Below are positions 1-64,000 of a DNA stretch of 64,000 nucleotides, in pieces. This stretch comes from Bdellovibrionales bacterium Ga0074137 (GTDB taxonomy: Bacteria; Bdellovibrionota; Bdellovibrionia; Bdellovibrionales; JAMPXM01). The stretch lies in contig LNDT01000013.1 of assembly GCA_001464715.1 (NCBI GenBank), forward strand, positions 19,823 through 83,822. The letters run 5' to 3'. Every line of letters begins with the position of its first letter. Positions within the stretch are counted from its first letter, which is position 1. The notes beneath the pieces were generated by a model that saw only the letters and a program-made list of their open reading frames with translations, ran no database searches and was not told the origin of the DNA. The position numbers and the translations under genes are program-made.

Positions 1-361
1 CTAAGGCCAGTGGTGCGCCTTGGATGACTGGGCCGGAGGGCGTGTTTCCTTGGTTGTCGCCACGGCTTGTTTGATCCCCGCCTCTTATGTTGATCGCGAC
101 GCGTTCGATATCGATGGTCGTCCGTCCGCCCGCGAGACCAAAACAGACGACGACGTCGGGTCTGAAATGATCCATCTCACTCTTTAAACGTTTGAAAGCT
201 CCATCGAAAGTTACTGGCAAGATTACGCCGCGGACATCAAGCGCTGACCCGCCGGGAACGAGCGTATGAAAGTCGCAAGAGTTTACGTGCTGAGCGATCA
301 GCGCGGAGGGATTTACTTTTTCATCGAGAAAAGGTTCAAAGCCTGAAACGAGAATCCGCAT
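1..361 (-). CDS. pcp: pyroglutamyl-peptidase I (pyrrolidone-carboxylate peptidase), N-terminal ~120 codons; gene runs off the left edge
   Basis: Not in the ORF track because it has no stop inside the window. My translation of the minus strand from ATG 361-359 gives MRILVSGFEPFLDEKVNPS...GVILPVTFDGAF...FRPDVVVCFGLAGGRTTIDIERVAINI... This has the GFxPF start and the ERVAIN catalytic-Glu region typical of Pcp. The ATG abuts the stop (362-364) of the upstream gene. Confidence 0.75.
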   Translation of the reverse strand, partial: MRILVSGFEPFLDEKVNPSALIAQHVNSCDFHTLVPGGSALDVRGVILPVTFDGAFKRLKSEMDHFRPDVVVCFGLAGGRTTIDIERVAINIRGGDQTSRGDNQGNTPSGPVIQGAPLAL

Positions 362-979
362 TCACCAGCATCCTTGCGCTTCAAGAAACGTCGCAAGCTC
401 GGGATTCTCAAGCTTTCGGGCCCCTTGAGCGAGTGAAATTTGTCCTGGCTTTGGCTGACCAAGATCACAGGGTTTTTTGTTAGTGAACTTGACCTGTTTA
501 ATTTGCTCATCGAGGCCCGCTTCCATCATCACTTGAATTGGCTGCAAACCAAGTCCGTCCAGCTGAAATGGATTCGCGCCGGCGCGAAGTAAAATATCAA
601 CCGTCTTTTCAAGCTTTACACCGCGGCCGAGTCCTACAAGCGCATACATCAGAGAAGCCAACCCATCTCGATCGGGCTTGTTGGGATCAGCCCCTTTTTC
701 AAGAAGCCATTGCACGGTTTCTGGATTCGAATGGCGACTCGCCATCATCAAGGCAGTAACACCCACCGATGACGTTTCATCGATTGGCTTTCCGCCCTGA
801 AGCATTCCTTCGAGGACTGGAATGTCTGCGGTTCTTGCCGCCAAGAACCACGGATCAGATCCCGGACTGTCCTCGGATGGCTTTTGAGTCGAAGCACACG
901 AGAGAGAAACTGTGACGACAAAAGCCGCGATCACGGCCCCCGCAAAAGTCCGCGAAGATTTTGTACTTGTGAATATCAC
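362..979 (-). CDS. ankyrin-repeat lipoprotein
   Basis: 205-aa ORF with a signal peptide and lipobox (VTVSLSC). ANK-type repeats are present (GVTALMMASRHSNPETVQWLLEKGADPN; DGLASLMYAL...LLRAGANP). Confidence 0.7.
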   Translation of the reverse strand: MIFTSTKSSRTFAGAVIAAFVVTVSLSCASTQKPSEDSPGSDPWFLAARTADIPVLEGMLQGGKPIDETSSVGVTALMMASRHSNPETVQWLLEKGADPNKPDRDGLASLMYALVGLGRGVKLEKTVDILLRAGANPFQLDGLGLQPIQVMMEAGLDEQIKQVKFTNKKPCDLGQPKPGQISLAQGARKLENPELATFLEAQGCW

Positions 980-3900
980 TAGAGATTCCTTCTGTACTGT
1001 CCGCCCACTTCATAAAGCGCTTGAGTCATCTGAAAAAGAGAACAAACGCGCGCCGCTGTCATCAGCGCTCCGAAGATATTTTCCCCGGCCAACGCCGCAT
1101 TTTTCAGAGCCGTCAGCGCAGAGTCGGACTCAGAGGCATGAGCCGACTGATATTTTCTTACGCGGTCGAGCTGCAAATTTTTTTCTTCGTAACTCGCGCG
1201 AGCCATTTCGATTTTTGGTGGCTCGTAGCCAGCCGCCAAAGTTTTTTGATTGATGAAAGTGTTGACGCCAATCACCGGCAGCTCGCCAGAATGTTTGAGA
1301 TGCTCATAAAGCATCGACTCGTCCTGAATTTTTCCGCGCTGGTATTGAGTTTCCATCGCACCCAAAACTCCGCCACGCTCGTTGAGGCGCATAAATTCTG
1401 AAAGGACTGCTTCTTCAACAAGGTCCGTGAGCTCTTCGAAGAAGAAAGACCCTTGCATCGGGTTCTCGTTCTTCGCCATTCCGAATTCTTTATTGATGAT
1501 AAGCTGGATCGCCATCGCGCGACGAACACTCTCTTCGGTCGGCGTTGTGATGGCCTCATCGTAAGCGTTTGTATGAAGGGAATTGCAATTGTCGTAAATC
1601 GCCAAAAGCGCTTGAAGCGAAGTTCGAATGTCGTTGAAGTCGATCTCTTGCGCGTGAAGAGACCTTCCGGAAGTTTGAATGTGGTACTTCAGTTTTTGCG
1701 AGCGATCTGCGCCCTGGTAAACGTCGCTCATTGCAATTGCCCAGATCCGGCGAGCCACACGACCAATCACAGAGTATTCAGGATCGAGTCCGTTAGAGAA
1801 GAAGAACGAAAGATTCGGGGCAAAATCATCAACCTTCATTCCACGCGAACGGTAATACTCGACAAAAGTAAATGCATTCGACAGCGTGAACGCCAGCTGC
1901 GAAATCGGATTCGCGCCGGCTTCAGCAATGTGGTAGCCCGAAATTGAAACAGAATAGAAATTTTTAATTTGCTGCTCGATGAAATACGACTGGATGTCGC
2001 CCATCATCTTCAATGCAAAATCGATCGAGAAGATGCACGTGTTCTGACCCTGATCTTCCTTTAAAATATCGGCCTGAACCGTGCCGCGCACATTTTGAAG
2101 CGTCCACGCTGAAACTTCGGCATGTTCCGTGGCCGAAAGTTTTCGACCGAGTTTCGTTTCTTTCAGGCCCACCTGCTGGTCGATCGCGGTGTTCATAAAA
2201 AACGCGAGAATCATTGGGGCAGGTCCATTGATCGTCATCGACACCGAAGTGTTCGGCGCACAAAGATCAAACCCCTCATAAAGCCGCTTCATATCGTCAA
2301 GAGTACAAATCGAAACACCCGACTCGCCGACTTTACCAAAAATATCGGGTCTCGTGTCAGGATCTTGTCCGTAGAGAGTCACTGAATCGAAAGCCGTCGA
2401 GAGACGATTGGCAGGCTGACCTTTGGCCAAATAATGAAACCGCGTGTTCGTTCGCTCCGGGGGGCCTTCCCCGGCAAACATGCGCGCAGGATCTTCACCG
2501 TCTCGCTTTAGCGGAAACACGCCGGCCGTAAATGGAAACTCGCCAGGCACATTTTCAAGTCTCAAAAACCGAACGCGGTCGCCCCAATCTTTTACTTTCG
2601 GGGTCGCGACACGGCGGATTTTTGTTCCTGAAAGACTTTGGCGTGTCATCGGCTGCTTGATTGATTTTCCGCGGACTTCGTAAACGTAGTCGTCGGCTTC
2701 ATAGCGGCGGATGAAATCATCCCAGGAATCAAGCTTTCGAAGCATTTCTTCGCCGAGGCTTTCGCGCCAAACTTTTAAGTTCTTTTCATCGACTTTGACC
2801 ACTTCACTTAAAGTTTGAGCGGCACCAAGCTTAGTTGCACTCATCGCCATCGATTCTGTGTCCGCTTTGTAGCGACGTACACTCGATGCGATTTCAGCCA
2901 AGTAGTTTTGTCTTTCGGGCGGAACGATGGTCGATCTCTTGACGCCTTTTACCCGAGACCGGTACTCGTCCGACAATTTCCAAAACAATTTCTTCTCAAC
3001 ATCGCCATTCTTCGCAGAAGCCTCACCAAGAGCTTCGCTCAAAGCAAAAAACAGCGAGTTACAGCCTTCATCGTTGAACTGCTGCGCCTGGGTAAGAAAC
3101 ACGGGAAGCCTTCGGTCCGCTTCGTCGCTGGGAGCTTCAAAGAGCTTTCTTGAACGACGAAACTGCTTGCGAACATCGCGAAGTGCATCCTGGGCGCCTC
3201 GGCGATCTGCTTTATTGATCGCGATGAGGTCCGCAAAATCAATCATATCGATTTTTTCAAGCTGCGACTGAGCACCGAATTCAGACGTCATCACATAGAG
3301 GGTCAAATCTGATAGTGTCGTGATTGCGTTCTGTGCCTGACCAATACCGCTCGTCTCGGCAATCAACAGATCAAAATCGTAAGCTTTCAAAAATTCGAGC
3401 ATCTTGGGAAGGCTTGCTGCGATTTCACTTCCAGATCCACGACTGGCCACCGACCGCATGAAAGCACCGGGCCGAGACAATGAGTTCATGCGAATGCGGT
3501 CACCTAAGAGTGCACCACCCGTCTTTCTTTTTGATGGATCAACGCACACGACGCCGACTTTGAAGTCAGGGTACGCGTTGAGTAGTCGCTGCAAAAGCTC
3601 ATCGACCAAAGAGGACTTTCCCGCCCCTCCGGTACCGGTGACACCCAGAACGAGCGGTGCCATTTTCGATTTGCGTTTGAATGTTTCAAGCCGTTTCAAG
3701 GTCTCCGAAGATATCTCGGGGTTTGAACTCGCCGACATTTCGATGGCCGTCAAAGCTTCACCGAGATCGCGACTTGGGATCATCGAATTCACTGACGACG
3801 CCCCGTTGGTCACGGGCTTTGAAGGTGATTTCGGTTTTTTCAATGGATCAAAATCACAGCCCTCGATGATTTGGTCGATCATACCTTCAAGACCAAGCTT

Positions 3901-4287
3901 TCGTCCGTCATCGGGATGAAAAATTTGAGCGATGCCGTAGGCCTCAAGCTCGCGTTTTTCATCGTAAACAATGACGCCGCCCCCACCTCCATAAATTCGC
4001 ACGTGGGAACTTCCAGCTTGGTCGAGCAAATCTTTGGCGTACTTAAAGTACTCCATGTGTCCACCTTGGTAACTCGAAAGACAGATTCCTTGAGCACCTT
4101 CTTGAAGAGCTGCCGTGACGACATCAAGTACCGAGCGGTTGTGTCCGAGGTGAATGACTTCGGCGCCGGCGTCTTGCAACAGACGCCTCATTAAATTGAT
4201 GCTGGCGTCGTGCCCATCAAACAGCGACGCGGCTGTGACAATACGAATGGCGTTTTTAGCTTTGTAGCGCGGCTTCGAAGTTTCCAT
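979..4287 (-). CDS. icmF: fused isobutyryl-CoA mutase (B12-binding domain + MeaB-like GTPase + mutase barrel)
   Basis: 1102-aa ORF. It has an N-terminal cobalamin-binding motif (DGHDASIN), a central P-loop (GVTGTGGAGKSS) and a C-terminal acyl-CoA mutase substrate domain. This three-part architecture is diagnostic of IcmF. Confidence 0.85.
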   Translation of the reverse strand: METSKPRYKAKNAIRIVTAASLFDGHDASINLMRRLLQDAGAEVIHLGHNRSVLDVVTAALQEGAQGICLSSYQGGHMEYFKYAKDLLDQAGSSHVRIYGGGGGVIVYDEKRELEAYGIAQIFHPDDGRKLGLEGMIDQIIEGCDFDPLKKPKSPSKPVTNGASSVNSMIPSRDLGEALTAIEMSASSNPEISSETLKRLETFKRKSKMAPLVLGVTGTGGAGKSSLVDELLQRLLNAYPDFKVGVVCVDPSKRKTGGALLGDRIRMNSLSRPGAFMRSVASRGSGSEIAASLPKMLEFLKAYDFDLLIAETSGIGQAQNAITTLSDLTLYVMTSEFGAQSQLEKIDMIDFADLIAINKADRRGAQDALRDVRKQFRRSRKLFEAPSDEADRRLPVFLTQAQQFNDEGCNSLFFALSEALGEASAKNGDVEKKLFWKLSDEYRSRVKGVKRSTIVPPERQNYLAEIASSVRRYKADTESMAMSATKLGAAQTLSEVVKVDEKNLKVWRESLGEEMLRKLDSWDDFIRRYEADDYVYEVRGKSIKQPMTRQSLSGTKIRRVATPKVKDWGDRVRFLRLENVPGEFPFTAGVFPLKRDGEDPARMFAGEGPPERTNTRFHYLAKGQPANRLSTAFDSVTLYGQDPDTRPDIFGKVGESGVSICTLDDMKRLYEGFDLCAPNTSVSMTINGPAPMILAFFMNTAIDQQVGLKETKLGRKLSATEHAEVSAWTLQNVRGTVQADILKEDQGQNTCIFSIDFALKMMGDIQSYFIEQQIKNFYSVSISGYHIAEAGANPISQLAFTLSNAFTFVEYYRSRGMKVDDFAPNLSFFFSNGLDPEYSVIGRVARRIWAIAMSDVYQGADRSQKLKYHIQTSGRSLHAQEIDFNDIRTSLQALLAIYDNCNSLHTNAYDEAITTPTEESVRRAMAIQLIINKEFGMAKNENPMQGSFFFEELTDLVEEAVLSEFMRLNERGGVLGAMETQYQRGKIQDESMLYEHLKHSGELPVIGVNTFINQKTLAAGYEPPKIEMARASYEEKNLQLDRVRKYQSAHASESDSALTALKNAALAGENIFGALMTAARVCSLFQMTQALYEVGGQYRRNL

Positions 4288-4373
4288 AGGCCCGGAAAAC
4301 TATCAGAAAACAATCAGTAAGGCGATAAAGCTGTCGCACACCCAGCGACTGCCGCGAGGCATTATCTAGCGCG

Positions 4374-5210
4374 CTAGCGGCCTTCGAATTTGGCGGGTCG
4401 GCCTTCGATAAAAGCTCGAACACCTTCGTTTTTATCTTCCGTCTTAAAGATTTCCCCAAACAGGGTCGCCTCTAGTTCAAGAGCCGCGGAAACCGACAGA
4501 CCCCGCCCCTCGTGAACCGACTTTTTGATCGACTTCAAGGCCAGTGGCGCCTGCTGCACCATGAGTGCCGCTGTTTCGAGTGCGGCCTTTAGCGCTTCAC
4601 CGTGGGGGACGACGCGAACGACAAGCCCCAAAGACATTGCCTGTTCGGCCGAAATCATCGCTCCTGTCATTGAAAGTTCCAGCGCCTTTGCTGTCCCCAC
4701 CCGGCGCGGAAGTCTTACAGTTCCGCCAAATCCTGGAATGAGGCCGAGTTTACATTCAGGAAGACCAAACTTTGCTTTTTCACTGGCGATGATCATGTCA
4801 CACGCCAGAGCCAGCTCAAGACCGCCGCCCAATGCAAATCCATTCACAGCTGCGATGACAGGTTTCGACATTTTCTCAAAACCAGAAAAAACCGCCTGGC
4901 CATCTTTTGCAAATTTCAAAGCGTCACCGGGCGACATTGCTTCGAAACCTTTGATATCGGCGCCAGCGACAAAAGCTTTTTCGCCTTTTCCGGTCAGCAC
5001 TAAGACACGCGCCGTCGGATCTGCATCGACGATTTCGATCAATTGAGCCAGCGAATTGAGGCTGTCGGCGTTCAGCGCGTTCAGTGCTTCCGGACGACTG
5101 AGTGTCGCGACCACGATGGGGCCCGCATCGCCAGAGGCAGTACCAGAGGCACCGGATAGACCTTCGCGAGTGACTTCAATATTTTTAAGATCGATCTTTC
5201 CTAGATTCAT
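4374..5210 (-). CDS. enoyl-CoA hydratase (crotonase family)
   Basis: 278 aa with the crotonase signature (VLTGKGEKAFVAGADI...AAVNGFALGGGLELALACD). Confidence 0.85.
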   Translation of the reverse strand: MNLGKIDLKNIEVTREGLSGASGTASGDAGPIVVATLSRPEALNALNADSLNSLAQLIEIVDADPTARVLVLTGKGEKAFVAGADIKGFEAMSPGDALKFAKDGQAVFSGFEKMSKPVIAAVNGFALGGGLELALACDMIIASEKAKFGLPECKLGLIPGFGGTVRLPRRVGTAKALELSMTGAMISAEQAMSLGLVVRVVPHGEALKAALETAALMVQQAPLALKSIKKSVHEGRGLSVSAALELEATLFGEIFKTEDKNEGVRAFIEGRPAKFEGR

Positions 5211-5237
5211 ACATCACCCTGCCGGCCGAAATAAATT

Positions 5238-6110
5238 TTAGTAAGTGTATACGCCGCGACCTGATTTTCTTCCAAGCCATCCCGCTTCGACGTATTTTAC
5301 AAGAAGCGGACACGGTCGGTACTTCGAATCTCCAAGACCGTCGTGAAGCACGTTCATGATCGCAAGACATGTGTCGAGACCGATAAAGTCCGCAAGCGTG
5401 AGTGGCCCCATCGGTTGATTTGTTCCAAGCTTCATCGCTTCATCAATGCCTTTTGGCTCCGCGATACCCTCGTACAATGCATAAAAAGCCTCGTTGATCA
5501 TGGGCATCAAAATGCGATTGACGATAAATCCCGGCATATCGCGACCTTCGATAAAAACCTTCCCCATTTTTTCCGCCAGAGCGGCCACTTGGGAAAAAGT
5601 TTCTTTCGACGTTTGAAGCCCACGGATTCCTTCAACCAATGTCATTAAAGGAACAGGATTCATAAAATGCATCCCTGCGACCTTTTCAGGACGCTTGGTC
5701 GCAGCAGCAATTTTAGTGATCGAAATTGAAGATGTGTTCGTGCAAAGCAAAGCTTCAGGTTTTGCGACTTTATCAAGTTCAGCGAAAATTTTAAGTTTTA
5801 GATCGACGTTCTCGGTCGCGGCTTCAACGATAATATCGCACGTGCTTAAGGCCGAAAGCTCGGTCGATGTTTTGATGCGGCCAAGAAGTTCAGTCTTGCC
5901 ACTTTCCGTCATCTTCTCTTTTTTGATCAATCGATCGCAGCTTCCGGCAATTGTTTTCATCCCGCGCTCAAGCGCCGCTGCCGAAACATCAACCATCAAA
6001 ACCGAAAGGCCACTTTGTGATGCGACTTGCGCAATTCCATTGCCCATTTGACCAGCGCCAACAACACCCAACATCGAAACCATAGAGTACCCCCTCGTTC
6101 GAAAAACCAA
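5238..6110 (-). CDS. hbd: 3-hydroxybutyryl-CoA / 3-hydroxyacyl-CoA dehydrogenase
   Basis: Rossmann motif GVVGAGQMGNGIAQV plus the 3HCDH C-terminal domain. The track ORF begins with a non-ATG codon. The internal ATG at 6083 (MVSMLGVVGAG) is the more likely start. Confidence 0.85.
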   Translation of the reverse strand: MVFRTRGYSMVSMLGVVGAGQMGNGIAQVASQSGLSVLMVDVSAAALERGMKTIAGSCDRLIKKEKMTESGKTELLGRIKTSTELSALSTCDIIVEAATENVDLKLKIFAELDKVAKPEALLCTNTSSISITKIAAATKRPEKVAGMHFMNPVPLMTLVEGIRGLQTSKETFSQVAALAEKMGKVFIEGRDMPGFIVNRILMPMINEAFYALYEGIAEPKGIDEAMKLGTNQPMGPLTLADFIGLDTCLAIMNVLHDGLGDSKYRPCPLLVKYVEAGWLGRKSGRGVYTY

Positions 6111-6145
6111 ATCTAGTTAACAAAGGGATTTGATCGGCTCAAGAC

Positions 6146-7393
6146 CTATTGAGGCACGTCAGGAGAAAAGCGTAAGACAAATTCAACGCGGTGGTTCTCG
6201 CTAGATGCTGATGTCGCCCCCGCCGTCGCGCCCAAGGGAGCCTCGCTCCACTCTTTAGTGAACATCAATATCGCTCGAAGTGAGCGTTTTAAAGCACCCG
6301 GCAAAATGTAGTACTGAAGACCGAGGCCCGCTTCATGGACAAGATCGCCAGAAATCTGGGTGTCGGGATCCAGAGCTTCGCCTCGAAAAAGAAATCCCCA
6401 TTTCAAAAACGGTTCGTACTCAAGATCAAAGCGAAGCGCTCGAAGTCGGCGCGTTCTTGCGTCTTGCAGAATTTCTCCGCCAAAGGCTTCTAGCTCAAAT
6501 CCAAAGCGACGATCGGTCGGGCTTCCTCGCCCTCCTTCGCCAATGACCCAATCCGAAACCATGTGAAGACCGCCAAAGCGCAGTCGCGAAGATTGATCGG
6601 GATCAAGTTCAGAAATTGTCGATGCTGTCGAGCCCGCGGGATGTGTTGAATCAGGTGTCGTGCGACCGACTTGGCCACTGGCCCCCCATCGCCACTGAAC
6701 TCGGTCCGTGCGCAAGCGATACTCCCACCGCGCCGTCATCCAAATCTCGCGATCGCGATCTTCTCCACCTTCACCATTGTGAACATACCAGTCCGAATAA
6801 AATCCTCCGGCCGAGACCGTATAACTTAATCCGACATCGCGAAGTCCAATCAAACCTCGCCGAAGAATCAAAGGTCTTAGCCATGAACGCTCGGATTCAT
6901 TTCCATCTTCAAGACCGAATGCGAGTGGAATCAGTCCAAAACGAAAACGCCCCCAGTTGCCACTGACGCCTGCGAAAGCATCGACCAAGGCGGGATCCGA
7001 TGATCGTTCGACATTTGAAAGCGGAGCATAGCGCTCGGGACGAGAAACGAGTGATCTTGTTCCGATAGAAATCTGCGCTTCAATTCCGGTTTGAATTAAA
7101 CCTGAAGGCGAATTCGTGGGCGATTCAGAAGTCCATCCCGTCCAGCGACCGCCAAAGCTTGCGCTCCCTTGAGAGAATCGCCCGTCTTTGGGATCTCTGT
7201 AGCTGGCACCTGTTTCGATCCATGGAGAGAGCCACTGAAATTCGCCCCAACGCTCGCGGCTCTCGCTGGCATTCGCGACGCCTGGCCGTGCGATAAAAAC
7301 AACGACCGCAAGGACCGCAAAACTGCAGATCGCCATCTCGACCAAAGAATAGAAATCGCCGGAATCGGTCCTATCTCGACGCATCAAACTCAT
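6146..7393 (-). CDS. hypothetical secreted / outer-membrane beta-barrel-like protein
   Basis: The track ORF runs to 7612 but overlaps the divergent gene. The internal ATG at 7393 (or 7384) precedes a signal-peptide-like segment (AICSFAVLAVVVFIARPGVANA). The sequence is Gly/Trp/Arg-rich with an alternating pattern, and I recognise no family. Confidence 0.45.
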   Translation of the reverse strand: MSLMRRDRTDSGDFYSLVEMAICSFAVLAVVVFIARPGVANASESRERWGEFQWLSPWIETGASYRDPKDGRFSQGSASFGGRWTGWTSESPTNSPSGLIQTGIEAQISIGTRSLVSRPERYAPLSNVERSSDPALVDAFAGVSGNWGRFRFGLIPLAFGLEDGNESERSWLRPLILRRGLIGLRDVGLSYTVSAGGFYSDWYVHNGEGGEDRDREIWMTARWEYRLRTDRVQWRWGASGQVGRTTPDSTHPAGSTASTISELDPDQSSRLRFGGLHMVSDWVIGEGGRGSPTDRRFGFELEAFGGEILQDARTRRLRALRFDLEYEPFLKWGFLFRGEALDPDTQISGDLVHEAGLGLQYYILPGALKRSLRAILMFTKEWSEAPLGATAGATSASSENHRVEFVLRFSPDVPQ

Positions 7394-7428
7394 GTCTTTC
7401 ACGTTACCGAGTGAAACTAGAGAGGTAA

Positions 7429-8763
7429 ATGCAGAAATTGATTTCGAGACCATACATATCGGCTTCAACGGCAATGCTCTCACTGTTGGCGACAGCGGTG
7501 ATTGTGACGTTTGGCCCGCCCACCGCGGCCGCCGATATTCCGGTATATCTAAAACACGACAGTCGTTTTCCCTCGGGCCTTCATCCGAAAACGTGGCTCG
7601 AAGCGCGCACAACTGAAACTCAGATTCAACGTTGGTTTCGCGTCGTCTCGGGTAAGACGTATGGGTGGCTCGCCGAAGACCATGTGCTTTCGCAGATCAA
7701 ACTCACATCGATTGCTCGCACGATTCGCGAAGAGCCCGACCGTTCGGCACCACAGATGGATTCGTTGAGAACAACGCGCATCCCAAAAGACTCACAAGTT
7801 ATCCTTCTTGAAATTCTGGGTTCGTGGTCAAGAATTCGTGTCTTAAGCGAAACGGCTCCCAACCATGACAGCTGGATTTTGAACGAAGCTCTTGTGCGCA
7901 ACAAAGGAAACCAGATTCAACGCGGATTTACATTCCAAGAGACTCCGCTCAGACTTGCGCCAAACTTCAAAAAACCACCGCACGACCGCTTCCCCGCTTT
8001 TAAGGAGATCGCCATCCTGAACACAATTCAGGCCGATGGCGTCTCGTGGATCGAAGTTCAAGCCGAACAGAGTTCCGTGTGGCTCGAGAGAAAAAATATT
8101 TGGCTCTCGCAAGATCTCAGTGATGGCACAGTTCGACCACTTCAGTCAGGTCTCGAACTTCGTTCGTCTCCCCTTCCCCATGCGGATGTCTTAAAACGCC
8201 TCGACGGAACGGAAACACTTAAGATCGTCGATTCAAAATACCTGCGCTGGGGAAAAGTTAAAATACCAGAGCACGGTTCGCTTTGGTGGCCGATCTCTGA
8301 GGACAAAACAGAAGGTCCCGACGCAATTCCACCGCTAAAACTTTCGACCGAAGATCTGGTGGGACGAAACATCTACGATATGGCGCTAAGTCCCTCGGTC
8401 CCGGGACTTCGTTTTGCCAGCGCGCGCGGACTTTTCCGAAGCCGCGACGGGATTGAATGGTCAATCATTCCAAAGTTTGATTCCGACAACTACCCCATCA
8501 GCGTAGCTAAGAATGGTCTTCTCTTTGTAGGCCCCTACGTTTCTGCCGATAACGGCGAAAAATTTGAACAGTGGATTCGGTGGGACCGCCTGATTGAAAC
8601 AATCAAACGCGGCACCGGATCGCCCCCAATGAAACTTCGTCTTTCTGCTCTAAAGTCCGTCGACGATGACGGAAACGCAATGGAGCTGGTGCTGGATGTC
8701 GGACGCTCAAAACCAGTTCGCATCGGAACAAGTGACCGTGGTTTGACCTGGAAGTTACTCTAA
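7429..8763 (+). CDS. secreted protein with Asp-box (BNR) repeats
   Basis: 444 aa with a signal peptide (LSLLATAVIVTFGPPTAAA). The C-terminal part has S-x-D-x-G-x-x-W Asp-boxes (SRDGIEWS, SADNGEKFEQW, TSDRGLTW). Confidence 0.5.
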   Translation: MQKLISRPYISASTAMLSLLATAVIVTFGPPTAAADIPVYLKHDSRFPSGLHPKTWLEARTTETQIQRWFRVVSGKTYGWLAEDHVLSQIKLTSIARTIREEPDRSAPQMDSLRTTRIPKDSQVILLEILGSWSRIRVLSETAPNHDSWILNEALVRNKGNQIQRGFTFQETPLRLAPNFKKPPHDRFPAFKEIAILNTIQADGVSWIEVQAEQSSVWLERKNIWLSQDLSDGTVRPLQSGLELRSSPLPHADVLKRLDGTETLKIVDSKYLRWGKVKIPEHGSLWWPISEDKTEGPDAIPPLKLSTEDLVGRNIYDMALSPSVPGLRFASARGLFRSRDGIEWSIIPKFDSDNYPISVAKNGLLFVGPYVSADNGEKFEQWIRWDRLIETIKRGTGSPPMKLRLSALKSVDDDGNAMELVLDVGRSKPVRIGTSDRGLTWKLL

Positions 8764-8788
8764 GCGGACTTTGGGATCTCTTCCGCCT

Positions 8789-9583
8789 TCACGGCCTTTG
8801 GTCACTTCGCGCTCTTACCTGAAGCTCTTCGTAGGCCATCACCATCGCCTGTCTTGTTCTCTCCAGAAGATCACCAACAGATGTGGCTTCCTTATCGAGC
8901 GGATAAATCGGATCCAAGACACGAACTCGAATAGTCCGGGTCAAATAGCCAAGATTCACAAGTAGTTTACCTTTCGGCAAAACCCGGTTGGCCCCTTCGA
9001 CGACGACCGGCACAATTGGGACGCCTGCGTTCACCGCGAAAATAAAAGGACCTTTTTTAAAAGGCGCAAGAACAGGATTCGCTTGTCTTGAGCCTTCTGG
9101 AGCGAGGGCATAAACGATGCCTTGTTTAAATTTCTCGGACGCCATTTCATAAATGCGGAACACTTCGCGCCGGTTCTCGCGCGCAATCGGCAGGCAACCT
9201 GAGACACGAATAGCGGGACCAAAAAATGGAATTTTAAAGAGCTCGATCTTTGCGCCGTACCGCACCAGGCGCCTCGAAGAACCCGTGATGGCCGGAATGT
9301 CGAAATGACTTTGATGATTGAAGGCGAGAACAGCTCCCCCAGAGGTCGGGATTTTTTCAAAACCTTCTGCCAAAACACGCACACCAAAATATCGAAGTAC
9401 AATCTGCGACCACAACCACATATGAAAAGTGATTTTCTCGTCCCGACCAAAAGCTCCGTAAATAATAACGGTCACGCTTGTTGCGATGGTCAGAATCGGA
9501 AGCAGAATAAAAACAAGGATCGCTCGGATAAAGGTGAAGATATACAGCGGGCTAAAGAGTTTCATTGGAAAGTCCCAGGACAC
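8789..9583 (-). CDS. plsC: 1-acyl-sn-glycerol-3-phosphate acyltransferase
   Basis: 264 aa with the acyltransferase H(X)4D motif (NHQSHFD) and a PEGSR block. The alternative start at ATG 9565 (MKLFSPL) is equally possible. Confidence 0.8.
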   Translation of the reverse strand: MSWDFPMKLFSPLYIFTFIRAILVFILLPILTIATSVTVIIYGAFGRDEKITFHMWLWSQIVLRYFGVRVLAEGFEKIPTSGGAVLAFNHQSHFDIPAITGSSRRLVRYGAKIELFKIPFFGPAIRVSGCLPIARENRREVFRIYEMASEKFKQGIVYALAPEGSRQANPVLAPFKKGPFIFAVNAGVPIVPVVVEGANRVLPKGKLLVNLGYLTRTIRVRVLDPIYPLDKEATSVGDLLERTRQAMVMAYEELQVRARSDQRP

Positions 9584-10679
9584 GCTCGCGGGCGCGTCGG
9601 CGCTGACGCTCTTTGTACTGATCGTGGGCCGTGGGGCCGGTCAGATTTTTCTGCCATGTCGCTTCGTCCATGATCTGGATTTCGAAGGGATAAAAAAATC
9701 GGAAAGATCTTTCAATCGCGCCGTGACCGATCGGCACTGCGATCAGCTTTCGATTGATGAACTTGATAAATCGGTGATCGGGCCCAGAGAACTGATTCAT
9801 CTTTTCTTTGAATTCCGCACGGCTCGAATGCTCTTCAAGACTTCGCTTGAGCCACTCCTCGATCACGGCCTCTGATATAGCCCCCGCCCCCGCTTGGGAG
9901 TGCTCGAGTTCCTCCATCGACTCCATGAAAAGGTTGAGAGGAAAAAGAGTGTTCGAGCTTTGATCAGGAATGATGTGCGGAAAACTTACGATGTTCGATT
10001 CGACCAGAAAACGAACGACACGAAATGAATCGAAGATATTTTTTGTAACGAACCGAACACCCAGCTTATCAAGTAATGTCAGCGCCACGCGCTCGGGACG
10101 CGCCAAAAGTTTGATGACCGACGACGCCGTTGTTTTAAATGGTTTTACTTCAAGTCTCTCAATTTCAATTCGTTCACTCGCGGAGACGAACGTCTTTCCG
10201 TCCTCGGTCACAATGCAAGCTTCGAGCGGTTTAAGAATTTGCTGCTGGATCTCGTCCCGGAATGCGGAAAACAGGTCATTTCTCAAATGCACATAAACGT
10301 GCATGACTTTTAACAGTGCGCACGCCCACTTTTGAAGATGAATGGTTGCAGGGTCTTTCCGGCTGGCGTGAATGAGAAGATCCGTAATGTCTTCAAGCTT
10401 CGTGGGGTCATGAAGCTCCGTCGGAATTTCTTCGCCCTCATCTAAAAGCTGCTCTCGAATCATCGCCAACGCGCGACCATGCGTCGCCCAGAGGTCAGCA
10501 ACCTGCGCCGGATCATCTAAATTGTAGCCGTAGGTTTGAACGAAATCGCGCGCCTGCTCGCGCGTGAAAATTTCAAGCCGCGCCAAATCCAAAGCCGATC
10601 GTCCACCGACGACACAATCAAGTGTCGCGCGGGAGAATGCGAACGGAGAAACCGAAAGTGGCTTTGAGGTCTGCGGCAT
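9552..10679 (-). CDS. divergent RelA/SpoT-like nucleotidyltransferase-fold protein (function unknown)
   Basis: 375 aa. The segment KPFKTTASSVIKLLARPE...LLDKLGVRFVTKN resembles the GRxKxxxSIxxKLxR...DxxGxR block. The segment FEIQIMDEATWQKNLTGPTAHDQYKERQ resembles the EhQIRT...H...YK block of alarmone-synthetase domains. The ORF is certain; the family assignment is tentative. Confidence 0.5.
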   Translation of the reverse strand: MPQTSKPLSVSPFAFSRATLDCVVGGRSALDLARLEIFTREQARDFVQTYGYNLDDPAQVADLWATHGRALAMIREQLLDEGEEIPTELHDPTKLEDITDLLIHASRKDPATIHLQKWACALLKVMHVYVHLRNDLFSAFRDEIQQQILKPLEACIVTEDGKTFVSASERIEIERLEVKPFKTTASSVIKLLARPERVALTLLDKLGVRFVTKNIFDSFRVVRFLVESNIVSFPHIIPDQSSNTLFPLNLFMESMEELEHSQAGAGAISEAVIEEWLKRSLEEHSSRAEFKEKMNQFSGPDHRFIKFINRKLIAVPIGHGAIERSFRFFYPFEIQIMDEATWQKNLTGPTAHDQYKERQRRRARERVLGLSNETL

Positions 10680-10690
10680 ATGCCGCTATC

Positions 10691-11356
10691 TTATTGGCAG
10701 CGAAAGAATTGGCAAGTCGGAACACGGAAATCACCGATCGACCCAGCAGCTCCTTGGCCACCGCCGTCCCAACGGCGCGTGTTGTCGTAGTCAAAGCGGC
10801 CGTAAAAAATGTCGCCGTTGAATGTACCCTCAAGCTCTACACTTCCGTACTCATCCGAGAATGTGATGTAGGCACGATTGCCTTGCACATATCCCGTCGC
10901 AGAAGTGAAAATGCGAGACAGAGCCGGAACAACTTCACCATTTGCATCGGGGCGCCCCGTGTACTCATCATAGACGGCAACAAACATTTTTGAATCTGCA
11001 CGTATGTTCATTTGAGTCGTGTTGGAAGGATTCAAAATTCCAGATTGAAGCTCAACACGCCCACCCAAGTACACTCCAGTTCCGCCGGAGGCATCTGAAG
11101 AAACGTAGCCCAAGACTTCCGGTGCCCAGCGCCCTTCAATAAATCCAGAGACTGAGTCTTGAAATGAATCCTGAGATGAGTTCCCACGAATATCACCATT
11201 CAACGTTATTCCTGCGGACTGCGCCCACTGGTTGTTGGGTGCGAGTGTCGCCTGGCTTCGATCGATCGGTGTTGCGCCTTGCTCTTTCGAGCAGCCCATC
11301 ACGGTCATCGCAAGAAGAAGCAGCGAGAACACTGAACGCGTTGTTAGACTTTTCAT
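10691..11356 (-). CDS. hypothetical lipoprotein
   Basis: 221 aa with a lipoprotein signal (LLLLAMTVMGCSKEQ). No family recognised. Confidence 0.55.
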   Translation of the reverse strand: MKSLTTRSVFSLLLLAMTVMGCSKEQGATPIDRSQATLAPNNQWAQSAGITLNGDIRGNSSQDSFQDSVSGFIEGRWAPEVLGYVSSDASGGTGVYLGGRVELQSGILNPSNTTQMNIRADSKMFVAVYDEYTGRPDANGEVVPALSRIFTSATGYVQGNRAYITFSDEYGSVELEGTFNGDIFYGRFDYDNTRRWDGGGQGAAGSIGDFRVPTCQFFRCQ

Positions 11357-11494
11357 TTCACACCTCTGACATAGGACTAGGGCAAGTCGTGGGCCAACGG
11401 AAATCCGTCCGTCGTGCCAACCATTTTGATCTGACGAGATTCAAAATTTGAAAGCCCATGATTGCAAACAGGTGACAAAACCTTCGACAGCCTT

Positions 11495-11511
11495 CGTCTC
11501 AAATTGAGACG
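11495..11511 (-). other. small hairpin (CGTCTCA-AAT-TGAGACG)
   Basis: 7-bp perfect inverted repeat read directly from the sequence, downstream of fadJ. Confidence 0.4.
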
Positions 11512-11525
11512 GCCTCGAACGAACA

Positions 11526-11556
11526 GAGCCGCTGCGGATTTGAATCCCAGCGGCTC
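11526..11556 (-). terminator. strong hairpin downstream of fadJ (possible terminator)
   Basis: GAGCCGCTG...CAGCGGCTC form 9-bp perfect arms. Five more inner pairs (GGATT/AATCC) are separated from them by a single bulged C. The hairpin lies about 70 nt after the fadJ stop on the minus strand, with no clean U-tract. Confidence 0.3.
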
Positions 11557-11577
11557 CTCGATTGGTATCTATATATG

Positions 11578-11611
11578 TATATGTCGGCATATATGTCGGC
11601 TATATGTCGGC
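11578..11611. repeat. 3 direct copies of TATATGTCGGC at 12- and 11-bp phasing
   Basis: Exact copies at 11578-11588, 11590-11600 and 11601-11611, in the intergenic region between the fadJ stop (11628) and the lipoprotein gene start (11356). Confidence 0.9.
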
Positions 11612-11627
11612 CAGACGTTGCAGGCTT

Positions 11628-13769
11628 CTACGAGTAGAACTTGCGGTCCGTTTTCGCCATGTTCTTGAGCGGCGTGCAGGGCTTAAACCGCTGCCCGTAT
11701 TTTCCAGCCAGGACTTCTAGCTCGTCGCAAATAAGCTTTGCGCCAACAGTGTCCGCATAACGCAAAAGTCCTCCACGAAACGGCGGAAAACCCGTCCCCG
11801 TGATCATCGCCAAATCCACTTCATCTGGAGTCTCAACGATACGCTCTTCGATCAATGAAAGAGCGGCTTCGTTGATCATCGGAAAGATTCCGCGACGGAT
11901 CGTCTCGTCCGCCGAAAGCTTGTCGGAAGGCGAAGAAAGACCAAGATCCGTGTAGACAGTTGTATCGATCTCAAGCTGCTTTCCCTTTTCGTCGTAGAGA
12001 TAAAAACCTTTTCGGTTCTTTTTCCCCAATCGCCCCGAGGCTGAAAGCTTCTTCATCACTGGCGGGATCATGATTCGTTCGCCCAATGACTCATTAAAGA
12101 TCTTTGAGACTTTAATGCAGACGTCGATACCGATCTCATCCATCAAAGTGAAAGGCCCCATCGGCATACCGAATTCTTTTTTGTACCGTCGATCGACGGT
12201 CTCAATCGACATTCCATCTTCAAGAAGCCACGCCGCTTCAATGAGGTAAGGAACCAAGATTCGGTTCACCAAAAAGCCCGGTCCATCTTTGACCACGACC
12301 GGAAGTTTCCCCATGCGCTTAGAGAGTTCAAAAATCGTCGCAACGGCTTCATCGCTCGACTTTTCACCGCGAATGACTTCGACCAAAGGCATTTTGTGAA
12401 CAGGATTAAAAAAGTGCATCCCGACAAAATTCGCCGGATTCGGATGCCCCTTGGCCATCTCTGTTACTGACAAGGAGGATGTATTGGTTGCAATCACACA
12501 CTCCGGCTTACAGTGTGCCGCCGTATCTGCGATCACTTTCTTTTTGATATTCATGTCTTCAACGATGGCTTCGATCACGACGTCAAGCTGACCGAATCCT
12601 GCAAAATCAAGCCCTCCTGAGACGCGAGACATCTTTCGATTGAATTCATACCGATCAATCTTTTTTCTTTTTACGAGCTTGTCCCACAGATCTCGCGCGT
12701 GCTTAAGACCTAAAGAAACGGCCGCATAATTGATATCCTTCATGCGAACATCGATACCCTTGTCGGCCGCGACGTACGCAATTCCGCCGCCCATTGTTCC
12801 CGCACCAAGAACCGCGAGACTCTTCACGGGACGCGCTTTCACGTCGCCCGAAACACCCGTCTTCTTTTTCACAGACTCCATCAAGTAAAAGACATTGATA
12901 AGGTTTTTAGAAACGTCTGTGACTGCGACTTCACAAAATCCATCAAGTTCTGTGGCCAAAGCTTTTTCGCGATTTGAAAAACCGTAGGTTTTTTCAATCA
13001 CGTCAATCGCCTTGAGCGGCGCAGGGTAATGTCCACCCGTTTGTTTTCTAGTTCCGTCTTTCCATTTGCCGATGACAAAGGATCTCGCCGGAGAAAGCTC
13101 CATCACAGCGCCCATGGCACCTTTTGGTTTAAAGCGCTTTACGCGCTTTCCCTTTGCAGCGACCTCGGAGGCCATTTTCAATGCGACTTCTTCCAAAGTC
13201 GACACATGGACAACACGGTCCACAAGCCCAAGCTTCTCGGCTTTTCGTGAATCGACCGCTTTACCTTGAACGATAATGTCCAATGCCGCTTGATATCCGA
13301 TCGCTCGCGGAAGCCGGACGCAGCCGCCAAAACCCGGAATAATTCCGAGTTTTACTTCGGGAAGACCGATTTTTGTCGACGGGTCATCACTTGCGATGCG
13401 GTAGTCGCAGGCGAGTGACATCTCACATCCCCCACCCATGCACGCACCGTGGATGGCCGCAATGACGGGAATTCTCATATCCTCTAGCAGATTAAAAATA
13501 TCGTGAGCCTTGGTTACGGCCACACGGTAGTCTTCGACTTTCTTCATTGCGCGAATCTCTTCGATGTCGGCGCCGGCAATGAAGATAGAAGGCTTTCTGG
13601 AAATAATCACGGCGGCTTTAAAGGGCCCAGCCGCCACTTCTTTCACGACCTCTTGAAGTCGAAACATCACGGGCGTTGAAAGCTTATTTACTTTCTCACC
13701 AACCAGATCGAGTTCGATCAAAGCGATGTCGCCCTTAGACACAAGCCGAATGGATTCTTGAATACTCAT
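11628..13769 (-). CDS. fadJ: fatty-acid oxidation complex alpha subunit (enoyl-CoA hydratase / 3-hydroxyacyl-CoA dehydrogenase)
   Basis: 713 aa with an N-terminal crotonase domain and a C-terminal 3HCDH domain (LGAGTMGGGIA). It lies downstream of a long thiolase, as in fadI-fadJ. Confidence 0.8.
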   Translation of the reverse strand: MSIQESIRLVSKGDIALIELDLVGEKVNKLSTPVMFRLQEVVKEVAAGPFKAAVIISRKPSIFIAGADIEEIRAMKKVEDYRVAVTKAHDIFNLLEDMRIPVIAAIHGACMGGGCEMSLACDYRIASDDPSTKIGLPEVKLGIIPGFGGCVRLPRAIGYQAALDIIVQGKAVDSRKAEKLGLVDRVVHVSTLEEVALKMASEVAAKGKRVKRFKPKGAMGAVMELSPARSFVIGKWKDGTRKQTGGHYPAPLKAIDVIEKTYGFSNREKALATELDGFCEVAVTDVSKNLINVFYLMESVKKKTGVSGDVKARPVKSLAVLGAGTMGGGIAYVAADKGIDVRMKDINYAAVSLGLKHARDLWDKLVKRKKIDRYEFNRKMSRVSGGLDFAGFGQLDVVIEAIVEDMNIKKKVIADTAAHCKPECVIATNTSSLSVTEMAKGHPNPANFVGMHFFNPVHKMPLVEVIRGEKSSDEAVATIFELSKRMGKLPVVVKDGPGFLVNRILVPYLIEAAWLLEDGMSIETVDRRYKKEFGMPMGPFTLMDEIGIDVCIKVSKIFNESLGERIMIPPVMKKLSASGRLGKKNRKGFYLYDEKGKQLEIDTTVYTDLGLSSPSDKLSADETIRRGIFPMINEAALSLIEERIVETPDEVDLAMITGTGFPPFRGGLLRYADTVGAKLICDELEVLAGKYGQRFKPCTPLKNMAKTDRKFYS

Positions 13770-13799
13770 AGATGCTGTCCCTTTTCCAATTCTTTAATA

Positions 13800-15167
13800 T
13801 CAAATTTCGTTTTGAATAATCATGGCGCCGCCCTGGCCGCCGCCAATGCAAAGTGTGGCTAAGCCAAATTCTTTTCCACTTCGCTTCAGCTGCTTCATCA
13901 ATGTCAAAACAAGGCGAGTTCCCGTTGTTCCCACAGGGTGCCCCAACGCGATCGCGCCGCCGTTGACGTTGAGCTTATCCATATCGATCCGGCCCACAGC
14001 CTTTGGAAGATCAAGTTTCTCTTGGGCAAACTTGTCACTTTCAAAAGCACGCGTGCAGGCAAGCACTTGAGCCGCGAAAGCTTCGTTGAGCTCGATCAAA
14101 TCCATATCTGCCAAAGTAAGGCCTGCACGGCGAAGCGCGATCGGCGTCGAATAAACCGGCCCCAGCCCCATGCGCTCAGGCTCTAAGCCAGCAAACGCGT
14201 AAGAAAGAATTCGAGCGATGGGTTTATAGCCAAGCGCTTCTGCTTTTTCTCGGCTCATAACAAGGACCATCGCGGCGCCATCAGTGATCGGGCAGGCATT
14301 ACCTGCCGTCACGGTTCCATTTTTGCGATCAAAAATCGGCTTTAATTTCGCAAGAGCTTCCATCGACTGCCCATCGCGAGGCCCGATGTCGAGCTCGACG
14401 ACTTCTTTGTACTGTGGAGGCAAAAACACTGGCGTAATTTCTGCGGCAAAGTTTCCGTTCTTTTGCGCTGCGACCGCTTTTTGGTGAGACGCTAAAGCAA
14501 ATCGGTCCTGCTCCTCCCGCGAGATGCTCCACTCTTTCGCCAAAAGTTCCGCAGTGTCTCCCATGTTTTTTCCAACAAAAGGATCCGTTAAACCTTCAAC
14601 GATGGCGATGCGTGGCTTGTAGGGAGCCTTCGCCATCGGGCTTGTCGTAAGTAAACCGACGATGGACTTTAAGTCAGCACCCACAAGACCTGCCAAAGCC
14701 TGGATCTGTTGGACCGGTGATCTTGCAGAACCCAGTGTCGCAATCGCTTTTGTAACTTCCGCAGAATAAATCAGTGGCATTTGCGACATGCTCTCGGTTC
14801 CGCCGGAAATGACGACGTCGGCAATTCCCGACTTAATTTTATCAAACGCGCCGCTGATGCTCTCCAAAGCGGACGCGCAGTTTCGGTGCACTGTGTGCGC
14901 GGAAACTTTTTGCGGAACTCCTGCGTTCAACGCAACGACGCGACCGATATTGACCGCGTCCGAAGGACTTCCTGTGTTTCCGATGATCACTTCATCAATC
15001 AAATTCACATCGAGATTCGTTCGAGCCAAAAGCTCTTTTAAGGCAATTCGCCCGAGCTCGGCGGGATGAACGGTTTTTAGTTTCGTGTCGGCTTTAGCGA
15101 ATGGTGTTCGGATTCCATCGACAATCACAACATCGCGCGGACTTTTGCTTTGCGGGGCTCTAGACAT
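13800..15167 (-). CDS. fadI: 3-ketoacyl-CoA thiolase (acetyl-CoA acyltransferase)
   Basis: 455 aa with the thiolase active-site regions (RNCASALESI; NVNGGAIALGHPVG; CIGGGQGGA). Confidence 0.8.
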   Translation of the reverse strand: MSRAPQSKSPRDVVIVDGIRTPFAKADTKLKTVHPAELGRIALKELLARTNLDVNLIDEVIIGNTGSPSDAVNIGRVVALNAGVPQKVSAHTVHRNCASALESISGAFDKIKSGIADVVISGGTESMSQMPLIYSAEVTKAIATLGSARSPVQQIQALAGLVGADLKSIVGLLTTSPMAKAPYKPRIAIVEGLTDPFVGKNMGDTAELLAKEWSISREEQDRFALASHQKAVAAQKNGNFAAEITPVFLPPQYKEVVELDIGPRDGQSMEALAKLKPIFDRKNGTVTAGNACPITDGAAMVLVMSREKAEALGYKPIARILSYAFAGLEPERMGLGPVYSTPIALRRAGLTLADMDLIELNEAFAAQVLACTRAFESDKFAQEKLDLPKAVGRIDMDKLNVNGGAIALGHPVGTTGTRLVLTLMKQLKRSGKEFGLATLCIGGGQGGAMIIQNEI

Positions 15168-15458
15168 ACGATCCTCCGGTAAACTTAAACGGTCGAAATT
15201 CTTACGCTTTTATTGTGAGAGCGAACCGGGCGCGAAGTCTCGTTCAATCTTCGATTTCAGGACAGCGTTTCATCGGTATTGTCAGTTTCGGCCTCTAAAC
15301 AGGCTAAAAATGAGGCACCTAGACGTGTAACCATCTAGGCCGTCTTCTTGAAGCGTCGCTTTGTTATGACGGCGCGATTTGACTTGGAGAACCGCGCTCC
15401 CTAGTCTCGAAGCCACGATGCTAACGCATAGCTGCATCGTAGCCTGAGGGAAGCACTT

Positions 15459-17822
15459 ATGTCTAAAGAGAAAACTCCAGAAGTACCCGACAAACCGAAG
15501 TCGAAAGAGAAAACACAGCTCGATCGCGACGCTCTTGATTATCACATGCGTCCAACGCCAGGAAAAGTCGAAGTCATTTCCAGTAAAGCAGTTTCCAGCG
15601 AGCGCGCCTTGTCGCTCGCCTACTCCCCAGGAGTCGCTGCCCCTTGTTTAGAGATCGCGAAAGATCCTGAAAAAGTTTACGACTACACGACCAAGGGAAA
15701 TCTTGTCGCTGTCATTACTAACGGCACCGCAGTCCTTGGTCTTGGAGACATTGGACCACTCGCCGGAAAACCCGTTATGGAGGGTAAAGGCGTTCTTTTT
15801 AAAATGTTCGCAAACATCAACGTGTTTGATCTCGAACTTGAAACGAAGTCCGTCGACGAATTTTGTGCAGCCGTAAAAGCGCTCGAACCCACTTTCGGTG
15901 GAATTAATCTTGAAGACATCAAAGCGCCCGAGTGTTTTGAAATCGAAGAGCGCTTAAAGCGCGAAATGAAAATTCCAGTCTTTCACGACGATCAGCACGG
16001 GACCGCCATCATTACCGGCGCAGCTTTACTCAACGCCTGTGAAGTGACGAACCGAAAGATGGGCGACATTAAGCTTGTGATGAACGGCGCTGGCGCCGCT
16101 TCGATTTCTTGCGGACGCATTTTTATGGCCCTCGGTGTTCGTCCTGAAAATATCATTATGTGTGACTCAAAAGGCGTCGTCTATAAGGGCCGAAAAGACG
16201 GCATGAACAAATACAAAGAGCAGTTCGCGGTCGATACCAAAGATCGCACTTTGACCGATGCACTGAAAGGCGCCGACGTCTTCGTGGGTCTTTCTGTGGC
16301 CGGAGCAATGACCGAAGAGATGTTAAAGGTCATGGCGAAGAACCCCATCATTTTCGCGATGGCCAATCCAGATCCTGAAATTGATCCGCCGACGGCGAAA
16401 CGAATTCGTCCGGACTGCATTATTGCAACAGGCCGTTCAGACTACGCGAACCAAGTGAACAACGTTCTTGGTTTCCCGTTCATTTTCCGAGGTGCGCTGG
16501 ACGTTCGAGCGACTCAGATCAATGAAGAAATGAAACTTGCGGCGGTTCGCGCTCTTGCAAAACTCGCCAAAGAAGAAGTCCCAGAAAAAGTTTCGGCCGC
16601 TTACGGCGGGCAAAGCTTTAGCTTTGGACCTGAGTACTTGATTCCAAAACCTTTCGACCCGCGTGTGCTCTTATGGGTGACTCCGGCGGTCGCGAAAGCG
16701 GCGATGGATTCGGGCGTTGCTGGAAAACCGATCGCGGATTTTCAAGCTTACCGTGACCGTCTTGAAGCGCTTCAAGGCGCCCGCACAGGTTTTGTTCGCT
16801 CGGTCATGCACCGGGTAAAAAATCAGGCCAAATCGTCCGGCAAAGATCTTCCGATTGTCGTTTTCCCGGAAGGTGCGTCGACAAAAATTTTAAAAGCGCT
16901 TCAGACCATCGTTCACGAAGGAATTATTCGTCCGGTACTTTTGGGTTACAAAGATCAGATCGCGGAACGAATGGATATTTTGGGTTTTGACGACCTAAAG
17001 AATCTTCCGATCGTTCACCCCTCGCAGCACCCAAAATACCGCGAGTACGTCGACAAACTTTACGACATGAGAAATCGCAAAGGTGTCATGGGTCGGGAAG
17101 CAGAACGCCTCATGGCTGATCCGGATTACTTCGCATCGATGATGGTCCACATGGGCGACGCTCATGCGCTTGTCACGGGGGCCACACAGAATTACTCGGA
17201 CTGCGTAAAACCAATTTTTGAAATCATCGGCGCGGGACAACGAAAAACAGCGAGCGGCCTCAATATGGTCCTCTTTAAAAACAAGATGCTGTTTTTCGCC
17301 GACACCGCCGTCAACATCAACCCAACCGCAGAACAGATTGCGACTATTGCAATTCATGCGGCACGCGTGGCCGAGTACTTTAAAATTCAACCGCGTATCG
17401 CGATGCTTTCTTACACGAACTTCCGTTCTCGCGGCGAAAGCCCCAGCAAAATGAAGCAGGCCGCAGAGATTGTGAAAAAACGGTATCCGCACCTCATCGT
17501 CGATGGCGAAATGCAGGCCGACACAGCGGTGAACCCCGACATCGTCGAGCGAATTTTTCCTTTCTGCGAAGTGAAAAACGGCGCCAATATTCTGATTTTC
17601 CCAAATCTCGATGCGGGAAATATCAGTTATAAGTTGGTTCAGCAGCTGGGTGGCGGCGAGGTTATCGGGCCTTTCCTCATGGGAATTCAAAAGCCCGCGA
17701 ATGTGCTTCAGCGCACCTGCACGGTCGACGATATCGTGAACACGGTCGCGCTCACGGCGCTAGAGGCTCAGGCCTTCATGGAAGCAAGCTCAACGTATCC
17801 AGGCCCCGGCGAACGTAGTTAG
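15459..17822 (+). CDS. maeB: NADP-dependent malic enzyme (malic enzyme + PTA-like domain)
   Basis: 787 aa with a malic-enzyme N-terminal half ([18 protein letters not shown]) and a phosphate-acetyltransferase-like C-terminal half. Confidence 0.85.
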
Positions 17823-17835
17823 GACCCACGGTCAC
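17823..17835 (-). repeat. 13-mer copy (plus strand reads GACCCACGGTCAC)
   Basis: Exact and intergenic. It starts 1 nt after the maeB stop codon (17820-17822). Confidence 0.95.
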
Positions 17836-17863
17836 CGATCAAAGCCGCCTTGGCTTTGGTCGG
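17835..17863 (+). terminator. hairpin after maeB (terminator-like, no immediate T-run)
   Basis: CCGATCAAAGCC-GCCTT-GGCTTTGGTCGG forms a 12-bp stem with one G-T pair. It starts at the last base of the 13-mer copy at 17823. Confidence 0.25.
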
Positions 17864-18058
17864 GTCCAGCTTCCAAGCTGCTGAAATATTATAGTTTTTC
17901 CCTGATTTGACGAACCTCTTGAATCTCGACCCAGACCTCTTCACAATTAGAAGAGGGGGACTCAAAACATCGGAAAACGAGACGTAACAACCCAACCGCT
18001 CTCTCAGCGCTGGGAATCGGGAAAAACTCTTCTCAAACCAAAAGAACGAATCGTTTGC

Positions 18059-19294
18059 GTGGGCGTCGGTTTAAAATCCGAAGTCTTCACCGAGTTAAAA
18101 GAAAGTCTCTTCGAGCTTGAAGAACTAGCTACCGCTGCCGGTGGCGAAGTCGTAGGTTCCATCACTCAAGTGCTTCAGGCGTACAACCCCGCCACTCTCA
18201 TCGGAACCGGAAAAGTTTCCGAAATTGGAGACCTCGTTCGCGAATCGCGCGCCAGTGTCGTCGCCGTTGATCATCAACTTTCGGGCGTTCAAATTCGAAA
18301 CTTAGAGAACGAGTGGAAAGTTCGCGTCGTCGATCGAAACCAAGTTATCTTAGACATTTTCGCTCAGCGCGCACAAACCTACGAAGGTAAACTTCAGGTT
18401 GAACTGGCACAGATGCTGGATCAATTGCCTCGCATGGTTGATGCGTGGATGGGGTCTTTGTCGAGACAAGGTGGCGGAATCGGAACACGCGGTCCCGGAG
18501 AATCGGCGCTTGAAATGGACCGTCGTCGAATTAAAGAACGCGTGAAGGCCATCAAAAAGCAACTCGACAACGTTCGTCAGCACCGATCCCAGCACCGTTC
18601 CTCAAGGCGAAGAAACCGCATTCCAAGTTTTGCTCTGATCGGCTACACGAACGCAGGCAAATCGACGATCCTCAATCAACTGACTCAATCGAACGTGCTT
18701 GCAAAGGATCAGCTCTTTGCGACGTTGGATCCTACGACCAGAAAAGTTCATCTGGACGGAGCACCTCCTTCGGTTGTGACCGACACCGTGGGTTTTATCC
18801 GTCGCCTCCCCACGAACTTGATTGAAGCTTTTAAAGCGACTCTCGAAGAATCCGCGGAAGCTGATATTTTGATTCACGTCATTGATCTGTCATCAGACCA
18901 AATGCAGACGCAGATTGAGGTCGTTGAAAAACTGATGATTGAATTCGGCTGGCAAGCAAAGCCCGTGATCCATGTCTTTAACAAGGTCGACCGCGCTGGG
19001 TTTGAAAAACAGTTCCAGGTAAAAGCATTTCCTAGGGTCTTTGCCAGTGGTCTCACGGGCGAAGGTATTGAACGCTTAAAGCGTCTGATGGTCGAACAGA
19101 TCGAAGCACTTTCCAATGAAGTCGAACTTTTCATTCCGAAGCTTTCTGAACACACGATTTTTGAAATCGGCCGTGAGACGACGATTTTGAAACGAGAGCA
19201 AGGTTCCAGCGGAACGCTTCTTCGAGTTAATTTGACGTCAGCTCTTTTGAACCGATGGAAAGAGTATCTCGTTACCGTCGATACCTTCGGATAG
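18059..19294 (+). CDS. hflX: GTPase HflX
   Basis: 411 aa with the HflX N-domain and a G-domain (GYTNAGKSTILNQLT, DTVGF). The GTG start at 18059 is the first canonical start in the open frame. Confidence 0.85.
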   Translation: MGVGLKSEVFTELKESLFELEELATAAGGEVVGSITQVLQAYNPATLIGTGKVSEIGDLVRESRASVVAVDHQLSGVQIRNLENEWKVRVVDRNQVILDIFAQRAQTYEGKLQVELAQMLDQLPRMVDAWMGSLSRQGGGIGTRGPGESALEMDRRRIKERVKAIKKQLDNVRQHRSQHRSSRRRNRIPSFALIGYTNAGKSTILNQLTQSNVLAKDQLFATLDPTTRKVHLDGAPPSVVTDTVGFIRRLPTNLIEAFKATLEESAEADILIHVIDLSSDQMQTQIEVVEKLMIEFGWQAKPVIHVFNKVDRAGFEKQFQVKAFPRVFASGLTGEGIERLKRLMVEQIEALSNEVELFIPKLSEHTIFEIGRETTILKREQGSSGTLLRVNLTSALLNRWKEYLVTVDTFG

Positions 19295-19299
19295 ATCAG

Positions 19300-20625
19300 A
19301 TGAAGATCGCGCGCGCTCGCTTCAATTTACTCTGCGCTGGGCTCGCGGCCGTAGGTTCAATCACCGCCTTGTCAACGGCGCTAGCCTCGACACCTCTCTG
19401 CACAGCTGATTTAGTGTCTCCAAAATGTGAGGACCTCACTCTTCAGCCGCTGGACCTTCGCAGAAACAGTAAAGAGGCCGACGGTGTCATCTTCAATTAT
19501 TTTCGCGCTTTGAACCCGAAGTATTCGGACGAAGTCAGAAACTTTGGGAAAATTTCAGATCCGCGGCTGGCGAAACGAGCACTCGATATCGCCGAAGACA
19601 TTCGGAAGTCCGCGATTTCCTACATTGCGAGAGGTCGCCCAGCATCGAAACTCTCCGCGGAAAATCGAGCTTTCATCGAGCGTCTTCGCACAGTCCAATT
19701 TCGCATCAAAGATGGGTTTTCGGCCGATTGTTATAAGACCGGCGACCCTGGCGTCCCGAATGCCGCCTACAATCCGCTGGAACACACGGTTTCGATTTGT
19801 AAATCGAGCCTTAGAGTCACTTCACAGTGGATCGCAGTGACCATTGCCCACGAACTGGGGCACGTTGTCAGTGCATGCTCCATGGCGAGCCCCCTAATAA
19901 GATTCAAAACCTCCAACCCTAAAATCGACAAATGTCTTTTTGGAGATCTGACCGAGTCTCAACGCACTGACGAAGAGAAAGAAATCGAGGGTTCTGGATC
20001 CGTGGGGTTTGTCGCTCAGCCCAGCTCCTACGCTGTGAATCACGAGCCCGAGTCGATGCGTGAGTTCATTCGGTGCAAAGCCGCCGAGGTGGTGTCGGGA
20101 AGCCAAGTGGCGAACCCCGAAGCCTACAAAGAGTTTAGTGCCTGCATTGAAGGACAGAACAGAACCGTCTATGAAAATTGGGCGGCCTTTGCGGCCCTGA
20201 GACTTGAATCCCTACCAAAAACACTGTCGCCCGAGCGACAAGCACTGGTCGATCAGGCCAAACAGGAAACACCATTTCGATGCTTTCGAAAAAACGAGGA
20301 GCAGTTTTCCGATAGCTTTGGCGGACATGTTTATTCAGCCTGGGCGACCGAAAAAAAAATGAAGCCAGAATCTTTTAGACTCGCACTGAATGATTTTGCT
20401 TCGATCCGCTGCCGCGAACGTCTCAGCGGCGAAGTATCAATGGACCGACTTCTCTACCCTACGCCGTCGGAAAGAATCGAAACTTTGATCCAAAACCCCA
20501 ACGCAGCAAAAATTCTTCAGTGCCAGATTCCGGTGGCGACCACGTGTCGACTTTCCGAAACTAGCTACGATTCGATCATTGCTCCGCCGACACAGCCAGC
20601 CTCACCGGTCCGAGTCCAGCAATGA
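19300..20625 (+). CDS. secreted Cys-rich protein with HExxH zinc-metallopeptidase motif
   Basis: ATG 19300 gives MKIARARFNLLCAGLAAVGSITALSTALA (signal peptide), 5 nt after the hflX stop. The motif is TIAHELGHVV, with many Cys residues. No family recognised. Confidence 0.55.
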   Translation: MKIARARFNLLCAGLAAVGSITALSTALASTPLCTADLVSPKCEDLTLQPLDLRRNSKEADGVIFNYFRALNPKYSDEVRNFGKISDPRLAKRALDIAEDIRKSAISYIARGRPASKLSAENRAFIERLRTVQFRIKDGFSADCYKTGDPGVPNAAYNPLEHTVSICKSSLRVTSQWIAVTIAHELGHVVSACSMASPLIRFKTSNPKIDKCLFGDLTESQRTDEEKEIEGSGSVGFVAQPSSYAVNHEPESMREFIRCKAAEVVSGSQVANPEAYKEFSACIEGQNRTVYENWAAFAALRLESLPKTLSPERQALVDQAKQETPFRCFRKNEEQFSDSFGGHVYSAWATEKKMKPESFRLALNDFASIRCRERLSGEVSMDRLLYPTPSERIETLIQNPNAAKILQCQIPVATTCRLSETSYDSIIAPPTQPASPVRVQQ

Positions 20626-21131
20626 AGTTTCAAAATACTCGCTTTAGTTTTCTGGTCATCTTTCTTTTTTCGATCGCAGCACACGCTGCGGGTCCGTCGA
20701 TGCCGAACGTGCCAGAGCGACTGCCAGAGCCACTGACAGCACCACGCACACTGCCAGACTTCGCATTTCGGATTTGTTTTAAAGGTCCCCACGCCCGCTG
20801 CTTCGAAGGACTCACCGCTCCTGGAAAAATCCGTCAGTACGGCGGTCGTACGGATTCCGAAGCCACTGTCTCGGCGGTGGTTCTTAAGAACCTGACCCTT
20901 GAAACTGAAACGGTTTTAAGAGCAGCTGAAGCTTCAGTTAAAAGCCTAGGATCCGCAGCTCAGCTTCGCTGCACGCAGCCCTTGAAGTTTCAGCTGCGAA
21001 CCCGCGAAGCCGTCGTTTGCTTAGATCAGCTTGAGGCTCAAGAAAAACTCTCAGCGAAAGCACCCAAAGTCCTTGGGCGCCTTCTTGCACTGATCGACAC
21101 ACTCTCACTCCAGTCAAAGCCAAAAAAGTAG
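20622..21131 (+). CDS. small secreted hypothetical protein
   Basis: 169 aa with a signal peptide (FLVIFLFSIAAHAAGP). Its start overlaps the upstream stop (ATGA). Confidence 0.5.
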   Translation: MKFQNTRFSFLVIFLFSIAAHAAGPSMPNVPERLPEPLTAPRTLPDFAFRICFKGPHARCFEGLTAPGKIRQYGGRTDSEATVSAVVLKNLTLETETVLRAAEASVKSLGSAAQLRCTQPLKFQLRTREAVVCLDQLEAQEKLSAKAPKVLGRLLALIDTLSLQSKPKK

Positions 21132-21137
21132 CGAGCG

Positions 21138-21626
21138 TTAACGTCCGCGAAGTCTCAGACGAGCTTCGCGGCGTTTTTTCGCGTCAGCATTTCGGCGCTT
21201 TTCATCTTCTGTTTCTAAGATGAGTGGCGCGACTGGAAGTGGGTTTCGTTTTTCATCAAGTGCGACGAATGAAAGATAGGCGCTGGCCGTGTGAAAGGTC
21301 TCACCAGTTCTTGGATTTTCAGCATCGATTCGGACTCCGACTTCCATCGACGTCTGACCCACATAATTGATGCTGGCTTTAAGATTCACTGTCCAGCCAA
21401 TCATCACGGGCTTCACAAACTGCAAATAGTCGATAGAAGCTGTCACGACAGGTAGCCTTGAGTGACGTTGTGCCGTGATGGCTCCGCAGATGTCGATCCA
21501 AGACATGATGACGCCGCCAAAAACACTTCCAAGAGCGTTCGTGTGCTGAGGTAAAACCATTTCTGTCATTGTTGTTTTGGATTCCGAAACTCGTCGGCCT
21601 TTGGACGAATCCACCGATGCACTCAT
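21138..21626 (-). CDS. acyl-CoA thioesterase (hotdog fold, YciA-like)
   Basis: 162 aa; MVLPQHTNALGSVFGGVIMSWID is typical of the 4HBT/YciA family. Confidence 0.75.
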   Translation of the reverse strand: MSASVDSSKGRRVSESKTTMTEMVLPQHTNALGSVFGGVIMSWIDICGAITAQRHSRLPVVTASIDYLQFVKPVMIGWTVNLKASINYVGQTSMEVGVRIDAENPRTGETFHTASAYLSFVALDEKRNPLPVAPLILETEDEKRRNADAKKRREARLRLRGR

Positions 21627-21770
21627 ACCAACACCTCAAAAGATAAAGACCAGATCGCTGTTTCTTCAGTCGCAACCTGGTCTTTACGTTTGGAACTATT
21701 TTATTCTAAGCGCAAGCTCTACGCGAGAAACTCCGCTCTCGCGCTTCCCTCTTCGGGACTCTTCTCGGAA

Positions 21771-22199
21771 TCAGATACCGAAAGCACCTACGTCGCCGTT
21801 ACCGCCCGAGCCGACGCCCGAACCGATATCTGTACGACTTGTTGCTGTCGAGCTACCAACGGAGAGATTCGAAGCCGCTGTCGCTGCCATACCAGAGACT
21901 GTCGTGCTACCAACAGGCATCGTGTTGACCGCAGAAGCTCCAGCTGGAATTTCGTTGCGAGTTGGCTGAGCTGGTTCGTTGTCCACGAATCCAAGGTGCG
22001 GCAGGCACCAAACGATAAGTTGAGCTCGCGATTTCACACTCATCTTCTTGTAGATGTTTGTGAGATGGAACTTAACCGTTTTCTCAGTTACGAAAAGTTG
22101 GTTCGCAACTTCCTTGTTCGACAATCCTTTAGAAACCAGTTCAGCAACTTCTGCTTCTCTGTTCGAAAGGCCCTTTTGAATCAACACATCTCTGAGCAT
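21771..22199 (-). CDS. LuxR-family HTH protein (stand-alone HTH + disordered tail)
   Basis: 142 aa. The N-terminal GerE/LuxR HTH is LSNREAEVAELVSKGLSNKEVANQLFVTEKTVKFHLTNIYKKM. The C-terminal half is low-complexity. Confidence 0.7.
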   Translation of the reverse strand: MLRDVLIQKGLSNREAEVAELVSKGLSNKEVANQLFVTEKTVKFHLTNIYKKMSVKSRAQLIVWCLPHLGFVDNEPAQPTRNEIPAGASAVNTMPVGSTTVSGMAATAASNLSVGSSTATSRTDIGSGVGSGGNGDVGAFGI

Positions 22200-22612
22200 C
22201 CTTGCTCCCTCCGCGCTTTGTGTTACTTAGAAATCCGAACCCGATTAAGGGCCTTCTTCTAACTCTTTGAAACTTACTAAAACTTCCCTCTAACAACTGA
22301 CTTAAAACCGATTCCGTTATCCAGCGAGCTCTTCAGCCTCTATCCTTAAGACCGGATGGACCCGCCGTTCGGTTAGTCGCGTCGCAATGAATGCTTGGCG
22401 CCCGACCTGTATTAAAGTCTGACAGGCTGTTGGGCCGTTTGCCAAGCCCCCATTTTAGACCTTCATCGAATTCTAGACTCGTCGACTGTCCTGGAGCCCT
22501 TACCAGACTCGACCAAAACTGTGAGCGCCCTTCTCAGCTTGGGTCTTAAGGCAAATGCTTGAAATGACTCTCGATCAATGGAACGCATTGTCGCAGTTTC
22601 GAAAAACGGGCT

Positions 22613-25045
22613 TTATTCTTTCGCTCCAACGCGAAGCTTAAGTCGCTGGACTATTTCATCCGTCGACATCGCCGCTACGGGCTCGACTCCGAAGACATCA
22701 TCTATTTGTCGACCCCACGTATGAACTTTCGCCCACAAAACAGAGAGACCTTCGTCGGCAATGGCTTCGGCCGCAGCTAGGAGTGCGCCCTTCGTGTCTC
22801 GACCTCGAAAACTTAAAACCCACTCGGTCGGCGAGGCCGAACATTCGATCTCATCAAAGATCTTAAGCTCAGCCCCTTCGCAGCTTCTGTCTCTTTCTCT
22901 GGGGCCATCGGCATTCCAAATTCGCAGAAGTTTAGCTTCTAGCCCTTTGAGAGAATTCGGCGGCTTCACTTCGAACCAATCGTAAACTCCAACCTGATCA
23001 GCGGACAAAATACTCGCATGCCGCACCGAAAGGCCTGCAGCCTGAAGCGTTCGGGCCATCTTCACAAAAAGACCAGCGCGATCCACGGACGTTTGAAAAC
23101 GCACCCAGACACGCCCTTCTTTGGAAAGCTTCAACACACGCACCGAGATATTTGGCTCGCGACCCACGGTCACGATGTCTTCAGCCAAAGTCTTCACAGG
23201 AATCGTTGCGACCAAGAAAGGATCTAAACGATCAAGCAGCGGCAAGAGTTCGCGACCGGCTTTAGACTCATCAAGTTTGCGCTCGAGCGAAGAAAGCATC
23301 TTCGCTTCAGGTCTCTCTAGAAATTCTACCAGCTCCGCCAAAAGCCGTTCTTTCCATGGAGTGTAGGCCTCACGGTTGGTGGCGCGAATGTCGACACACG
23401 TAAAAATCGCCAGCCGAAGAAGGCGTTTTCCTTCAATACCTTTAGCATGGAGTCGGCGCCAGGTTGTCGGATGCGCCGGATTTCCGCGGAAAGCCGCCAG
23501 CGAAAGCTCAAGATGGTTTTCAATGAGCCAAATCACTTCCAAGATCATCTCTTGAGAGAGCCCCCATTTTTCGAGATCGTTTCTTGCGATCATCACTGAC
23601 TTATCTGAGTGATCACCACCAGTGCCCTTTCCGACATCGTGATAAAGTGCGGTCCACCCTAGAATCTTCCACTCATCCCTAGAGAGTGCTTTTGCTATTC
23701 CCGAGAGCCGCCCCAGCGTTCCAGGCTTCTGGGCGACACGTTTCATCTCGCGAACCGCTTGCATCAAGTGCGCATCGACGGTGTACCGATGGTACTGATC
23801 GTGTTGAACGTAACCCACGATCTTTTTGAAATCAGTCACGGCCAAGTCGATCCACCGCGAACGAAAAAGAGCCAGTGTGACTTTGTCGTCTTGAAGCGGA
23901 TCGACCGCGCGAGACAAAAGTCGCCCCAAGGCCTCGTTCGCACGAGTTTTCTCAAGCTCACTTTTTCGCACGGCCGATCGGTAAAGTCGAAAGCCAGTGT
24001 CTCGCGCTTTCGCCTGAACCAGCACCGTGGGCTCCTTTTCAAGCCAGGCGGCAAGCTCGACAAATTCCATTTCTTTGGAATGAAACCTCTGAAGCTTAAC
24101 TTCTGAGATTTTGACGTGCTCAAAATCAACGTCGGCATAGAACGAAACGCGCGACAGGCCTTTTTGAATCTCTCGCATAAATTCGCGACTGGATGTGAAG
24201 CCAAACCACGTGGCGATGTCGGCCTGTTCGTGAGCACTCAAAAGATCGCCGCCACCATCAGACACCTGACTTCGAATTCGAGTCAGAAGAAAAAGTCGCC
24301 GGTAGTAATCATAGACATGAAGGGCATGCTCTCGCTCTGAGCTTAAAAATCTCTCCGGAAAAAGCTGACGCAGTTGAAGCGCTTGACCAAGATCGCGAAG
24401 ACCGCCGGGGCCATATTTAAGATTGGGCTCCAAGAAATTCGCGATCGAATCGTAGCGCTCGCCTCTTTGCTTTCGCTCGTCTTTAAGGGTTTTAAAAAAA
24501 CCACGCCGAACTTTTTTTAGCTTGGCTTTGACCTTCGAAATTCCCACCGCAAAGTGAGTCGCCGCGTCCTCGGTGAGCGGTTTTGCCAATAAAAGTGCAA
24601 GAACATCGAAAGCTTCTACACCTTTCATCCAATCGTCGCGGTCTTCAGGAGTTCGACTGCGGATTTTGATGCCAGCCTCTTGAGCTCGTCGTGTAACTTC
24701 GGCCGCCGCGGCTTCGTCGCCGATAAAAAGTAGATCAAGATCTGATTTTGGCGTCAATTCACCGCGGGCCCAACTTCCCAGAGCAATCGGTCGAGACCGC
24801 GCCCAGGCCGACGCCGAGGCCGCATCCTCTGTAAAGAACGCGATGATCGCTGATTCCAAGGCCAAGGTGAAAGCCGACAAATGAAGGGTCTCTGCCGCCT
24901 CTTCTTGCCCGTCGGGAACTGTTGACGGCGGCAAAAGGTGTTTTTTCGCTAGCTCTAAGATTTCATCTTTAGGCAGAAGAAATCGCGACCGCGAAGACAT
25001 CTTACTAATTGCGCCGGTTTCTAGCTTTGAAGTTCCTTTGTCCAC
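22613..25045 (-). CDS. glnD: [protein-PII] uridylyltransferase / uridylyl-removing enzyme
   Basis: 810 aa with an NTase motif (GSWARGELTPKSDLDLLF), an HD domain (LYHDVGKG) and two C-terminal ACT-like domains. The alternative start ATG 25000 would remove the overlap with mutS. Confidence 0.8.
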   Translation of the reverse strand: MDKGTSKLETGAISKMSSRSRFLLPKDEILELAKKHLLPPSTVPDGQEEAAETLHLSAFTLALESAIIAFFTEDAASASAWARSRPIALGSWARGELTPKSDLDLLFIGDEAAAAEVTRRAQEAGIKIRSRTPEDRDDWMKGVEAFDVLALLLAKPLTEDAATHFAVGISKVKAKLKKVRRGFFKTLKDERKQRGERYDSIANFLEPNLKYGPGGLRDLGQALQLRQLFPERFLSSEREHALHVYDYYRRLFLLTRIRSQVSDGGGDLLSAHEQADIATWFGFTSSREFMREIQKGLSRVSFYADVDFEHVKISEVKLQRFHSKEMEFVELAAWLEKEPTVLVQAKARDTGFRLYRSAVRKSELEKTRANEALGRLLSRAVDPLQDDKVTLALFRSRWIDLAVTDFKKIVGYVQHDQYHRYTVDAHLMQAVREMKRVAQKPGTLGRLSGIAKALSRDEWKILGWTALYHDVGKGTGGDHSDKSVMIARNDLEKWGLSQEMILEVIWLIENHLELSLAAFRGNPAHPTTWRRLHAKGIEGKRLLRLAIFTCVDIRATNREAYTPWKERLLAELVEFLERPEAKMLSSLERKLDESKAGRELLPLLDRLDPFLVATIPVKTLAEDIVTVGREPNISVRVLKLSKEGRVWVRFQTSVDRAGLFVKMARTLQAAGLSVRHASILSADQVGVYDWFEVKPPNSLKGLEAKLLRIWNADGPRERDRSCEGAELKIFDEIECSASPTEWVLSFRGRDTKGALLAAAEAIADEGLSVLWAKVHTWGRQIDDVFGVEPVAAMSTDEIVQRLKLRVGAKE
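23161..23173 (-). repeat. 13-mer copy (plus strand reads GACCCACGGTCAC)
   Basis: Exact, inside glnD. The coding strand reads GTG ACC GTG GGT C = V-T-V-G (EDIVTVGREPN). The coordinate was cross-checked from the ORF frame. Confidence 0.95.
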
Positions 25046-27864
25046 TCTGAGATCTTGCCCAAGGCTTCAAGCGGAGTCGAGCGATTGACATCAAAGCGCT
25101 CAATCTCTTTTAAAACTCCCTCAGCTTTTGGACTGATCGCTGGCCATGAAGGCGCGTCGAGGAGAAGCGAAAGCTGAGCACTTTGCGCAACTTTGGCAGA
25201 GCTCGTCGAAACGATGGGCTCGCGATGCACGACTCCGCTTGCAACACTTCCTTGAACGTCGCGAAGAATTCGCTCGGCCCGGTTTGTTACGGACAGCGGA
25301 AGTCCCGCAAGGCGCGCGACGTGAAGTCCGTACGACTGACCCGCCTCACCGTCCTTCAGGCGATGAAGGAATGTGATGACGCCGTCTTTTTCATGAATCG
25401 CCATGTGACAGTTCCTGATGCGATCGAAGTCTTTTTTTAGCGCCGTCAGTTCGTGATAGTGTGTTGCGAACATCGTGAGACATCGCTTTTGTTCGAGCAA
25501 ATGTTCAAGTATCGCTTGAGCAATGCTCAGACCGTCAAATGTCGAAGTTCCACGCCCGATCTCGTCAAGAACGACCAGCGTTCTTTCATTCGCGTCAGCC
25601 AAAAGCTCGGCTGTTTCTTTCATCTCAACCATGAATGTTGAAAGGCCTTCGGATAAGAAATCACTCGCACCGATGCGAGTTGCCACACGATCTAAAAGTG
25701 ATAACTCGGCTTCCCGGGCTGGAACAAAACTTCCGACCTGAGCCATGATGACAGCGATGGCCGCTTGCCTCATTAAGGTCGACTTACCCGCCATGTTCGG
25801 TCCTGTTAGAAGAAGGCACCCGCCTTCATCCATACTGATATCGTTTTCGACGAACGGTTTTGAAAGAGACTGTTCGACAACGGGATGCCGTGAACCTTTC
25901 AGTCTTAGGCCGACCGGCTGCGTGGAGCTTCGAAAACGAGGTCTTATGTAACGCTCTTCACTGGCGAGATGAGCCAAAGCCGACACGACATCAAGCTCTG
26001 CCAGACTCAAAGCAAAACGCATCAAAACTTTCGACTGACTGAGTACGAACTGAACAAGTTTTAAAAACTCTTCTTCTTCCAGCTTCAAACGCTTTTCCTG
26101 AGCCGAGATGACCTTGAGCTCGAGCTCGGAGAGTTCTTTCGTCGTGAAACGTTCGGCATTGGCCAGAGTTTGCTTTCGTTCGTAGCGATCCAACGGCACT
26201 CGTTCTTTGTGCGTATTCGTGATTTCGATCGAGTAGCCGAAGACATTGTTGTAGCGAACTTTGAGTGACGAAATACCGGTGAGTTCTTTTTCTCGGGCTT
26301 CAAGCTCCAGCACAAGACGATTTGAATTCGTCGACAATTCTATCAGCTCATCAAGCGCAGGACTTGCCCCAAGGCGAATCGCTCCGCCGTTTCGAACAAG
26401 AAGTGGCGGCTCTTCCACAATCACTCGCTCAATTTCTTTGACCACACTTGAAACTAGATCGGCTTCAGCCCTCGTAAATCCTTGCGACAAGCGCTCATCC
26501 ACAGATTGGGCCGCTTGCCAGCTGCTAAGGCCCGAAGCCAAAGATTGTGCTAGCGACAAGATGTCTCGTGGACCTCTTGATGGCTGACTGATTTTTCCCA
26601 GTCTTCTTGGAAGGTCACCGACGCCGGCCAACGCTTGCCGAAGACTTTTTCTGTTGAGATCACTTTGAACCCAAGTGCTCACCCGATCATGTCTTGCCGC
26701 GATCGCCGTCTCGTCATTGAGAGGGAACTGAAGCCATGACTTAAGAAGCCTCGCGCCCCCACTCGATTTCGTGCGGTCGATGGCTTGTAGCAAAGAACCT
26801 TGCCGCTCCCCTCGATTGGTTTCAAAGATTTCTAAATGCCGAAGTGTAGAGCCCGACAAAACCATGCGTCCTTCAAGACGTCGTTCTTCAAATGGCGTTA
26901 GAGAGTCGGCCCACACCTGCGCAGCACCACGGCCGCCGGTGGTTGAGACCGTGCTTGCATTGGAGAACTGCCCGATCGAATAAGCGAGAAGGCGACGAAC
27001 ACAGTCCGGACTGTTTTTATCGACCGTCGGCTCTATGATTTCTCCGTCAGCGGCGATCCATGAAAAATCATCTTGAGCTGTGAGAGAGGCACCCATTTTG
27101 TCGGCGAATTCTTTAATCTCGGGTCTGTCGGCATTGTCGCTGGATAAAACCCACTCAACAGCCTGAAGACTTCCCAAAAATTCTCGGCATCGATCTCGCG
27201 AAACGCCGCGGAAATAAAATCCTTCGCCCGTTGAGACGTCAAAAAATGCCAACGCTCCATCAGCGTCCCACGACGCCAAATAATTCGCGCTCGACGCATC
27301 TAAAGTTTCGTGGTCATAGACCATGCCAGGCGACAGCACGCGCGTGATCCCGCGCTTCACCAAGCCTTTAGCAAATTTCGGATCTTCCAACTGATCACAG
27401 ATCGCGACTTTGAAACCGGCGTGCAAAAGTTTATTGATGATGTTGGTGGCCGAATGATGAGGCACTCCGCACATCGGCGTTTCGTCTTGCGACTTTTTAT
27501 TGCGAGACGTGAGAGCGATGCCAAGGACGGGTGCCGCGAGTTCTGCGTCCCGGTGGAACATTTCAAAAAAATCACCCATGCGGAACAAAATAATCTTGTC
27601 CGGGTGCGCGGCCTTCACATCCCAGTACTGCTGCATTAAGGGCGTTATTCGCCCTGCGGGCGAGGGCGTTATTCGCCCTGCGGGCGAGGGCGTTATTCGC
27701 CCTGCGGGCGAGGGCGTTATTCGCCCATGAGGTGAGGACGACGAGGATTTCTGGAGACCCACGGTCACTTCGGAGCCCACTTCTGAATCAACTGCCATAC
27801 CGAATTCGATATCATCACCGGCGGGAGCTCTCCTCTCCCAATGCAGCGCAACAACACTAATCAT
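25021..27864 (-). CDS. mutS: DNA mismatch repair protein MutS (start uncertain)
   Basis: The conserved MutS core starts at ITPLMQQYW...GDFFEMF and includes the Walker A TGPNMAGKST. The track ORF runs to 27945. Candidate starts are ATG 27864 (GAAGG about 10 nt upstream), ATG 27798 and ATG 27636. Confidence 0.85.
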   Translation of the reverse strand: MISVVALHWERRAPAGDDIEFGMAVDSEVGSEVTVGLQKSSSSSPHGRITPSPAGRITPSPAGRITPSPAGRITPLMQQYWDVKAAHPDKIILFRMGDFFEMFHRDAELAAPVLGIALTSRNKKSQDETPMCGVPHHSATNIINKLLHAGFKVAICDQLEDPKFAKGLVKRGITRVLSPGMVYDHETLDASSANYLASWDADGALAFFDVSTGEGFYFRGVSRDRCREFLGSLQAVEWVLSSDNADRPEIKEFADKMGASLTAQDDFSWIAADGEIIEPTVDKNSPDCVRRLLAYSIGQFSNASTVSTTGGRGAAQVWADSLTPFEERRLEGRMVLSGSTLRHLEIFETNRGERQGSLLQAIDRTKSSGGARLLKSWLQFPLNDETAIAARHDRVSTWVQSDLNRKSLRQALAGVGDLPRRLGKISQPSRGPRDILSLAQSLASGLSSWQAAQSVDERLSQGFTRAEADLVSSVVKEIERVIVEEPPLLVRNGGAIRLGASPALDELIELSTNSNRLVLELEAREKELTGISSLKVRYNNVFGYSIEITNTHKERVPLDRYERKQTLANAERFTTKELSELELKVISAQEKRLKLEEEEFLKLVQFVLSQSKVLMRFALSLAELDVVSALAHLASEERYIRPRFRSSTQPVGLRLKGSRHPVVEQSLSKPFVENDISMDEGGCLLLTGPNMAGKSTLMRQAAIAVIMAQVGSFVPAREAELSLLDRVATRIGASDFLSEGLSTFMVEMKETAELLADANERTLVVLDEIGRGTSTFDGLSIAQAILEHLLEQKRCLTMFATHYHELTALKKDFDRIRNCHMAIHEKDGVITFLHRLKDGEAGQSYGLHVARLAGLPLSVTNRAERILRDVQGSVASGVVHREPIVSTSSAKVAQSAQLSLLLDAPSWPAISPKAEGVLKEIERFDVNRSTPLEALGKISEWTKELQS
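27640..27726 (-). repeat. perfect 24-bp tandem repeat x3.6 in the 5' region of mutS
   Basis: The plus-strand unit GGGCGTTATTCGCCCTGCGGGCGA occurs at 27640, 27664 and 27688, with a partial copy at 27712-27726, all identical. It encodes (GRITPSPA)x3 + GRITP. Each unit contains the palindrome GGGCG-TTATT-CGCCC. Confidence 0.95.
27756..27768 (-). repeat. 13-mer copy (plus strand reads GACCCACGGTCAC)
   Basis: Exact, in the mutS 5' extension. It reads V-T-V-G (GSEVTVGLQK), 30 bp from the 24-bp tandem repeat. Confidence 0.95.
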
Positions 27865-27935
27865 TGAACTAAAGCCTTCTAGAGCGAACGATCTCGATCT
27901 GAGGCCGCAAGCGACCACCATCCAAGGAGCCCGGG

Positions 27936-28586
27936 ATGCGCACAAATCGCCGAATTTTTACGCTCGTTCGACTGATCATCGGCATCAATATCGCCGTCTT
28001 TGTGGCGTGGCTCTACTCGGGATCTGGCGAAATCGATCGCGACCTAATGACAAACTATTTCCTCATCAGCTTTGAAGCCCTTCAAGAGGGGCGATACCTA
28101 GCACTTCTTGGGTCCGCCTTCTCACACAATATGCTTTTGCATGTGGCTCTAAATCTCTTCGTGCTGAACAGCTTCGGGCCCATCGTTGAAATGACTCTTG
28201 GTGCCCGACGATTTCTTGGATTTTATCTCGTGGCGAGCGTGGTGAGTTCCCTCTCGCATGCTCTCGTCTCAAACTACATTTTGCAGGAACCAAATCTTCC
28301 CGCTCTTGGTGCGTCCGGAGCGATCGCGGGACTTATTTTGTTGTTCTCACTTTTATTTCCAAAACAGAAGATTCTCATCCTCGGGATTATCCCCGTCCCC
28401 GCGTTTTTCGGAGCGCTACTTTTTATCGGTTTGGATCTTTGGGGCCTCAGCGCGCAAGCAAAAGGCGGCGGTCTTCCGATAGGCCACGGCGCCCATTTAG
28501 GAGGAGCGGCCGCGGGACTCGTCTACGGAATCTGGCTTCGCGCTGAAGCCAGTCGCCGCGAAAAATTGGACGACCTCAAGTCGTAG
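27936..28586 (+). CDS. rhomboid-family intramembrane serine protease
   Basis: 216 aa, polytopic, with a GASGAIAGL serine motif and HGAHLGG histidine motif. Confidence 0.8.
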   Translation: MRTNRRIFTLVRLIIGINIAVFVAWLYSGSGEIDRDLMTNYFLISFEALQEGRYLALLGSAFSHNMLLHVALNLFVLNSFGPIVEMTLGARRFLGFYLVASVVSSLSHALVSNYILQEPNLPALGASGAIAGLILLFSLLFPKQKILILGIIPVPAFFGALLFIGLDLWGLSAQAKGGGLPIGHGAHLGGAAAGLVYGIWLRAEASRREKLDDLKS

Positions 28587-28618
28587 CATTTTGAGCCGGA
28601 TGACTCTTTCGATGCTAC

Positions 28619-30874
28619 CTATTTCAGACGATCCCACAAATATCGATATTCACGAGCCGCTAGCGCCGCTTTTGACTCGAGCGTTGCGGCCCCGGCGTGC
28701 CCACCTTCGATATTTTCATAGTAAAGAACTGGGAGACCCATTTCTTTCATACGAGCGACCATACGCCTTGCATGACCTGGGTGAACACGGTCATCGCGAG
28801 TCGACGTTGTAATGAATGGCTCAGGATACTTTACTCCGGGTTTCAAATTCTGAAACGGCGAATACTTCTCAAGAAAAGTTCGCTCCGCAGGAATTTCCGG
28901 ATCTCCGTACTCACCCACCCACGAGGCACCTGCGAGAAGTTTATGAAAACGAAGCATATCTAGAAGCGGAACTTGGCAAAGAATTGCGTTAAATAAATCA
29001 GGTCGCTGAGTCATGGCGACTCCGGCCAAAAGACCACCGTTTGAGCCCCCTCTGAAACCTAAATGTGCGCTCGACGTTAAACCACTTTGAATCACGTGTT
29101 CTGCGACGGCGTAGAGATCGTCGAACGCATTCTGACGTTTTTCTTTCAAAGCAGCACGGTGCCACTTCGGTCCAAATTCGCCGCCGCCACGAATGTTCGC
29201 AACGACAAAAGCTCCGCCGCGCTCAAGCCACACTTTTCCTTGGGCTCCAAGGTAGTAAGGAACCGAGGGAATTTCAAAACCTCCGTATGCATTGATCACG
29301 GTCGGCGTCTTGCCTGACTTTCGATTTACACCTTTTGGAAGAACAAGAAAGTAAGGCACTTTCGTTCCGTCTTTACTAACAGCGTAGTGCGTTTCTACTT
29401 TCATCCCTAAAGCATTGAAACGTTTGGGACTTGATCGAAGAACTGAAAGGGTTCCCGATGCATCACCTAAATACATTTCATACGGCGTCAAAAAGTCCGA
29501 AAAGAACACTGTGAAATTGGTTTCATCGGAACTCGAAAATCCCATCGAGACGGAACCATTTCGGCTGGGGAGCTTCACGGGCTTCAATTTCCACTGGCCA
29601 ATATCAGCTTTGTTTTTTGGAGGAACTCTTTCAAGAAATGCCAACCGACCTCGGACATTGTCGAGATAAGAAATCAAAGCCCGTTCTTTTGTCGTCGAAA
29701 TTCCAGAAAATGTTTGCGTCGCTGAAGGTTCAAATACGGATTCAACCGCAATCGCCGCCGATGGATCTTTTTTCCAAATTTCAACATCGAAGGCGTAGGC
29801 TATTCCCGACTTTAAGGAATTCCCAAAAACCGTCGCGTCCTTTTTGATCGTGAAAAGCAGGAGGCCGTTCGACAGACCGACAATTTCACTTGTCAGCGGA
29901 AGTGGGATCTTCTCCCAGCTGTCATCATCTCTACGAACGTAATGCTCTCCCTCGTTGGAAGTAAGGTACCGAGATACCAAATCCACCTTCTGATCCACGG
30001 TCACCCCGTCTCGAACGTAAGTCGATCGAAGTGTGTCCGCCCAGACTCCGACGTCCGTGACCTCACCCTTAAAAATCACAGGAGTGCTCGCGAGATCCGT
30101 TCCCCGCTTCCAGAGCTTCAAAGTCATCGGATATCCGGCCTCCGTCACTGTGCCGGGTCCTGCGGGAGCGCCGACCCACAAAGTGTCATCATCGCGCCAA
30201 TCGATATTCATTTTGGCTTCAGGTAAAAAGATTCCGCCTTTGACGAAGTCTTTCGCCGCTAAGTCGAACTCGCGAACGACGATGGCATCGCCTCCTCCGC
30301 GTGAAAGATAAAGAAGGCAGCGATCCTGAATGTTCGGAGCACACTCAATACCTTTATAAACCCAAGACTCTTTTTCAGCTTTTGCAATCGCGTCGAGATC
30401 GAAAATCGTCTCCCAGACGTCGGAACCCATTTTAAATTCGGTCAGCGATTGGCTGCGATAAATTCCTTTTTGATTCTTTTCATCTTGCCAAAAATTGAAG
30501 ACGACCGCGGCTTTGCCTGAACCCCTCACTGAAATCGAAGGAATACGATCTTTGGCTTGGATAATCGTAAGTACGTCGGACTTGATATCGCGAAAAAGCT
30601 GATCTTGTCCAAGCCGAGCCTCCGACTCTTTATTTCTCGCCTCGACCCACTTCAATGCATCGACACCGTAAATATCCTCAAGCTCCAAAAAAGAATCCAA
30701 GCCCGCCACTCCCCCTGCATTACTTTTACCATCTCGACCATCCAGGCTTTCTCGCCCTTGACCCACGGTCACGCTGGGACCCGACTGGCATGATGCAAAA
30801 ACCACCAACGACACGCCGATTGAAAGTACGACGGTCGCCATCCTCTGACTCCAGAAACTAAACTGAGTTTTCAT
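28619..30874 (-). CDS. prolyl oligopeptidase family (S9A) serine peptidase, probable lipoprotein
   Basis: ATG 30874 gives MKTQFSFWSQRMATVVLSIGVSLVVFASC (lipobox). It has a beta-propeller N-terminal half and the catalytic GGSNGGLL. The track ORF extends to 30958. Confidence 0.8.
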   Translation of the reverse strand: MKTQFSFWSQRMATVVLSIGVSLVVFASCQSGPSVTVGQGRESLDGRDGKSNAGGVAGLDSFLELEDIYGVDALKWVEARNKESEARLGQDQLFRDIKSDVLTIIQAKDRIPSISVRGSGKAAVVFNFWQDEKNQKGIYRSQSLTEFKMGSDVWETIFDLDAIAKAEKESWVYKGIECAPNIQDRCLLYLSRGGGDAIVVREFDLAAKDFVKGGIFLPEAKMNIDWRDDDTLWVGAPAGPGTVTEAGYPMTLKLWKRGTDLASTPVIFKGEVTDVGVWADTLRSTYVRDGVTVDQKVDLVSRYLTSNEGEHYVRRDDDSWEKIPLPLTSEIVGLSNGLLLFTIKKDATVFGNSLKSGIAYAFDVEIWKKDPSAAIAVESVFEPSATQTFSGISTTKERALISYLDNVRGRLAFLERVPPKNKADIGQWKLKPVKLPSRNGSVSMGFSSSDETNFTVFFSDFLTPYEMYLGDASGTLSVLRSSPKRFNALGMKVETHYAVSKDGTKVPYFLVLPKGVNRKSGKTPTVINAYGGFEIPSVPYYLGAQGKVWLERGGAFVVANIRGGGEFGPKWHRAALKEKRQNAFDDLYAVAEHVIQSGLTSSAHLGFRGGSNGGLLAGVAMTQRPDLFNAILCQVPLLDMLRFHKLLAGASWVGEYGDPEIPAERTFLEKYSPFQNLKPGVKYPEPFITTSTRDDRVHPGHARRMVARMKEMGLPVLYYENIEGGHAGAATLESKAALAAREYRYLWDRLK
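29992..30004 (-). repeat. near copy of the 13-mer, 12/13 (GATCCACGGTCAC on + strand)
   Basis: Inside the S9 peptidase gene, same frame as the exact sense copies: V-T-V-D (RDGVTVDQKV). Confidence 0.8.
30760..30772 (-). repeat. 13-mer copy (plus strand reads GACCCACGGTCAC)
   Basis: Exact, in the S9 peptidase gene just after the lipobox Cys. It reads V-T-V-G (CQSGPSVTVGQGR). Confidence 0.95.
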
Positions 30875-30996
30875 AGGCTCCAGGCTCGGAGCGATTTCAC
30901 GATCCGTCAAGTGCCAAGCACTCGGATCATCGCCAAAGAATTCCCCTTGAAGTCTCAAGCTTACTAACGAATCCTATCGACGTAGGAGAGCCCACG

Positions 30997-32517
30997 ATGG
31001 AGCAAAATTCAAAGCCCGTAAAAGAACGAAAGCCAACAAAGTCGTTCGACTTAAAGCCTGGGGATCATATCCATTTCATGGGAATCTGCGGCACCGCAAT
31101 GGCTTCTCTGGCCGGCCTTCTTCACTCGCAAGGATATAAAATCACGGGATCTGACCAAAACGTTTATCCTCCGATGTCGACTCAACTTGAGTCTTTGGGA
31201 ATTAAGATTCTTTCTGGCTACAAACGCGAAAACCTGACACGAAATCCCGTAGGGACTCCGAACCTTGTTATCGTCGGAAACGTTATTTCTAGAAACTTCG
31301 AGGAAGCAGAAGCACTTCTCGAGAGCGATATTCCCTTCACAAGTCTTCCCCAGGCGATGGGTCAGATTGTCATCGGTCGTCGCCACTCGGTGGTCGTCGC
31401 CGGAACTCACGGCAAGACTACGACCACGGCGCTAAATTCGTATGTGGCCGAATCCCTAGGGCTCCATCCTGGATTCATGGTCGGTGGAATTCCAAAAAAC
31501 TTTGGGCAAAGTTACCGATTTGGTTCGGGCGATTGGTTCATTATCGAGGGCGACGAATACGATACGGCCTTCTTCGATAAGGTCCCAAAATTCATTCACT
31601 ATCGGCCGCGATCAGTGATTCTAAATTCGGTTGAATTTGACCACGCGGATATCTATAGGGATCTCGATCACGTTAAAGAAGCTTTTCTTATGTTGATCGA
31701 TCTGATTCCTGAGGGTGGACTTCTCATAGCTTGCGAGGATGAAGAGACAATCCGCGATCTTTTATCTCGTCGAAAAGAAAGTTTAGCGAAAAGAAATGTC
31801 AAAGTTGTAACTTTTGGTCTCACGCGCGGTGATCATCGAGCTGAGAATTTGGAAGCCGTTCCTGTCAAAGGGCTCGGTTCAAAAGAACAAGCTTTGCGCC
31901 TTGGAACACGTTTTTCCTACCGCGGTCAGAAAATCGACATCCCGATGATCGGCTCTTACAACGTAAAGAACGCTCTAGCGACGATAGCGCTATGGACGGA
32001 ACTGGGGCACCCAGCGTCCGAGATTGCTCCACGCCTTCTTGGCTTTGAAGGTGTAAAACGCCGTCAAGAAGTTCTGGGAACTCCCGGTGGCGTCACGGTG
32101 ATCGAGGATTTCGCGCACCACCCGACGGCCGTTCGAGAAACGATCCGCACTGTTCAAATGCAGTATCCGAAGTCCCACGTTTTTTCGATTTTTGAAGCGC
32201 GCTCGGCGACATCGCGCCGAAATGTTTTTCAAGACGAGTACGCAGCAGCTTTCATCGATGCAGGAACTCAAAGTCTTTTGCTGCCTCCACCCTTTAATCT
32301 TGCCGGCTTAAAAGAGGCCGATCGTTTTTCAACCGACGTACTCTTAAAACGACTGCATGATTCCAAAGTCGACGCGGTTCTTTTTGATGGAGTTGATTCC
32401 ATCGTAAAAAATGTCATCTCCCGTGCAAAACCCGGAGATGTCGTTCTCGTCATGTCCAATGGTGGCTTTGACGGAATCTATCAGAAGCTTCTGTCGAGCT
32501 TAGAAAGTGTTCGCTAA
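30997..32517 (+). CDS. mpl: UDP-N-acetylmuramate:L-alanyl-gamma-D-glutamyl-meso-DAP ligase (murein peptide ligase)
   Basis: 506 aa; HFMGICGTAMASLAGLL is the Mpl-type N-terminus. It has the Mur ligase central domain (GTHGKTTTT) and ends MSNGGFDGIYQKLL. Confidence 0.75.
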   Translation: MEQNSKPVKERKPTKSFDLKPGDHIHFMGICGTAMASLAGLLHSQGYKITGSDQNVYPPMSTQLESLGIKILSGYKRENLTRNPVGTPNLVIVGNVISRNFEEAEALLESDIPFTSLPQAMGQIVIGRRHSVVVAGTHGKTTTTALNSYVAESLGLHPGFMVGGIPKNFGQSYRFGSGDWFIIEGDEYDTAFFDKVPKFIHYRPRSVILNSVEFDHADIYRDLDHVKEAFLMLIDLIPEGGLLIACEDEETIRDLLSRRKESLAKRNVKVVTFGLTRGDHRAENLEAVPVKGLGSKEQALRLGTRFSYRGQKIDIPMIGSYNVKNALATIALWTELGHPASEIAPRLLGFEGVKRRQEVLGTPGGVTVIEDFAHHPTAVRETIRTVQMQYPKSHVFSIFEARSATSRRNVFQDEYAAAFIDAGTQSLLLPPPFNLAGLKEADRFSTDVLLKRLHDSKVDAVLFDGVDSIVKNVISRAKPGDVVLVMSNGGFDGIYQKLLSSLESVR

Positions 32518-33121
32518 AAAGTTCGACAACACGGCGCCAACTTTTTCCTTTTTGAAGAAGCTTACGGGACGGAACAAATCCTTGAGCTTCTAGCTGGTTC
32601 AAAGTGACGTAGTCTCTTACGGTTCTAAAGTGCCTTCCCCAATAAACACGCTTCGAGTAGGGACGTGCATCCCAAAATCCACGCTCCACTACGGCATCTC
32701 GGCCAGTATTCCCTCCCTTCCCTCCCTTCCCTCCCTTAACCCCCTTCCCTCGACCCACGGTCACCTTCCTTTGATCGGCGATTCTTCGGAATCCGACAGC
32801 TCTTGCGATCCCACCAGCGAGGCCCGAAATAAACCCCTTCCACTTGAGTGGCCGAGTCACTCTCAAATGAATGTGAATGTGGTTCCCAACATTGGCGAAC
32901 TTATAGATCGTAACTCCGTGACGTTCCGACATCCCGCGAATGAGCCGTTGAATCTTTGCTTCGTTCTTTAGAAGACTCATTCGGCCTCGCGCGAGCGAAC
33001 TACGCATCACCACGTGCATAGATTGGTACGACACCACGGGACGCCGTACTCGAACACTTCGGGTCGTTCGCTTTCCGGGATTAAAAACTTCAGGAGTAAG
33101 TTGGCGTTTGATTTTTTTCAT
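32450..33121 (-). CDS. HUH / Y1 tyrosine transposase-like protein (IS200/IS605 TnpA superfamily, RAYT-like), single copy
   Basis: It has HVVMRSS...IYKFANVGNHIHIHLRV (HUH motif) and RGFWDARPYSKRVY...RTVRDYVTLNQ (catalytic-Tyr Yxxx(N)(Q/P) block). A low-complexity insert lies between the two motifs and carries one 13-mer copy and a KGG x3 repeat. I saw no tnpB and no IS ends. The 3' end overlaps mpl convergently by 68 bp. The track ORF start is 33139; ATG 33121 (MKKIKRQL) is preferred. Confidence 0.6.
   Translation of the reverse strand: MKKIKRQLTPEVFNPGKRTTRSVRVRRPVVSYQSMHVVMRSSLARGRMSLLKNEAKIQRLIRGMSERHGVTIYKFANVGNHIHIHLRVTRPLKWKGFISGLAGGIARAVGFRRIADQRKVTVGRGKGVKGGKGGKGGNTGRDAVVERGFWDARPYSKRVYWGRHFRTVRDYVTLNQLEAQGFVPSRKLLQKGKSWRRVVELFSEHFLSSTEASDRFRQSHHWT
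32711..32737 (-). repeat. perfect 9-bp tandem repeat x3 (CCCTCCCTT on + strand) inside the Y1 gene
   Basis: Copies at 32711-32719, 32720-32728 and 32729-32737 are identical. They encode KGG-KGG-KGG and lie 14 nt from the 13-mer copy at 32752. Confidence 0.95.
32752..32764 (-). repeat. 13-mer copy (plus strand reads GACCCACGGTCAC)
   Basis: Exact, inside the Y1 transposase-like gene. It reads V-T-V-G (QRKVTVGRGKG). Confidence 0.95.
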
Positions 33122-33238
33122 GAGCCACACGCTCAGCAAATTCGAAACTGCGGTCCTTAGAAACGTAGCGAATCCTCACCAAAATCCGGGATCCTTAAGT
33201 CCGATTTACGAACCCTGTTGTTGGTCCGAGTCGCAGCC

Positions 33239-33251
33239 GTGACCGTGGGTC
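33239..33251 (+). repeat. 13-mer copy GTGACCGTGGGTC, array member 1
   Basis: Exact and intergenic, upstream of the Y1 gene start. Confidence 0.95.
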
Positions 33252-33271
33252 AGAAGATGGCTAGGTGTCGT

Positions 33272-33284
33272 GTGACCGTGGGTC
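33272..33284 (+). repeat. 13-mer copy GTGACCGTGGGTC, array member 2
   Basis: Exact and intergenic, 33 bp after member 1. Confidence 0.95.
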
Positions 33285-33296
33285 AAAGTTGAAGTG

Positions 33297-33309
33297 GTGA
33301 CCGTGGGTC
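33297..33309 (+). repeat. 13-mer copy GTGACCGTGGGTC, array member 3 (extends to palindrome GTGACCGTGGGTCAC)
   Basis: Exact, 25 bp after member 2. The next two bases (AC) complete 6-bp arms around a GTG centre. It overlaps the TGA stop (33308-33310) of the hydrolase gene. Confidence 0.95.
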
Positions 33310-34495
33310 ACTGGAGGGCGGTTTTTACTAAGGTGTGCAGGGCTGGTCGGAGCTGGAGGAAGCGTGTGTTCTTTCGAGTTGGGTGGACTCGATTCGATAA
33401 AATAGTGACCAATAAGTCGGATTTTGGATCGTACCACAGCGATGTTCCGGTAAAACCTGTGTGACCGATACTCGAAAGTGAAAACTTCGGTCCACACGAT
33501 GCGCTCCCTTTCGTTGGCATCATAAAACCCAAGGCCCAGTCGCCTTTTGACCTTGAAACGGCGCGGTCCAAAAATTTTCGTCCCGATAATGGCAATTTTG
33601 ATTTCATCCCGAGGTGAAGTTTTCTCAACTCAAGTCCGTAACGGCTCAAATCTCCGATGGGGCCGAAAAGACCAGCATGAGGCGCTATCCCCTTTAGACT
33701 CGACGTATTCTCATCGTGCACTTCACTTTTTAGACCCCGCTTACGCCACGTCGAATCGAATTCGGTGGGCGCAGTTTCCGAAACGCGGTCCTTATTCCAG
33801 ATGAGACCGGGCCGAGCAGCTCCGTCTCGCTTCAAATCATTTTTTGAAAGTGCATTATAGAAAGTAGATTTAAGACCAAGTCGCTCCTGAATTCTGGCGT
33901 ACTGCTCTGGAAATCCCATGAGACTTGAGCGTCTCAAAATTTCGCCGAGTAAAAAGAAATCCAAATCCGAATAGATCGCAGAACCTCGCTGCGCCTTCGA
34001 GATTTCTCCACTCCTCGCCCGTTTCCTCACGTCCCGAACGACCAAATCAAAGAGCAGCGTCCACGCCTCTTCATGAGTTCCAGGAGATTTTAAAGATACC
34101 TGCTTGTAAAATGGCTTCCACCACGTCATTCCCGCCGAGTGGCAGAGAAGGTCTCTGATCGTCAATCGGCCAAGCGGTGACCGTGGGTCCATGAGAGAGG
34201 GGGATGGGAGGAGTTCAGGGAGCCAGTTAACGACGGGGTCTTTTAAGGAGAGGTGACCTTCGTCGACTTCGATCATGGTGCTTGAGACTGACATCACGAT
34301 TTTTGTCAGCGAGGCCCAATCATAGATCTCCGACGTTTCACCGCAAGCGACGTCGATTCGAAGTTTTCCGCTCTCCCACGCCTGCAGTCGAAATCCCGGG
34401 GCTGCATCTTGCCACTGTGATCCATCTTTTGGATGAGTCCAATTGTCCAAAAGATTCAGAAACGACTTTTCGACCGGTCGAGCTCGACGTGACAT
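33308..34495 (-). CDS. beta-lactamase-family serine hydrolase (AmpH / DD-peptidase-like)
   Basis: 395 aa with the S-x-x-K motif (DWASLTKIV) and a class C / PBP4*-like fold. Its start overlaps the ldcA stop. Confidence 0.7.
   Translation of the reverse strand: MSRRARPVEKSFLNLLDNWTHPKDGSQWQDAAPGFRLQAWESGKLRIDVACGETSEIYDWASLTKIVMSVSSTMIEVDEGHLSLKDPVVNWLPELLPSPSLMDPRSPLGRLTIRDLLCHSAGMTWWKPFYKQVSLKSPGTHEEAWTLLFDLVVRDVRKRARSGEISKAQRGSAIYSDLDFFLLGEILRRSSLMGFPEQYARIQERLGLKSTFYNALSKNDLKRDGAARPGLIWNKDRVSETAPTEFDSTWRKRGLKSEVHDENTSSLKGIAPHAGLFGPIGDLSRYGLELRKLHLGMKSKLPLSGRKFLDRAVSRSKGDWALGFMMPTKGSASCGPKFSLSSIGHTGFTGTSLWYDPKSDLLVTILSNRVHPTRKNTRFLQLRPALHTLVKTALQ
34177..34189 (+). repeat. 13-mer copy GTGACCGTGGGTC
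   Basis: Exact, inside the AmpH-like hydrolase gene. The coding strand reads GAC CCA CGG TCA C = D-P-R-S (LMDPRSPLG). Confidence 0.95.
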
Positions 34496-35511
34496 TAGCG
34501 CACCGACTTCAGAGAAATTTCTTTTGGAAAAGAGACCGCTGTTTCTATTTCAATGGAGCTTGACCGAAGATCAATAACCGCTTCGGTGCCGATCGGAAAA
34601 ACGCGCTGACTGACACCGTGACCGCTGGCGATACCGCTCAAAACGGTAACGCCATTTTTCTGCGCCCAATCTTGAGCAAATCTTTCGATCACTGCGGAAA
34701 CTTTCGAGGACCCATCGGGCTCAAGCCCACCCAGAAATTCTCCAAAGACAATAGCCTTCGTTCGCCGCGACAAAACACCACTTTGAACAAGTTGTTCAAG
34801 CACGCGATCCACCCGGTAGCCACGCTCACCAAGCTCTTCAAAAAACACAATCTGACCCACGGTCACAGGATGAAGTGCCGTTCCAATCGCCGACGCGAAG
34901 GTCACCAAATTCCCACCCATCGTTCGCCCACGAAGGCGTTTCTCTTTCGGCACTCGAACTTTATTGAGCGATCTCAAACCCTCGTACAAAACTGTCGAAG
35001 TCTCACCGAATACAATTCGTCTCAGCTCTTCAACCTGAGCGTCGATAGGACGCGGCTTCAGATCACTCACAAGATTTGAATCGATACACCGACCGAGTCG
35101 GTCAAGAAGCGGCGCCTGAAGGCTTGGCCATTTCCAGGTTTGTGAAAGCCAAAGCTGGATGGTTGTCACATCACTAAAGCCCAATAGAATTTTTGAGTGC
35201 TTTGGTCTTTTCAATTTCATGAGCTGAGGCACAAGCCGAATAGATCCATAGCCGCCGCGAAGGCACCAGATCGCTTTTGAATCCTTCGCCAAAAGCGCAT
35301 TGGCCAAATGCTTCAGTCTTTTCTCATCGACATGACTTGCGATGACGTCCGCTCCAAAAAGATCTTTCGGAAGTCTCGCCTTAAGCCCCCAAGATTCAAG
35401 AAACTGAACCCCGGCTTCGACTTCAGCATCCGTCGGACGAAATCCGGGCGCAATCACATCGACAATATCGCCAGCTTTTAGAGCCGACCAACTTGCGTAT
35501 TTAGAGACCAC
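34495..35511 (-). CDS. ldcA: muramoyltetrapeptide LD-carboxypeptidase (peptidase S66)
   Basis: 338 aa with GDIVDVIAPG, the Ser nucleophile in GFSDVTT, FFEELGERGYRVDRVLEQL and the His in ASGHG. Confidence 0.75.
   Translation of the reverse strand: MVSKYASWSALKAGDIVDVIAPGFRPTDAEVEAGVQFLESWGLKARLPKDLFGADVIASHVDEKRLKHLANALLAKDSKAIWCLRGGYGSIRLVPQLMKLKRPKHSKILLGFSDVTTIQLWLSQTWKWPSLQAPLLDRLGRCIDSNLVSDLKPRPIDAQVEELRRIVFGETSTVLYEGLRSLNKVRVPKEKRLRGRTMGGNLVTFASAIGTALHPVTVGQIVFFEELGERGYRVDRVLEQLVQSGVLSRRTKAIVFGEFLGGLEPDGSSKVSAVIERFAQDWAQKNGVTVLSGIASGHGVSQRVFPIGTEAVIDLRSSSIEIETAVSFPKEISLKSVR
34854..34866 (-). repeat. 13-mer copy (plus strand reads GACCCACGGTCAC)
   Basis: Exact, inside ldcA. It reads V-T-V-G (LHPVTVGQIVFF). 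It is the only copy right of 33.2 kb in this orientation. Confidence 0.95.
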
Positions 35512-36931
35512 GGATATTTCCTTTCGGGATCAGATCGAGGCCGTGAAGTGACGTCGGATACTTTCCATCAAAGCAGGCAGCACAGAATCCACCATTTTCG
35601 CCGCGAACCGCCGTCATCAATCCCTCCATGCTCAAATACCTAAGCGTGTCGGCACCAACAAAAGCGCAGATTTCATTGACCGTCTGGCGGCTTGCGATCA
35701 GCTGTGATTTCTCAGGAGTGTCGACACCGTAATAACAAGGCCCTACTGTGGGAGGCGCTGCGATTCGAAGATGAACTTCTTTTGCGCCTGCGGCGCGCAC
35801 AAGTGAAATTATCTTTTTCGAAGTTGTTCCGCGGACAAGAGAGTCATCAAGAACGACAACTTTTTTTCCTTTCAACACAGCCTGCTGCGGGTTGAGCTTA
35901 ATCTTGACGCCAAAGTCGCGAATCGCTTGATGAGGTTGGATAAAGGTGCGGCCGATGTAGTGATTTCGAATAATTCCAAGCTCAAAGGGCTTTCCGCTTT
36001 CAACACTGTAGCCTAAGGCCGATGGAACGCCGCTATCTGGAACTGGAATGACGACATCAAAATCAATCGGAGCAGCTTCGCTGGCATCCTGGCGAGCTAA
36101 AAGCTGTCCCGCACGTTTACGAACTTCATAAACGCTCTCGCCAAATATAATTGAATCCGGGCGCGCGAAATAAACGTGTTCAAAGACGCAGGCCTTTCTT
36201 GGCTGAGGCGTGCCAAATTTGACCGAGTGTTCTCCTGTATCGTCGACCCACCAGATTTCTCCCGGCTCAATTTCGCGAACAAACTTAGCCCCGATCAGAT
36301 CAAACGCGCACGTTTCGCTGGCGACGACATAGGAATCAGCTCCGCCGGGATCTTTTAAACGCCCCAAAACCAACGGACGAAAACCCATCGGGTCCCGAGC
36401 GGCGATCATCGAGCGATGAGAAAGAACGGTGAAACTAAATGCACCTTCAAGCTGACTGAGCCCGGACTTCAAACATTCGATCAGATCCGATGAAGGATAC
36501 TTTGCGATCATGTGCAAAATGACTTCGGTATCATTGGTGCCTTGAAAAATCGAACCTTCGGCCTTCAACTTTTCCCTTAGAGGACCGGCATTGACGATAT
36601 TCCCGTTGTGAGCAACAGCGACAGGACCATTAGAAAGATTCGCCTGAAGAGGTTGAAAGTTGGCCATTTGATTCATGCCGGTCGTCGCATAGCGAACGTG
36701 ACCGATCGCGGCCCGTCCGGTGAGGCTATCGAGCGTCTGATCACTGAAGACTTCAGACACAAGACCAGGCCCCTTGTGAAGTCGCTGACTGGCTTCATCA
36801 AGAGTCACAATCCCTGCGGACTCTTGTCCTCGGTGCTGAATGGCATAGAGAGACAAGTAGGCCAAGCGACTGGCGTGTTGATGATTCCAAATTCCAATGA
36901 CTCCGCACTCGTCTTTAAAACTCTTCATCAA
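35501..36931 (-). CDS. purF: amidophosphoribosyltransferase
   Basis: 476 aa with the N-terminal CGVIGIW Ntn-amidotransferase motif and a PRTase domain ([13 protein letters not shown]). Confidence 0.9.
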
Positions 36932-39261
36932 TACTGTCTTTCAAATGAGAGATTTTTAAAGGCGCTGGACCATCCCGAGTCGTAGTCCATTTTCAATTCT
37001 AAAAGATTCACATCCAAAGTTCCTTCCGGATCGGTGTCCGAAGAAGATCCGGACTCGATTACAAAACGGTGACCGTGGGTCGTTCCAATCAAGTGAAGTG
37101 ACCGTGGGTCGCCGCCGTGAGAGGCGAACCGATTGCGAAGAGCTTCTAAGCTTTCAGTGCTTGAGATCAGGACTTCGTAGGAGACTTCACAAAACAAAGA
37201 TTCAGCAAAGCTCATCTTAGCCAGATCGGGCCTCGCAGCCTGGGTCGCTGAGCGACTGAGGCGAACGCCGATATTCTTTGAGATCGCCATTCGCGCCAAC
37301 GCGTAGCCAAGACCGAACTTACCAACCACACGAGTTGCCGAAATCGTATTCTCTGTAGCCGGAGAATGAGGCCCAACACCTTCGGTGAGCTTTCGGAGCG
37401 AAGTGACGAGGGCAGCGATTTCTTTTCCGTTCAGCGTCCCGAAAGCTCGAGGCCCTGTACTTTCCGGGCCCGTGACTTCTCCCATCGCGCCGCTGGTCCA
37501 GAGTTGTGGAAGCCGCAGCAAAAATACGTTTTCGCCTTCATGTACGAAATCGCTTTTTGGAAGTGAAGTGACCGTGGGTCGTAGGCCGACGACGCCAGTT
37601 GAAGGCGTTGGTGTGATCCCGCGACCTTCGGTTTCGTTATAAAAGCTGACGTTACCGCTGATGATCGGAGCCACTAGGCTTTCACAAATTTCGTTGAGGC
37701 CAGAAAGAGCTGCGACAAAAGAGCTCATCACCGGAACTCTTTCCGGATTTCCGAAATTCAAACAGTCCGTAACGGCCAGTGGCTCAAAACCTTTTGCCGC
37801 AAGCTCAAGGGCTGGAAATGCAACAGCATCAAGCCCCCCTTCTCTCGCATCAAGTCTCATCATTTGAGGCCGACACCCTAAAACAATTCCTAATCCCCGC
37901 CCAGAGTCCTTCAAGCGAATGACACCGACGGATTCGTGGCAATCGGCCGCCGTGGATGCTCCAACGTGACCGTCATATTGCCGAAAAATAAATTCCCGCG
38001 AACATCCTTGTGGAGATGAAAGTGCTGTCCTCAGCGAGGCACGAATATCTGCAGCACTTTCGCCAGCGATATCGGCGACACTAGCCACCCGGTTCGACGG
38101 CGTCCACGGTTCGAATGGTCGTTCGTACATCGGTGCATGCTCTGTCAAAAGCTCGGGATCGATCTCCGTAAGAAGATCTCCCTTCCAAAAAAGCTTCATC
38201 GTTTTTTTCGCTGTGACTTCGCCGATAGCGACGGCTTCAAGTCCCCAACGTTTAAACAATGCTTCCACATTAGAAAGTTTCGCTGGCTCCACAACCATCA
38301 ACATTCGCTCTTGGCTTTCGCTCAGGAGAATGTCCTCGGGTTGAAGCGTAGACTCGCGCAAAGGAACGCGGTCCAAATGTAGGTTGAAGCCGACGCCACC
38401 CTTGGATGCCATTTCAAAAGAAGATGAAGTAAGTCCTGCGGCGCCCATATCTTGTATCGCCACGACGAGATCTTGCTCCATCACTTCAAGACACGCCTCG
38501 ATCAAAAGCTTCTCAAAAAACGGATCTCCGATCTGAATTGTCGGACGTTTTTTTTCGGAGTCCTTTCCAAAACTTTCCGAAGCCATGCTCGCTCCGTGAA
38601 CGCCATCACGTCCCGTCTTGGCTCCTGCGTACACCACAAGATTTCCGACACCTTTGGCTTTCGACAAAAAGACTTTCTCGCCTTTTCTAAAAAGACCGAC
38701 GGCCATTGCATTCACGAGAACGTTTTTGTCATAGCTAGGATCGAATTCAGTCTGTCCTGTGATTGTCGGAACCCCGACCGGGTTACCATAACCACCGATA
38801 CCGCGAACAACTCCATCAACAATCTTTTCCATTCGTTCGGCCTGGGGACGTCCGAAACAAAGATAGTCTGCGACGGCGATCGGTCGCGCGCCCATCGTGA
38901 AAATATCGCGCAGGATACCACCGACACCCGTCGTGGCTCCTTGATAGGGCTCAATAAAACTTGGATGATTGTGGCTTTCGATTTTAAAGGCCACACGCTC
39001 GCCATCGCCAAGATCAACGACGCCGGCATTTTCGCCAAAGCTCTGAAGCACGCGCTCAGATTTATTGAATAGACCTTTTAAATGAACTCGCGAACTTTTG
39101 TACGAGCAGTGTTCGCTCCACATGGCCGAGAAAAGCGCCCACTCGACGCCCTGAGGCTCTCGCCCCAAAAGTCCGGCGATACGGCGATGCTCCGACTCAT
39201 TTAATCGGTAATGTTTTAGTTTTTCTTGGAGTTCTTTGTTGTCGCGCTGATCTTGCCCCAT
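36928..39261 (-). CDS. purL: phosphoribosylformylglycinamidine synthase subunit PurL (FGAM synthase II)
   Basis: Duplicated AIRS-type domains ([20 protein letters not shown]). ATG 39261 lies 6 nt after the purQ stop. The track ORF extends to 39315. Confidence 0.9.
37069..37081 (+). repeat. 13-mer copy GTGACCGTGGGTC
   Basis: Exact, at the purL 3' end. The coding strand reads G ACC CAC GGT CAC = T-H-G-H (IGTTHGHRF). Confidence 0.95.
37098..37110 (+). repeat. 13-mer copy GTGACCGTGGGTC
   Basis: Exact, in purL. It reads D-P-R-S (GGDPRSLHL) and sits in the 21-nt block AAGTGAAGTGACCGTGGGTCG (37091-37111). Confidence 0.95.
37568..37580 (+). repeat. 13-mer copy GTGACCGTGGGTC
   Basis: Exact, in purL. 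It reads GA CCC ACG GTC AC = P-T-V-T (LRPTVTSLP). The identical 21-nt block occurs at 37561-37581. Confidence 0.95.
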
Positions 39262-39266
39262 TTTTT

Positions 39267-39947
39267 CTAACTCCAAATCTCGAGAAGACGTCGCCCATCG
39301 GTACCGCCCATCCATTCATGAAATGCACGCTCGGGGTGCGGCATGAGGCCCGCCACATTACCATTTTCATTCGTTACACCGGCAATCGCAGCGATGGATC
39401 CATTGGGGTTGGCCTGGTACTCGAGCCAAATCTGGTCTCGATCTCGAAGCTCATTCAAACCGCTATCGTCGATCACGAATCGACCATCGGCGTGAGCGAT
39501 CGGAATACGAATTCCAGAGCCCGAGGGAAGACTTCCACCAAACACCGTGCGACTTCCAACTTTTTTTAAGTCCACCCATGAGTCAATAAATCGTCGGCCT
39601 GTGTTTCGCACTAAAGCCCCAGGTAAAAGACGAGCTTCGCACAATATCTGAAATCCATTGCAGATCCCAAGTATGGGCGTTCCGCGAACTGCCGCTTCGC
39701 GGACAGATTTCATGGCCACGGCACGCGCCGCCAAAGCGCCACTTCTTAAATAATCTCCGTAAGAAAAACCACCCGGCAGAATCAACGCAGAAAACTGCGC
39801 ACTGTCAAAGAGGTCCTCATGCCAAAGCCATATCGGTTCTGCTCCCGAAAGACCAACAGCCTCAAAAACATCCCGGTCACAATTCGTACCAGGAAACCGA
39901 ACAACACCGACTTTGGCTTTAGCCACGACGCACTTCGAATGTTTCAA
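39267..39947 (-). CDS. purQ: phosphoribosylformylglycinamidine synthase, glutaminase subunit
   Basis: 226 aa class I GATase ([13 protein letters not shown]). Confidence 0.9.
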
Positions 39948-40164
39948 TCAGCGTGTTGGCGAGTAAGCTTTCAGAAATTTTATTGGCCATCGTAAGGGCC
40001 GACGCATCGTTTTCTGCCTTCACTTTGAGTTCGATAAATCGGCCCACACGACAAGAAACCACGGGCTCACCTTCACGCTGCAAAGTTTCTTCAACGGCGC
40101 GTCCTTGAGTGTCCAGAACTTCACGGCGAGGCATAACGGTCACGCCAAACAAAAATTCCTTCAT
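39919..40164 (-). CDS. purS: phosphoribosylformylglycinamidine synthase subunit PurS
   Basis: 81-aa ORF in the purC-purS-purQ context with a PurS-like sequence (VLDTQGRAVEETL). Confidence 0.8.
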   Translation of the reverse strand: MKEFLFGVTVMPRREVLDTQGRAVEETLQREGEPVVSCRVGRFIELKVKAENDASALTMANKISESLLANTLIETFEVRRG

Positions 40165-40911
40165 CTACACACTTCCTTTTTTAAGTGTCGACTTAAGCCG
40201 AACACAGACTTCCCGGTACGCTTCTTCGACGCCACCAAGGTCTCGTCGAAACCGATCTTTATCCATTTTCTGTCCAGTGACTTTGTCCCAAAGTCGGCAA
40301 CAATCCGGTGAAATCTCGTCCGCCAGATAAAGTCGCCTATCGGCGTCGCGTCCGACTTCAATCTTGAAATCAACAAGATCAATTCCGGCGCGCTCCATCG
40401 TCGACTTTAGAACCTCATTCACTTTCAAACCAAAGCTTCGCAGTTCATCGAGTTCCGCCTTGGACCGGACCGTTTTTAACATCAGCGCTTGATCATCGCT
40501 CACGAACGGATCCGCCAAGGCGTCATCCTTGTAATAGAATTCCACCAAGGGTGCCTCGAGCGGCTTTCCCTCTTCGATTCCAAATTTCTTCGCCGTCGAA
40601 CCCGCCAAAATATTTCTCACGACGACTTCAAGCTTCACCATGTCCAATTTTTTGGTGACGATCGCCGTGGGTGGGATTTCCATCACCCGATGGGTCGTGA
40701 CACCTTTTGACTCGAGCTCCTCGTAAAGAAGCGCTGAAATCTCTCGGTTCAAGGCACCCTTTTGCTCAAAGCTCCCTCGCTTTTGAGCATTGAACGCGGT
40801 GAGCGAATCCTTAAACTCTTGCCAAAGAAGCTCGGGATGCCCAACGACGTCAAAAAGCTTCTTAGCCTTTCCGTCGTAAATTTCTTTTCCTTTTTTATAA
40901 CTCATTTCCAC
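40165..40911 (-). CDS. purC: SAICAR synthetase
   Basis: 248 aa with YDGKAKKLF and LADEISPDCCRLWD motifs. Confidence 0.9.
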   Translation of the reverse strand: MEMSYKKGKEIYDGKAKKLFDVVGHPELLWQEFKDSLTAFNAQKRGSFEQKGALNREISALLYEELESKGVTTHRVMEIPPTAIVTKKLDMVKLEVVVRNILAGSTAKKFGIEEGKPLEAPLVEFYYKDDALADPFVSDDQALMLKTVRSKAELDELRSFGLKVNEVLKSTMERAGIDLVDFKIEVGRDADRRLYLADEISPDCCRLWDKVTGQKMDKDRFRRDLGGVEEAYREVCVRLKSTLKKGSV

Positions 40912-42197
40912 AACCCCGCTCGCTCCAGCGTTTCGCGAATCGACTGCTGATGCTTTTTTCCGCTGAACACATTTAAAACGGCGTCTCGCGAAACCAATTT
41001 TGAAAGCACAGGATCTTTCAAAACAGCGTCTCGCATGTGCTCACCCGGCTTTAATCCGTGACTGAGTCTTTGTACTTCTTTGTAAGCATCTTCCCGCGAA
41101 AGTCCCGCAGCGACGACTTCGAGCAAAAGATGGGAACTAAATAAGAAACCTTGTGAAGCTTCCATGTTTTGCTTCATACGCTCGTGATCAACTTCAAGAT
41201 TTGAAACCAGTTCAGTCAGCTTAACCGCGGCATAGTGAGCAAGAATAAAGGCATCCGGCAAAATCACACGTTCCACCGAGGAGTGGCTGATATCTCGCTC
41301 GTGCCATAGCGCCATGTTCTCAAAAGAGGCCTGTGCATAGGAACGAAGGAGCCTTGCGACACCGGTGAGATTTTCAGCCGTGATCGGATTTTTTTTATGA
41401 GGCATCGCACTTGAGCCTTTTTGCCCTTTGGAAAAAGCTTCGGTGGCCTCCATGAGCTCTGTGCGCTGAAGATGTCGAAGTTCAACCGCCAAACGTTCAA
41501 CGCCACCGCCAAAAAGTGCCAGTGCACTAAAAACTTCAGCCGCACGATCACGGGGAATGACTTGAGTGGCAATCACTTCTGGAGAAAGTCCGAGCCGATG
41601 ACAAACACCAGCTTCGATGGAAGCCGGTAGCGCCGAGTAGGTTCCAACAGCGCCAGAAAGTTTTCCGATGGAAATTCGCTTTTGCGCCAGCGCCAAGCGC
41701 TCATCGTGCCGTTGAAATTCAGTCCAGAAACCCGCCATCTTCATTCCGAATGTGGTCGGTTCGGCATGCATGCCATGTGTTCGTCCAGCACACAAAGTTT
41801 CGGCTTCCTTTTGGGACAAGGCTTTGAGAGCGCGCGTGACGCCGCCGACCGCACTTCTCAAGACCGTGAGCGCCTCTCGCATCTGAAGGCTCAGCGCCGT
41901 GTCCAAAACATCGCTCGACGTCAATCCGAAATGGACCCAACGCCCCTCGGTACCAACGTTCTCTGCAACGTTTGATACAAAGGCAATGACGTCGTGCTTT
42001 GTCGTCTTCTCGATCTCTTCTATACGAGTGACAGTGAAGGTGCCTTTTTCTCGGATTTTTTTTGCAGCTTCGTGCGGAATAATTCCTTCTTCAGCTTGAA
42101 CCTCCGCAACCACTTTTTCAACTTCAAGCATCCAGTCGAATCGTCGCTCAGGGGCAAAAACGGCTCCCATCTCGGGCTTCGTGTAGCGAGCAATCAT
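40902..42197 (-). CDS. purB: adenylosuccinate lyase
   Basis: 431 aa with the fumarate-lyase signature (GSSAMPHKKNP). Confidence 0.9.
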   Translation of the reverse strand: MIARYTKPEMGAVFAPERRFDWMLEVEKVVAEVQAEEGIIPHEAAKKIREKGTFTVTRIEEIEKTTKHDVIAFVSNVAENVGTEGRWVHFGLTSSDVLDTALSLQMREALTVLRSAVGGVTRALKALSQKEAETLCAGRTHGMHAEPTTFGMKMAGFWTEFQRHDERLALAQKRISIGKLSGAVGTYSALPASIEAGVCHRLGLSPEVIATQVIPRDRAAEVFSALALFGGGVERLAVELRHLQRTELMEATEAFSKGQKGSSAMPHKKNPITAENLTGVARLLRSYAQASFENMALWHERDISHSSVERVILPDAFILAHYAAVKLTELVSNLEVDHERMKQNMEASQGFLFSSHLLLEVVAAGLSREDAYKEVQRLSHGLKPGEHMRDAVLKDPVLSKLVSRDAVLNVFSGKKHQQSIRETLERAGLWK

Positions 42198-43624
42198 GGC
42201 GCCGCCTCTTTCTGGTTTTTGGCGAACCGATTCTTAGTCAATTTCTTAAGAGAATATTTGAAACGCTCCAGTGGCCCGGCTTGAAGTCTGGCGACAGGAT
42301 CCCAACCGATTCTCATCGCTTCCAACTGATCGAGCCACGCAGATTCCATCTCGCGAAGGCCCCGAAGTCCTACACCAGGCCATGTTTCGGGTCCGGCAAA
42401 ACAAATGTTTTCAAGCCGCCCTCGCGCCGGAACTGAAGCCTCTCCGTAAAGAATGTGAGCCATTCTAATGGCCGGTGCGGTCAGCGCCAGCGGCGACGGC
42501 GAAACCCAAATCAGCTCACAGCCGACAAATCGGTCGGACAGAAGGCTCTGCACCAAAAGTCTTTGCTCGTCTCGGTATACGTGATCGACGCGAGCCCAGT
42601 AAGGAATTCTTGTCCAAACATCAAACACACGCATTTGCGGCGTCTGTTCGACAGCATCAAGCAGCACGACATTATCGTGAGTCCATGGTCGCTCAATAGA
42701 ACCGATGACCACCACATGTGGAGGCGTATGAGGAACTCGAGTCAGCGATCGCTCGGAAGAATTTTTCATCCCTCGAACGGCCAATCGATTTCTCCACCAT
42801 GCCATCAAAGGCTCGCTGGACCCCTTTTCGAAGAGTTCCTCCAAGGGAACATCAGGACCAACAAATTCAATACGGCTCGACTCTTCCTCAGAAATCATCC
42901 ACACAAGCGAGCGCGTGCGTTCGACATATGTACCCGCAACCGTCTTGAATTCGACTCGGTCAACGCGTCCATCGCTGAGTCGGATGGCGGAAATTTGTTC
43001 GGCCTCTAAAATCCTAACACCTGCACCCGACGCCGATTCGCGCCGAGCTCGCGCAATGGCATCCGCGCTCACTGATTTCTTAATGGGTTCTTCCCAAGGA
43101 AGTTTGAAATCAGTTTTCGACAGAAAACGCGCACCCGTGTTGTGAAGAAACTTTTCTCGAGAACTCAAACGCGACGAAACAAGACTCCGCGCAAGCGCTG
43201 TCGGCCAGCCTTTTTCAAGCGACTCTGCCGAGGTGCTATCGCCATTAATCCCATAGCGAATTCGAAGATGTGACGCGCCAGCGGACGCTCGACGTCCCCC
43301 GAAAGCGACGGGTCCACTCTCAAGCCAAACGGAAGCATGCTCCGTGCGAAGAGGTCGACCGTCTTTATCGACAGCTTCGCTTCCTTCAGTCTCCCACGGC
43401 AAAAACGGCCCCAGCCGGTCGCCCCATTCAATCTCGCTGTTGAAGGACGAGCCGCTAAGTTCAATGACTACAGTCTTCCAACCTTGAAGTGCCAAAGTCC
43501 GAGCGAGGCTGAGACCTCGTGTGTCGACCGAAACAATAATTACGTCAGCGACTTGAAGGGATGCCGTTTCGCCGGATTTCGTCCCAATGATTTTTGTCCC
43601 ACTTGCTGTCACAACGACCGCCAC
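42194..43624 (-). CDS. hypothetical protein embedded in the pur operon (degenerate dinucleotide-binding-like N-terminus)
   Basis: 476-aa ORF. Its start overlaps the 3' end of purN by 16 nt and its stop overlaps the purB start by 4 nt (ATGA). The N-terminus DVIIVSVDTRGLSLARTLALQGWKTVVIE resembles a Rossmann beta-alpha-beta unit but lacks GxGxxG. No family recognised. Confidence 0.55.
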   Translation of the reverse strand: MAVVVTASGTKIIGTKSGETASLQVADVIIVSVDTRGLSLARTLALQGWKTVVIELSGSSFNSEIEWGDRLGPFLPWETEGSEAVDKDGRPLRTEHASVWLESGPVAFGGRRASAGASHLRIRYGINGDSTSAESLEKGWPTALARSLVSSRLSSREKFLHNTGARFLSKTDFKLPWEEPIKKSVSADAIARARRESASGAGVRILEAEQISAIRLSDGRVDRVEFKTVAGTYVERTRSLVWMISEEESSRIEFVGPDVPLEELFEKGSSEPLMAWWRNRLAVRGMKNSSERSLTRVPHTPPHVVVIGSIERPWTHDNVVLLDAVEQTPQMRVFDVWTRIPYWARVDHVYRDEQRLLVQSLLSDRFVGCELIWVSPSPLALTAPAIRMAHILYGEASVPARGRLENICFAGPETWPGVGLRGLREMESAWLDQLEAMRIGWDPVARLQAGPLERFKYSLKKLTKNRFAKNQKEAAP

Positions 43625-44217
43625 TTCTCAATCGCATGCCGCACGAGGCGCTGCTCATCAATATGCACAAGTAGCTCTGCCTGTTGACTCGAAAGCTCGT
43701 CGCGCGTCTGAAACTGCGACGCCATAACGCTCATACGCTGAGAGACGATATTACCTGCATCAACGATTTCTGAAACTTCATGAACAGTCACTCCGCAATC
43801 ATCCTTTGCTGCCACGGCACGCGCGATACTTTCGAGGCCCGAAAATTTAGGAAGAATCGAAGGATGAACGTTCAAGATTTTTCCACTCCATTGCTCGACA
43901 AGGCCTTTTGGAATGACGTGCATGAATCCCAACAGAAAAACCAACTCGACCGAATGGCGCTCAAGTTCGATATTCACTGCCGCCCAATCGAGCGAAGTTT
44001 TTCCCGAAGAAAGAGTTTTCCGCGGAATTACAAATGTCGGCACTCCCGCCCGGCGGGCTTTTGCCAAAGCCGGCGCTTTTGAACTGGAAGAAATCACAAG
44101 CCTGATGTCGGCGACTGAGGACTCTAACACGGCAGACAAATTGGATCCTCGCCCCGAAACAAAAACACACCACCGAGGCGAGCGAAGGGAGAACATGCCC
44201 TCCGCCGAAGGAGCCAT
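43609..44217 (-). CDS. purN: phosphoribosylglycinamide formyltransferase
   Basis: 202 aa with VFVSGRGSNL, LLGFMHVIP and NVHPSILP motifs. Confidence 0.9.
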   Translation of the reverse strand: MAPSAEGMFSLRSPRWCVFVSGRGSNLSAVLESSVADIRLVISSSSKAPALAKARRAGVPTFVIPRKTLSSGKTSLDWAAVNIELERHSVELVFLLGFMHVIPKGLVEQWSGKILNVHPSILPKFSGLESIARAVAAKDDCGVTVHEVSEIVDAGNIVSQRMSVMASQFQTRDELSSQQAELLVHIDEQRLVRHAIEKWRSL

Positions 44218-45242
44218 CAGTACACCACCTGGGCCGACGCCCCAGAGTCGCTGGCCGCTTCAACCCGGCCCAACGGAATCGATCGAAAACCATGTTTTAA
44301 AATTACGGACTCAACGAATTGAACGTCGGCCGCTTTACAAACAAGCGCCATCCCGACACCGCAATTCAGCGTCTTCAACATTTCTTCGCGCGAAAGATGA
44401 GATCGATCCTGAACTTCAAGAAAAGCATCCGGCCAAGCCCAGTCTAAAAGCTTCACTTCAGTTCCGGCGGGAAGAACGCGAGGCAAATTTTCCATTCCTC
44501 CACCAGTGATGTGGGCGGCAGCATTCAACCGCTTTACCTTAGAAATTTCGAGCACTAAATTCACGTAAAGTGCTGTCGGCGTGAGAAGTGTATCGAGCCA
44601 CTTTGAGAGGTCATTTTCAAAAAGTTTTCGCAAGAGAGAAAAACCGTTCGAATGAAATCCCGAGCTTGAGATTCCAATCACGTGGTCGCCGATGGAAACT
44701 TTTTTTGGCCCCAGCATTTCATCTTCGTCCACAACACCGACCGAGAATCCGGCAGCATCAAAGTCGCCGGGCTTGTACACGCCGGGCATTTCGGCCGTTT
44801 CGCCGCCAATCAAAGCGCAGTTCACGCTGTTACAAGCCGTGCGAACGCCGCTCAAAAATTCTTTCGCCGCCTGAGGCTCCAGTTTTGAAGTTGCATAGTA
44901 ATCGAGAAAAAAGAGCGGCTCGGCTCCAGAACAAACAAGATCATTCACACACATCGCAACAAGATCTTGCGCCACTTCTGAGTAACGTTTGGCTTCGGCC
45001 GCTAAAAGAATCTTCGTTCCGATTCCATCCGTGGCAGCCACGAGGCAGGGTTTTTTCATGTGGCTAAACTGAGCGCGAAAAACGGCGGCAAAGCCCCCGA
45101 TGCCTGAAACAACTTGATCGGCTCGCGGTGTTTTTTGAGCCGAACCAACCGGTGCCGCGTCGTCGGATTCGACAAGCCAATCGACGAGTGAGTCGCCCGC
45201 TTCTACGTCGACTCCAGCATCACGATAAGAGAACTTCGACAT
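44217..45242 (-). CDS. purM: phosphoribosylformylglycinamidine cyclo-ligase (AIR synthetase)
   Basis: ATG 45242 gives MSKFSYRDAGVDVEAGD, the canonical PurM N-terminus. The track ORF starts at GTG 45317. Confidence 0.9.
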   Translation of the reverse strand: MSKFSYRDAGVDVEAGDSLVDWLVESDDAAPVGSAQKTPRADQVVSGIGGFAAVFRAQFSHMKKPCLVAATDGIGTKILLAAEAKRYSEVAQDLVAMCVNDLVCSGAEPLFFLDYYATSKLEPQAAKEFLSGVRTACNSVNCALIGGETAEMPGVYKPGDFDAAGFSVGVVDEDEMLGPKKVSIGDHVIGISSSGFHSNGFSLLRKLFENDLSKWLDTLLTPTALYVNLVLEISKVKRLNAAAHITGGGMENLPRVLPAGTEVKLLDWAWPDAFLEVQDRSHLSREEMLKTLNCGVGMALVCKAADVQFVESVILKHGFRSIPLGRVEAASDSGASAQVVY

Positions 45243-45452
45243 GACAAAACCTCGTGCCCCATATGAACCAGCTAGGCCTGAAGATGCAAGCTCTGCCTCT
45301 GTCGAACTGTTCGCCACTTCGGGTTGATTCCTTGGGTCGGGGGACGATTGATCTTCTCATTTTTGGGCGCTACCCTGAAGGGGTGGGAGTCGCGGAAAGC
45401 ATTAACGCTTTGCGCTACACGGGGGTCTCAAGTGAAGTCTTTGGGTCTATCG

Positions 45453-46271
45453 ATGGCGCGTTTTAAGGCCCGAGCTTTTTTGCAGGCCATTGCCACCACG
45501 GCGGCCCTCTGCCTTTGTCTTTGTCTTTTATCGCCGGCTCAAGCGAACGCAAACCTCGCGAGCGATGAGACTGCGACCGCAAGTTCCCGCCTTAATTTAC
45601 CGGAAGGGGTTTTAATTTCCCAGAGTGATGACTCCTACGACCCTTTCGCCGACTACTCGGAATTTGATGAAGCCGTCGACGAGGAAGAAGACTTAAACTT
45701 CTTCAGAAACGGTCGCCTTCTGACTTTGGGATTTCTCGGAGGTCTTCGAACTTGGACAGGTTCCCTAGGGAAAAACTACTCGAGCGACATGTCATTCGGT
45801 CTCTTTTTGTGCTACTTTTTTGACCTTCGATTCGCACTGCAGTTTGGATTTCTAACAAGTGACCATGTGCTTGCGGTTTCAGGATCCGGCTACACTCCGA
45901 TTCGGGGAAACGTGAATATCACCGACCTCGGTGCAAATTTAAAATACTATTTCAATACTCAAAACGTAACTCGCGGCCTTGCAGATCTGAACCCCTATCT
46001 CTTGGGTGGGTTCTCGCAAATTTATAGAACGACCACAGTTTCTGGGGAAACGGGCTTTGGTAAAGACCAAGCGTTTGCTTTTAATATCGGCGCCGGTATC
46101 GAGATCCCGGCCATGCGAAATAAGCTCTTTTTTGGAGCGCAGGCGATGTTTCAATATGTGATGTTCTCAAACGAGTCGAACGTTGTCGTCGATACCGATG
46201 AGATCCCGACGGGTGTCACCCTTAACGGCGATTCCTTTACGGTTTTAGGTGTTCTGGGCGTCAATTTCTAA
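45453..46271 (+). CDS. outer-membrane beta-barrel protein (OmpA-N/porin-like)
   Basis: ATG 45453 gives MARFKARAFLQAIATTAALCLCLCLLSPAQANA (signal peptide). It has alternating beta-strand patterns and a C-terminal ...GVLGVNF ending in Phe. Confidence 0.6.
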   Translation: MARFKARAFLQAIATTAALCLCLCLLSPAQANANLASDETATASSRLNLPEGVLISQSDDSYDPFADYSEFDEAVDEEEDLNFFRNGRLLTLGFLGGLRTWTGSLGKNYSSDMSFGLFLCYFFDLRFALQFGFLTSDHVLAVSGSGYTPIRGNVNITDLGANLKYYFNTQNVTRGLADLNPYLLGGFSQIYRTTTVSGETGFGKDQAFAFNIGAGIEIPAMRNKLFFGAQAMFQYVMFSNESNVVVDTDEIPTGVTLNGDSFTVLGVLGVNF

Positions 46272-46319
46272 AGGTCCAGTCCAGTCGAGTTCCCTGTTGG
46301 GAAGTCCGATAAAGACTGC

Positions 46320-49070
46320 GTGCTGAATTCAGTTTTCAAACGACATATTAAACCCTTAGCCGACGGCTTATCTCTTTTTTTGAGCGCCGTGATGGCGGGT
46401 CTTTTATTTTTTCCGAGCCCTGCATCGGCCCGCTGGGCCTCTATTGAATCAGCGCCGCTTCACATTGCTCGCCATGATCGGACTTTGAGTGTCGCGGAAG
46501 ATTCTTCTTGGACACTTCGAGGCGAACTTTTCCTTCGCCTCAATAACGAATCGGGGCAAAGCCTGCTCTCATCTTTTGAATTTCCAATCAGCGACAAACT
46601 CGAAACCATCAAAATTTCGGACATCGAGATTACGGAACCAAAACAAAAACCCCGAAAATTGCCGCTGACGGCACTTCTAATGAAAGAGGTCGATAAAAAA
46701 AGTTCTTTGGAAAACCGACTTTTTCTTCCTGATCAACGCCCCGTAATTCCCCTGGGCCAACTTGCGGTCGGCACTCTCGTAAAAATCAGCTACGAGATTG
46801 AACAGAAAAATCAGCGGATACCAGATCTTTTTTCCTACGACTTTCTTTGGGGCCGCGAGTACCCTGAGCTTGCTGGTATCCTCACATTCGAATCAAAGTC
46901 ACCGCTCTACCTCGACATTTCGAAAGCTGCTCAAAAACATCTCGCCTTGTCTCAAGGGCGGCTTCCCAATGGTCTGAATGTCTGGAAGGCAGAAATTAGA
47001 TCTCCACTTTATTTTAGACCAGAAAATGAATTGGGCGGTATTCTTTCAACAAATCTCATTCCACGAATCCAAGTCTCAAACAGAAATTCTTGGGCCAAAG
47101 TTGTCGAGACGCTTTCGCCCAGGTTTACGCTTCCAGAGTCCACGCCACTTCCAGCTTCGTTGATCGAAATCGTCGAAGCCGCGAAGGCAGTTCCGAAGTT
47201 CGAAAACAGAATCAATAAAATTATCGAACTCCTAAACCGAGCCGTCGCATCCGGAGGAGATTGGTCTGATGGCAATGAAGGCTTCACGCCTCTTCCACTG
47301 GCGATGACGTTGGCTTCGAAACAGGGAAGCAGCAAGGATCACGCTTTTACGACCGTGGTTGTCCTTCGAGCCCTCGGATATGCGGCCGATGTTGCATTGA
47401 TCTGGAAGCAATCGCCAACAGAAAAAATTTGGATTGAAGAGACACCCCGAACCCCATCACTCAAGCTTTTCAATCACGTCATGGTTCGTGTCGTTGATCG
47501 CGGACGTTTCCGGTACTTTGATCCAACGCACTCGGTTCCCTTTGGTGAGGGCTATTTGAGCGACGTCGCCGGATCGTGGGCGCTCACGTTGAACCCAAAA
47601 GGAAAAAACTTCGAGCGACTTTCAACCGAAACACCCATCGTGTCGCATATCAAGATCACGCAAAATCTTGATCTTCGACCCGATCAAAGCATCGTCGCTA
47701 CAGGAACGATTAAAATCGAAGGACCACTCTCGGCTGAACTGAAGCAGCTTTATTTCAATCGAGGCTCCTCAAACGTTGATCCTTACTTGAGATCACTTCT
47801 CGGACTGACTTTAAGAAGTGAAATTACTAATCCCACTCTCCAAGCAAACTCCGAGGATCGAAACGGCCACACCTTTGATTTGAATTTTTCCTACCTCGCC
47901 TCTGGCGCTCTTCGAACTTTTGGGCCGTATCGTGACTTTGACCTCGTTCCTCCGGGCCTTGCCGGTGTGCCACTGCTTGCGACGGACGACCGCGAGACTG
48001 ACGTCATAATGGCCAGAAATCTAACTCTCGAGACCGAGACCCGAATCATCGGCGGCGATGTATCGGACGAGGCGAATACGTCATGCATTGCTCTGGCTTC
48101 GTTCGCCTCCATCGTTCGTGAAACAAAAGCGCAGTCAGGCCTCTTTACAATCTCAGATCACATTCAGTTTAAAACTGATCGCATTTCGGCCGAGGCCATG
48201 AAGACGCCCGTATTTCGAAACGAAATTCAAAAGTACACAGAGTGTCTGACAAAATCCCGTGTTTCCGTTGGTCCAAGGCCCGCCTTTGAACGCTCCCCCG
48301 TTGGGCTCAGCCCCCGCGAGGTGACGGCGCTAAAAAAACCAATAGCATCCATGAACCTTCAAGACGTAAAAAATCTTGAGGAAATCGCAACACCTCAGCT
48401 TCAAAGTCTCATCAACACGAAAATTTGGCTCGCCACCCGCGAGATGCTTCGACGAAACACGAAGTCTCCCGCCGTCATGCTTGAATACTCTAACGCACTT
48501 CTTGAAACCGGGCGTGTGACAAGCGCAAATGGCGACGCCTTCCTTACAGATCACATCGCAGAAGCTGCGAAGCTGTTCGGCGCCGTCGGAATTCAAAAAG
48601 GCGCGAGCGCCAAAACTAATCGTGTTCATGCGACGATGCTCTTCGCAACGGGCCGTCTTAAAGAGGCTATCATCGCAACTCAAAATGCGATGACTCTTGA
48701 AAAAGGACAGGCTCGAGACGCCTTGTTTCTTGGGCAGCTTTACATGAAGCTTGGCGATACGTCGAAGTCACAAGAATGGCTGATGAAAGCGACCACGCTG
48801 GCCGGCTCTAAATCGACACGCCTAAGGGCCATAGAAATTTTCGCAGATTTACGCCTTTCCCAAAACCGCATCCCAGACTTTATTTCTCTCTACGGACAGG
48901 CCATCCGCGAATCGCCGACAAATGCATGGACCTATCACGAGTTCGCAAAAAAACTGCAAGGTCTCAAAATGTGGGATCAATCTCTCGAAAATTCGCGCCG
49001 GTCGCTGGGAATTTTGAAATTTCCAGAGGCGAGAGTCTCTTCTATACAGCCCCTGGAATTGTCTCTGTAG
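46320..49070 (+). CDS. large secreted protein, transglutaminase-like fold region plus C-terminal TPR-like repeats
   Basis: 916 aa with a GTG start and a signal-like N-terminus. The segment GSSKDHAFTTVVVLRALGYAADVAL resembles a transglutaminase core but has Ser where the catalytic Cys is expected. The C-terminal third is helical-repeat-like. Confidence 0.55.
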   Translation: MLNSVFKRHIKPLADGLSLFLSAVMAGLLFFPSPASARWASIESAPLHIARHDRTLSVAEDSSWTLRGELFLRLNNESGQSLLSSFEFPISDKLETIKISDIEITEPKQKPRKLPLTALLMKEVDKKSSLENRLFLPDQRPVIPLGQLAVGTLVKISYEIEQKNQRIPDLFSYDFLWGREYPELAGILTFESKSPLYLDISKAAQKHLALSQGRLPNGLNVWKAEIRSPLYFRPENELGGILSTNLIPRIQVSNRNSWAKVVETLSPRFTLPESTPLPASLIEIVEAAKAVPKFENRINKIIELLNRAVASGGDWSDGNEGFTPLPLAMTLASKQGSSKDHAFTTVVVLRALGYAADVALIWKQSPTEKIWIEETPRTPSLKLFNHVMVRVVDRGRFRYFDPTHSVPFGEGYLSDVAGSWALTLNPKGKNFERLSTETPIVSHIKITQNLDLRPDQSIVATGTIKIEGPLSAELKQLYFNRGSSNVDPYLRSLLGLTLRSEITNPTLQANSEDRNGHTFDLNFSYLASGALRTFGPYRDFDLVPPGLAGVPLLATDDRETDVIMARNLTLETETRIIGGDVSDEANTSCIALASFASIVRETKAQSGLFTISDHIQFKTDRISAEAMKTPVFRNEIQKYTECLTKSRVSVGPRPAFERSPVGLSPREVTALKKPIASMNLQDVKNLEEIATPQLQSLINTKIWLATREMLRRNTKSPAVMLEYSNALLETGRVTSANGDAFLTDHIAEAAKLFGAVGIQKGASAKTNRVHATMLFATGRLKEAIIATQNAMTLEKGQARDALFLGQLYMKLGDTSKSQEWLMKATTLAGSKSTRLRAIEIFADLRLSQNRIPDFISLYGQAIRESPTNAWTYHEFAKKLQGLKMWDQSLENSRRSLGILKFPEARVSSIQPLELSL

Positions 49071-49411
49071 ATCCAAAAGCGATCGAAGTGGCAGAAAGTC
49101 TATCGTTAGAATGTCTCAAGTACACGCGCGATGAGGAGCTACCGTTCCGAATTGCCGGATACGCAGCATTTTTAAAGGCACTCACCGGCGACTACGGTTC
49201 GTTAATAGCAACGCAATCCTATTTCTCCAAAGCCATTGAACGTGGTGCGAAAGATGATTGGGTGAAGGAGCGCCTCGCGGTTGCGAGCCAAGCCCTCGAG
49301 TCGCGTCGTCCGCTCAATTTTGTTTGGGCCGCATTTATCGAAAGTAAAAAGAGAAATCCTGCAGCCAGCGGTGTCTCACCAACGCCATCACAAATGAGTC
49401 CATCCCGCTAG
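48926..49411 (+). CDS. ORF in the -1 frame overlapping the end of the 916-aa gene; possible frameshifted continuation or small separate gene
   Basis: The 161-aa track ORF looks coding only from about 49030 onward (helical, TPR-like: FRIAGYAAFLKALTGDYGSLIATQSYFSKAIERG). There is no ATG after the upstream stop; GTG 49088 is a possible start. Confidence 0.3.
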   Translation: MDLSRVRKKTARSQNVGSISRKFAPVAGNFEISRGESLFYTAPGIVSVDPKAIEVAESLSLECLKYTRDEELPFRIAGYAAFLKALTGDYGSLIATQSYFSKAIERGAKDDWVKERLAVASQALESRRPLNFVWAAFIESKKRNPAASGVSPTPSQMSPSR

Positions 49412-50782
49412 CTCAGAAATGAACGCGAATAGCGCTGCAGCAAGACTCAGCGTTATTAAAAAGGGTGCGATGTAGCGAACAACAATTCTCCAGTGAGAAT
49501 AAAGCGTTTGAGTCACGAGCGAATCGTCATTCACAAACTCGTTGATCGCAGGACTTGCCTTTAGCTTACGAGAAAGTGCTAAGCAGAAAGCCAAAACTCC
49601 AATCGGCAATAAGACATTCACAACCACAGTGTCCCAGAGCGAAAAAAGGGATTGGCCGCGAACTGTCACGCCTTGAAGACCACTCGATGAGAGCGACGGA
49701 ATTGAGGCGCAAAGAACTGTGACCGTACCAACTATCCATCCCGCCCTCTCGCGCGAAACCTTTAAAACTTCAGTCACGTTGGCGACAAGCGCCTCTAACA
49801 AACCGATCGACGCTCCAAGAGCGCCAAGATAGAGACAAACAAAAAATGCCACGCCAAAAAACCAACCCGAATCGATTCCTTGAAGAAGCCTTGGAAGAGC
49901 TCGAAATAGGAGTTCGGGCCCGGAACCACCGAGGCTCATGCCAAGAATGGTCGGAAAAATAAGAAGGCCCGCAAACAGCGAAATCACTGTGTCTAAAGTC
50001 GCCACACGAAATCCAGCACTTGGAATATGGGTCTCTGGCTTGAGGTACGATCCAAAGGCGACCATTGTCCCCATGCCAACGGACAACGAGAAAAAGACAT
50101 GCCCCAGCGCGTGGAGTGGCGAATAGAGAGTGAGCTTTGTGAAGTCGGGATAAAACTGAAAACGTAAAGCCTCAACCGCCTGCCCCGTGGCCAATGATTT
50201 CACAACCAAAATCCCCAGAAGCACCACAAAAATGGGCATTATGTTTCCAACCCATTTCTCAATCCCCTCTTGCACACCCTTCACGACAATGACCAACGAC
50301 AAAAGAATGTGGACGCTCGCCAAAGCCAACTGCAAAAGGCCATTGTCTTTTAGAAGTTTGAGGCTTGAGTCGACATTTTCACCAGATGACAGAATGCTAC
50401 CGAAGGTGAATTGCATCAGAAAGTGCAGAACCCAGCCACTCACGACGGCGTAATAGGAGACTACTAAAAGACAACTCAGCGCCGCAAGAACACCGGCCCC
50501 AAAAGTGCGTCGGCCGATAATCCCGACTTCGTCGTTACGGTCCAGCACACGAAAGGCCGCAACGGATCCACGTCTTGTGATTTTCCCAAGCATTAACTCG
50601 CCAATGAGAATCGGTAGACCTATCAGCAGAACGAAGGCCACGTAGAGAAGAACAAAGGCACCGCCGCCATTTTCGACCGTCACAAACGGAAATCGCCACA
50701 AGTTTCCAAGACCCAGTGCCGAACCCACCGCCGCCAAATAAAAACCAAATCGCGTGCCCCAGAGTGAATCACGACGTGCCAT
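49388..50782 (-). CDS. sodium-dependent transporter, neurotransmitter:sodium symporter (NSS/SNF) family
   Basis: 464 aa with WGTRFGFYLAAVGSALGLGNLWRFPF at the N-terminus; polytopic. Confidence 0.85.
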   Translation of the reverse strand: MARRDSLWGTRFGFYLAAVGSALGLGNLWRFPFVTVENGGGAFVLLYVAFVLLIGLPILIGELMLGKITRRGSVAAFRVLDRNDEVGIIGRRTFGAGVLAALSCLLVVSYYAVVSGWVLHFLMQFTFGSILSSGENVDSSLKLLKDNGLLQLALASVHILLSLVIVVKGVQEGIEKWVGNIMPIFVVLLGILVVKSLATGQAVEALRFQFYPDFTKLTLYSPLHALGHVFFSLSVGMGTMVAFGSYLKPETHIPSAGFRVATLDTVISLFAGLLIFPTILGMSLGGSGPELLFRALPRLLQGIDSGWFFGVAFFVCLYLGALGASIGLLEALVANVTEVLKVSRERAGWIVGTVTVLCASIPSLSSSGLQGVTVRGQSLFSLWDTVVVNVLLPIGVLAFCLALSRKLKASPAINEFVNDDSLVTQTLYSHWRIVVRYIAPFLITLSLAAALFAFISELAGWTHL

Positions 50783-50785
50783 CGC

Positions 50786-52159
50786 CTACGCGTTCTCCCC
50801 ACGGTTACGACCCGAACCCATACAGAAAATACGAATCGGCACACCTTGAAGGTCCCATTGCTCTTGAATGCGTTTTGCCAAAAAACGCCGGTAGCTCTTC
50901 GTTACTCCATCGGGATGGTTTGCAAAAGCGATGAAGGCCGGTGGCCGCTGATGCGTCTGAGTCAGGTAGTAAAACTTGATATTCGTTGTCGCCCAGACAG
51001 GTGCTGGCGCTTGGCGAATGACATTTGTGAAGAAGTCATTGAGCTCGCCCGTCGGGATTCTGATCGCTAACTTCTCTTCCATAAGCGCAATGGCTTCAAA
51101 GAGATCTTCCAACCCGCGTCCGGTTTTCGCCGACGTGAATACGATGGGAACGTCAGGAAAAAAATGAAACTCTTCTTCGATCCGGGTTTTAAACCACGAG
51201 CGATATTGTGGCTTCTCGCGCTCTCCTAAATCCGATTTGTTAGCCACGACGATCACGGCCTTGTGCGCATCCAGTGCTGACTCAAGAATTTTCGCATCTT
51301 GGTCTGTAGGCCCAATAACTCCGTCGACCACGAGCAAAACAAGATCTGCTCTTCGAATGGCATCTTGAGACTTAAACGCAGAGATAATCTCGACGTCTTC
51401 TTCCCGCTTTGCCGACCGACGAAGACCAGCCGTGTCGATGAGAACAAACTTTCGATCGTTGTAAACAAGCTCGGTATCGACGGAATCAACGGTCGTTCCC
51501 GCTACTTCCGAAACAAGAAGTCTATGTTCACCCAAAAGATTATTGCAAAGTGAGCTTTTACCGACGTTGGGCTTTCCCACCATGGCAAGCTTTAGTCCGT
51601 CTCGAATAGTGTGCTCAGTCTGTTTCACCTGCGAAACAATCCATTCCAGCACCTCGTCCATGCCAAGCCGCATTTCGACACTGGCCGCGATCAATGGAAC
51701 GCCAAACTCATAAAACTCTGCTTTTGAAAGCTCGAGATCATGACTGCGGTCGAGTTTATTGATCATGATGACAAAGGGTTTTCCGGTCTCGTTGGCAATG
51801 CGAATGAGATCTCGATCCTCCGGCAAAAGTCCCGCTCGGCCATCCATGACGACAATCAAATGATCGACGCTCGAGAGAAACTCAATCACTTGCTCACGAA
51901 TCAGCTGCGAAAAAAGATCATTGGCTTCCGTCAAACCACCCGTATCAATGACATCAAATTTGACGCCCCAAACTTCTGCCGGCTCAATGAGTATGTCTCG
52001 GGTCACGCCGGGCTGGTTTTTGACGACAGCTTTTCGCGAGTCCGTCAGATAGTTGAACAACGTCGATTTTCCGACGTTCGGACGCCCAATGATCGCAACC
52101 CGCGACGTGGGACGATAGGCTTTAAAAAGTGATTCACTCTTTGACGACGACATAACCAA
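50786..52159 (-). CDS. der: ribosome-associated GTPase Der (EngA)
   Basis: 457 aa with two tandem G-domains (GRPNVGKSTLFN; GKPNVGKSSLCN) and a KH-like C-terminus. Confidence 0.9.
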   Translation of the reverse strand: MVMSSSKSESLFKAYRPTSRVAIIGRPNVGKSTLFNYLTDSRKAVVKNQPGVTRDILIEPAEVWGVKFDVIDTGGLTEANDLFSQLIREQVIEFLSSVDHLIVVMDGRAGLLPEDRDLIRIANETGKPFVIMINKLDRSHDLELSKAEFYEFGVPLIAASVEMRLGMDEVLEWIVSQVKQTEHTIRDGLKLAMVGKPNVGKSSLCNNLLGEHRLLVSEVAGTTVDSVDTELVYNDRKFVLIDTAGLRRSAKREEDVEIISAFKSQDAIRRADLVLLVVDGVIGPTDQDAKILESALDAHKAVIVVANKSDLGEREKPQYRSWFKTRIEEEFHFFPDVPIVFTSAKTGRGLEDLFEAIALMEEKLAIRIPTGELNDFFTNVIRQAPAPVWATTNIKFYYLTQTHQRPPAFIAFANHPDGVTKSYRRFLAKRIQEQWDLQGVPIRIFCMGSGRNRGENA

Positions 52160-53069
52160 GTTCCTTCAACATTCGCTTATTCTTCGTCCAGCCTTCGCGA
52201 ACGTCGACATGCAAATCGAGATAAATTTTTGATCCAATGAGCTTCTCGATCGCTTTACGGGCGTCGGTTCCAATTTTTTTTATGTTTGAGGCCTTAGCTC
52301 CGATCACAATCGCTTTGTGGGCTGTTCTCTCAACGACAATCTCGGCGTAGATTTTCGTGACGTCGCCCTCGGCCTCTGGCTCCTGAAATTTCACAATCCG
52401 GATAGCAAGCCCATAGGGGACTTCTTGTCGAGTGTGCTGAAAACAAGCCTCTCTGATAAATTCCGCCGAAAGCTTTCGAATGGTCTCCGTCGTCAAAAGC
52501 TCTTCATCATAAAGAGGCGCTTCCGCTTTCGGCAGAAGAGGAATCAAACGCGATACGACTTCGTCGCGCGCTTCTTCTTCTCTTTTTAAGGCCGATATCG
52601 TGATGAAGGGGGCTTTTGTTGCAACAAGCACCGGTAAGCACTTCGGCGCACGCTCGCCAGTGATGAGATCCGCTTTTGTAACGACAACTGTGAATGGCTT
52701 CCCAGACTCGGTCGCCATTTGAATCAAACGTGCGGCTGTTGTGTCGGTCGTGTCGGCGCCTAAAACCACCAACACCACATCGGCCCGAACAATCACATCA
52801 CCGACTTCGTCTTTCAAAAAAGAATTAATGCCAGAGGTTGATTCGATCGTGCCTGGAGCATCGACGAAAACTATCTGTACTTCGTCGTTTGAGAAAAGTC
52901 CGTGAATACGTCCTCTGGTTGTCTGGGGTTTTTCAGAAACTATCGAAATTTTTTCGCCAAGAATGGCGTTCATGAGCGTGCTTTTACCGGCGTTAGGTTC
53001 GCCCAAAAGCGCTACGAAACCGGCACGGTAGTTTGAGTTCACAATTTTTCGGCCACGGTCTTTAATCAC
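52134..53069 (-). CDS. era: GTPase Era
   Basis: 311 aa with a G-domain (GEPNAGKSTLMN) and a KH domain. Confidence 0.9.
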   Translation of the reverse strand: MIKDRGRKIVNSNYRAGFVALLGEPNAGKSTLMNAILGEKISIVSEKPQTTRGRIHGLFSNDEVQIVFVDAPGTIESTSGINSFLKDEVGDVIVRADVVLVVLGADTTDTTAARLIQMATESGKPFTVVVTKADLITGERAPKCLPVLVATKAPFITISALKREEEARDEVVSRLIPLLPKAEAPLYDEELLTTETIRKLSAEFIREACFQHTRQEVPYGLAIRIVKFQEPEAEGDVTKIYAEIVVERTAHKAIVIGAKASNIKKIGTDARKAIEKLIGSKIYLDLHVDVREGWTKNKRMLKELGYVVVKE

Positions 53070-53791
53070 GTCTCATCACCTATCTTCACTCTCTCAGAAT
53101 TCTGCTGCACCACTTCAAGAGCGGCCCTGGCCGCATCTTGTTCGGCTGCTTTTTTACTTTTTCCTTCACCGCGTGCAATTTCACTTTCGCCAAAGCTCAC
53201 CGAAACTCTGAAACTGCGGCTGTGAGCAGGTCCGAACTCATCGATAGCGGCATAGATTGGCGTGAGTCCTTTTTCTTCGTGCGACCATTCTTGAAGTCTC
53301 GTCTTGTAGTCCCGTTCAAAATCGAGCGCCGTGGTCCTTAAACTTGTGATTTCTTCGGTAAAAAGATCATTGATCACTTTTTCTGCTGCTTCAAAACCAG
53401 AGTCCGAAAAAATGGCTCCTATCAAGGCCTCCAGGCCACATGCCAAAATTCGGGGCTTGGCAGATCCACCGGTTTTAACTTCGCCGCGTCCCAATTTCAG
53501 TCGATCCTGAAGACCAAGACGAATCGAAATCGCAGCCAATCGCTCTTCATTGACCAAACTCGCTCGACGTTTCGAAAGAGTTCCTTCATTTTCGGAGGGA
53601 AATTCGCGCATGAGTCTGGCACTTAAAACTGCACTCAAAACCGCATCTCCCAAGAACTCGAGACGTTCGTTGTCGTCGATCCCGGTCGACACCGATGCAT
53701 CGGCCCGACGCTCGTTTGCAAACGACTTGTGAGTGAGCGCCACTTCAAGCCAGCGCGGGTCTTTGAAAATATGCAGATTAGCGACTTTCAC
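53066..53791 (-). CDS. rnc: ribonuclease III
   Basis: 241 aa with the RNase III signature ERLEFLGDAVL and a C-terminal dsRBD. Confidence 0.9.
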   Translation of the reverse strand: MKVANLHIFKDPRWLEVALTHKSFANERRADASVSTGIDDNERLEFLGDAVLSAVLSARLMREFPSENEGTLSKRRASLVNEERLAAISIRLGLQDRLKLGRGEVKTGGSAKPRILACGLEALIGAIFSDSGFEAAEKVINDLFTEEITSLRTTALDFERDYKTRLQEWSHEEKGLTPIYAAIDEFGPAHSRSFRVSVSFGESEIARGEGKSKKAAEQDAARAALEVVQQNSERVKIGDET

Positions 53792-55137
53792 AAAGACACT
53801 TCGCCTTCAAACCAACCATCCATCCGACCCGCCGTCGGGGCAACAAAAGCACCCAACTTCAAAGCGACTTCGGTTCCAGGCTTAAGTGATGCCTCCGTGA
53901 ATCGCGCTCGAACATTCCAATAATCTTTCGTGATAAACCGAACATAGTCTCCGCGACTCTCTGACAGCGCGAGACCCTGCGCACTCTCGCCAACTTTAAT
54001 CGTTGCACTTTCATTGTAGCGCGCTCTGGAAAGTTCACGCACGAGCTGAGCCCGGCGGCGTCTAACGTCCAATGGAACTGATCCTTCTAGTGCAATCGCC
54101 TTCGTCCCTGGCCGCTCGCTATAGGGAAAAACATGAATTCTTGTCCATGGAAGTTGAGACAACCGGTGGTAAGTGTCTTGAAACTCTTCTTCCGTTTCGC
54201 CCGGAAATCCCACGATCAAGTCCAGGCCAACAAATGCTCCAGAAAGCTCTACCGCGATCGAGGTCAAGACGCGCTCGACATCTTCGGCCGAGTAACGTCG
54301 ACGCATTCGCTTTAAGGTCTCGGTGTTGGCACTTTGAATCGAAAGATGAAAATGGCGACAAAGTTTTGGCTCCGACCGATAGAGCCCCATCAAACGAGGG
54401 CTGAGCTCGACAGGTTCAAGACTGGATATTCGAATGCGGGGAATTTTCGTCTCTCGGCAGATGCGCTCAACGAGATCATCCAAACCTTGGACTTTCGCTT
54501 CCGAACTATCTTCGTAGTCGGCAATGTGAACGCCCGTAATCACGACTTCTTTGGCGCCCGACACTTCAAGCTCACGCACCCGATGAATAAGCCTTGAGAC
54601 TGGAATGCTTCTCGATTTTCCACGCGCGAACGGGATCACGCAGTATGAGCAAAAGCTGTTACACCCGTCTTGAATTTTCAAAAACGAACGAGTGTGATCA
54701 GCTTCAAGTCCTCCGCCCTCTTCAAGATCATCTTTTCTGAAAATATTAGAGCGGAATACTTTTGAATCCAGTGTTCCTTTAAAGAGGCGATCAATCAGAT
54801 CTTCGATCTGTCCTTTGTGCGAATTTGCGACCACCAGGTCCGCGCCCGGAAGCGTATCGAAAACGCCGCCGTCGACCTGCGCCCCACACCCGGTGACGAC
54901 GACTTTTGAAAGCGGCTCTTGAGACTTTATCTGCCGGACTTTACGGGCGGCTTCTTTGGTCGCCTCACTCGTTACGGCACACGTGTTGAGAACATGGACG
55001 CGAGGTTTTGAGGAAGATAAGCCCAAGCCGTCGGCCTTAGGCCGAAGACGATTCTCAAGAAGGCCCGTGTCATACGTGTTCACTTTGCAGCCCCACGTAT
55101 GGAAAACGAAATCGTATCTCGACGTCATGGAATCCAA
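53788..55137 (-). CDS. mtaB: radical-SAM methylthiotransferase, MtaB-like
   Basis: 449 aa with a UPF0004 N-domain (FHTWGCKVNTYDTG), a radical-SAM cluster motif (CNSFCSYCVIP) and a TRAM-like C-terminus. The subfamily call (MtaB versus MiaB/RimO) is tentative. Confidence 0.65.
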   Translation of the reverse strand: MDSMTSRYDFVFHTWGCKVNTYDTGLLENRLRPKADGLGLSSSKPRVHVLNTCAVTSEATKEAARKVRQIKSQEPLSKVVVTGCGAQVDGGVFDTLPGADLVVANSHKGQIEDLIDRLFKGTLDSKVFRSNIFRKDDLEEGGGLEADHTRSFLKIQDGCNSFCSYCVIPFARGKSRSIPVSRLIHRVRELEVSGAKEVVITGVHIADYEDSSEAKVQGLDDLVERICRETKIPRIRISSLEPVELSPRLMGLYRSEPKLCRHFHLSIQSANTETLKRMRRRYSAEDVERVLTSIAVELSGAFVGLDLIVGFPGETEEEFQDTYHRLSQLPWTRIHVFPYSERPGTKAIALEGSVPLDVRRRRAQLVRELSRARYNESATIKVGESAQGLALSESRGDYVRFITKDYWNVRARFTEASLKPGTEVALKLGAFVAPTAGRMDGWFEGEVSL

Positions 55138-56270
55138 CCGCCACCCAAAAGTTGTGACTCCCGATAAAACACGGCGGCTTGCCCTGGGGTCACGGATCTC
55201 ACCGGTTCTTCGAATTCGATCTCAAGTTCATCCGAAGATTTGCGATGCACTCGAGCGAACGCACCTTTATGAGCATATCGAATTTTTACTTTAAGCCGCT
55301 CACCATCTTCGATCTCACCAAGAAACCGTGCATCTTTCACAGTCACATTTGTTGAGAAAAGGCAGGACTCTTCTCCAACCCAAACATCTCGTGTCACAGG
55401 GTCGATTTTAAAGACAAAAAGCGGACTCTCGGTTTCAGTGCGGTCCGCGCGAGTCGCAAGACCAAGACCTTTGCGCTGGCCATAGGTAAATCCGTGGATC
55501 CCATCGTGACGAGCCAAGACCTCTCCTGAAGGGTGAAGTCGAATGTTACCTGCGAGAAGTTTTTCTCGGCCAACCTGACTTTCGATGAAGTTCGTATATC
55601 CTTGGGTGCCGACAAAACAAATTCCGGTGGAGTCCTTTTTCCTTGCAATCAAAAGACCTTTTTCTTCTGCGATATTTCGAACTTCGGATTTGTTGAGGTG
55701 TCCGATCGGAAACATAAGTCGAGGCACAACCGATGGATCAATCGTGAACAAAAAGTAAGTCTGATCCTTCCAGCTATCGTCGCTGGTGACAATCATCGGA
55801 CGACCATCTTTTCCAGGTTCAATTTTCGCGTAATGACCGGTCGCTAAAAAATCACAGTCGAGCTCTTTCATCCTTGTGACCAGATGATCGAACTTCAGAA
55901 ACGTGTTGCAGTTGACACAGGGAAGTGGCGTTTTTCCCTCGAGGTAGCCGGCGACAAATGGGTCTATGACAGTCGCTTTAAACTTCGCTTCACAGTTAGC
56001 AACGTAGAAAGGAAAACCAAATCGGTCGGCCACCGCACGCGCGTCGTCCACATCAAGACTTGAGCAGCATGTGCCGTTTCCTTCAACGATGTCACACGAC
56101 GTGTAGTCCCAGACCTGCATCGTGACGCCGACGACATCAAATCCCTGCTCGACCAAAAGTGCAGCGGCCACCGACGAGTCGACGCCGCCACTCATTGCGA
56201 CAAGAACACGGCGCCGACGGCCATCGGGACCTACGGGGCTTCTATCGACAAAATCAGAAAATTCATTCAT
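55125..56270 (-). CDS. mnmA: tRNA 2-thiouridine(34) synthase
   Basis: ATG 56270 gives MNEFSDF... It has the PP-loop VLVAMSGGVDSSVAA. The start shares one base with the upstream stop (TGATG). Confidence 0.9.
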   Translation of the reverse strand: MNEFSDFVDRSPVGPDGRRRRVLVAMSGGVDSSVAAALLVEQGFDVVGVTMQVWDYTSCDIVEGNGTCCSSLDVDDARAVADRFGFPFYVANCEAKFKATVIDPFVAGYLEGKTPLPCVNCNTFLKFDHLVTRMKELDCDFLATGHYAKIEPGKDGRPMIVTSDDSWKDQTYFLFTIDPSVVPRLMFPIGHLNKSEVRNIAEEKGLLIARKKDSTGICFVGTQGYTNFIESQVGREKLLAGNIRLHPSGEVLARHDGIHGFTYGQRKGLGLATRADRTETESPLFVFKIDPVTRDVWVGEESCLFSTNVTVKDARFLGEIEDGERLKVKIRYAHKGAFARVHRKSSDELEIEFEEPVRSVTPGQAAVFYRESQLLGGGWIP

Positions 56271-57550
56271 CACGAGACCTGCTCTTCTGTCGGACTTGGG
56301 TGCCAATTGCGAAGTCCGCGGAGCCTTGTCACAACGCGCTTCAAAGTCTCAATGAAGAGTTCAATCTCTTCCCGCGTTGTCGACCAACCAAGACCGACAC
56401 GAAGTGAACATTGGGCTTCTTCGCGCGTCAGACCCATCGCAAGGAGAACCGGTGATGGCTCGGGACTTCCCGAGCTACATGCGGCTCCCGTCGATACTGA
56501 AAATCCGTCCATGTCGAGACTCATTAGCAATGTTTCACCGTCGGTTCCCGGAAGAAGCAAACTCGACGTCGATGCCACGCGCGGACTTTCCAAACACGTG
56601 ATCGAAGCTTCGGGAATTTCCAAAAGAACGCGCGACTCAAAATAGTTGCGAAGCTCACGTATTGTCTCGGCTCGTCCTTCGACTTCATCGGATCGCGAAC
56701 ACATAAATCCCAGCGAAGCGATGCTCAAAATATTTTCGGTCCCACCGCGACGATGGCGCTCTTGGCCTCCACCATAAACAAGCGGGTCGAGTGGGGCTCC
56801 ACGTGCGGAGTACAAAACACCCGCTCCACGAAGCGCATAGAATTTGTGACCAGCGAACGACGCATAGTCCACCCCAAGTTCCTTCACATCAACTTTGATT
56901 TTTCCCAGCGCTTGAACGGCGTCCGTGTGGACAAGAGCACCGACGGTTTTCGCAGCACGTGTGATTTCTTTGATCGGCTGAATCACTCCGGTTTCGTTAT
57001 TGACGAGCATAAAACTAACTAGAACCGTTTCGTTAGGGCGTAGTCTCGCTTCGACGTCCTTTTCGTTCACGCGGCCAGATCTATCGACGGGCACAAGTTC
57101 GACGTCGTAACCTTCAAGCTTCAGAGCGTCGAAAGTTCGACGCAAACTTGGATGCTCAAGGGCCGACGAAAGAATGTGGCGCCTCGGATCACCTTTCTTT
57201 TGAAGCGCCGACAGCGCACCACGAACCGCCATCGTGTTCGACTCGGAACCACAGGATGTAAAAATAGTTTCGAGCGAACTTGCTCCGATCATTTTTGAAA
57301 CTGAATCGCGAGCTTCGCGAAGACGCGTCTTTGGACCACGGCCGTGCTGATGAATGGAGCTTGGGTTACCCCAATCCAGGGCCCATGACGAAAGCTTCGT
57401 CAAAACGGCCGAATCGGGCGGCGTCGTCGCATTGTGATCCAAGTAAACACGGTCCGACGTTCGGCCAAGCGCTGTCCGAGCTTGATCCAGTGCTTGGTCT
57501 GAAGCCGGGGAATTCAGGGATTGTTTGGAACTTCGCGTTAGAGTCGTCAT
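56270..57550 (-). CDS. cysteine desulfurase (class V aminotransferase, NifS/IscS-like)
   Basis: It has the PLP-Lys region SFAGHKF and the catalytic Cys loop STGAACSSG. The preferred start is ATG 57550 (MTTLTRSS). Confidence 0.85.
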   Translation of the reverse strand: MTTLTRSSKQSLNSPASDQALDQARTALGRTSDRVYLDHNATTPPDSAVLTKLSSWALDWGNPSSIHQHGRGPKTRLREARDSVSKMIGASSLETIFTSCGSESNTMAVRGALSALQKKGDPRRHILSSALEHPSLRRTFDALKLEGYDVELVPVDRSGRVNEKDVEARLRPNETVLVSFMLVNNETGVIQPIKEITRAAKTVGALVHTDAVQALGKIKVDVKELGVDYASFAGHKFYALRGAGVLYSARGAPLDPLVYGGGQERHRRGGTENILSIASLGFMCSRSDEVEGRAETIRELRNYFESRVLLEIPEASITCLESPRVASTSSLLLPGTDGETLLMSLDMDGFSVSTGAACSSGSPEPSPVLLAMGLTREEAQCSLRVGLGWSTTREEIELFIETLKRVVTRLRGLRNWHPSPTEEQVS

Positions 57551-57641
57551 GATCGGTCGCAAAGTAGCACAATCTGGGTGGTTTTCTCAAAGTAAACGAG
57601 CCCAAATAAGCCGATTGATCAGGTCGGCCCAAACGCCTCAA

Positions 57642-59621
57642 ATGGCCCCTCTTCGAGACTCGACCAAAGATGGTCCAGTTCAGACCAGATTCCTCAATGG
57701 GAACGGCAAGTTGGCCGATAAATTGGACATGGTACCTGCCCCCTCATGGCGCGATCAGTTCAAGATCGACGATAAAATTTTGAAGAGTTTTTGGGGCGAC
57801 TTCTCCCAAAGCTCTCCAATTCGCGCTTCGGAACTCACCGAAGCCGGTGCCGCTTCATCGACCGAGTTCGTTTTGTGGTGCATTCGCGAAGGTCATTTCT
57901 CAGAGGAAGCGTTTCTCCGCTACCAGTCAAAAGCCTGCGATATTCCCGTGGTCAGCGGCTCATTTTTCGAAGCACCGATCGACCATGACTTCTGGAATCG
58001 TGTCCGAGATCTTCATCCATGGACGAGCGACTGCCTTCCTCTAACAGAGTGGGATGGAATTCTTTTGGTCGCCTCCGTGTGGCCGACACAAACTTTTAAA
58101 GCATCACTTCACCACCGACTTGTGCTTGCAACTCCGACGCAGCTTCGTGAATTTCACAAACTACTTCAGAGTAAATCCACGGCGACCGTGCCAGCGACTC
58201 CGAATGTGCCAGCCACGCCGGCTGAGCCTAGAGAGCCGGCCGTACCAGCGGCGCCGGCTGAGTCGGCCGCGTTGGAAGTTTCTTCTGAAGCTGACAACGG
58301 CGATCCGTTCGCAAGTCTAAGTCGATCTTTGGGTCTGAGTGAATCCAGCGAAGATTCACCCGCGCACTCCGAGGGCGAGGCCGCGTCCGAAGAAGCTCCC
58401 GAAGGACTCATAATCCCGGAAGGTCTCTCGTTTAGTTCGGAAGAAATCTCACGCCTCGATCTGAACCAAGAGCCCGCGGCTGAATTGTCTTTAGAACCAG
58501 AACCGGACTCGGCGCCAAAACCGGAACCGGTGCCAGAGCCTATCGTTCTAGCTCCGCCGAAAAGTGCGGAACCAAAAGTGGCACCCAAAGCTGAAACAAA
58601 ATCTCCGCCACCACCTCCGCCACCTGTCATGCCGTTCTCGCCAGTCGTAACGCCCGATGCACCGGCCATGGTAAAACCTGTCGCTCCGAAAGCGCCACCA
58701 CCACCTCCGCCGGTCAATTTTTCCCTAGAGAAAAACACGCCTGTGGGTCAGCAGGTCGCGCCCACGAAACCACCAGCAGAAGCGACAGTTGTTGTTTCTG
58801 CTGACGACGTGATTGATCACGCGGGCGACGCCCCAAATGTACCTTCGACTTCTCCTGAAGCGACTGCGGAGACGCCAAAGGTACGGCGCCCTCTTTTTGA
58901 ACCAAGCTCCAGTGAGAAGCCGGCATCTCCCGCCACAAAGTCTGTTTCGGGCGGAGCGGCCGCACCACCTCCAAGTGTGACGCAAACTGGAACTGCAACA
59001 CGAGCGCGGCGTTTAGAATCAACACCGCTCACAAGCTTTTTTGGTCCGGGCGGACTGTCTCCAAATCCTGTGAACGCAAAATCCGCCGTGCGCTCGGCAC
59101 CAGCTTCTCCGAAATACTCAAACCACGTCATTTCGCTTGGAAAAATTGAACCGGTTCACCTCGATCAGTGCACCACTGTCGATGAAGCCGGCGCTCAGGC
59201 ACTTCTTCAAGTTTGCAATATTTTTGAAACCGGAATGATTCTCTTATTTAAAGACGGCACACTTCAGCCCTGGAAGTGGACAGACTTACTACTGTCAGTA
59301 AAAGGCGATAGTCCCGATGACATCGATCTTCGTGAACCCAGCATCTTCAAAGTCGTCTTCAGAACCGCAAAACCCTACCACGGCTATGTTGTTACGAGCA
59401 CAGTGAACCAAAAATTCTTCAACGAATTCAATCGTGGTCTTCTGCCAAAGCACGCGACCGCTATTCCAATTATGATCGATGGTCGAATGGGCGGAATGAT
59501 CTTGGGAATTACAAACGCGAAAATCGATTACCGACAAAGCCTAAGGCTCATGGAGCGACTTGGATTTGATCTGGCGCGTGTCTTCAAAATGCTCCGCGGA
59601 TCGGTCGCTAAAGCCAGCTAA
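57642..59621 (+). CDS. hypothetical three-part protein: GspE/MshE-N-like N-terminus, long Pro-rich linker, GAF-like C-terminus
   Basis: The ATG 57642 start is tentative. The N-terminal region (EEAFLRYQSKACDIPVV...DCLPLTEWDGILLVASVWP) resembles T2SSE_N-type domains. About 300 aa are P/A/E/S-rich. The C-terminal ~150 aa are globular. Domain calls are made by eye only. Confidence 0.45.
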   Translation: MAPLRDSTKDGPVQTRFLNGNGKLADKLDMVPAPSWRDQFKIDDKILKSFWGDFSQSSPIRASELTEAGAASSTEFVLWCIREGHFSEEAFLRYQSKACDIPVVSGSFFEAPIDHDFWNRVRDLHPWTSDCLPLTEWDGILLVASVWPTQTFKASLHHRLVLATPTQLREFHKLLQSKSTATVPATPNVPATPAEPREPAVPAAPAESAALEVSSEADNGDPFASLSRSLGLSESSEDSPAHSEGEAASEEAPEGLIIPEGLSFSSEEISRLDLNQEPAAELSLEPEPDSAPKPEPVPEPIVLAPPKSAEPKVAPKAETKSPPPPPPPVMPFSPVVTPDAPAMVKPVAPKAPPPPPPVNFSLEKNTPVGQQVAPTKPPAEATVVVSADDVIDHAGDAPNVPSTSPEATAETPKVRRPLFEPSSSEKPASPATKSVSGGAAAPPPSVTQTGTATRARRLESTPLTSFFGPGGLSPNPVNAKSAVRSAPASPKYSNHVISLGKIEPVHLDQCTTVDEAGAQALLQVCNIFETGMILLFKDGTLQPWKWTDLLLSVKGDSPDDIDLREPSIFKVVFRTAKPYHGYVVTSTVNQKFFNEFNRGLLPKHATAIPIMIDGRMGGMILGITNAKIDYRQSLRLMERLGFDLARVFKMLRGSVAKAS

Positions 59622-59626
59622 AGACT

Positions 59627-60103
59627 TTAAGAGCGAAGACTCTTATAGCTCGCCCGCCACTCTGGCGGACCAGAAAACTCAAAAGTCCAAACACGAAACT
59701 TCTTCGTCCAATCGGCCGTTTCGCCACCGACCCCAAATTGCTCAAGACGAGACGCCCATTCAATCATAACAAAACGTCGTTCGGGTTCGCCCGACTCTAA
59801 AAAAATGTCATTCACGATGTCCCAAAATCCAATGGACTCAAGATCGTCGGCGGATTCAAGTCGGTCGAGATCAAAATGGTCAATCGTTCCACGAATACCT
59901 TCGTACCGGGTGTGGAGGGCGAATGAAGGAGACGCGGCATCGCTGGCCCCAAGTACATCAGCGACTTTTGAAACAAAAGCTGTTTTACCTGATCCCATCG
60001 GTCCTTTAAGAAAAATGAGCTTAGGCTTTTCGAAAAAAAGCTCGGGTGCCGCCCACTCCAGCGCGAAATTTGAAAGCTGAGCCAACGTCTTTAATTCCAA
60101 CAT
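59627..60103 (-). CDS. tsaE: tRNA t6A37 biosynthesis ATPase TsaE (YjeE)
   Basis: ATG 60103 lies 5 nt after the glmM stop. It has the P-loop GPMGSGKTAFV and the HFDLDRL block. The track ORF extension to 60361 overlaps glmM and is rejected. Confidence 0.8.
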   Translation of the reverse strand: MLELKTLAQLSNFALEWAAPELFFEKPKLIFLKGPMGSGKTAFVSKVADVLGASDAASPSFALHTRYEGIRGTIDHFDLDRLESADDLESIGFWDIVNDIFLESGEPERRFVMIEWASRLEQFGVGGETADWTKKFRVWTFEFSGPPEWRASYKSLRS

Positions 60104-60107
60104 GGAA

Positions 60108-61538
60108 TTAGGAAAGTTCTTTTTCAAGAAGGCCCGCAATTTCTTCCGCAAATCGCGAGATCTCTTGTCGGTTCGGCCCTTCGACAAGAACCCGAATGAC
60201 GGGCTCCGTTCCCGAGAAACGTACGAACACGCGTCCCTCTCCGCGAAGCTTTTTTTCAACATCGGCGACAAGCTCTTTGTAACCTTTGATATTCGAAAGT
60301 TCTTCGCGTCGGCGAACGCGTGTATTGATAAGAACCTGCGGCATATCGACCATTTTTTCATTGAGTGAAGAGAGAGTTTCTCCGGTCGATTTCATCACAG
60401 CCAAAACATTCAAACCCGCAATCACTCCATCACCGGTCGTCGAATGCTCTAAGAAAATAATGTGGCCAGACTGTTCGCCCCCCAAGAGGTACCCGTTTTT
60501 TCGCATTTCTTCGACGACGTGTTTGTCACCAACGTCAGTGCGAATGACATTAATTCCGCTCTCGCGCAAAAGTTTATCCAGTCCGAAATTCGACATCTGT
60601 GTCGCAACCACAGTGTTTTTCGGAAGTCGCCCCTGCTTTTTCATATGGACGGCGCAAATCGCAAGAATGTGGTCTCCATTCACCACATGACCTTTGTCAT
60701 CGACCATCACGATTCGATCGGCATCCCCGTCAAACGCAATACCGACATCCGCGCGATATTGCTGAACGGCCTCAGCCACCCGAGCTGGGTACAGAGCACC
60801 CGCTTTGTCGTTGATGTTAAAACCGTTCGGTTGATTTCCAAGGACAATGCACTCAGCACCAAGCTCTCCAAAAATAGCAGGCGCTACTTTGTAGCTCGCA
60901 CCATTCGCGCAATCGAGAACAATGCGAAGACCATCCAGGGTGTACTCTAACGGAAATGCATTCTTCGCATAGACGATGTAGCGGCCGTCGGCATCTTCGA
61001 TCCGCTTCGATCGACCAATCTGCTGCGCCCCGGCCAACATTGAATTGAGATCCGACTCGAAAACCAAGTTCTCGATCTCGCGCTCCATCGAGTCCGGGAT
61101 CTTGTAACCGTCGGGACCAAATATTTTGATTCCGTTATCCATGTACGCATTGTGACTGGCTGAGATCACGATGCCAGCGTCCGCCCGCATGTTTCGAGTC
61201 AGAAATCCAATCCCCGGTGTCGGAAGCGGCCCCACCAGCTGAACGTGGACGCCCATCGAGTTCAATCCCGACGTCAGTGCCAGCTCCACCATGTAACCCG
61301 AAATACGAGTGTCTTTACCAATGACAACTTTTGGAACTGTGTTTCGCGTCGGCTGCCGGCGAAGAAGATGTCCCATCGCTTGGCCAACCTTCATAACAAT
61401 ATCCGGTGTCATCGGGAATTGATTGGCGGTGCCGCGAATTCCGTCGGTACCGAAAAGTCGTCGGGCCTTTCCGTCGTACTTTGTCGTTGGTTCGGATTTC
61501 AAAACTGGCGTCTTATTGTCGACAACTTTTTTGCTCAT
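60108..61538 (-). CDS. glmM: phosphoglucosamine mutase
   Basis: 476 aa with FGTDGIRG and the active-site Ser loop SASHNAYMDNGIK. Confidence 0.9.
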   Translation of the reverse strand: MSKKVVDNKTPVLKSEPTTKYDGKARRLFGTDGIRGTANQFPMTPDIVMKVGQAMGHLLRRQPTRNTVPKVVIGKDTRISGYMVELALTSGLNSMGVHVQLVGPLPTPGIGFLTRNMRADAGIVISASHNAYMDNGIKIFGPDGYKIPDSMEREIENLVFESDLNSMLAGAQQIGRSKRIEDADGRYIVYAKNAFPLEYTLDGLRIVLDCANGASYKVAPAIFGELGAECIVLGNQPNGFNINDKAGALYPARVAEAVQQYRADVGIAFDGDADRIVMVDDKGHVVNGDHILAICAVHMKKQGRLPKNTVVATQMSNFGLDKLLRESGINVIRTDVGDKHVVEEMRKNGYLLGGEQSGHIIFLEHSTTGDGVIAGLNVLAVMKSTGETLSSLNEKMVDMPQVLINTRVRRREELSNIKGYKELVADVEKKLRGEGRVFVRFSGTEPVIRVLVEGPNRQEISRFAEEIAGLLEKELS

Positions 61539-62056
61539 TTTTTTTCGACACCTTTTTCAATCTTCTTTGCTGGGACCTTTTCAGAGGTCTTTTCTATTCT
61601 TTTCTCGATCGCGTCGGTCTCTAACGGCTCACTCGGAACGGCGGTGGCTCTTGCGGGACTCAAAACAACATCCAGTGTTGGGGGGTCGACAGATACGACC
61701 TTAACACCGAAGGGCACTTCAATACTCTTGGTCTGAATGACACTTTTTATGCGAGTTTTCGGAGCTGTGACTTCTGATTTCGTTAAATCAAAAGTGATGG
61801 AGCCAGGGCTCTGCGCAAACTTTTTAAGCGCGGTTCTCGGACCAGAAACTTTGACCGACACTTTTCGCTCACCTTGCTTTGACTCAATTTGCGTGGCCTT
61901 CGGCAATAGAAATTCGACATCCATATCCTTTGTCAGCATGAAGTCGCGGCGACCCAAGATCGTCACCCAAAGAATCAAAGTTACAAATAAAGAAACGAGC
62001 TTGTAGCTTCCGTTATCAAAAATCCAATCTTTCCAACCCGACGTTCTTTTCATCAT
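61535..62056 (-). CDS. cdaR: YbbR-domain protein (CdaA regulator CdaR-like)
   Basis: 173 aa with an N-terminal TM helix and a YbbR-like repeat, located between cdaA and glmM as in the conserved cdaA-cdaR-glmM operon. Confidence 0.65.
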   Translation of the reverse strand: MMKRTSGWKDWIFDNGSYKLVSLFVTLILWVTILGRRDFMLTKDMDVEFLLPKATQIESKQGERKVSVKVSGPRTALKKFAQSPGSITFDLTKSEVTAPKTRIKSVIQTKSIEVPFGVKVVSVDPPTLDVVLSPARATAVPSEPLETDAIEKRIEKTSEKVPAKKIEKGVEKK

Positions 62057-62853
62057 GCAGGATTCACCTGGGGGCGATAGCGGAGCCCCAATGCTTCATA
62101 GAGCCTGCGGCGCAGAGCCGCGTGATCCAAGTCGTGCATCAACTGGCCACTCTCGACGACGCCCACACGATTGCTCTCTTCGCTGACGACGATAACGATC
62201 GCATCTGTTTCTTCGGTGAGTCCGATCGCAGCCCGGTGGCGTGTCCCAAGGTTTTTATCCAAAGCTGGGTTTTTTGAAAGCGGAAGAAAGCATCCCGCCG
62301 CAAAAAGACGACCGTTTCGAACAATCACCGCGCCGTCATGAAGCGGCGACGTTGGAAGAAAAACTGAAAATAAAATTTCAGAACTGATCGATGCGTCCAT
62401 CTCGGTTCCGACTTCAATAAAGTACTCGAGGTTAATCTCTTTTTCGATAACGATCAGAGCGCCCATGTGTTTCTGTGCAAGGCCCACAGCGCCCTTTGAG
62501 ATCTCCTCAACAATGTGGGTTTCTTCTACATGCGAGGCGCCCGTGAAAAATGGATTGGATCCAATGTGCGCCAGCGCGCGACGAATTTCACCTTGAAACA
62601 AAATCACGACGATCAAAAAGAGGTTGTTGAAGAACTTTTCTAAAATCCAATTGAAAGTAAAAAGCTCAAGCCAAATGCTTCCCAAGTAAGCGATCGCAAG
62701 GATACCCAGGCCCGAAAGCATCTGGACAGTCCCCGTGTGACGAATCAAAACTAGGACGCGGTAAACAACCACCCAAACAAGAGCCATATCGAGCAGATCG
62801 CGAACGCGAAGCTGCCCGAAAATGAACTGCAAATTATCCCAGATTGATTCCAC
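62053..62853 (-). CDS. cdaA: diadenylate cyclase (DisA_N / DAC domain), membrane-anchored
   Basis: 266 aa with three N-terminal TM helices and DAC motifs (HDGAVIV, GTRHRAA). Confidence 0.85.
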   Translation of the reverse strand: MESIWDNLQFIFGQLRVRDLLDMALVWVVVYRVLVLIRHTGTVQMLSGLGILAIAYLGSIWLELFTFNWILEKFFNNLFLIVVILFQGEIRRALAHIGSNPFFTGASHVEETHIVEEISKGAVGLAQKHMGALIVIEKEINLEYFIEVGTEMDASISSEILFSVFLPTSPLHDGAVIVRNGRLFAAGCFLPLSKNPALDKNLGTRHRAAIGLTEETDAIVIVVSEESNRVGVVESGQLMHDLDHAALRRRLYEALGLRYRPQVNPA

Positions 62854-62868
62854 TTAAGACCTACCGAC

Positions 62869-64000
62869 TCACGCTGGGGCCGGCTTACTGAAAGGGTTCG
62901 GCGTGTCGCTGGCGAGCTCCGCTTCCTCTTTCTCTTCTTTGTCTTTCATCTCTTTGGCTGCGAGATCGAGTTCGACTTTGAGGCCCGCACCTTTGTCGCT
63001 GCGGTCGCGCTTAAGATCTTCCCACGTTGAACCTTTGATCAGGCGATCGACTTCCGCGCCATCGATAGTCTCGAGTTCTAAAAGCGCCTGCGCCATGCGC
63101 TCAAGGGCACCCGCATTGTCGCGCAAAATTTGTTTCGCCTTCTCGTAGCCGTTATTGACGATGCGGTAAACCTCGCGGTCGATCTCTTCCGCCTTCGCGT
63201 CCGAGTACTCCCGCTGGCTTCCCTGCTGCATTCCTAAGAACACAGGGCCTTCGCGCTTTTCGTAAGCCAAGGGACCCAAATTCGACATCCCCCACTCGGT
63301 CACCATGCGGCGAGCCATCTCGGTCGCACGTTCAATATCGTTACCTGCGCCCGTTGTGTAATCGGTGAAAATCAATTCTTCCGCGGCACGTCCGCCAAAC
63401 AAAACTGCAATTTCGCTTTCGGCCTGAGATTTTGAGAAACTCAACCGATCTTTTTCAGGAAGCATCATCGTGAGGCCCAGGGCCATTCCGCGAGGGATGA
63501 TTGTCACTTTGTGAATCGGATCTGTTTTTGGAACCATACGATTCACCAGTGCGTGGCCCGCTTCGTGGTACGCGGTATTCTTTTTCTCGTCGTCTGAAAT
63601 GACCATCGACTTTCGCTCGGCACCCATCATGACTTTGTCGCGTGCGAATTCGAAATCTTCCATCGTGAGCTTCGACTTGTTGAAGCGAGCCGCATTCAAT
63701 GCCGCCTCGTTCACAAGGTTCTCAAGGTCAGCTCCGGCAAACCCCGGCGTACCACGCGCCACGCGGTCAAGATCGACGTCGCTTGCCATTGGAGTCTTTC
63801 GTCCGTGCACATCAAGAATTTTTCTTCGACCAGCGACATCTGGTTTATTCACGACAACGCGACGATCGAATCGACCGGGACGAAGCAGCGCCGGATCAAG
63901 AACATCCGGACGGTTTGTCGCAGCGATCAAGATGACACCTTCACTCGATTCAAAACCATCCATCTCAACAAGCATCTGGTTCAGAGTTTGTTCACGTTCA
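62869..64000 (-). CDS. ftsH: ATP-dependent zinc metalloprotease FtsH, C-terminal part (gene continues past right edge)
   Basis: It has the zinc motif HEAGHAL in the M41 protease domain and the AAA second region of homology. The frame stays open upstream of the track's Met to the window end ([16 protein letters not shown]). Confidence 0.9.

What the first reader, a model, noticed from the sequence alone, without database searches (positions are those of the whole stretch)
32450..33139. Single-copy HUH/Y1 transposase-like gene without IS context, carrying its own internal copy of the 13-mer
The ORF has the two hallmark blocks of IS200/IS605 TnpA and REP-associated tyrosine transposases. The HUH block is NHIHIHLRV. 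The Tyr block is RGFWDARPYSKRVY...RDYVTLNQ. There is no tnpB, no recognisable IS ends and no second copy in the window. RAYTs look like this: domesticated, single-copy, and flanked by their cognate repeats.

Two things are unusual. The candidate cognate repeat is only 13 nt and is spread into coding sequence over 20 kb. Also, the segment between the HUH and Tyr blocks (ADQRKVTVGRGKGVKGGKGGKGGNTGRDAVVE) looks like an insertion that itself contains a 13-mer copy and a 9-bp x3 tandem repeat.

The gene sits between mpl and the AmpH-like/ldcA genes, interrupting a murein-recycling neighbourhood. Its 3' end overlaps mpl convergently by 68 bp.
Basis: partly seen in the sequence, partly recalled or inferred. 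Interest (0 to 1): 0.75.

Follow-up and report, generated by a model that had tools for sequence, protein, structure and literature searches.

The report
Domesticated Y1 nuclease with polar 13-mers
A single-copy, transposase-derived (HUH/Y1) gene in an uncultured Bdellovibrio relative sits at the centre of about 20 kb of exact copies of a 13-base motif. The copies point away from the gene on both sides, many lie inside neighbouring genes, and they are kept unchanged between species, so this is a REP/RAYT-like system in an unusual local form.

Summary
ORF 32450-33121(-) encodes a 223-aa HUH/Y1 protein. HUH, Tyr171 and Asn175 are invariant in 23 relatives. The predicted fold matches IS608 TnpA and E. 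coli RAYT. The Pfam score falls just below its cut-off.

The 13-mer GTGACCGTGGGTC occurs 14 times (0.06 expected), all between 17823 and 37580, with unrelated flanks. Copies on the two sides of the gene's 5' part point in opposite directions.

The gene-motif link recurs:
- Orthologous loci in three relatives keep the coding-region copies exact, although only 0.9% of 13-nt windows are identical in the three genomes compared.
- Two paralogues in unrelated neighbourhoods have their own polar clusters.
- Relatives lacking the gene at either backbone have no copies, and there mpl abuts the beta-lactamase-like gene.
- In less derived relatives a single copy overlaps the promoter or the start codon.

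My reading is a vertically inherited Y1 gene with a cognate mini-hairpin site, arranged like a REPtron. It is not a canonical RAYT/REP:
- the tyrosine motif is Y----Q;
- the site is 13 nt with no GTAG foot;
- the copies are local, mostly intragenic and under selection;
- several copies replaced same-length sequence and were not inserted.

What the outlying copies do is unknown. I rate this a new variant of a known kind.

The parts
32450..33121 (-). Y1/HUH gene of 223 aa, starting at ATG 33121. The longest ORF starts at TTG 33139.
   Evidence: The fold matches Y1 transposases. It is the only copy in the window.
32873..32884 (-). HUH motif, codons N80-H81-I82-H83.
   Evidence: Invariant in 23 relatives. 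Aligned to the HIH of IS608 TnpA.
32609..32611 (-). Codon of the putative catalytic Tyr171, in the motif DYVTLNQ.
   Evidence: Invariant. Aligned with IS608 Y127.
32752..32764 (-). Internal 13-mer copy, sense strand, encoding VTVG between the HUH and Tyr blocks.
   Evidence: Conserved as (V/M)TVG in P0001-P0009. Exact in L003, L007, L015, L122 and L123.
32709..32751 (.). 9-bp tandem repeat (TTCCCTCCC on the + strand) encoding the Gly/Lys loop. It is hypervariable between species.
32450..32517 (.). 68-bp convergent overlap of the Y1 3' end with the mpl 3' end. The Y1 tail is read antisense to the conserved mpl C-terminus.
33239..33251 (+). 13-mer copy, 118 nt upstream of the Y1 ATG, on the strand antisense to the gene.
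33272..33284 (+). 13-mer copy in the Y1 upstream region.
33297..33309 (+). 13-mer copy in the Y1 upstream region. It overlaps the stop codon of the beta-lactamase-like gene.
34177..34189 (+). 13-mer inside the beta-lactamase-like gene, antisense, read as DPRS.
   Evidence: Exact in L003 and L007. The outgroup L015 has unrelated sequence here.
34854..34866 (-). 13-mer inside ldcA, sense, read as VTVG. It is the only copy with the wrong polarity, and it is conserved.
37069..37081 (+). 13-mer inside purL, antisense, read as THGH.
37098..37110 (+). 13-mer inside purL, antisense, read as DPRS.
37568..37580 (+). 13-mer inside purL, antisense, read as PTV.
30760..30772 (-). 13-mer in the N-terminal linker of the S9 peptidase gene, sense, read as VTVG.
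29992..30004 (-). One-mismatch copy GTGACCGTGGATC in the S9 peptidase gene, read as VTVD. L003 has the same variant at the same place.
27756..27768 (-). 13-mer between the rhomboid and mutS genes. It is inside the longest mutS ORF but intergenic in L003.
23161..23173 (-). 13-mer inside the glnD-like gene, sense, read as VTVG. L003 has a 2-mismatch version.
17823..17835 (-). Outermost 13-mer. It starts at the first base after the end of ORF 15459-17822.

Best explanation
The gene encodes a catalytically intact single-tyrosine HUH enzyme of a Bdellovibrionota-specific branch of the TnpA-Y1 superfamily. It no longer behaves as an insertion sequence. It is inherited vertically at a fixed chromosomal position together with its recognition site, the 13-mer RTGACCGTGGGTC.

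**Recognition.** By analogy with IS608 TnpA and TnpA-REP, the protein most likely recognises the site on one strand as a small hairpin (GACC-NNN-GGTC) with a 2-nt asymmetric extension. This would explain why orientation matters.

**Ancestral arrangement.** The ancestral module has one copy over the -10, transcription start or start codon of the gene, which would allow self-regulation. In the closer clade a second, opposite-strand copy lies inside the ORF between the HUH and Tyr blocks.

**Spread.** In several lineages, including the window's, further exact copies have accumulated up to 15 kb away. They always take the orientation set by the side of the gene on which they lie, as in a REPtron (REP and inverted REP flanking tnpA). 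Here most copies lie inside neighbouring genes and are held by purifying selection.

**Shown here**
- fold and catalytic residues;
- the gene-motif association in independent contexts, and its absence in Y1-less alleles;
- polarity;
- conservation;
- the site over the promoter or start codon.

**Inferred**
- that the protein binds or cleaves the 13-mer as single-stranded DNA;
- self-regulation;
- that the enzyme's preference for acting near its own gene explains the local spread.

**Unknown**
- what the outlying copies do.
For: **Enzyme**
- N80/H81/H83/Y171/N175 are invariant.
- The family profile matches IS608 TnpA at E=6e-4 with the catalytic Tyr aligned.
- Foldseek top hits are IS608, RAYT 4er8 (TM 0.48/0.63, rmsd 2.7), ISDra2 and IS200.
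- Pfam Y1_Tnp matches 22 of 23 members.

**Motif**
- 14 copies against 0.06 expected.
- The distribution is all-or-none, with excess only at 0-1 mismatches.
- The flanks are unrelated.

**Gene-motif link**
- Orthologous clusters occur in L003 and L007.
- Independent clusters surround paralogues P0006 and P0005 in other neighbourhoods, and L123 has extra copies of its own.
- L125 and L126, which have no Y1 between mpl and the beta-lactamase-like gene, carry no copies with up to 1 mismatch. The window's Y1-less allele of the L009 locus also carries none at the positions of the L009 copies.

**Polarity**
- 29 of 31 derived copies follow the rule, P=2e-7.
- Polarity is not tied to GC skew or to the sense of the host gene.

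**Selection**
- 0.9% of 13-nt windows are identical in three genomes, yet 6 of 6 coding copies are, P about 5e-13.

**Promoter or start-codon copy**
-.

**Precedents in the literature**
- The REPtron arrangement and REP copies inside tnpA between HuH and Y (PMC6006769).
- Small 5-bp-stem REPs concentrated near tnpA in Marinomonas (PMC8266576).
Against: - No binding or cleavage data exist for this family.
- The hairpin is weak (-1.8 to -2.2 kcal/mol, z -1.4 to -1.9).
- The protein alone is below Pfam's and NCBIfam's cut-offs.
- A whole-genome census of the motif was not possible. 'Local only' rests on 64 kb here, where no copy lies outside the 19.8-kb span, and on about 300 kb of a multi-copy relative.
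- Several coding copies replaced same-length sequence relative to the outgroup L015. A REP-like paste-in mechanism does not predict this.
- One conserved copy (34854) breaks the polarity rule.
- Nothing explains why selection keeps the distant copies exact.
Confidence: 0.6

Rival explanations
1. Canonical RAYT/REP system. On this view a class-2 TnpA-REP has REPs that are dispersed genome-wide, and the window merely shows the REPtron end of the distribution.
For: - The gene is single-copy and vertically inherited, and is flanked by oppositely oriented repeats.
- JGI names relatives 'REP element-mobilizing transposase RayT'.
- 4er8 gives the best structural superposition.
Against: - The Tyr motif is Y-x-x-x-N-Q, not the class-2 signature Y---NP (PMC6006769 Table 1).
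- The family profile finds IS608 and ISDra2 TnpA in the PDB but not 4er8.
- The repeat is 13 nt with a 4-bp stem and no GT[AG]G foot.
- Nine or ten of the 14 copies lie in ORFs.
- No copy lies in the other 44 kb of the window.
- About 300 kb around 16 paralogues in MAG JADJOF01 shows almost only the promoter copies.
Confidence: 0.12
2. The polar array is a working cis-element for a directional, strand-specific process that starts at the gene. One example is nicking at the central copies followed by outward strand displacement, with the outlying same-orientation copies acting as termination and rejoining points, as in rolling-circle replication. Another is a Chi-like or Ter-like polar barrier.
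For: - The orientation is mirror-symmetric about a switch point at 32764-33239 in every cluster.
- Copy density falls with distance from the gene.
- Purifying selection acts on the distant copies.
- Same-orientation pairs recur at 25-37 nt spacing.
- From established knowledge, HUH enzymes initiate and terminate rolling-circle processes at identical sites.
Against: - No helicase or polymerase partner is conserved next to the gene, and the neighbours differ in each context.
- Cutting between direct copies would delete essential genes such as purL and purF.
- Close relatives manage with two copies (L015, L122).
- The idea rests on geometry alone.
Confidence: 0.15
3. The protein is now only a double-stranded-DNA-binding repressor, and the extra copies act as auxiliary operators or a local reservoir.
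For: - One copy overlaps the -10, transcription start or start codon in most relatives.
- Three copies lie in the window's upstream region.
Against: - The catalytic HUH, Tyr and Asn residues are invariant across the family, which argues for retained chemistry.
- A reservoir of duplex sites should not need strict polarity.
- From established knowledge, Y1 enzymes characterised so far bind single-stranded hairpins.
Confidence: 0.08
4. An active or recently active IS200/IS605-type insertion sequence.
For: - The sequence and fold are related to IS608 TnpA.
- One MAG has at least 16 paralogues.
Against: - The gene is single-copy here.
- It occupies the same position in relatives down to about 50% identity.
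- There is no tnpB.
- The flanking sites lie on opposite strands, whereas IS200/IS605 left and right ends lie on one strand.
- Even the multi-copy paralogues are only 66-92% identical and have no conserved downstream end.
- The 3' end is fused into mpl.
Confidence: 0.03

Closest known systems
REPtrons: TnpA-REP/RAYT with flanking REP and inverted REP (E. coli YafM; Marinomonas MWYL1 REPtron Mb). Sources: PMC3333891, PMC8266576, PMC6006769.
   Same: - A single-copy, vertically inherited Y1 gene.
- Cognate hairpin repeats flank it in opposite orientation.
- In Marinomonas the REPs are small (5-bp stem) and concentrated near tnpA.
- In subclass 2.4 a repeat sits in frame inside tnpA between HuH and Y.
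   Different: - The Tyr motif is Y----Q, not Y---NP.
- The site is 13 nt with no GTAG foot.
- Most copies lie inside neighbouring genes.
- The copies sit at orthologous positions and are exactly conserved between genomes that are 75-79% identical.
- Several copies arose without any change in length.
- Strict polarity extends to 15 kb.
- There is no sign of genome-wide dispersal.
TnpA-Y1 class 3 (Quentin et al. 2018, PMC6006769).
   Same: - A Y----Q tyrosine motif.
- An NH[V/I]H HuH motif.
- Extended N-terminal conservation.
- Genes flanked by atypical weak hairpins in a REPtron-like arrangement.
- The class is rare.
   Different: - Class 3 hairpins have a CnGA foot and can reach about 600 copies per genome.
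- Class 3 is reported from Planctomycetes, Acidobacteria and Proteobacteria.
- Membership could not be tested because no class 3 profile or sequences were available.
IS200/IS605 TnpA (IS608, ISDra2).
   Same: - These are the best sequence-level relatives with solved structures.
- They share the same fold and catalytic layout.
- A hairpin site lies at the 5' end of tnpA.
   Different: - There are no left and right ends on one strand.
- There is no tnpB.
- The gene is not multi-copy.
- The Tyr motif is one residue longer (YxxxNQ against Y[IV]ENQ).
- There are extra N- and C-terminal segments.

Membership tests
HUH/Y1 (TnpA-Y1) superfamily | HUH metal-binding motif on a beta strand | tested here: met
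   N80-H81-I82-H83 is invariant in 23 relatives. It aligns to the HIH of IS608.
HUH/Y1 (TnpA-Y1) superfamily | Single catalytic Tyr on the C-terminal helix | tested here: met
   Y171 is invariant. It aligns with IS608 Y127 and lies in helix 163-180 of the model.
HUH/Y1 (TnpA-Y1) superfamily | Y1 transposase fold | tested here: met
   All 30 top Foldseek PDB hits are Y1 transposases or RAYT, with probability 1.00. The core has pLDDT of 90 or more.
HUH/Y1 (TnpA-Y1) superfamily | Pfam PF01797 gathering score | tested here: inconclusive
   This protein scores 21.3 bits against a cut-off of 23. 22 of 23 relatives match at E below 0.01, the best at 4e-8.
IS200/IS605 insertion sequence | Several near-identical copies per genome | tested here: not met
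   There is one copy in 64 kb. The position is orthologous in five other assemblies.
IS200/IS605 insertion sequence | Subterminal left-end and right-end hairpins on the same strand | tested here: not met
   Copies on the two sides lie on opposite strands. Multi-copy relatives have no conserved 3' end.
IS200/IS605 insertion sequence | Tyr motif Y[IV]ENQ and HuH motif DH[VI]H (subclass 1.1, PMC6006769) | tested here: not met
   The motifs here are YVTLNQ and NHIH.
RAYT / TnpA-REP (class 2) with REPs | Single-copy gene with housekeeping-like vertical inheritance | tested here: met
   Synteny is kept in L003, L007, L015 and L123.
RAYT / TnpA-REP (class 2) with REPs | Gene flanked by cognate repeats in opposite orientation (REPtron) | tested here: met
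   29 of 31 derived copies follow the rule.
RAYT / TnpA-REP (class 2) with REPs | Tyr motif Y---NP | tested here: not met
   The motif is Y171-V-T-L-N-Q; the N is kept but Q replaces P.
RAYT / TnpA-REP (class 2) with REPs | REP: an imperfect palindrome of 20-40 nt with a 5' GT[AG]G foot | tested here: not met
   Only 13 nt are conserved, and the flanks are unrelated. The stem is 4 bp with a 3-nt loop. The window copies have no GTAG.
RAYT / TnpA-REP (class 2) with REPs | Repeats extragenic and dispersed genome-wide at high copy number | tested here: not met
   Nine or ten of the 14 copies lie in ORFs. None lies in the remaining 44 kb. A whole-genome count was not possible.
RAYT / TnpA-REP (class 2) with REPs | Tyr-dependent cleavage and joining of single-stranded repeats | not testable with these tools
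   This needs biochemistry.
TnpA-Y1 class 3 (PMC6006769) | Y----Q motif, NHVH-type HuH and extended conserved N-terminus | tested here: met
   Y171...Q176 and NHIH are present. The N-terminal block PGxRTTxxxRxxRP is conserved.
TnpA-Y1 class 3 (PMC6006769) | Flanking hairpins with a CnGA foot, high copy number possible | tested here: not met
   There is no conserved CnGA next to the 13-mer, and the copies are local.
TnpA-Y1 class 3 (PMC6006769) | Match to the class 3 profile | not testable with these tools
   The profile and sequences are not held, and the supplements contain no usable list.

The most novel reading that the evidence does not exclude
The Y1 enzyme, acting preferentially near its own gene, writes exact copies of its 13-nt site into neighbouring DNA by a length-neutral short-patch replacement. 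The orientation of each copy is dictated by the side of the gene on which it lies. The resulting polar array is then functionally required, for example as start and stop points for a strand-specific process emanating from the gene. This would be a new way for a transposase-derived enzyme to shape a chromosomal neighbourhood, distinct from REP/REPIN transposition.
Probability: 0.18. Interest if true: 0.85.

Novelty: new variant of a known kind. Interest (0 to 1): 0.62.

Why it matters
What RAYT-type domesticated Y1 enzymes do for their hosts, and how their repeats spread, is still unresolved (PMC8266576).

This system reduces the problem to a 13-nt site and a 223-aa enzyme. It also offers natural controls:
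- alleles with and without the gene on two backbones;
- relatives with 1, 2, 5, 9 or 14 sites.

The sites inside essential genes are kept exact between species and obey a strict polarity. This argues that they are used, not merely tolerated, and it gives concrete substrates for biochemistry.

It also shows that short DNA motifs can constrain protein sequence in neighbouring genes (VTVG, DPRS and THGH patches).

Tried and rejected
- **Replication origin, terminus, KOPS or Chi-type explanation.** GC skew is uniformly negative across the window. Gene orientation shows no bias against skew in 60 loci, 29 positive against 31 negative. The same geometry is seen on both skew signs. Rejected.\n- **Polarity tied to host-gene transcription.** Copies are sense in some genes and antisense in others. 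Rejected.\n- **Metagenome scan for tandem 12-mer pairs**. It returned 27 loci with GC of 36-71%. Most are periodic tandem repeats, none has a Y1 gene, and none is related to the window backbone except by chance. Uninformative.\n- **De novo k-mer search for other polar clusters in 80 family loci**. It found only an unrelated IS in L027 and GC-rich tandem repeats in L046.\n- **Distant clades (33-40% identity).** They have their own conserved promoter elements (ACCATTGCCCC or TTGACATCGCT), once per gene and without clusters.\n- **2-mismatch copy at 8732,** considered as a relic of a lost paralogue. About 1.4 such hits are expected by chance, so it was not pursued.\n- **PADLOC defence models.** No hit.\n- **Rfam on 31.5-34.5 kb.** Nothing found.\n- **Sigma-70 consensus scan upstream of the gene.** Nothing found.\n- **Class 3 sequences in the supplements of PMC6006769.** Not found.
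Full report
**1. What is there**

The ORF 32450..33139(-) is real. Gene callers use the ATG at 33121. The resulting 223-aa protein (P0001) occurs with exactly this sequence in a JGI metagenome and in an activated-carbon metagenome.

- The NHIHIH and RDYVTLNQ blocks are present.
- The Gly/Lys-rich loop between them is present.
- An exact 13-mer lies at 32752-32764.
- A 9-bp tandem repeat at 32709-32751 abuts it (TRF 4.8 copies).
- The 68-bp convergent overlap with mpl is real.
- There is no second copy in the window.

**2. What the protein is**

On its own the protein is just under the curated cut-offs: Pfam Y1_Tnp 21.3 bits against 23, and NCBIfam IS200 16 bits against 55. The family evidence is clear.
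- In an alignment of 23 relatives, N80, H81, H83, Y171, N175 and E178 are invariant.
- 22 of the 23 match Y1_Tnp, the best at 4e-8.
- A profile of the family finds IS608 TnpA among solved structures (E=6e-4), with HIH on HIH and Y171 on the catalytic Y127.
- An AlphaFold model has mean pLDDT 74.8. The core is at 90 or more, and the loop 121-143 and both termini are disordered.
- Foldseek against the PDB returns only Y1 transposases at the top: IS608, ISDra2, IS200, a Sulfolobus TnpA and the E. coli RAYT 4er8. The RAYT gives the best superposition (TM 0.48/0.63, rmsd 2.7 Å).

The family is distinct and moderately sized.
- It has 1,796 representatives at E of 1e-3 or better among 1.84 billion.
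- It has 480 loci in GTDB species representatives.
- The 80 loci that were returned are nearly all titled Bdellovibrionota or Oligoflexia MAGs.
- The window's own species is not among those representatives. The best match is 51% identical.

**3. The 13-mer**

- GTGACCGTGGGTC occurs 13 times exactly and once with one mismatch, against 0.06 expected.
- The excess is confined to copies with 0 or 1 mismatch. At 2-3 mismatches the counts are about what chance gives.
- Nothing outside the 13 nt is conserved.
- All copies lie between 17823 and 37580 (P about 2e-6 for uniform placement).
- Nine or ten copies are inside ORFs: purL three times, ldcA, the beta-lactamase-like gene, Y1 itself, the S9 peptidase twice, glnD-like, and possibly the mutS leader.
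- Sense copies all read VTVG or VTVD. Antisense copies read DPRS, THGH or PTV.
- As single-stranded DNA the motif forms only a 4-bp, 3-nt-loop hairpin with a 2-nt tail (-1.8 to -2.2 kcal/mol).
- Orientation is not random. Every copy left of 32764 is on the - strand. Every copy right of 33239 is on the + strand, except the one in ldcA at 34854.
- Drawn with the gene left to right, upstream copies carry the motif on the antisense strand. Internal and downstream copies carry it on the sense strand.

**4. Comparative evidence**

*(a) Orthologous loci.*
- L003 (Y1 76% identical) and L007 (72%) have the same order: purine genes, ldcA, bla-like, Y1, mpl. They carry the 13-mers at the same places.
- Overall nucleotide identity to the window is 79% and 75%.
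- Only 0.9% of 13-nt windows are identical in all three genomes, yet all six coding-region copies in the shared region are (P about 5e-13).
- The three intergenic upstream copies are less well kept.

*(b) Independent neighbourhoods.*
- P0006 (L008, next to the mraZ/ftsI and HGPRT genes) and P0005 (L009, between an acyltransferase and an SH3 gene) each sit in a cluster of 8-9 copies of RTGACCGTGGGTC with the same geometry.
- L123, another orthologue of the window locus, has extra copies of its own just downstream.

*(c) Natural controls.*
- L009 is syntenic with window 3233-16373. There the window has neither the gene nor the copies.
- L125 has the same purine-ldcA-bla-mpl-S9 backbone (mpl 76% identical). 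In L125 mpl lies 22 nt from the bla-like gene, there is no Y1, and there is not one copy with up to 2 mismatches in 16.7 kb.
- L126 has an unrelated ORF at the junction and no copies.

*(d) Outgroup.*
- L015 is fully syntenic and has the orthologous Y1 (51% identical), but only two copies: one containing the start codon (GACCCACGGTCATG) and the internal one.
- At the positions of the window's purL and ldcA copies, L015 has unrelated sequence of the same length. At the bla-like position the sequence is also unrelated, though indels lie in the flanks.
- Those copies therefore arose without insertion.
- In contrast, extra copies in the ldcA N-terminus of L003 and L007 lie in insertions.

*(e) Less related clades.*
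- Relatives of 42-49% identity have a single copy. It overlaps the -10, transcription start or start codon, downstream of a TTGACC -35 box.
- One MAG (JADJOF01) has at least 16 such paralogues, 66-92% identical. The shared unit runs from the -35 box to the stop codon, with no conserved 3' end.
- Relatives of 33-40% identity lack the 13-mer. They have other conserved promoter elements, once per gene.

*(f) Polarity counts.* Leaving out the ancestral promoter and internal copies, 29 of 31 derived copies in four independent expansions obey the polarity rule (P=2e-7).

*(g) What polarity is not tied to.*
- The rule does not follow replication. GC skew is uniform across the window.
- Across 60 family loci, gene orientation is unbiased relative to skew (29 against 31).
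- The rule does not follow the sense of the host genes.

**5. How it most likely works**

*Shown:*
- The enzyme is catalytically intact and of the Y1 type.
- Its gene and the 13-mer travel together and are absent together.
- One copy sits on the gene's own promoter or start codon.
- The copies are polar about the 5' part of the gene.
- The coding copies are under purifying selection as DNA.

*Inferred from what is established for IS608 TnpA and TnpA-REP:*
- Those enzymes bind one strand of a hairpin, and the complementary inverted REP is inactive (PMC8266576). By analogy this protein reads the 13-mer as a single-stranded mini-hairpin with an asymmetric tail, which would make orientation meaningful.
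- The promoter or start-codon copy would then give self-regulation.
- The enzyme's action near its own gene would account for local accumulation.

*Open:*
- The function of the outlying copies is not known.
- The geometry is what a strand-specific process moving outward from, or inward to, the gene would see as uniform orientation. A rolling-circle-like start and stop scheme, or a polar barrier, therefore cannot be excluded.
- Recurrent same-orientation pairs at 25-37 nt spacing could reflect binding by a dimer.

I put 0.6 on the cognate-site, REPtron-like reading and about 0.15-0.2 on an active directional role.

**6. Comparison with what is known**

The arrangement works like a REPtron: a single-copy Y1 gene flanked by oppositely oriented cognate hairpins (PMC3333891, PMC6006769). 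Two further precedents exist:
- small REPs concentrated around tnpA in Marinomonas (PMC8266576);
- REP copies in frame inside tnpA between HuH and Y in subclass 2.4 (PMC6006769).

Membership of class 2 RAYTs fails on three features that were tested:
- the Y---NP motif;
- the 20-40-nt REP with a GT[AG]G foot;
- the extragenic, dispersed distribution.

The motif pattern (NHIH, Y----Q, extended N-terminus) is closest to the rare class 3 of Quentin et al. That class has CnGA-footed hairpins at up to hundreds of copies, and its profile was not available for testing. The locus is also not an IS200/IS605 element: there are no left and right ends on one strand, no tnpB, a single copy and a fixed position.

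**7. Verdict**

It is wrong in family detail.
- The unusual points are the strict polarity over 20 kb, the intragenic copies held exact between species, their length-neutral origin, and the recurrence of local expansions around paralogues in different places.
- I rate this a new variant of a known kind, with interest 0.62.

Noticed in passing
L017-L044 (MAG JADJOF01, Bdellovibrionales): At least 16 paralogues of this Y1 family occur in one genome, 66-92% identical in protein. The shared unit runs from a TTGACC -35 box through one GACCC[AT]CGGTCAC site to the stop codon. There is no conserved downstream end and no orientation bias against GC skew. This is a gene-family expansion that looks neither like an IS burst nor like a single-copy RAYT.
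   Followed up: partly
L015 9909-9922; L011 9990-10003; L008 about 6832-6847; L122 7144-7157: The start codon ATG of the Y1 gene is the last three bases of a site copy (GACCCACGGTCATG), directly after a -10-like TAGAC. This suggests a leaderless or near-leaderless mRNA whose start is occluded by the site. In the window the ATG-proximal copy has degenerated (GAGCGTGTGGCTCATG), and three intact copies lie 118-176 nt upstream.
   Followed up: partly
window 32450-32517; L003 6046-6113; L007 10653-10720: The last 22 codons of Y1 are read antisense to the conserved C-terminus of mpl. The overlap is absent in the orthologue L015, so the tail looks like a recent overprinting extension shared by three species.
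   Followed up: partly
L003 3005-3110; L007 7580-7700: The ldcA gene has an N-terminal extension of 31-40 aa that the window lacks. It contains one or two site copies read as STHGHR (SSTHGHRSSRSTHGHR in L003). Here sites were gained together with inserted or duplicated sequence, unlike the purL copies.
   Followed up: partly
window 23161, 27756, 29992, 30760, 32752, 34854: All six sense-strand copies inside ORFs use the same reading frame (VTVG or VTVD), although a second open frame (xDRGS) exists. The sample is too small for a firm conclusion.
   Followed up: no
window 7429-15167 compared with L009: This stretch is the Y1-less allele of the locus that carries paralogue P0005 in a related genome. 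The two insertion points (about 8.78 kb and 33 kb in window coordinates) are only about 24 kb apart on the same backbone. A 2-mismatch copy (GTGACCGTGGTTT, 8732+) lies at the empty junction and may be chance.
   Followed up: partly
L008 and L125 (both from run SRR12532592): A contig with an empty mpl/bla junction and a contig with the P0006 cluster in a different neighbourhood come from the same sample. If they belong to one organism, the module has relocated. This was not verifiable here.
   Followed up: no
L046-L094 upstream regions: Distant family clades carry other conserved elements between the -35 and -10 boxes, once per gene: ACCATTGCCCC in 15 of 32 loci and TTGACATCGCT(AC) in about 8. 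These may be clade-specific operators.
   Followed up: partly
L027 14360-17900: Two copies of an unrelated transposase-like gene are bounded by repeated TACCGTTCC motifs in opposite orientation. This is an ordinary IS and is not connected with the Y1 family.
   Followed up: partly
L095-L121 (metagenome scan): The 12-mer TGACCGTGGGTC also occurs as part of periodic tandem repeats (periods of about 16-33 nt) in unrelated organisms with GC of 36-71%. No Y1 gene was detected in the stretches fetched.
   Followed up: partly

Follow-up and report, generated by a model that had tools for sequence, protein, structure and literature searches.

Opposed polar copies of a 13-nucleotide motif around a putative RAYT-like Y1/HUH nuclease gene in Bdellovibrionota: a probable minimal REP-like system

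To our knowledge, it is not understood how the RAYT-type Y1 nucleases create and keep up their repeat families, nor has the transposition of a REP been reconstituted so far. Inverted REPs invariably flank the RAYT genes, and near rayt they pile up in some genomes (PMC2817692), a concentration which has been read as preferential production of new copies there (Nunvar et al. 2010, PMC2817692). TnpA-REP binds the REP only as a single strand (PMC3333891). The tyrosine motif of the class-2 enzymes is Y---NP (PMC6006769), and there are precedents both for a repeat inserted in frame within the gene and for intragenic REPs (PMC6006769, PMC3733652). The 13-mer layout described here is an unusual, local and largely intragenic version of this known arrangement, i.e. 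of a gene flanked by inverted repeats.

The window, that is the whole stretch of DNA that was analysed (64 kb), contained 13 exact copies of GACCCACGGTCAC, while the number of exact copies expected by chance was 0.00 (100 shuffles), and one near copy, GATCCACGGTCAC, was detected at 29992 on the plus strand by a mismatch search of the window. For each of the 13 exact copies the coordinates and strands reported in a first-pass annotation of this DNA were reproduced exactly. The 14 copies all fell inside 17823-37580, and no copy was found in the remaining 44 kb of the window. On the left of the polarity switch, six of six copies read GACCCACGGTCAC on the plus strand, the in-gene copy at 32752 being grouped with these; on the right of it seven of the eight copies read GACCCACGGTCAC on the minus strand, the exception being the copy at 34854. 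The features were the following:

17823..17835, plus strand: outermost copy of the downstream arm, abutting the stop codon of a plus-strand malic enzyme gene
23161..23173, plus strand: downstream-arm copy in glnD (VTVGR); the orthologous position of L001 has 2 mismatches
27756..27768, plus strand: downstream-arm copy, probably in the mutS leader or an N-terminal extension, adjoining a 24-bp tandem repeat
29992..30004, plus strand: downstream-arm near copy, GATCCACGGTCAC, in an S9 peptidase gene; the same variant is kept in L001
30760..30772, plus strand: downstream-arm copy in the S9 peptidase gene (VTVGQ), directly after the lipoprotein signal
32450..33121, minus strand: Y1/HUH gene, encoding 223 aa when read from the ATG at 33121; a TTG at 33139 opens the longest ORF
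32700..32751, no strand: low-complexity tract beside the in-gene copy, C/T-rich on the plus strand and G-rich on the coding strand
32752..32764, plus strand: in-gene copy coding for VTVG, located between the HUH and Tyr motifs; the downstream arm starts with this copy
32765..33238, no strand: polarity-switch interval, comprising the 5' half, leader and promoter region of Y1
33239..33309, minus strand: three-copy array (33239, 33272, 33297), 118-188 nt upstream of the Y1 ATG
34177..34189, minus strand: upstream-arm copy in a serine-hydrolase (beta-lactamase fold) gene, coding for DPRS in a variable loop
34854..34866, plus strand: exception of the upstream arm, in an LD-carboxypeptidase gene (VTVGQ), in the 'wrong' orientation
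37069..37110, minus strand: upstream-arm pair (37069, 37098) in the C-terminal part of purL, coding for THGH and DPRS
37568..37580, minus strand: outermost copy of the upstream arm, in purL (RPTVT), an exact copy

At least 10 of the 14 copies in the window were intragenic, and the host ORFs of the intragenic copies were all on the minus strand; the statement of the first-pass annotation to this effect holds, with the addition that some copies are intergenic (33239, 33272, 33297) and others not, or only doubtfully, intragenic (17823, 27756). Only the 13 nt were conserved among the copies, the flanks were not. In the 13-mer a stem of 4 bp (GACC/GGTC) encloses a loop of 3 nt and is followed by AC on the 3' side; the hairpin is weak (-2.2 kcal/mol). 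Neither a GT[AG]G head nor a CnGA foot was seen at the window copies, a C being present at position -2 in only 3 of the 14. The last copy of the array forms a full palindrome, GTGACC-GTG-GGTCAC, and the serine-hydrolase gene upstream ends with the TGA of this copy. L001 and L004 have orthologous arrays that are degenerate in part. The L001 ortholog of the copy at 27756 is situated 57 nt upstream of the called mutS start. The loop encoded by the in-gene copy is disordered in the AF2 model (pLDDT <50), and the resulting peptide, (V/M)TVGRGFW, is conserved in the clade of 51-100% identity and was not present in the more distant Y1 homologues compared. The neighbouring low-complexity tract (32700..32751) codes for GKGG repeats and differs between orthologues. 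A further match with 2 mismatches was obtained at 8732; since 1.1 such matches are expected, it is compatible with chance. This match is close to the point syntenic with the Y1 gene of L088, but it was set aside, its orientation being wrong and its occurrence within the chance expectation.

The Y1/HUH protein is predicted to be RAYT-like. Its HUH motif is NHIHIH and its catalytic tyrosine is found in DYVTLNQ; N80, H81 and H83 were invariant in 41 homologues, and Y171 (in DYVTLNQLE, on helix 163-180 of the model) was conserved in at least 90% of the homologues. The AF2 model (pLDDT 77) resembles IS608 TnpA and the E. coli TnpA-REP structure 4er8, the latter giving the best rigid structural fit (rmsd 2.7 A), and the top 30 Foldseek matches were all Y1 transposases (2vic, 2a6m, 4er8, 2xma, 2f4f, 2ec2; E 9e-5 to 5e-3, probability 1.0). 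A profile of the protein matched 2a6m and 2vhg with an E value of 0.0015. With the Pfam Y1_Tnp model (PF01797) the window protein scored 21.3 bits against a cut-off of 23; precomputed PF01797 matches exist for several homologues, and some sources call the homologues 'REP element-mobilizing transposase RayT'. The NCBIfam models gave no match for the window protein, and its relatives reached at most 22 bits with REP_Tyr_transpos (cut-off 80) and at most 27 bits with transpos_IS200 (cut-off 55). The dN/dS of the Y1 gene was 0.05 in comparison with L001, which corresponds to strong purifying selection, as for the neighbouring genes, and its position is syntenic across the window, L001, L004, L007 and L099. 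No tnpB was found near the Y1 gene in the window, and no sigma-70 consensus upstream of it was revealed by the promoter scan.

Throughout the whole Y1 protein family the promoter or the start codon carries one motif copy oriented like the gene itself, and in L007, L087, L088, L099 and L102 this copy overlaps the ATG. In the multi-copy 180-aa sister subfamily the promoter has the form TTGACn-17 nt-TA[GACC(CAC/CTC)GGTC]AC, often after GTAG; the clear TTGAC-17-TAGACC promoter and the GTAG head preceding the motif were confined to this subfamily. In the clade of 51-100% identity a second, inverted copy is present within the gene. The core motif, GACCCACGGTCAY, was found around Y1 homologues of 47-100% identity in several genomic contexts, namely serine-hydrolase-mpl (window, L001-L007, L099), acyltransferase-SH3 (L088/L089) and the neighbourhood of mraZ (L087).

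When the array and the pair were each counted once, 10 of 11 units in the window alone were consistent with one polarity per arm (p about 0.01); the significance of the polarity thus rests on its replication in other loci and not on the window alone. The same rule was found at the syntenic relatives L001, L004, L007 and L099. At L088 there were five upstream and four downstream copies with no exception, at L087 four upstream and three downstream copies with one exception (L087 3300), at L007 one copy on each side, and at L099, where the upstream arm is missing, four downstream copies, all in the correct orientation. Altogether the rule was obeyed at 18 of 19 replicate sites (p=3.8e-5). The orientation flip which the first-pass annotation had seen at the Y1 locus from the 13 exact copies and one near copy is therefore real, and the small-sample accident against which it had warned is contradicted by this replication at other loci. 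The rule-breakers were two conserved copies, window 34854, which has the same orientation in L001 and L004, and L087 3300. The downstream copies of L088 are situated in genes of both strands, which bears out the earlier claim that the flip is independent of the strand of the host genes; likewise, a change of the coding strand across 33 kb does not explain it. The flip had been placed at the Y1 locus and is indeed centred on the Y1 gene; a point missed in the first-pass annotation is that the centre is the 5' half of the gene and not the array alone. A function at the RNA level was considered and rejected, the L088 downstream copies being sense in one gene and antisense in the next.

The flip is tied to the Y1 gene: it recurs with the Y1 gene of this clade in at least three contexts, and not a single copy was found at gene-less syntenic loci (L100, L101). 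Similarly, no copy was detected in the 3.5-16.5 kb stretch of the window, compared with L088 and devoid of the gene, or in the outer parts of L087, L088 and L005. In the loci compared, the copies occur only where the Y1 gene is present. The polarity is dictated by this gene and not by replication or host-gene transcription. Over-represented 11- and 12-mers were sought at 80 loci of GTDB genomes (31-51% identity), and comparable clusters were not found except at L007 (51%), which has two copies of the 13-mer motif. L019 and L062 carry unrelated REP-like repeats. The paralogues of the JADJOF MAG have only the coding sequence and the promoter motif in common. Scanning of metagenomes for two copies 8-38 nt apart yielded nine matches, mostly unrelated tandem coding repeats, none with a Y1 homologue in the short DNA scanned. 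No Rfam family was found in the window, and a literature search for the 13-mer sequence returned unrelated primers only.

Conservation of the sites was compared with that of the surrounding DNA. Between the window and L001, 10 of 12 sites were identical at 13 of 13 positions, as against 6.4% of the background windows, the flanks being 73% identical; between the window and L004 the corresponding values were 6 of 9 sites, 3.8% and 66%. With a dS of about 2.4 the synonymous sites are saturated. Judged from these alignments, the copies, once present, are unchanged while the synonymous sites around them saturate. At empty orthologous positions 5-12 of the 13 bases differ (9-10 in the genomes that lack the copy at 34177), and intermediates between the empty and occupied states are almost absent; the pattern is all-or-none, each copy being a 13-nt patch or a short insertion located in a variable protein loop or a leader. 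No indel accompanies the replacement of sequence at most sites, and the purL RPTVT site is only 5 changes from its empty state. Fresh insertions or tandem duplications, at the purF/ldcA junction (L001, L004) and at L088 6966, hold several copies.

The reading which we prefer, with a probability of roughly 0.7, is that the 13-mer is the cognate site of the adjoining RAYT-like Y1/HUH protein, a minimal REP-like element, and that the locus is REPtron-like. The link between the protein and the motif appears strong, as guilt by association. The RAYT-like nuclease would be inherited vertically, and its site would have spread locally and in a polar fashion from two inverted seeds. These seeds are the promoter copy and the inverted copy in the in-gene loop, and the flanking arms keep the polarity of the nearest seed, hence the orientation flips in the 5' half of the gene. 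Like other Y1 enzymes, the protein may recognise the motif on single-stranded DNA, strand-specifically and mainly in cis, and the promoter copy may serve as an autoregulatory operator or an 'end'. A process radiating outward from the locus, as favoured in the first-pass annotation, is plausible but unproven. Its geometry fits, since on either strand the GTGACCGTGGGTC form occurs only 3' of the centre, as expected if a single-stranded DNA substrate or copying starts centrally and proceeds outward on each strand. The generation of new copies outward from the two seeds is put forward only as a tentative proposal, a possibility rather than an expectation. A more specific version, namely that the Y1 enzyme writes the 13-nt site in cis in strand-polar short patches, the arms growing outward, and that the sites then act as polar nick, termination or barrier sites, must be regarded as unlikely. 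Such short-patch writing would usually replace sequence without a change in length, and a role of the written sites as polar nick, termination or barrier sites would explain their retention until the synonymous sites saturate.

Several observations speak against the RAYT-like reading. The motif is far shorter than the canonical REPs (20-40 nt) and its hairpin is weak; the protein is below the cut-offs of the curated RAYT and IS200 models and has Y----Q, not the Y---NP of class 2. The uniform polarity of the arms and the length-neutral replacement patches are not predicted by known RAYT chemistry. Finally, there are the two conserved rule-breakers, and L099 is without an upstream arm.

The main alternative to outward writing is selection, at the level of the host, of sites born by mutation. 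According to this, the protein would be a domesticated site-specific binder, and copies that arose by mutation, not by the action of the enzyme, would have been selected by the host or the gene as auxiliary operators, sinks or polar roadblocks surrounding the promoter copy, their orientation being a consequence of how a higher-order complex is built or of the direction in which the machine that they stop travels. The family-wide copy at the promoter or ATG, the long-term purifying constraint on the sites and the strong purifying selection on the Y1 gene, similar to that on its neighbours, are all in line with such a role, and mutation could account for the sites which replace sequence with no indel (the majority), for the purL RPTVT site (5 changes from empty) and for the glnD site (only 2 from its L001 orthologue). 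However, the all-or-none pattern (0 versus 5-12 differences, with intermediates almost absent) and the presence of several copies in the fresh insertions or tandem duplications of L001, L004 (purF/ldcA junction) and L088 (6966) are not what mutation and selection would be expected to leave, 14 sites across 20 kb are many for an operator system, and the solved relative binds single-stranded DNA only (PMC3333891). We consider this explanation quite unlikely.

At TerB/tus and at rtp, opposed polar groups of sites are located beside the gene of the binding protein. A replication fork trap of this Ter-like kind, or KOPS-like sequences converging on a terminus or dif-like site at 33 kb, had been left as an alternative in the first-pass annotation, and the two opposed groups of conserved sites adjoining the gene of a presumed binding protein would agree with it. 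In contrast, the GC skew was negative in all 32 2-kb bins, over the whole 64 kb, with no switch at 33 kb, and at L087 the local skew has the opposite sign, yet the polarity still follows the gene. Since the skew never switches in the window and the polarity at L087 follows the gene, Ter- and KOPS-type explanations were rejected as very improbable. Moreover, the cluster moves with the gene, the same polar arrangement being present at Y1 paralogues in unrelated chromosomal contexts, gene-less syntenic loci have no sites at all, and no tus, rtp, dif or recombinase feature was seen.

The ends of complex transposons such as Tn7 and Mu typically carry opposed groups of repeated binding sites. The groups seen here recall these ends, and the copies might then be the terminal inverted repeats, each with several sites, of a composite transposon or large mobile island which carries Y1 and the enclosed genes. 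This is extremely improbable: the enclosed purL, purF, ldcA, mpl, mutS and glnD are core genes, their order is the same in L100 and L101, which lack both Y1 and the copies, and the empty positions differ by substitutions within genes and not by element junctions. A shufflon-like inversion between inverted copies was dismissed by reasoning, as it would join sense to antisense halves of essential genes. As for the flip having arisen by accident in a small sample, or as a side effect of codon usage or of a recurrent VTVG peptide, the window does offer only about 11 independent units (p about 0.01) and all six copies of one orientation read V-T-V-G/D, but the chance of it is negligible, as the rule is replicated by independent loci (p=3.8e-5), copies of the other orientation use all three frames, intergenic copies exist, and the 13 bases are kept although the residues and codons next to them diverge.

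The Bdellovibrionota clade represents a stripped-down RAYT-like case. The site has 13 nt, and its copies, a handful, are all beside the gene and strictly polar in each arm; close relatives allow a comparison of occupied with empty states, and the paralogues with a promoter copy only are natural controls. The sites can be embedded in essential genes (purL, mutS, glnD) and are then held invariant, which matters for annotation and for the interpretation of 'conserved' synonymous sites, and bears on domesticated transposases as local genome-structuring factors. Should the enzyme indeed write its site, this would mean that an HUH nuclease writes sequence locally in nature, and it would offer direct access to the question, still unsolved, of how RAYTs seed their repeats.

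With regard to known systems, the IS200/IS605 elements share the Y1/HUH fold and, as predicted, its chemistry and the recognition of small hairpins on one strand. Unlike these, the clade of the window has no high-identity multiple copies and no tnpB, its ends are inverted and not direct on one strand, and the gene is syntenic and under purifying selection. Tus-Ter, RTP-Ter and FtsK-KOPS-dif similarly have asymmetric sites in two opposed groups, with the binding-protein gene adjoining the sites in the case of Tus-Ter and RTP-Ter, but at the present locus the skew does not switch, the gene to which the sites are tied is movable and paralogous, the scale is 20 kb and the protein involved is an HUH nuclease, not a contrahelicase or translocase. 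KOPS is a short motif skewed over whole replichores and converging on a XerCD dif site, whereas the motif here stays within 20 kb and travels with the Y1 gene.

The class 3 TnpA-Y1 proteins and the TIRtrons/TIRYT were compared by the motifs described (Quentin et al. 2018): the tyrosine motif Y----Q and the HUH motif NH[VI]H are shared, and the flanking repeats are atypical and weakly structured, not canonical REPs. These systems are intermediate between IS and REPtron, a condition seen here as the multi-copy 180-aa sister subfamily. They differ in that the CnGA foot of class 3 was not seen here and the W motif is WK here. A copy of the cognate repeat that is inserted in frame in a peripheral loop, with the HuH motif on one side and the Tyr motif on the other, is known from tnpAREP subclass 2.4 (Quentin et al. 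2018, PMC6006769). In the present case, however, the in-gene copy always has the orientation opposite to that of the promoter copy and marks the polarity switch, it is conserved as the peptide (V/M)TVGRGFW, and both the subclass of the Y1 protein and the phylum of the host are different. Copies in the loops of other genes, including repair genes, have a parallel in the intragenic REPs (Di Nocera et al. 2013, PMC3733652; PMC6006769).

Concentration of the repeats near the gene is shared with the REPs near rayt in three marine gammaproteobacteria and Thauera (Nunvar et al. 2010, PMC2817692), although those occupy regions of up to 200 kb and are canonical extragenic REPs, and arm polarity is not described in the sections of the paper that concern them (PMC2817692). 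From the REPtrons (E. coli yafM, Pseudomonas, Stenotrophomonas) the locus differs in its repeat, which is a 13-nt sequence that lacks a GT[AG]G head and has a stem of 4 bp and not an imperfect palindrome of 20-40 nt, in having one polarity per arm in place of alternating REPIN/BIME pairs, and in the location of most copies within coding sequences, REPtron repeats being mainly extragenic. Further, its copies lie ~5-15 kb around the gene within the DNA examined, whereas REPtron repeats are genome-wide and of high copy number, and its protein has Y----Q and is below the NCBIfam RAYT cut-off. In common with the REPtrons, it consists of a Y1/HUH gene flanked by its own inverted, family-specific repeat, the gene is single-copy within the DNA examined and vertically inherited, the unit is immobile as a whole, the repeats co-occur with the gene, and the fold of the Y1 protein is closest to 4er8.

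The word GACCCACGGTCAC was found in 13 exact copies in the window (chance expectation 0.00), together with one near copy, the GATCC variant GATCCACGGTCAC, at 29992. All 14 copies lie within 17823-37580 and the other 44 kb of the window contain none. The exact-copy search returned the same strands as the first-pass annotation had assigned: left of 33 kb the word is on the plus strand in 6 of 6 copies, right of it on the minus strand in 7 of 8, the exception being the copy at 34854 in ldcA. In the flanks of the copies no conservation was observed outside the 13 bases; the 5' side is biased to C/T (39% C and 18% G across 49 sites of GACCCACGGTCAC) and the 3' side has a weak CG preference. All in-ORF copies with GTGACCGTGGGTC on the coding strand are read in the frame V-T-V-G/D, a TGA arising in one of the two alternative frames; in copies of the opposite sense all three frames are in use (DPRS, THGH, PTVT).

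At the switch lies an ORF on the minus strand (32450-33121), the Y1 gene. Its Pfam Y1_Tnp match is weak (21.3 bits, cut-off 23), and the protein falls below the curated cut-offs of both the NCBIfam RAYT and IS200 models. Its 40 database relatives all belong to Bdellovibrionota/Oligoflexia and are named "REP element-mobilizing transposase RayT" by several sources; the HUH motif (NHIHIH) and the Tyr in DYVTLNQ are kept in the homologues. When the AlphaFold model (pLDDT 77) was used in a PDB structure search, the top matches were exclusively Y1 transposases, the best rigid fit being E. coli TnpA-REP (4er8, rmsd 2.7 A over 159 columns). The dN/dS of 0.05 against the orthologue in the syntenic locus L001, near the values of adjacent housekeeping genes, argues that the gene is functional and vertically inherited. 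Its 3' end overlaps that of the convergent mpl (Mur ligase) by 68 nt (32450-32517), as it also does in L001, L002 and L005. On the Y1 coding strand the in-gene 13-mer is directly followed by a G-rich (GGGAA/GGGAG)n tract (32700-32751), which encodes GKGGKGGKGG; the runs of the tract are G-quadruplex-compatible, and its length and sequence differ in L001 and in a second syntenic locus, L004. Tracts rich in purines are also found after several other copies.

Y1 homologues in two unrelated contexts, L088 (54% identity) and L087 (58% identity), are ringed by the same core word, GACCCACGGTCAY, in the same arrangement as in the window. The copies at these loci and at two syntenic relatives, L007 and L099, are listed below; the Y1 gene of L099 is intact, though missed by the gene finder.

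Core-word copies at other Y1 loci, strands stated with the Y1 gene on the plus strand
L088: upstream 4766+, 4889+, 4996+, 6966+, 7669+; in-gene or downstream 8300-, 9766-, 9979-, 10757-; no exceptions
L087: upstream 3644+, 6673+, 6731+, 6834+; in-gene or downstream 7214-, 7241-, 8484-; exception 3300-
L007: upstream 9909+; in-gene or downstream 10331-; no exceptions
L099: upstream, a degenerate ATG copy, uncounted; in-gene or downstream, 4 copies, all -; no exceptions

When the rule of the window is taken as hypothesis, it is obeyed at 18 of 19 replicate sites (p=3.8e-5). Since the downstream copies of L088 lie in host genes of both strands, the rule is not due to host-gene strand or mRNA sense, and the earlier claim that the flip is independent of gene strand is borne out. 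The GC skew of the Y1 coding strand is positive in the window, L001, L004, L007 and L088 and negative in L087; in all six the polarity of the arms tracks the gene, whatever the sign of the skew. Judged from these sequences, the flip belongs to the Y1 gene itself. A 2-mismatch copy, AAACCACGGTCAC, at 8732-8744, near the point syntenic to the L088 Y1 gene, is oriented against the rule; one such match is expected by chance.

The window, L001 and L004 share the gene order purL-purF-ldcA-serine hydrolase-Y1-mpl-S9 peptidase-rhomboid-mutS-glnD, and both relatives carry the 13-mer at the positions of the window, including the ldcA exception and the GATCC near copy.

Conservation relative to the window
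L001: Y1 76% and DNA 79% identical; 13/13 identical at 10 of 12 alignable sites; background 13-nt windows fully conserved 6.4%; flanks (±40 nt) 73%
L004: Y1 72% and DNA 75% identical; 13/13 identical at 6 of 9 alignable sites; background 13-nt windows fully conserved 3.8%; flanks (±40 nt) 66%

Since the copies stay identical while their flanks diverge and synonymous divergence is saturated (dS ~2.4), the constraint targets the 13-nt DNA word rather than the proteins. The copies are unusual in this long-term conservation of position. Some turnover was observed: 1-2 copies lie in a purF/ldcA-junction insertion of L004 and L001 which is absent from the window, and the glnD copy carries 2 mismatches in L001. 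Directly beside the copy at 27756 (mutS leader or N-terminal extension) stand four tandem units of the 24-bp sequence AGGGCGTTATTCGCCCTGCGGGCG (27639-27734), each able to form a hairpin; L001 has only one related unit there. Replication at the other loci and the conservation statistics rule out a small-sample accident, a possibility raised in the first-pass annotation, and refute chance or codon effects as the cause of the flip.

L088 is syntenic with window positions 3.5-16.5 kb (~74% identity), where the window has no Y1 gene and none of the L088 copies. Zero 13-mer copies were found in L100 and L101, which keep the purL...mutS synteny and lack Y1. Across the 64-kb window and several loci of 11-21 kb, on which this local distribution rests, the copies appear to exist only where the Y1 gene is. 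At the empty orthologous positions 5-12 of the 13 bases differ from the motif, mostly without indel, and these positions fall in variable loops, signal-peptide linkers or leaders; some other copies are placed in short insertions. The rarity of 1-3-mismatch states points to a pattern close to all-or-none. Sample SRR12532592 is the source of both L100 (serine-hydrolase-mpl, no Y1, no motif) and L087 (Y1 near mraZ); if they are one genome, the position of the Y1 gene would differ between close relatives. The identical 13-mer also forms short intergenic arrays in metagenome contigs, some of very different G+C (44-64%) (L095 458-519, LNFM01000286.1; L096 707-743; L092 898-931; L091 1306-1402); the short DNA examined contained no Y1 homologue, and the arrays may be coincidental, orphaned or part of another system.

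A large mobile island was rejected, the genes between the copies being core genes whose order is unchanged in relatives without the system. The fork-trap-like alternative left standing earlier, or KOPS, fares no better: GC skew stays negative throughout the window (2-kb bins) and does not switch, the cluster travels with the gene, and Y1-less syntenic loci lack it.

At five loci the Y1 start codon forms the end of a motif copy, or of a variant with the stem preserved, GACCnnnGGTC|ATG; the loop varies (CAC, CTC, TTC, TAC) and the stem is mostly preserved.

Copies overlapping the Y1 ATG
L007: 9909
L087: 6834
L088: 7926
L099: ~11297
L102: 9990

This placement points to a structural or operator role where translation or transcription starts. 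The homologues P0011 and P0012 (49% identity) have the start-codon copy alone, with no in-gene copy and no arms. A sister subfamily of 180-aa proteins (41-45% identity) numbers at least 16 copies in one long-read MAG and often sits at contig ends in another (L009-L037, JADJOF01 and JAEUWE01 MAGs). Its promoter is TTGACn-17 nt-TA[GACC(CAC/CTC)GGTC]AC, and the canonical REP head GTAG often stands before the motif. The subfamily forms no local clusters, has no common downstream end and may be an IS-like relative. Since the 5' copy extends through all these branches, the promoter copy is the ancestral state; arms were seen only in the subclade which also has an inverted copy in the HUH-Tyr loop, disordered in the AlphaFold model. 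Near distant Y1 homologues, GTACCGTTCCAA occurs three times on the plus and then three times on the minus strand (L019 14360-17903), and L062 has REP-like inverted repeats immediately upstream of its homologue (8837-9991).

In this geometry GTGACCGTGGGTC on either strand is found only 3' of the centre. A strand-specific, single-strand-dependent process, starting at the centre and running outward, would make or use such arms; the same arms would follow if each new copy were added distal to an existing same-strand copy. Either may be their source; an origin of the copies by selection alone is a serious rival.

Every RAYT gene has a cognate REP on each side, the two being inverted relative to each other, and some genomes show an accumulation of REPs close to the gene (PMC2817692); TnpA-REP binds single-stranded REP only, and its cleavage goes through a 5'-phosphotyrosine link (PMC3333891). 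Since each ingredient is covered by published work, the locus is best filed as a REPtron-like unit, in which the link between protein and sites is associative. The Tyr motif of the Y1 protein is Y----Q, the signature of classes 1 and 3, whereas class-2 RAYTs have Y---NP (Quentin et al., PMC6006769). For a REPtron-like unit the 13-nt size, the weak hairpin (-2.2 kcal/mol), the mostly intragenic copies and the tight locality (64 kb and loci of 11-21 kb) are unusual, and the arms are of uniform polarity, in contrast to the alternating pairs of the REPtron.
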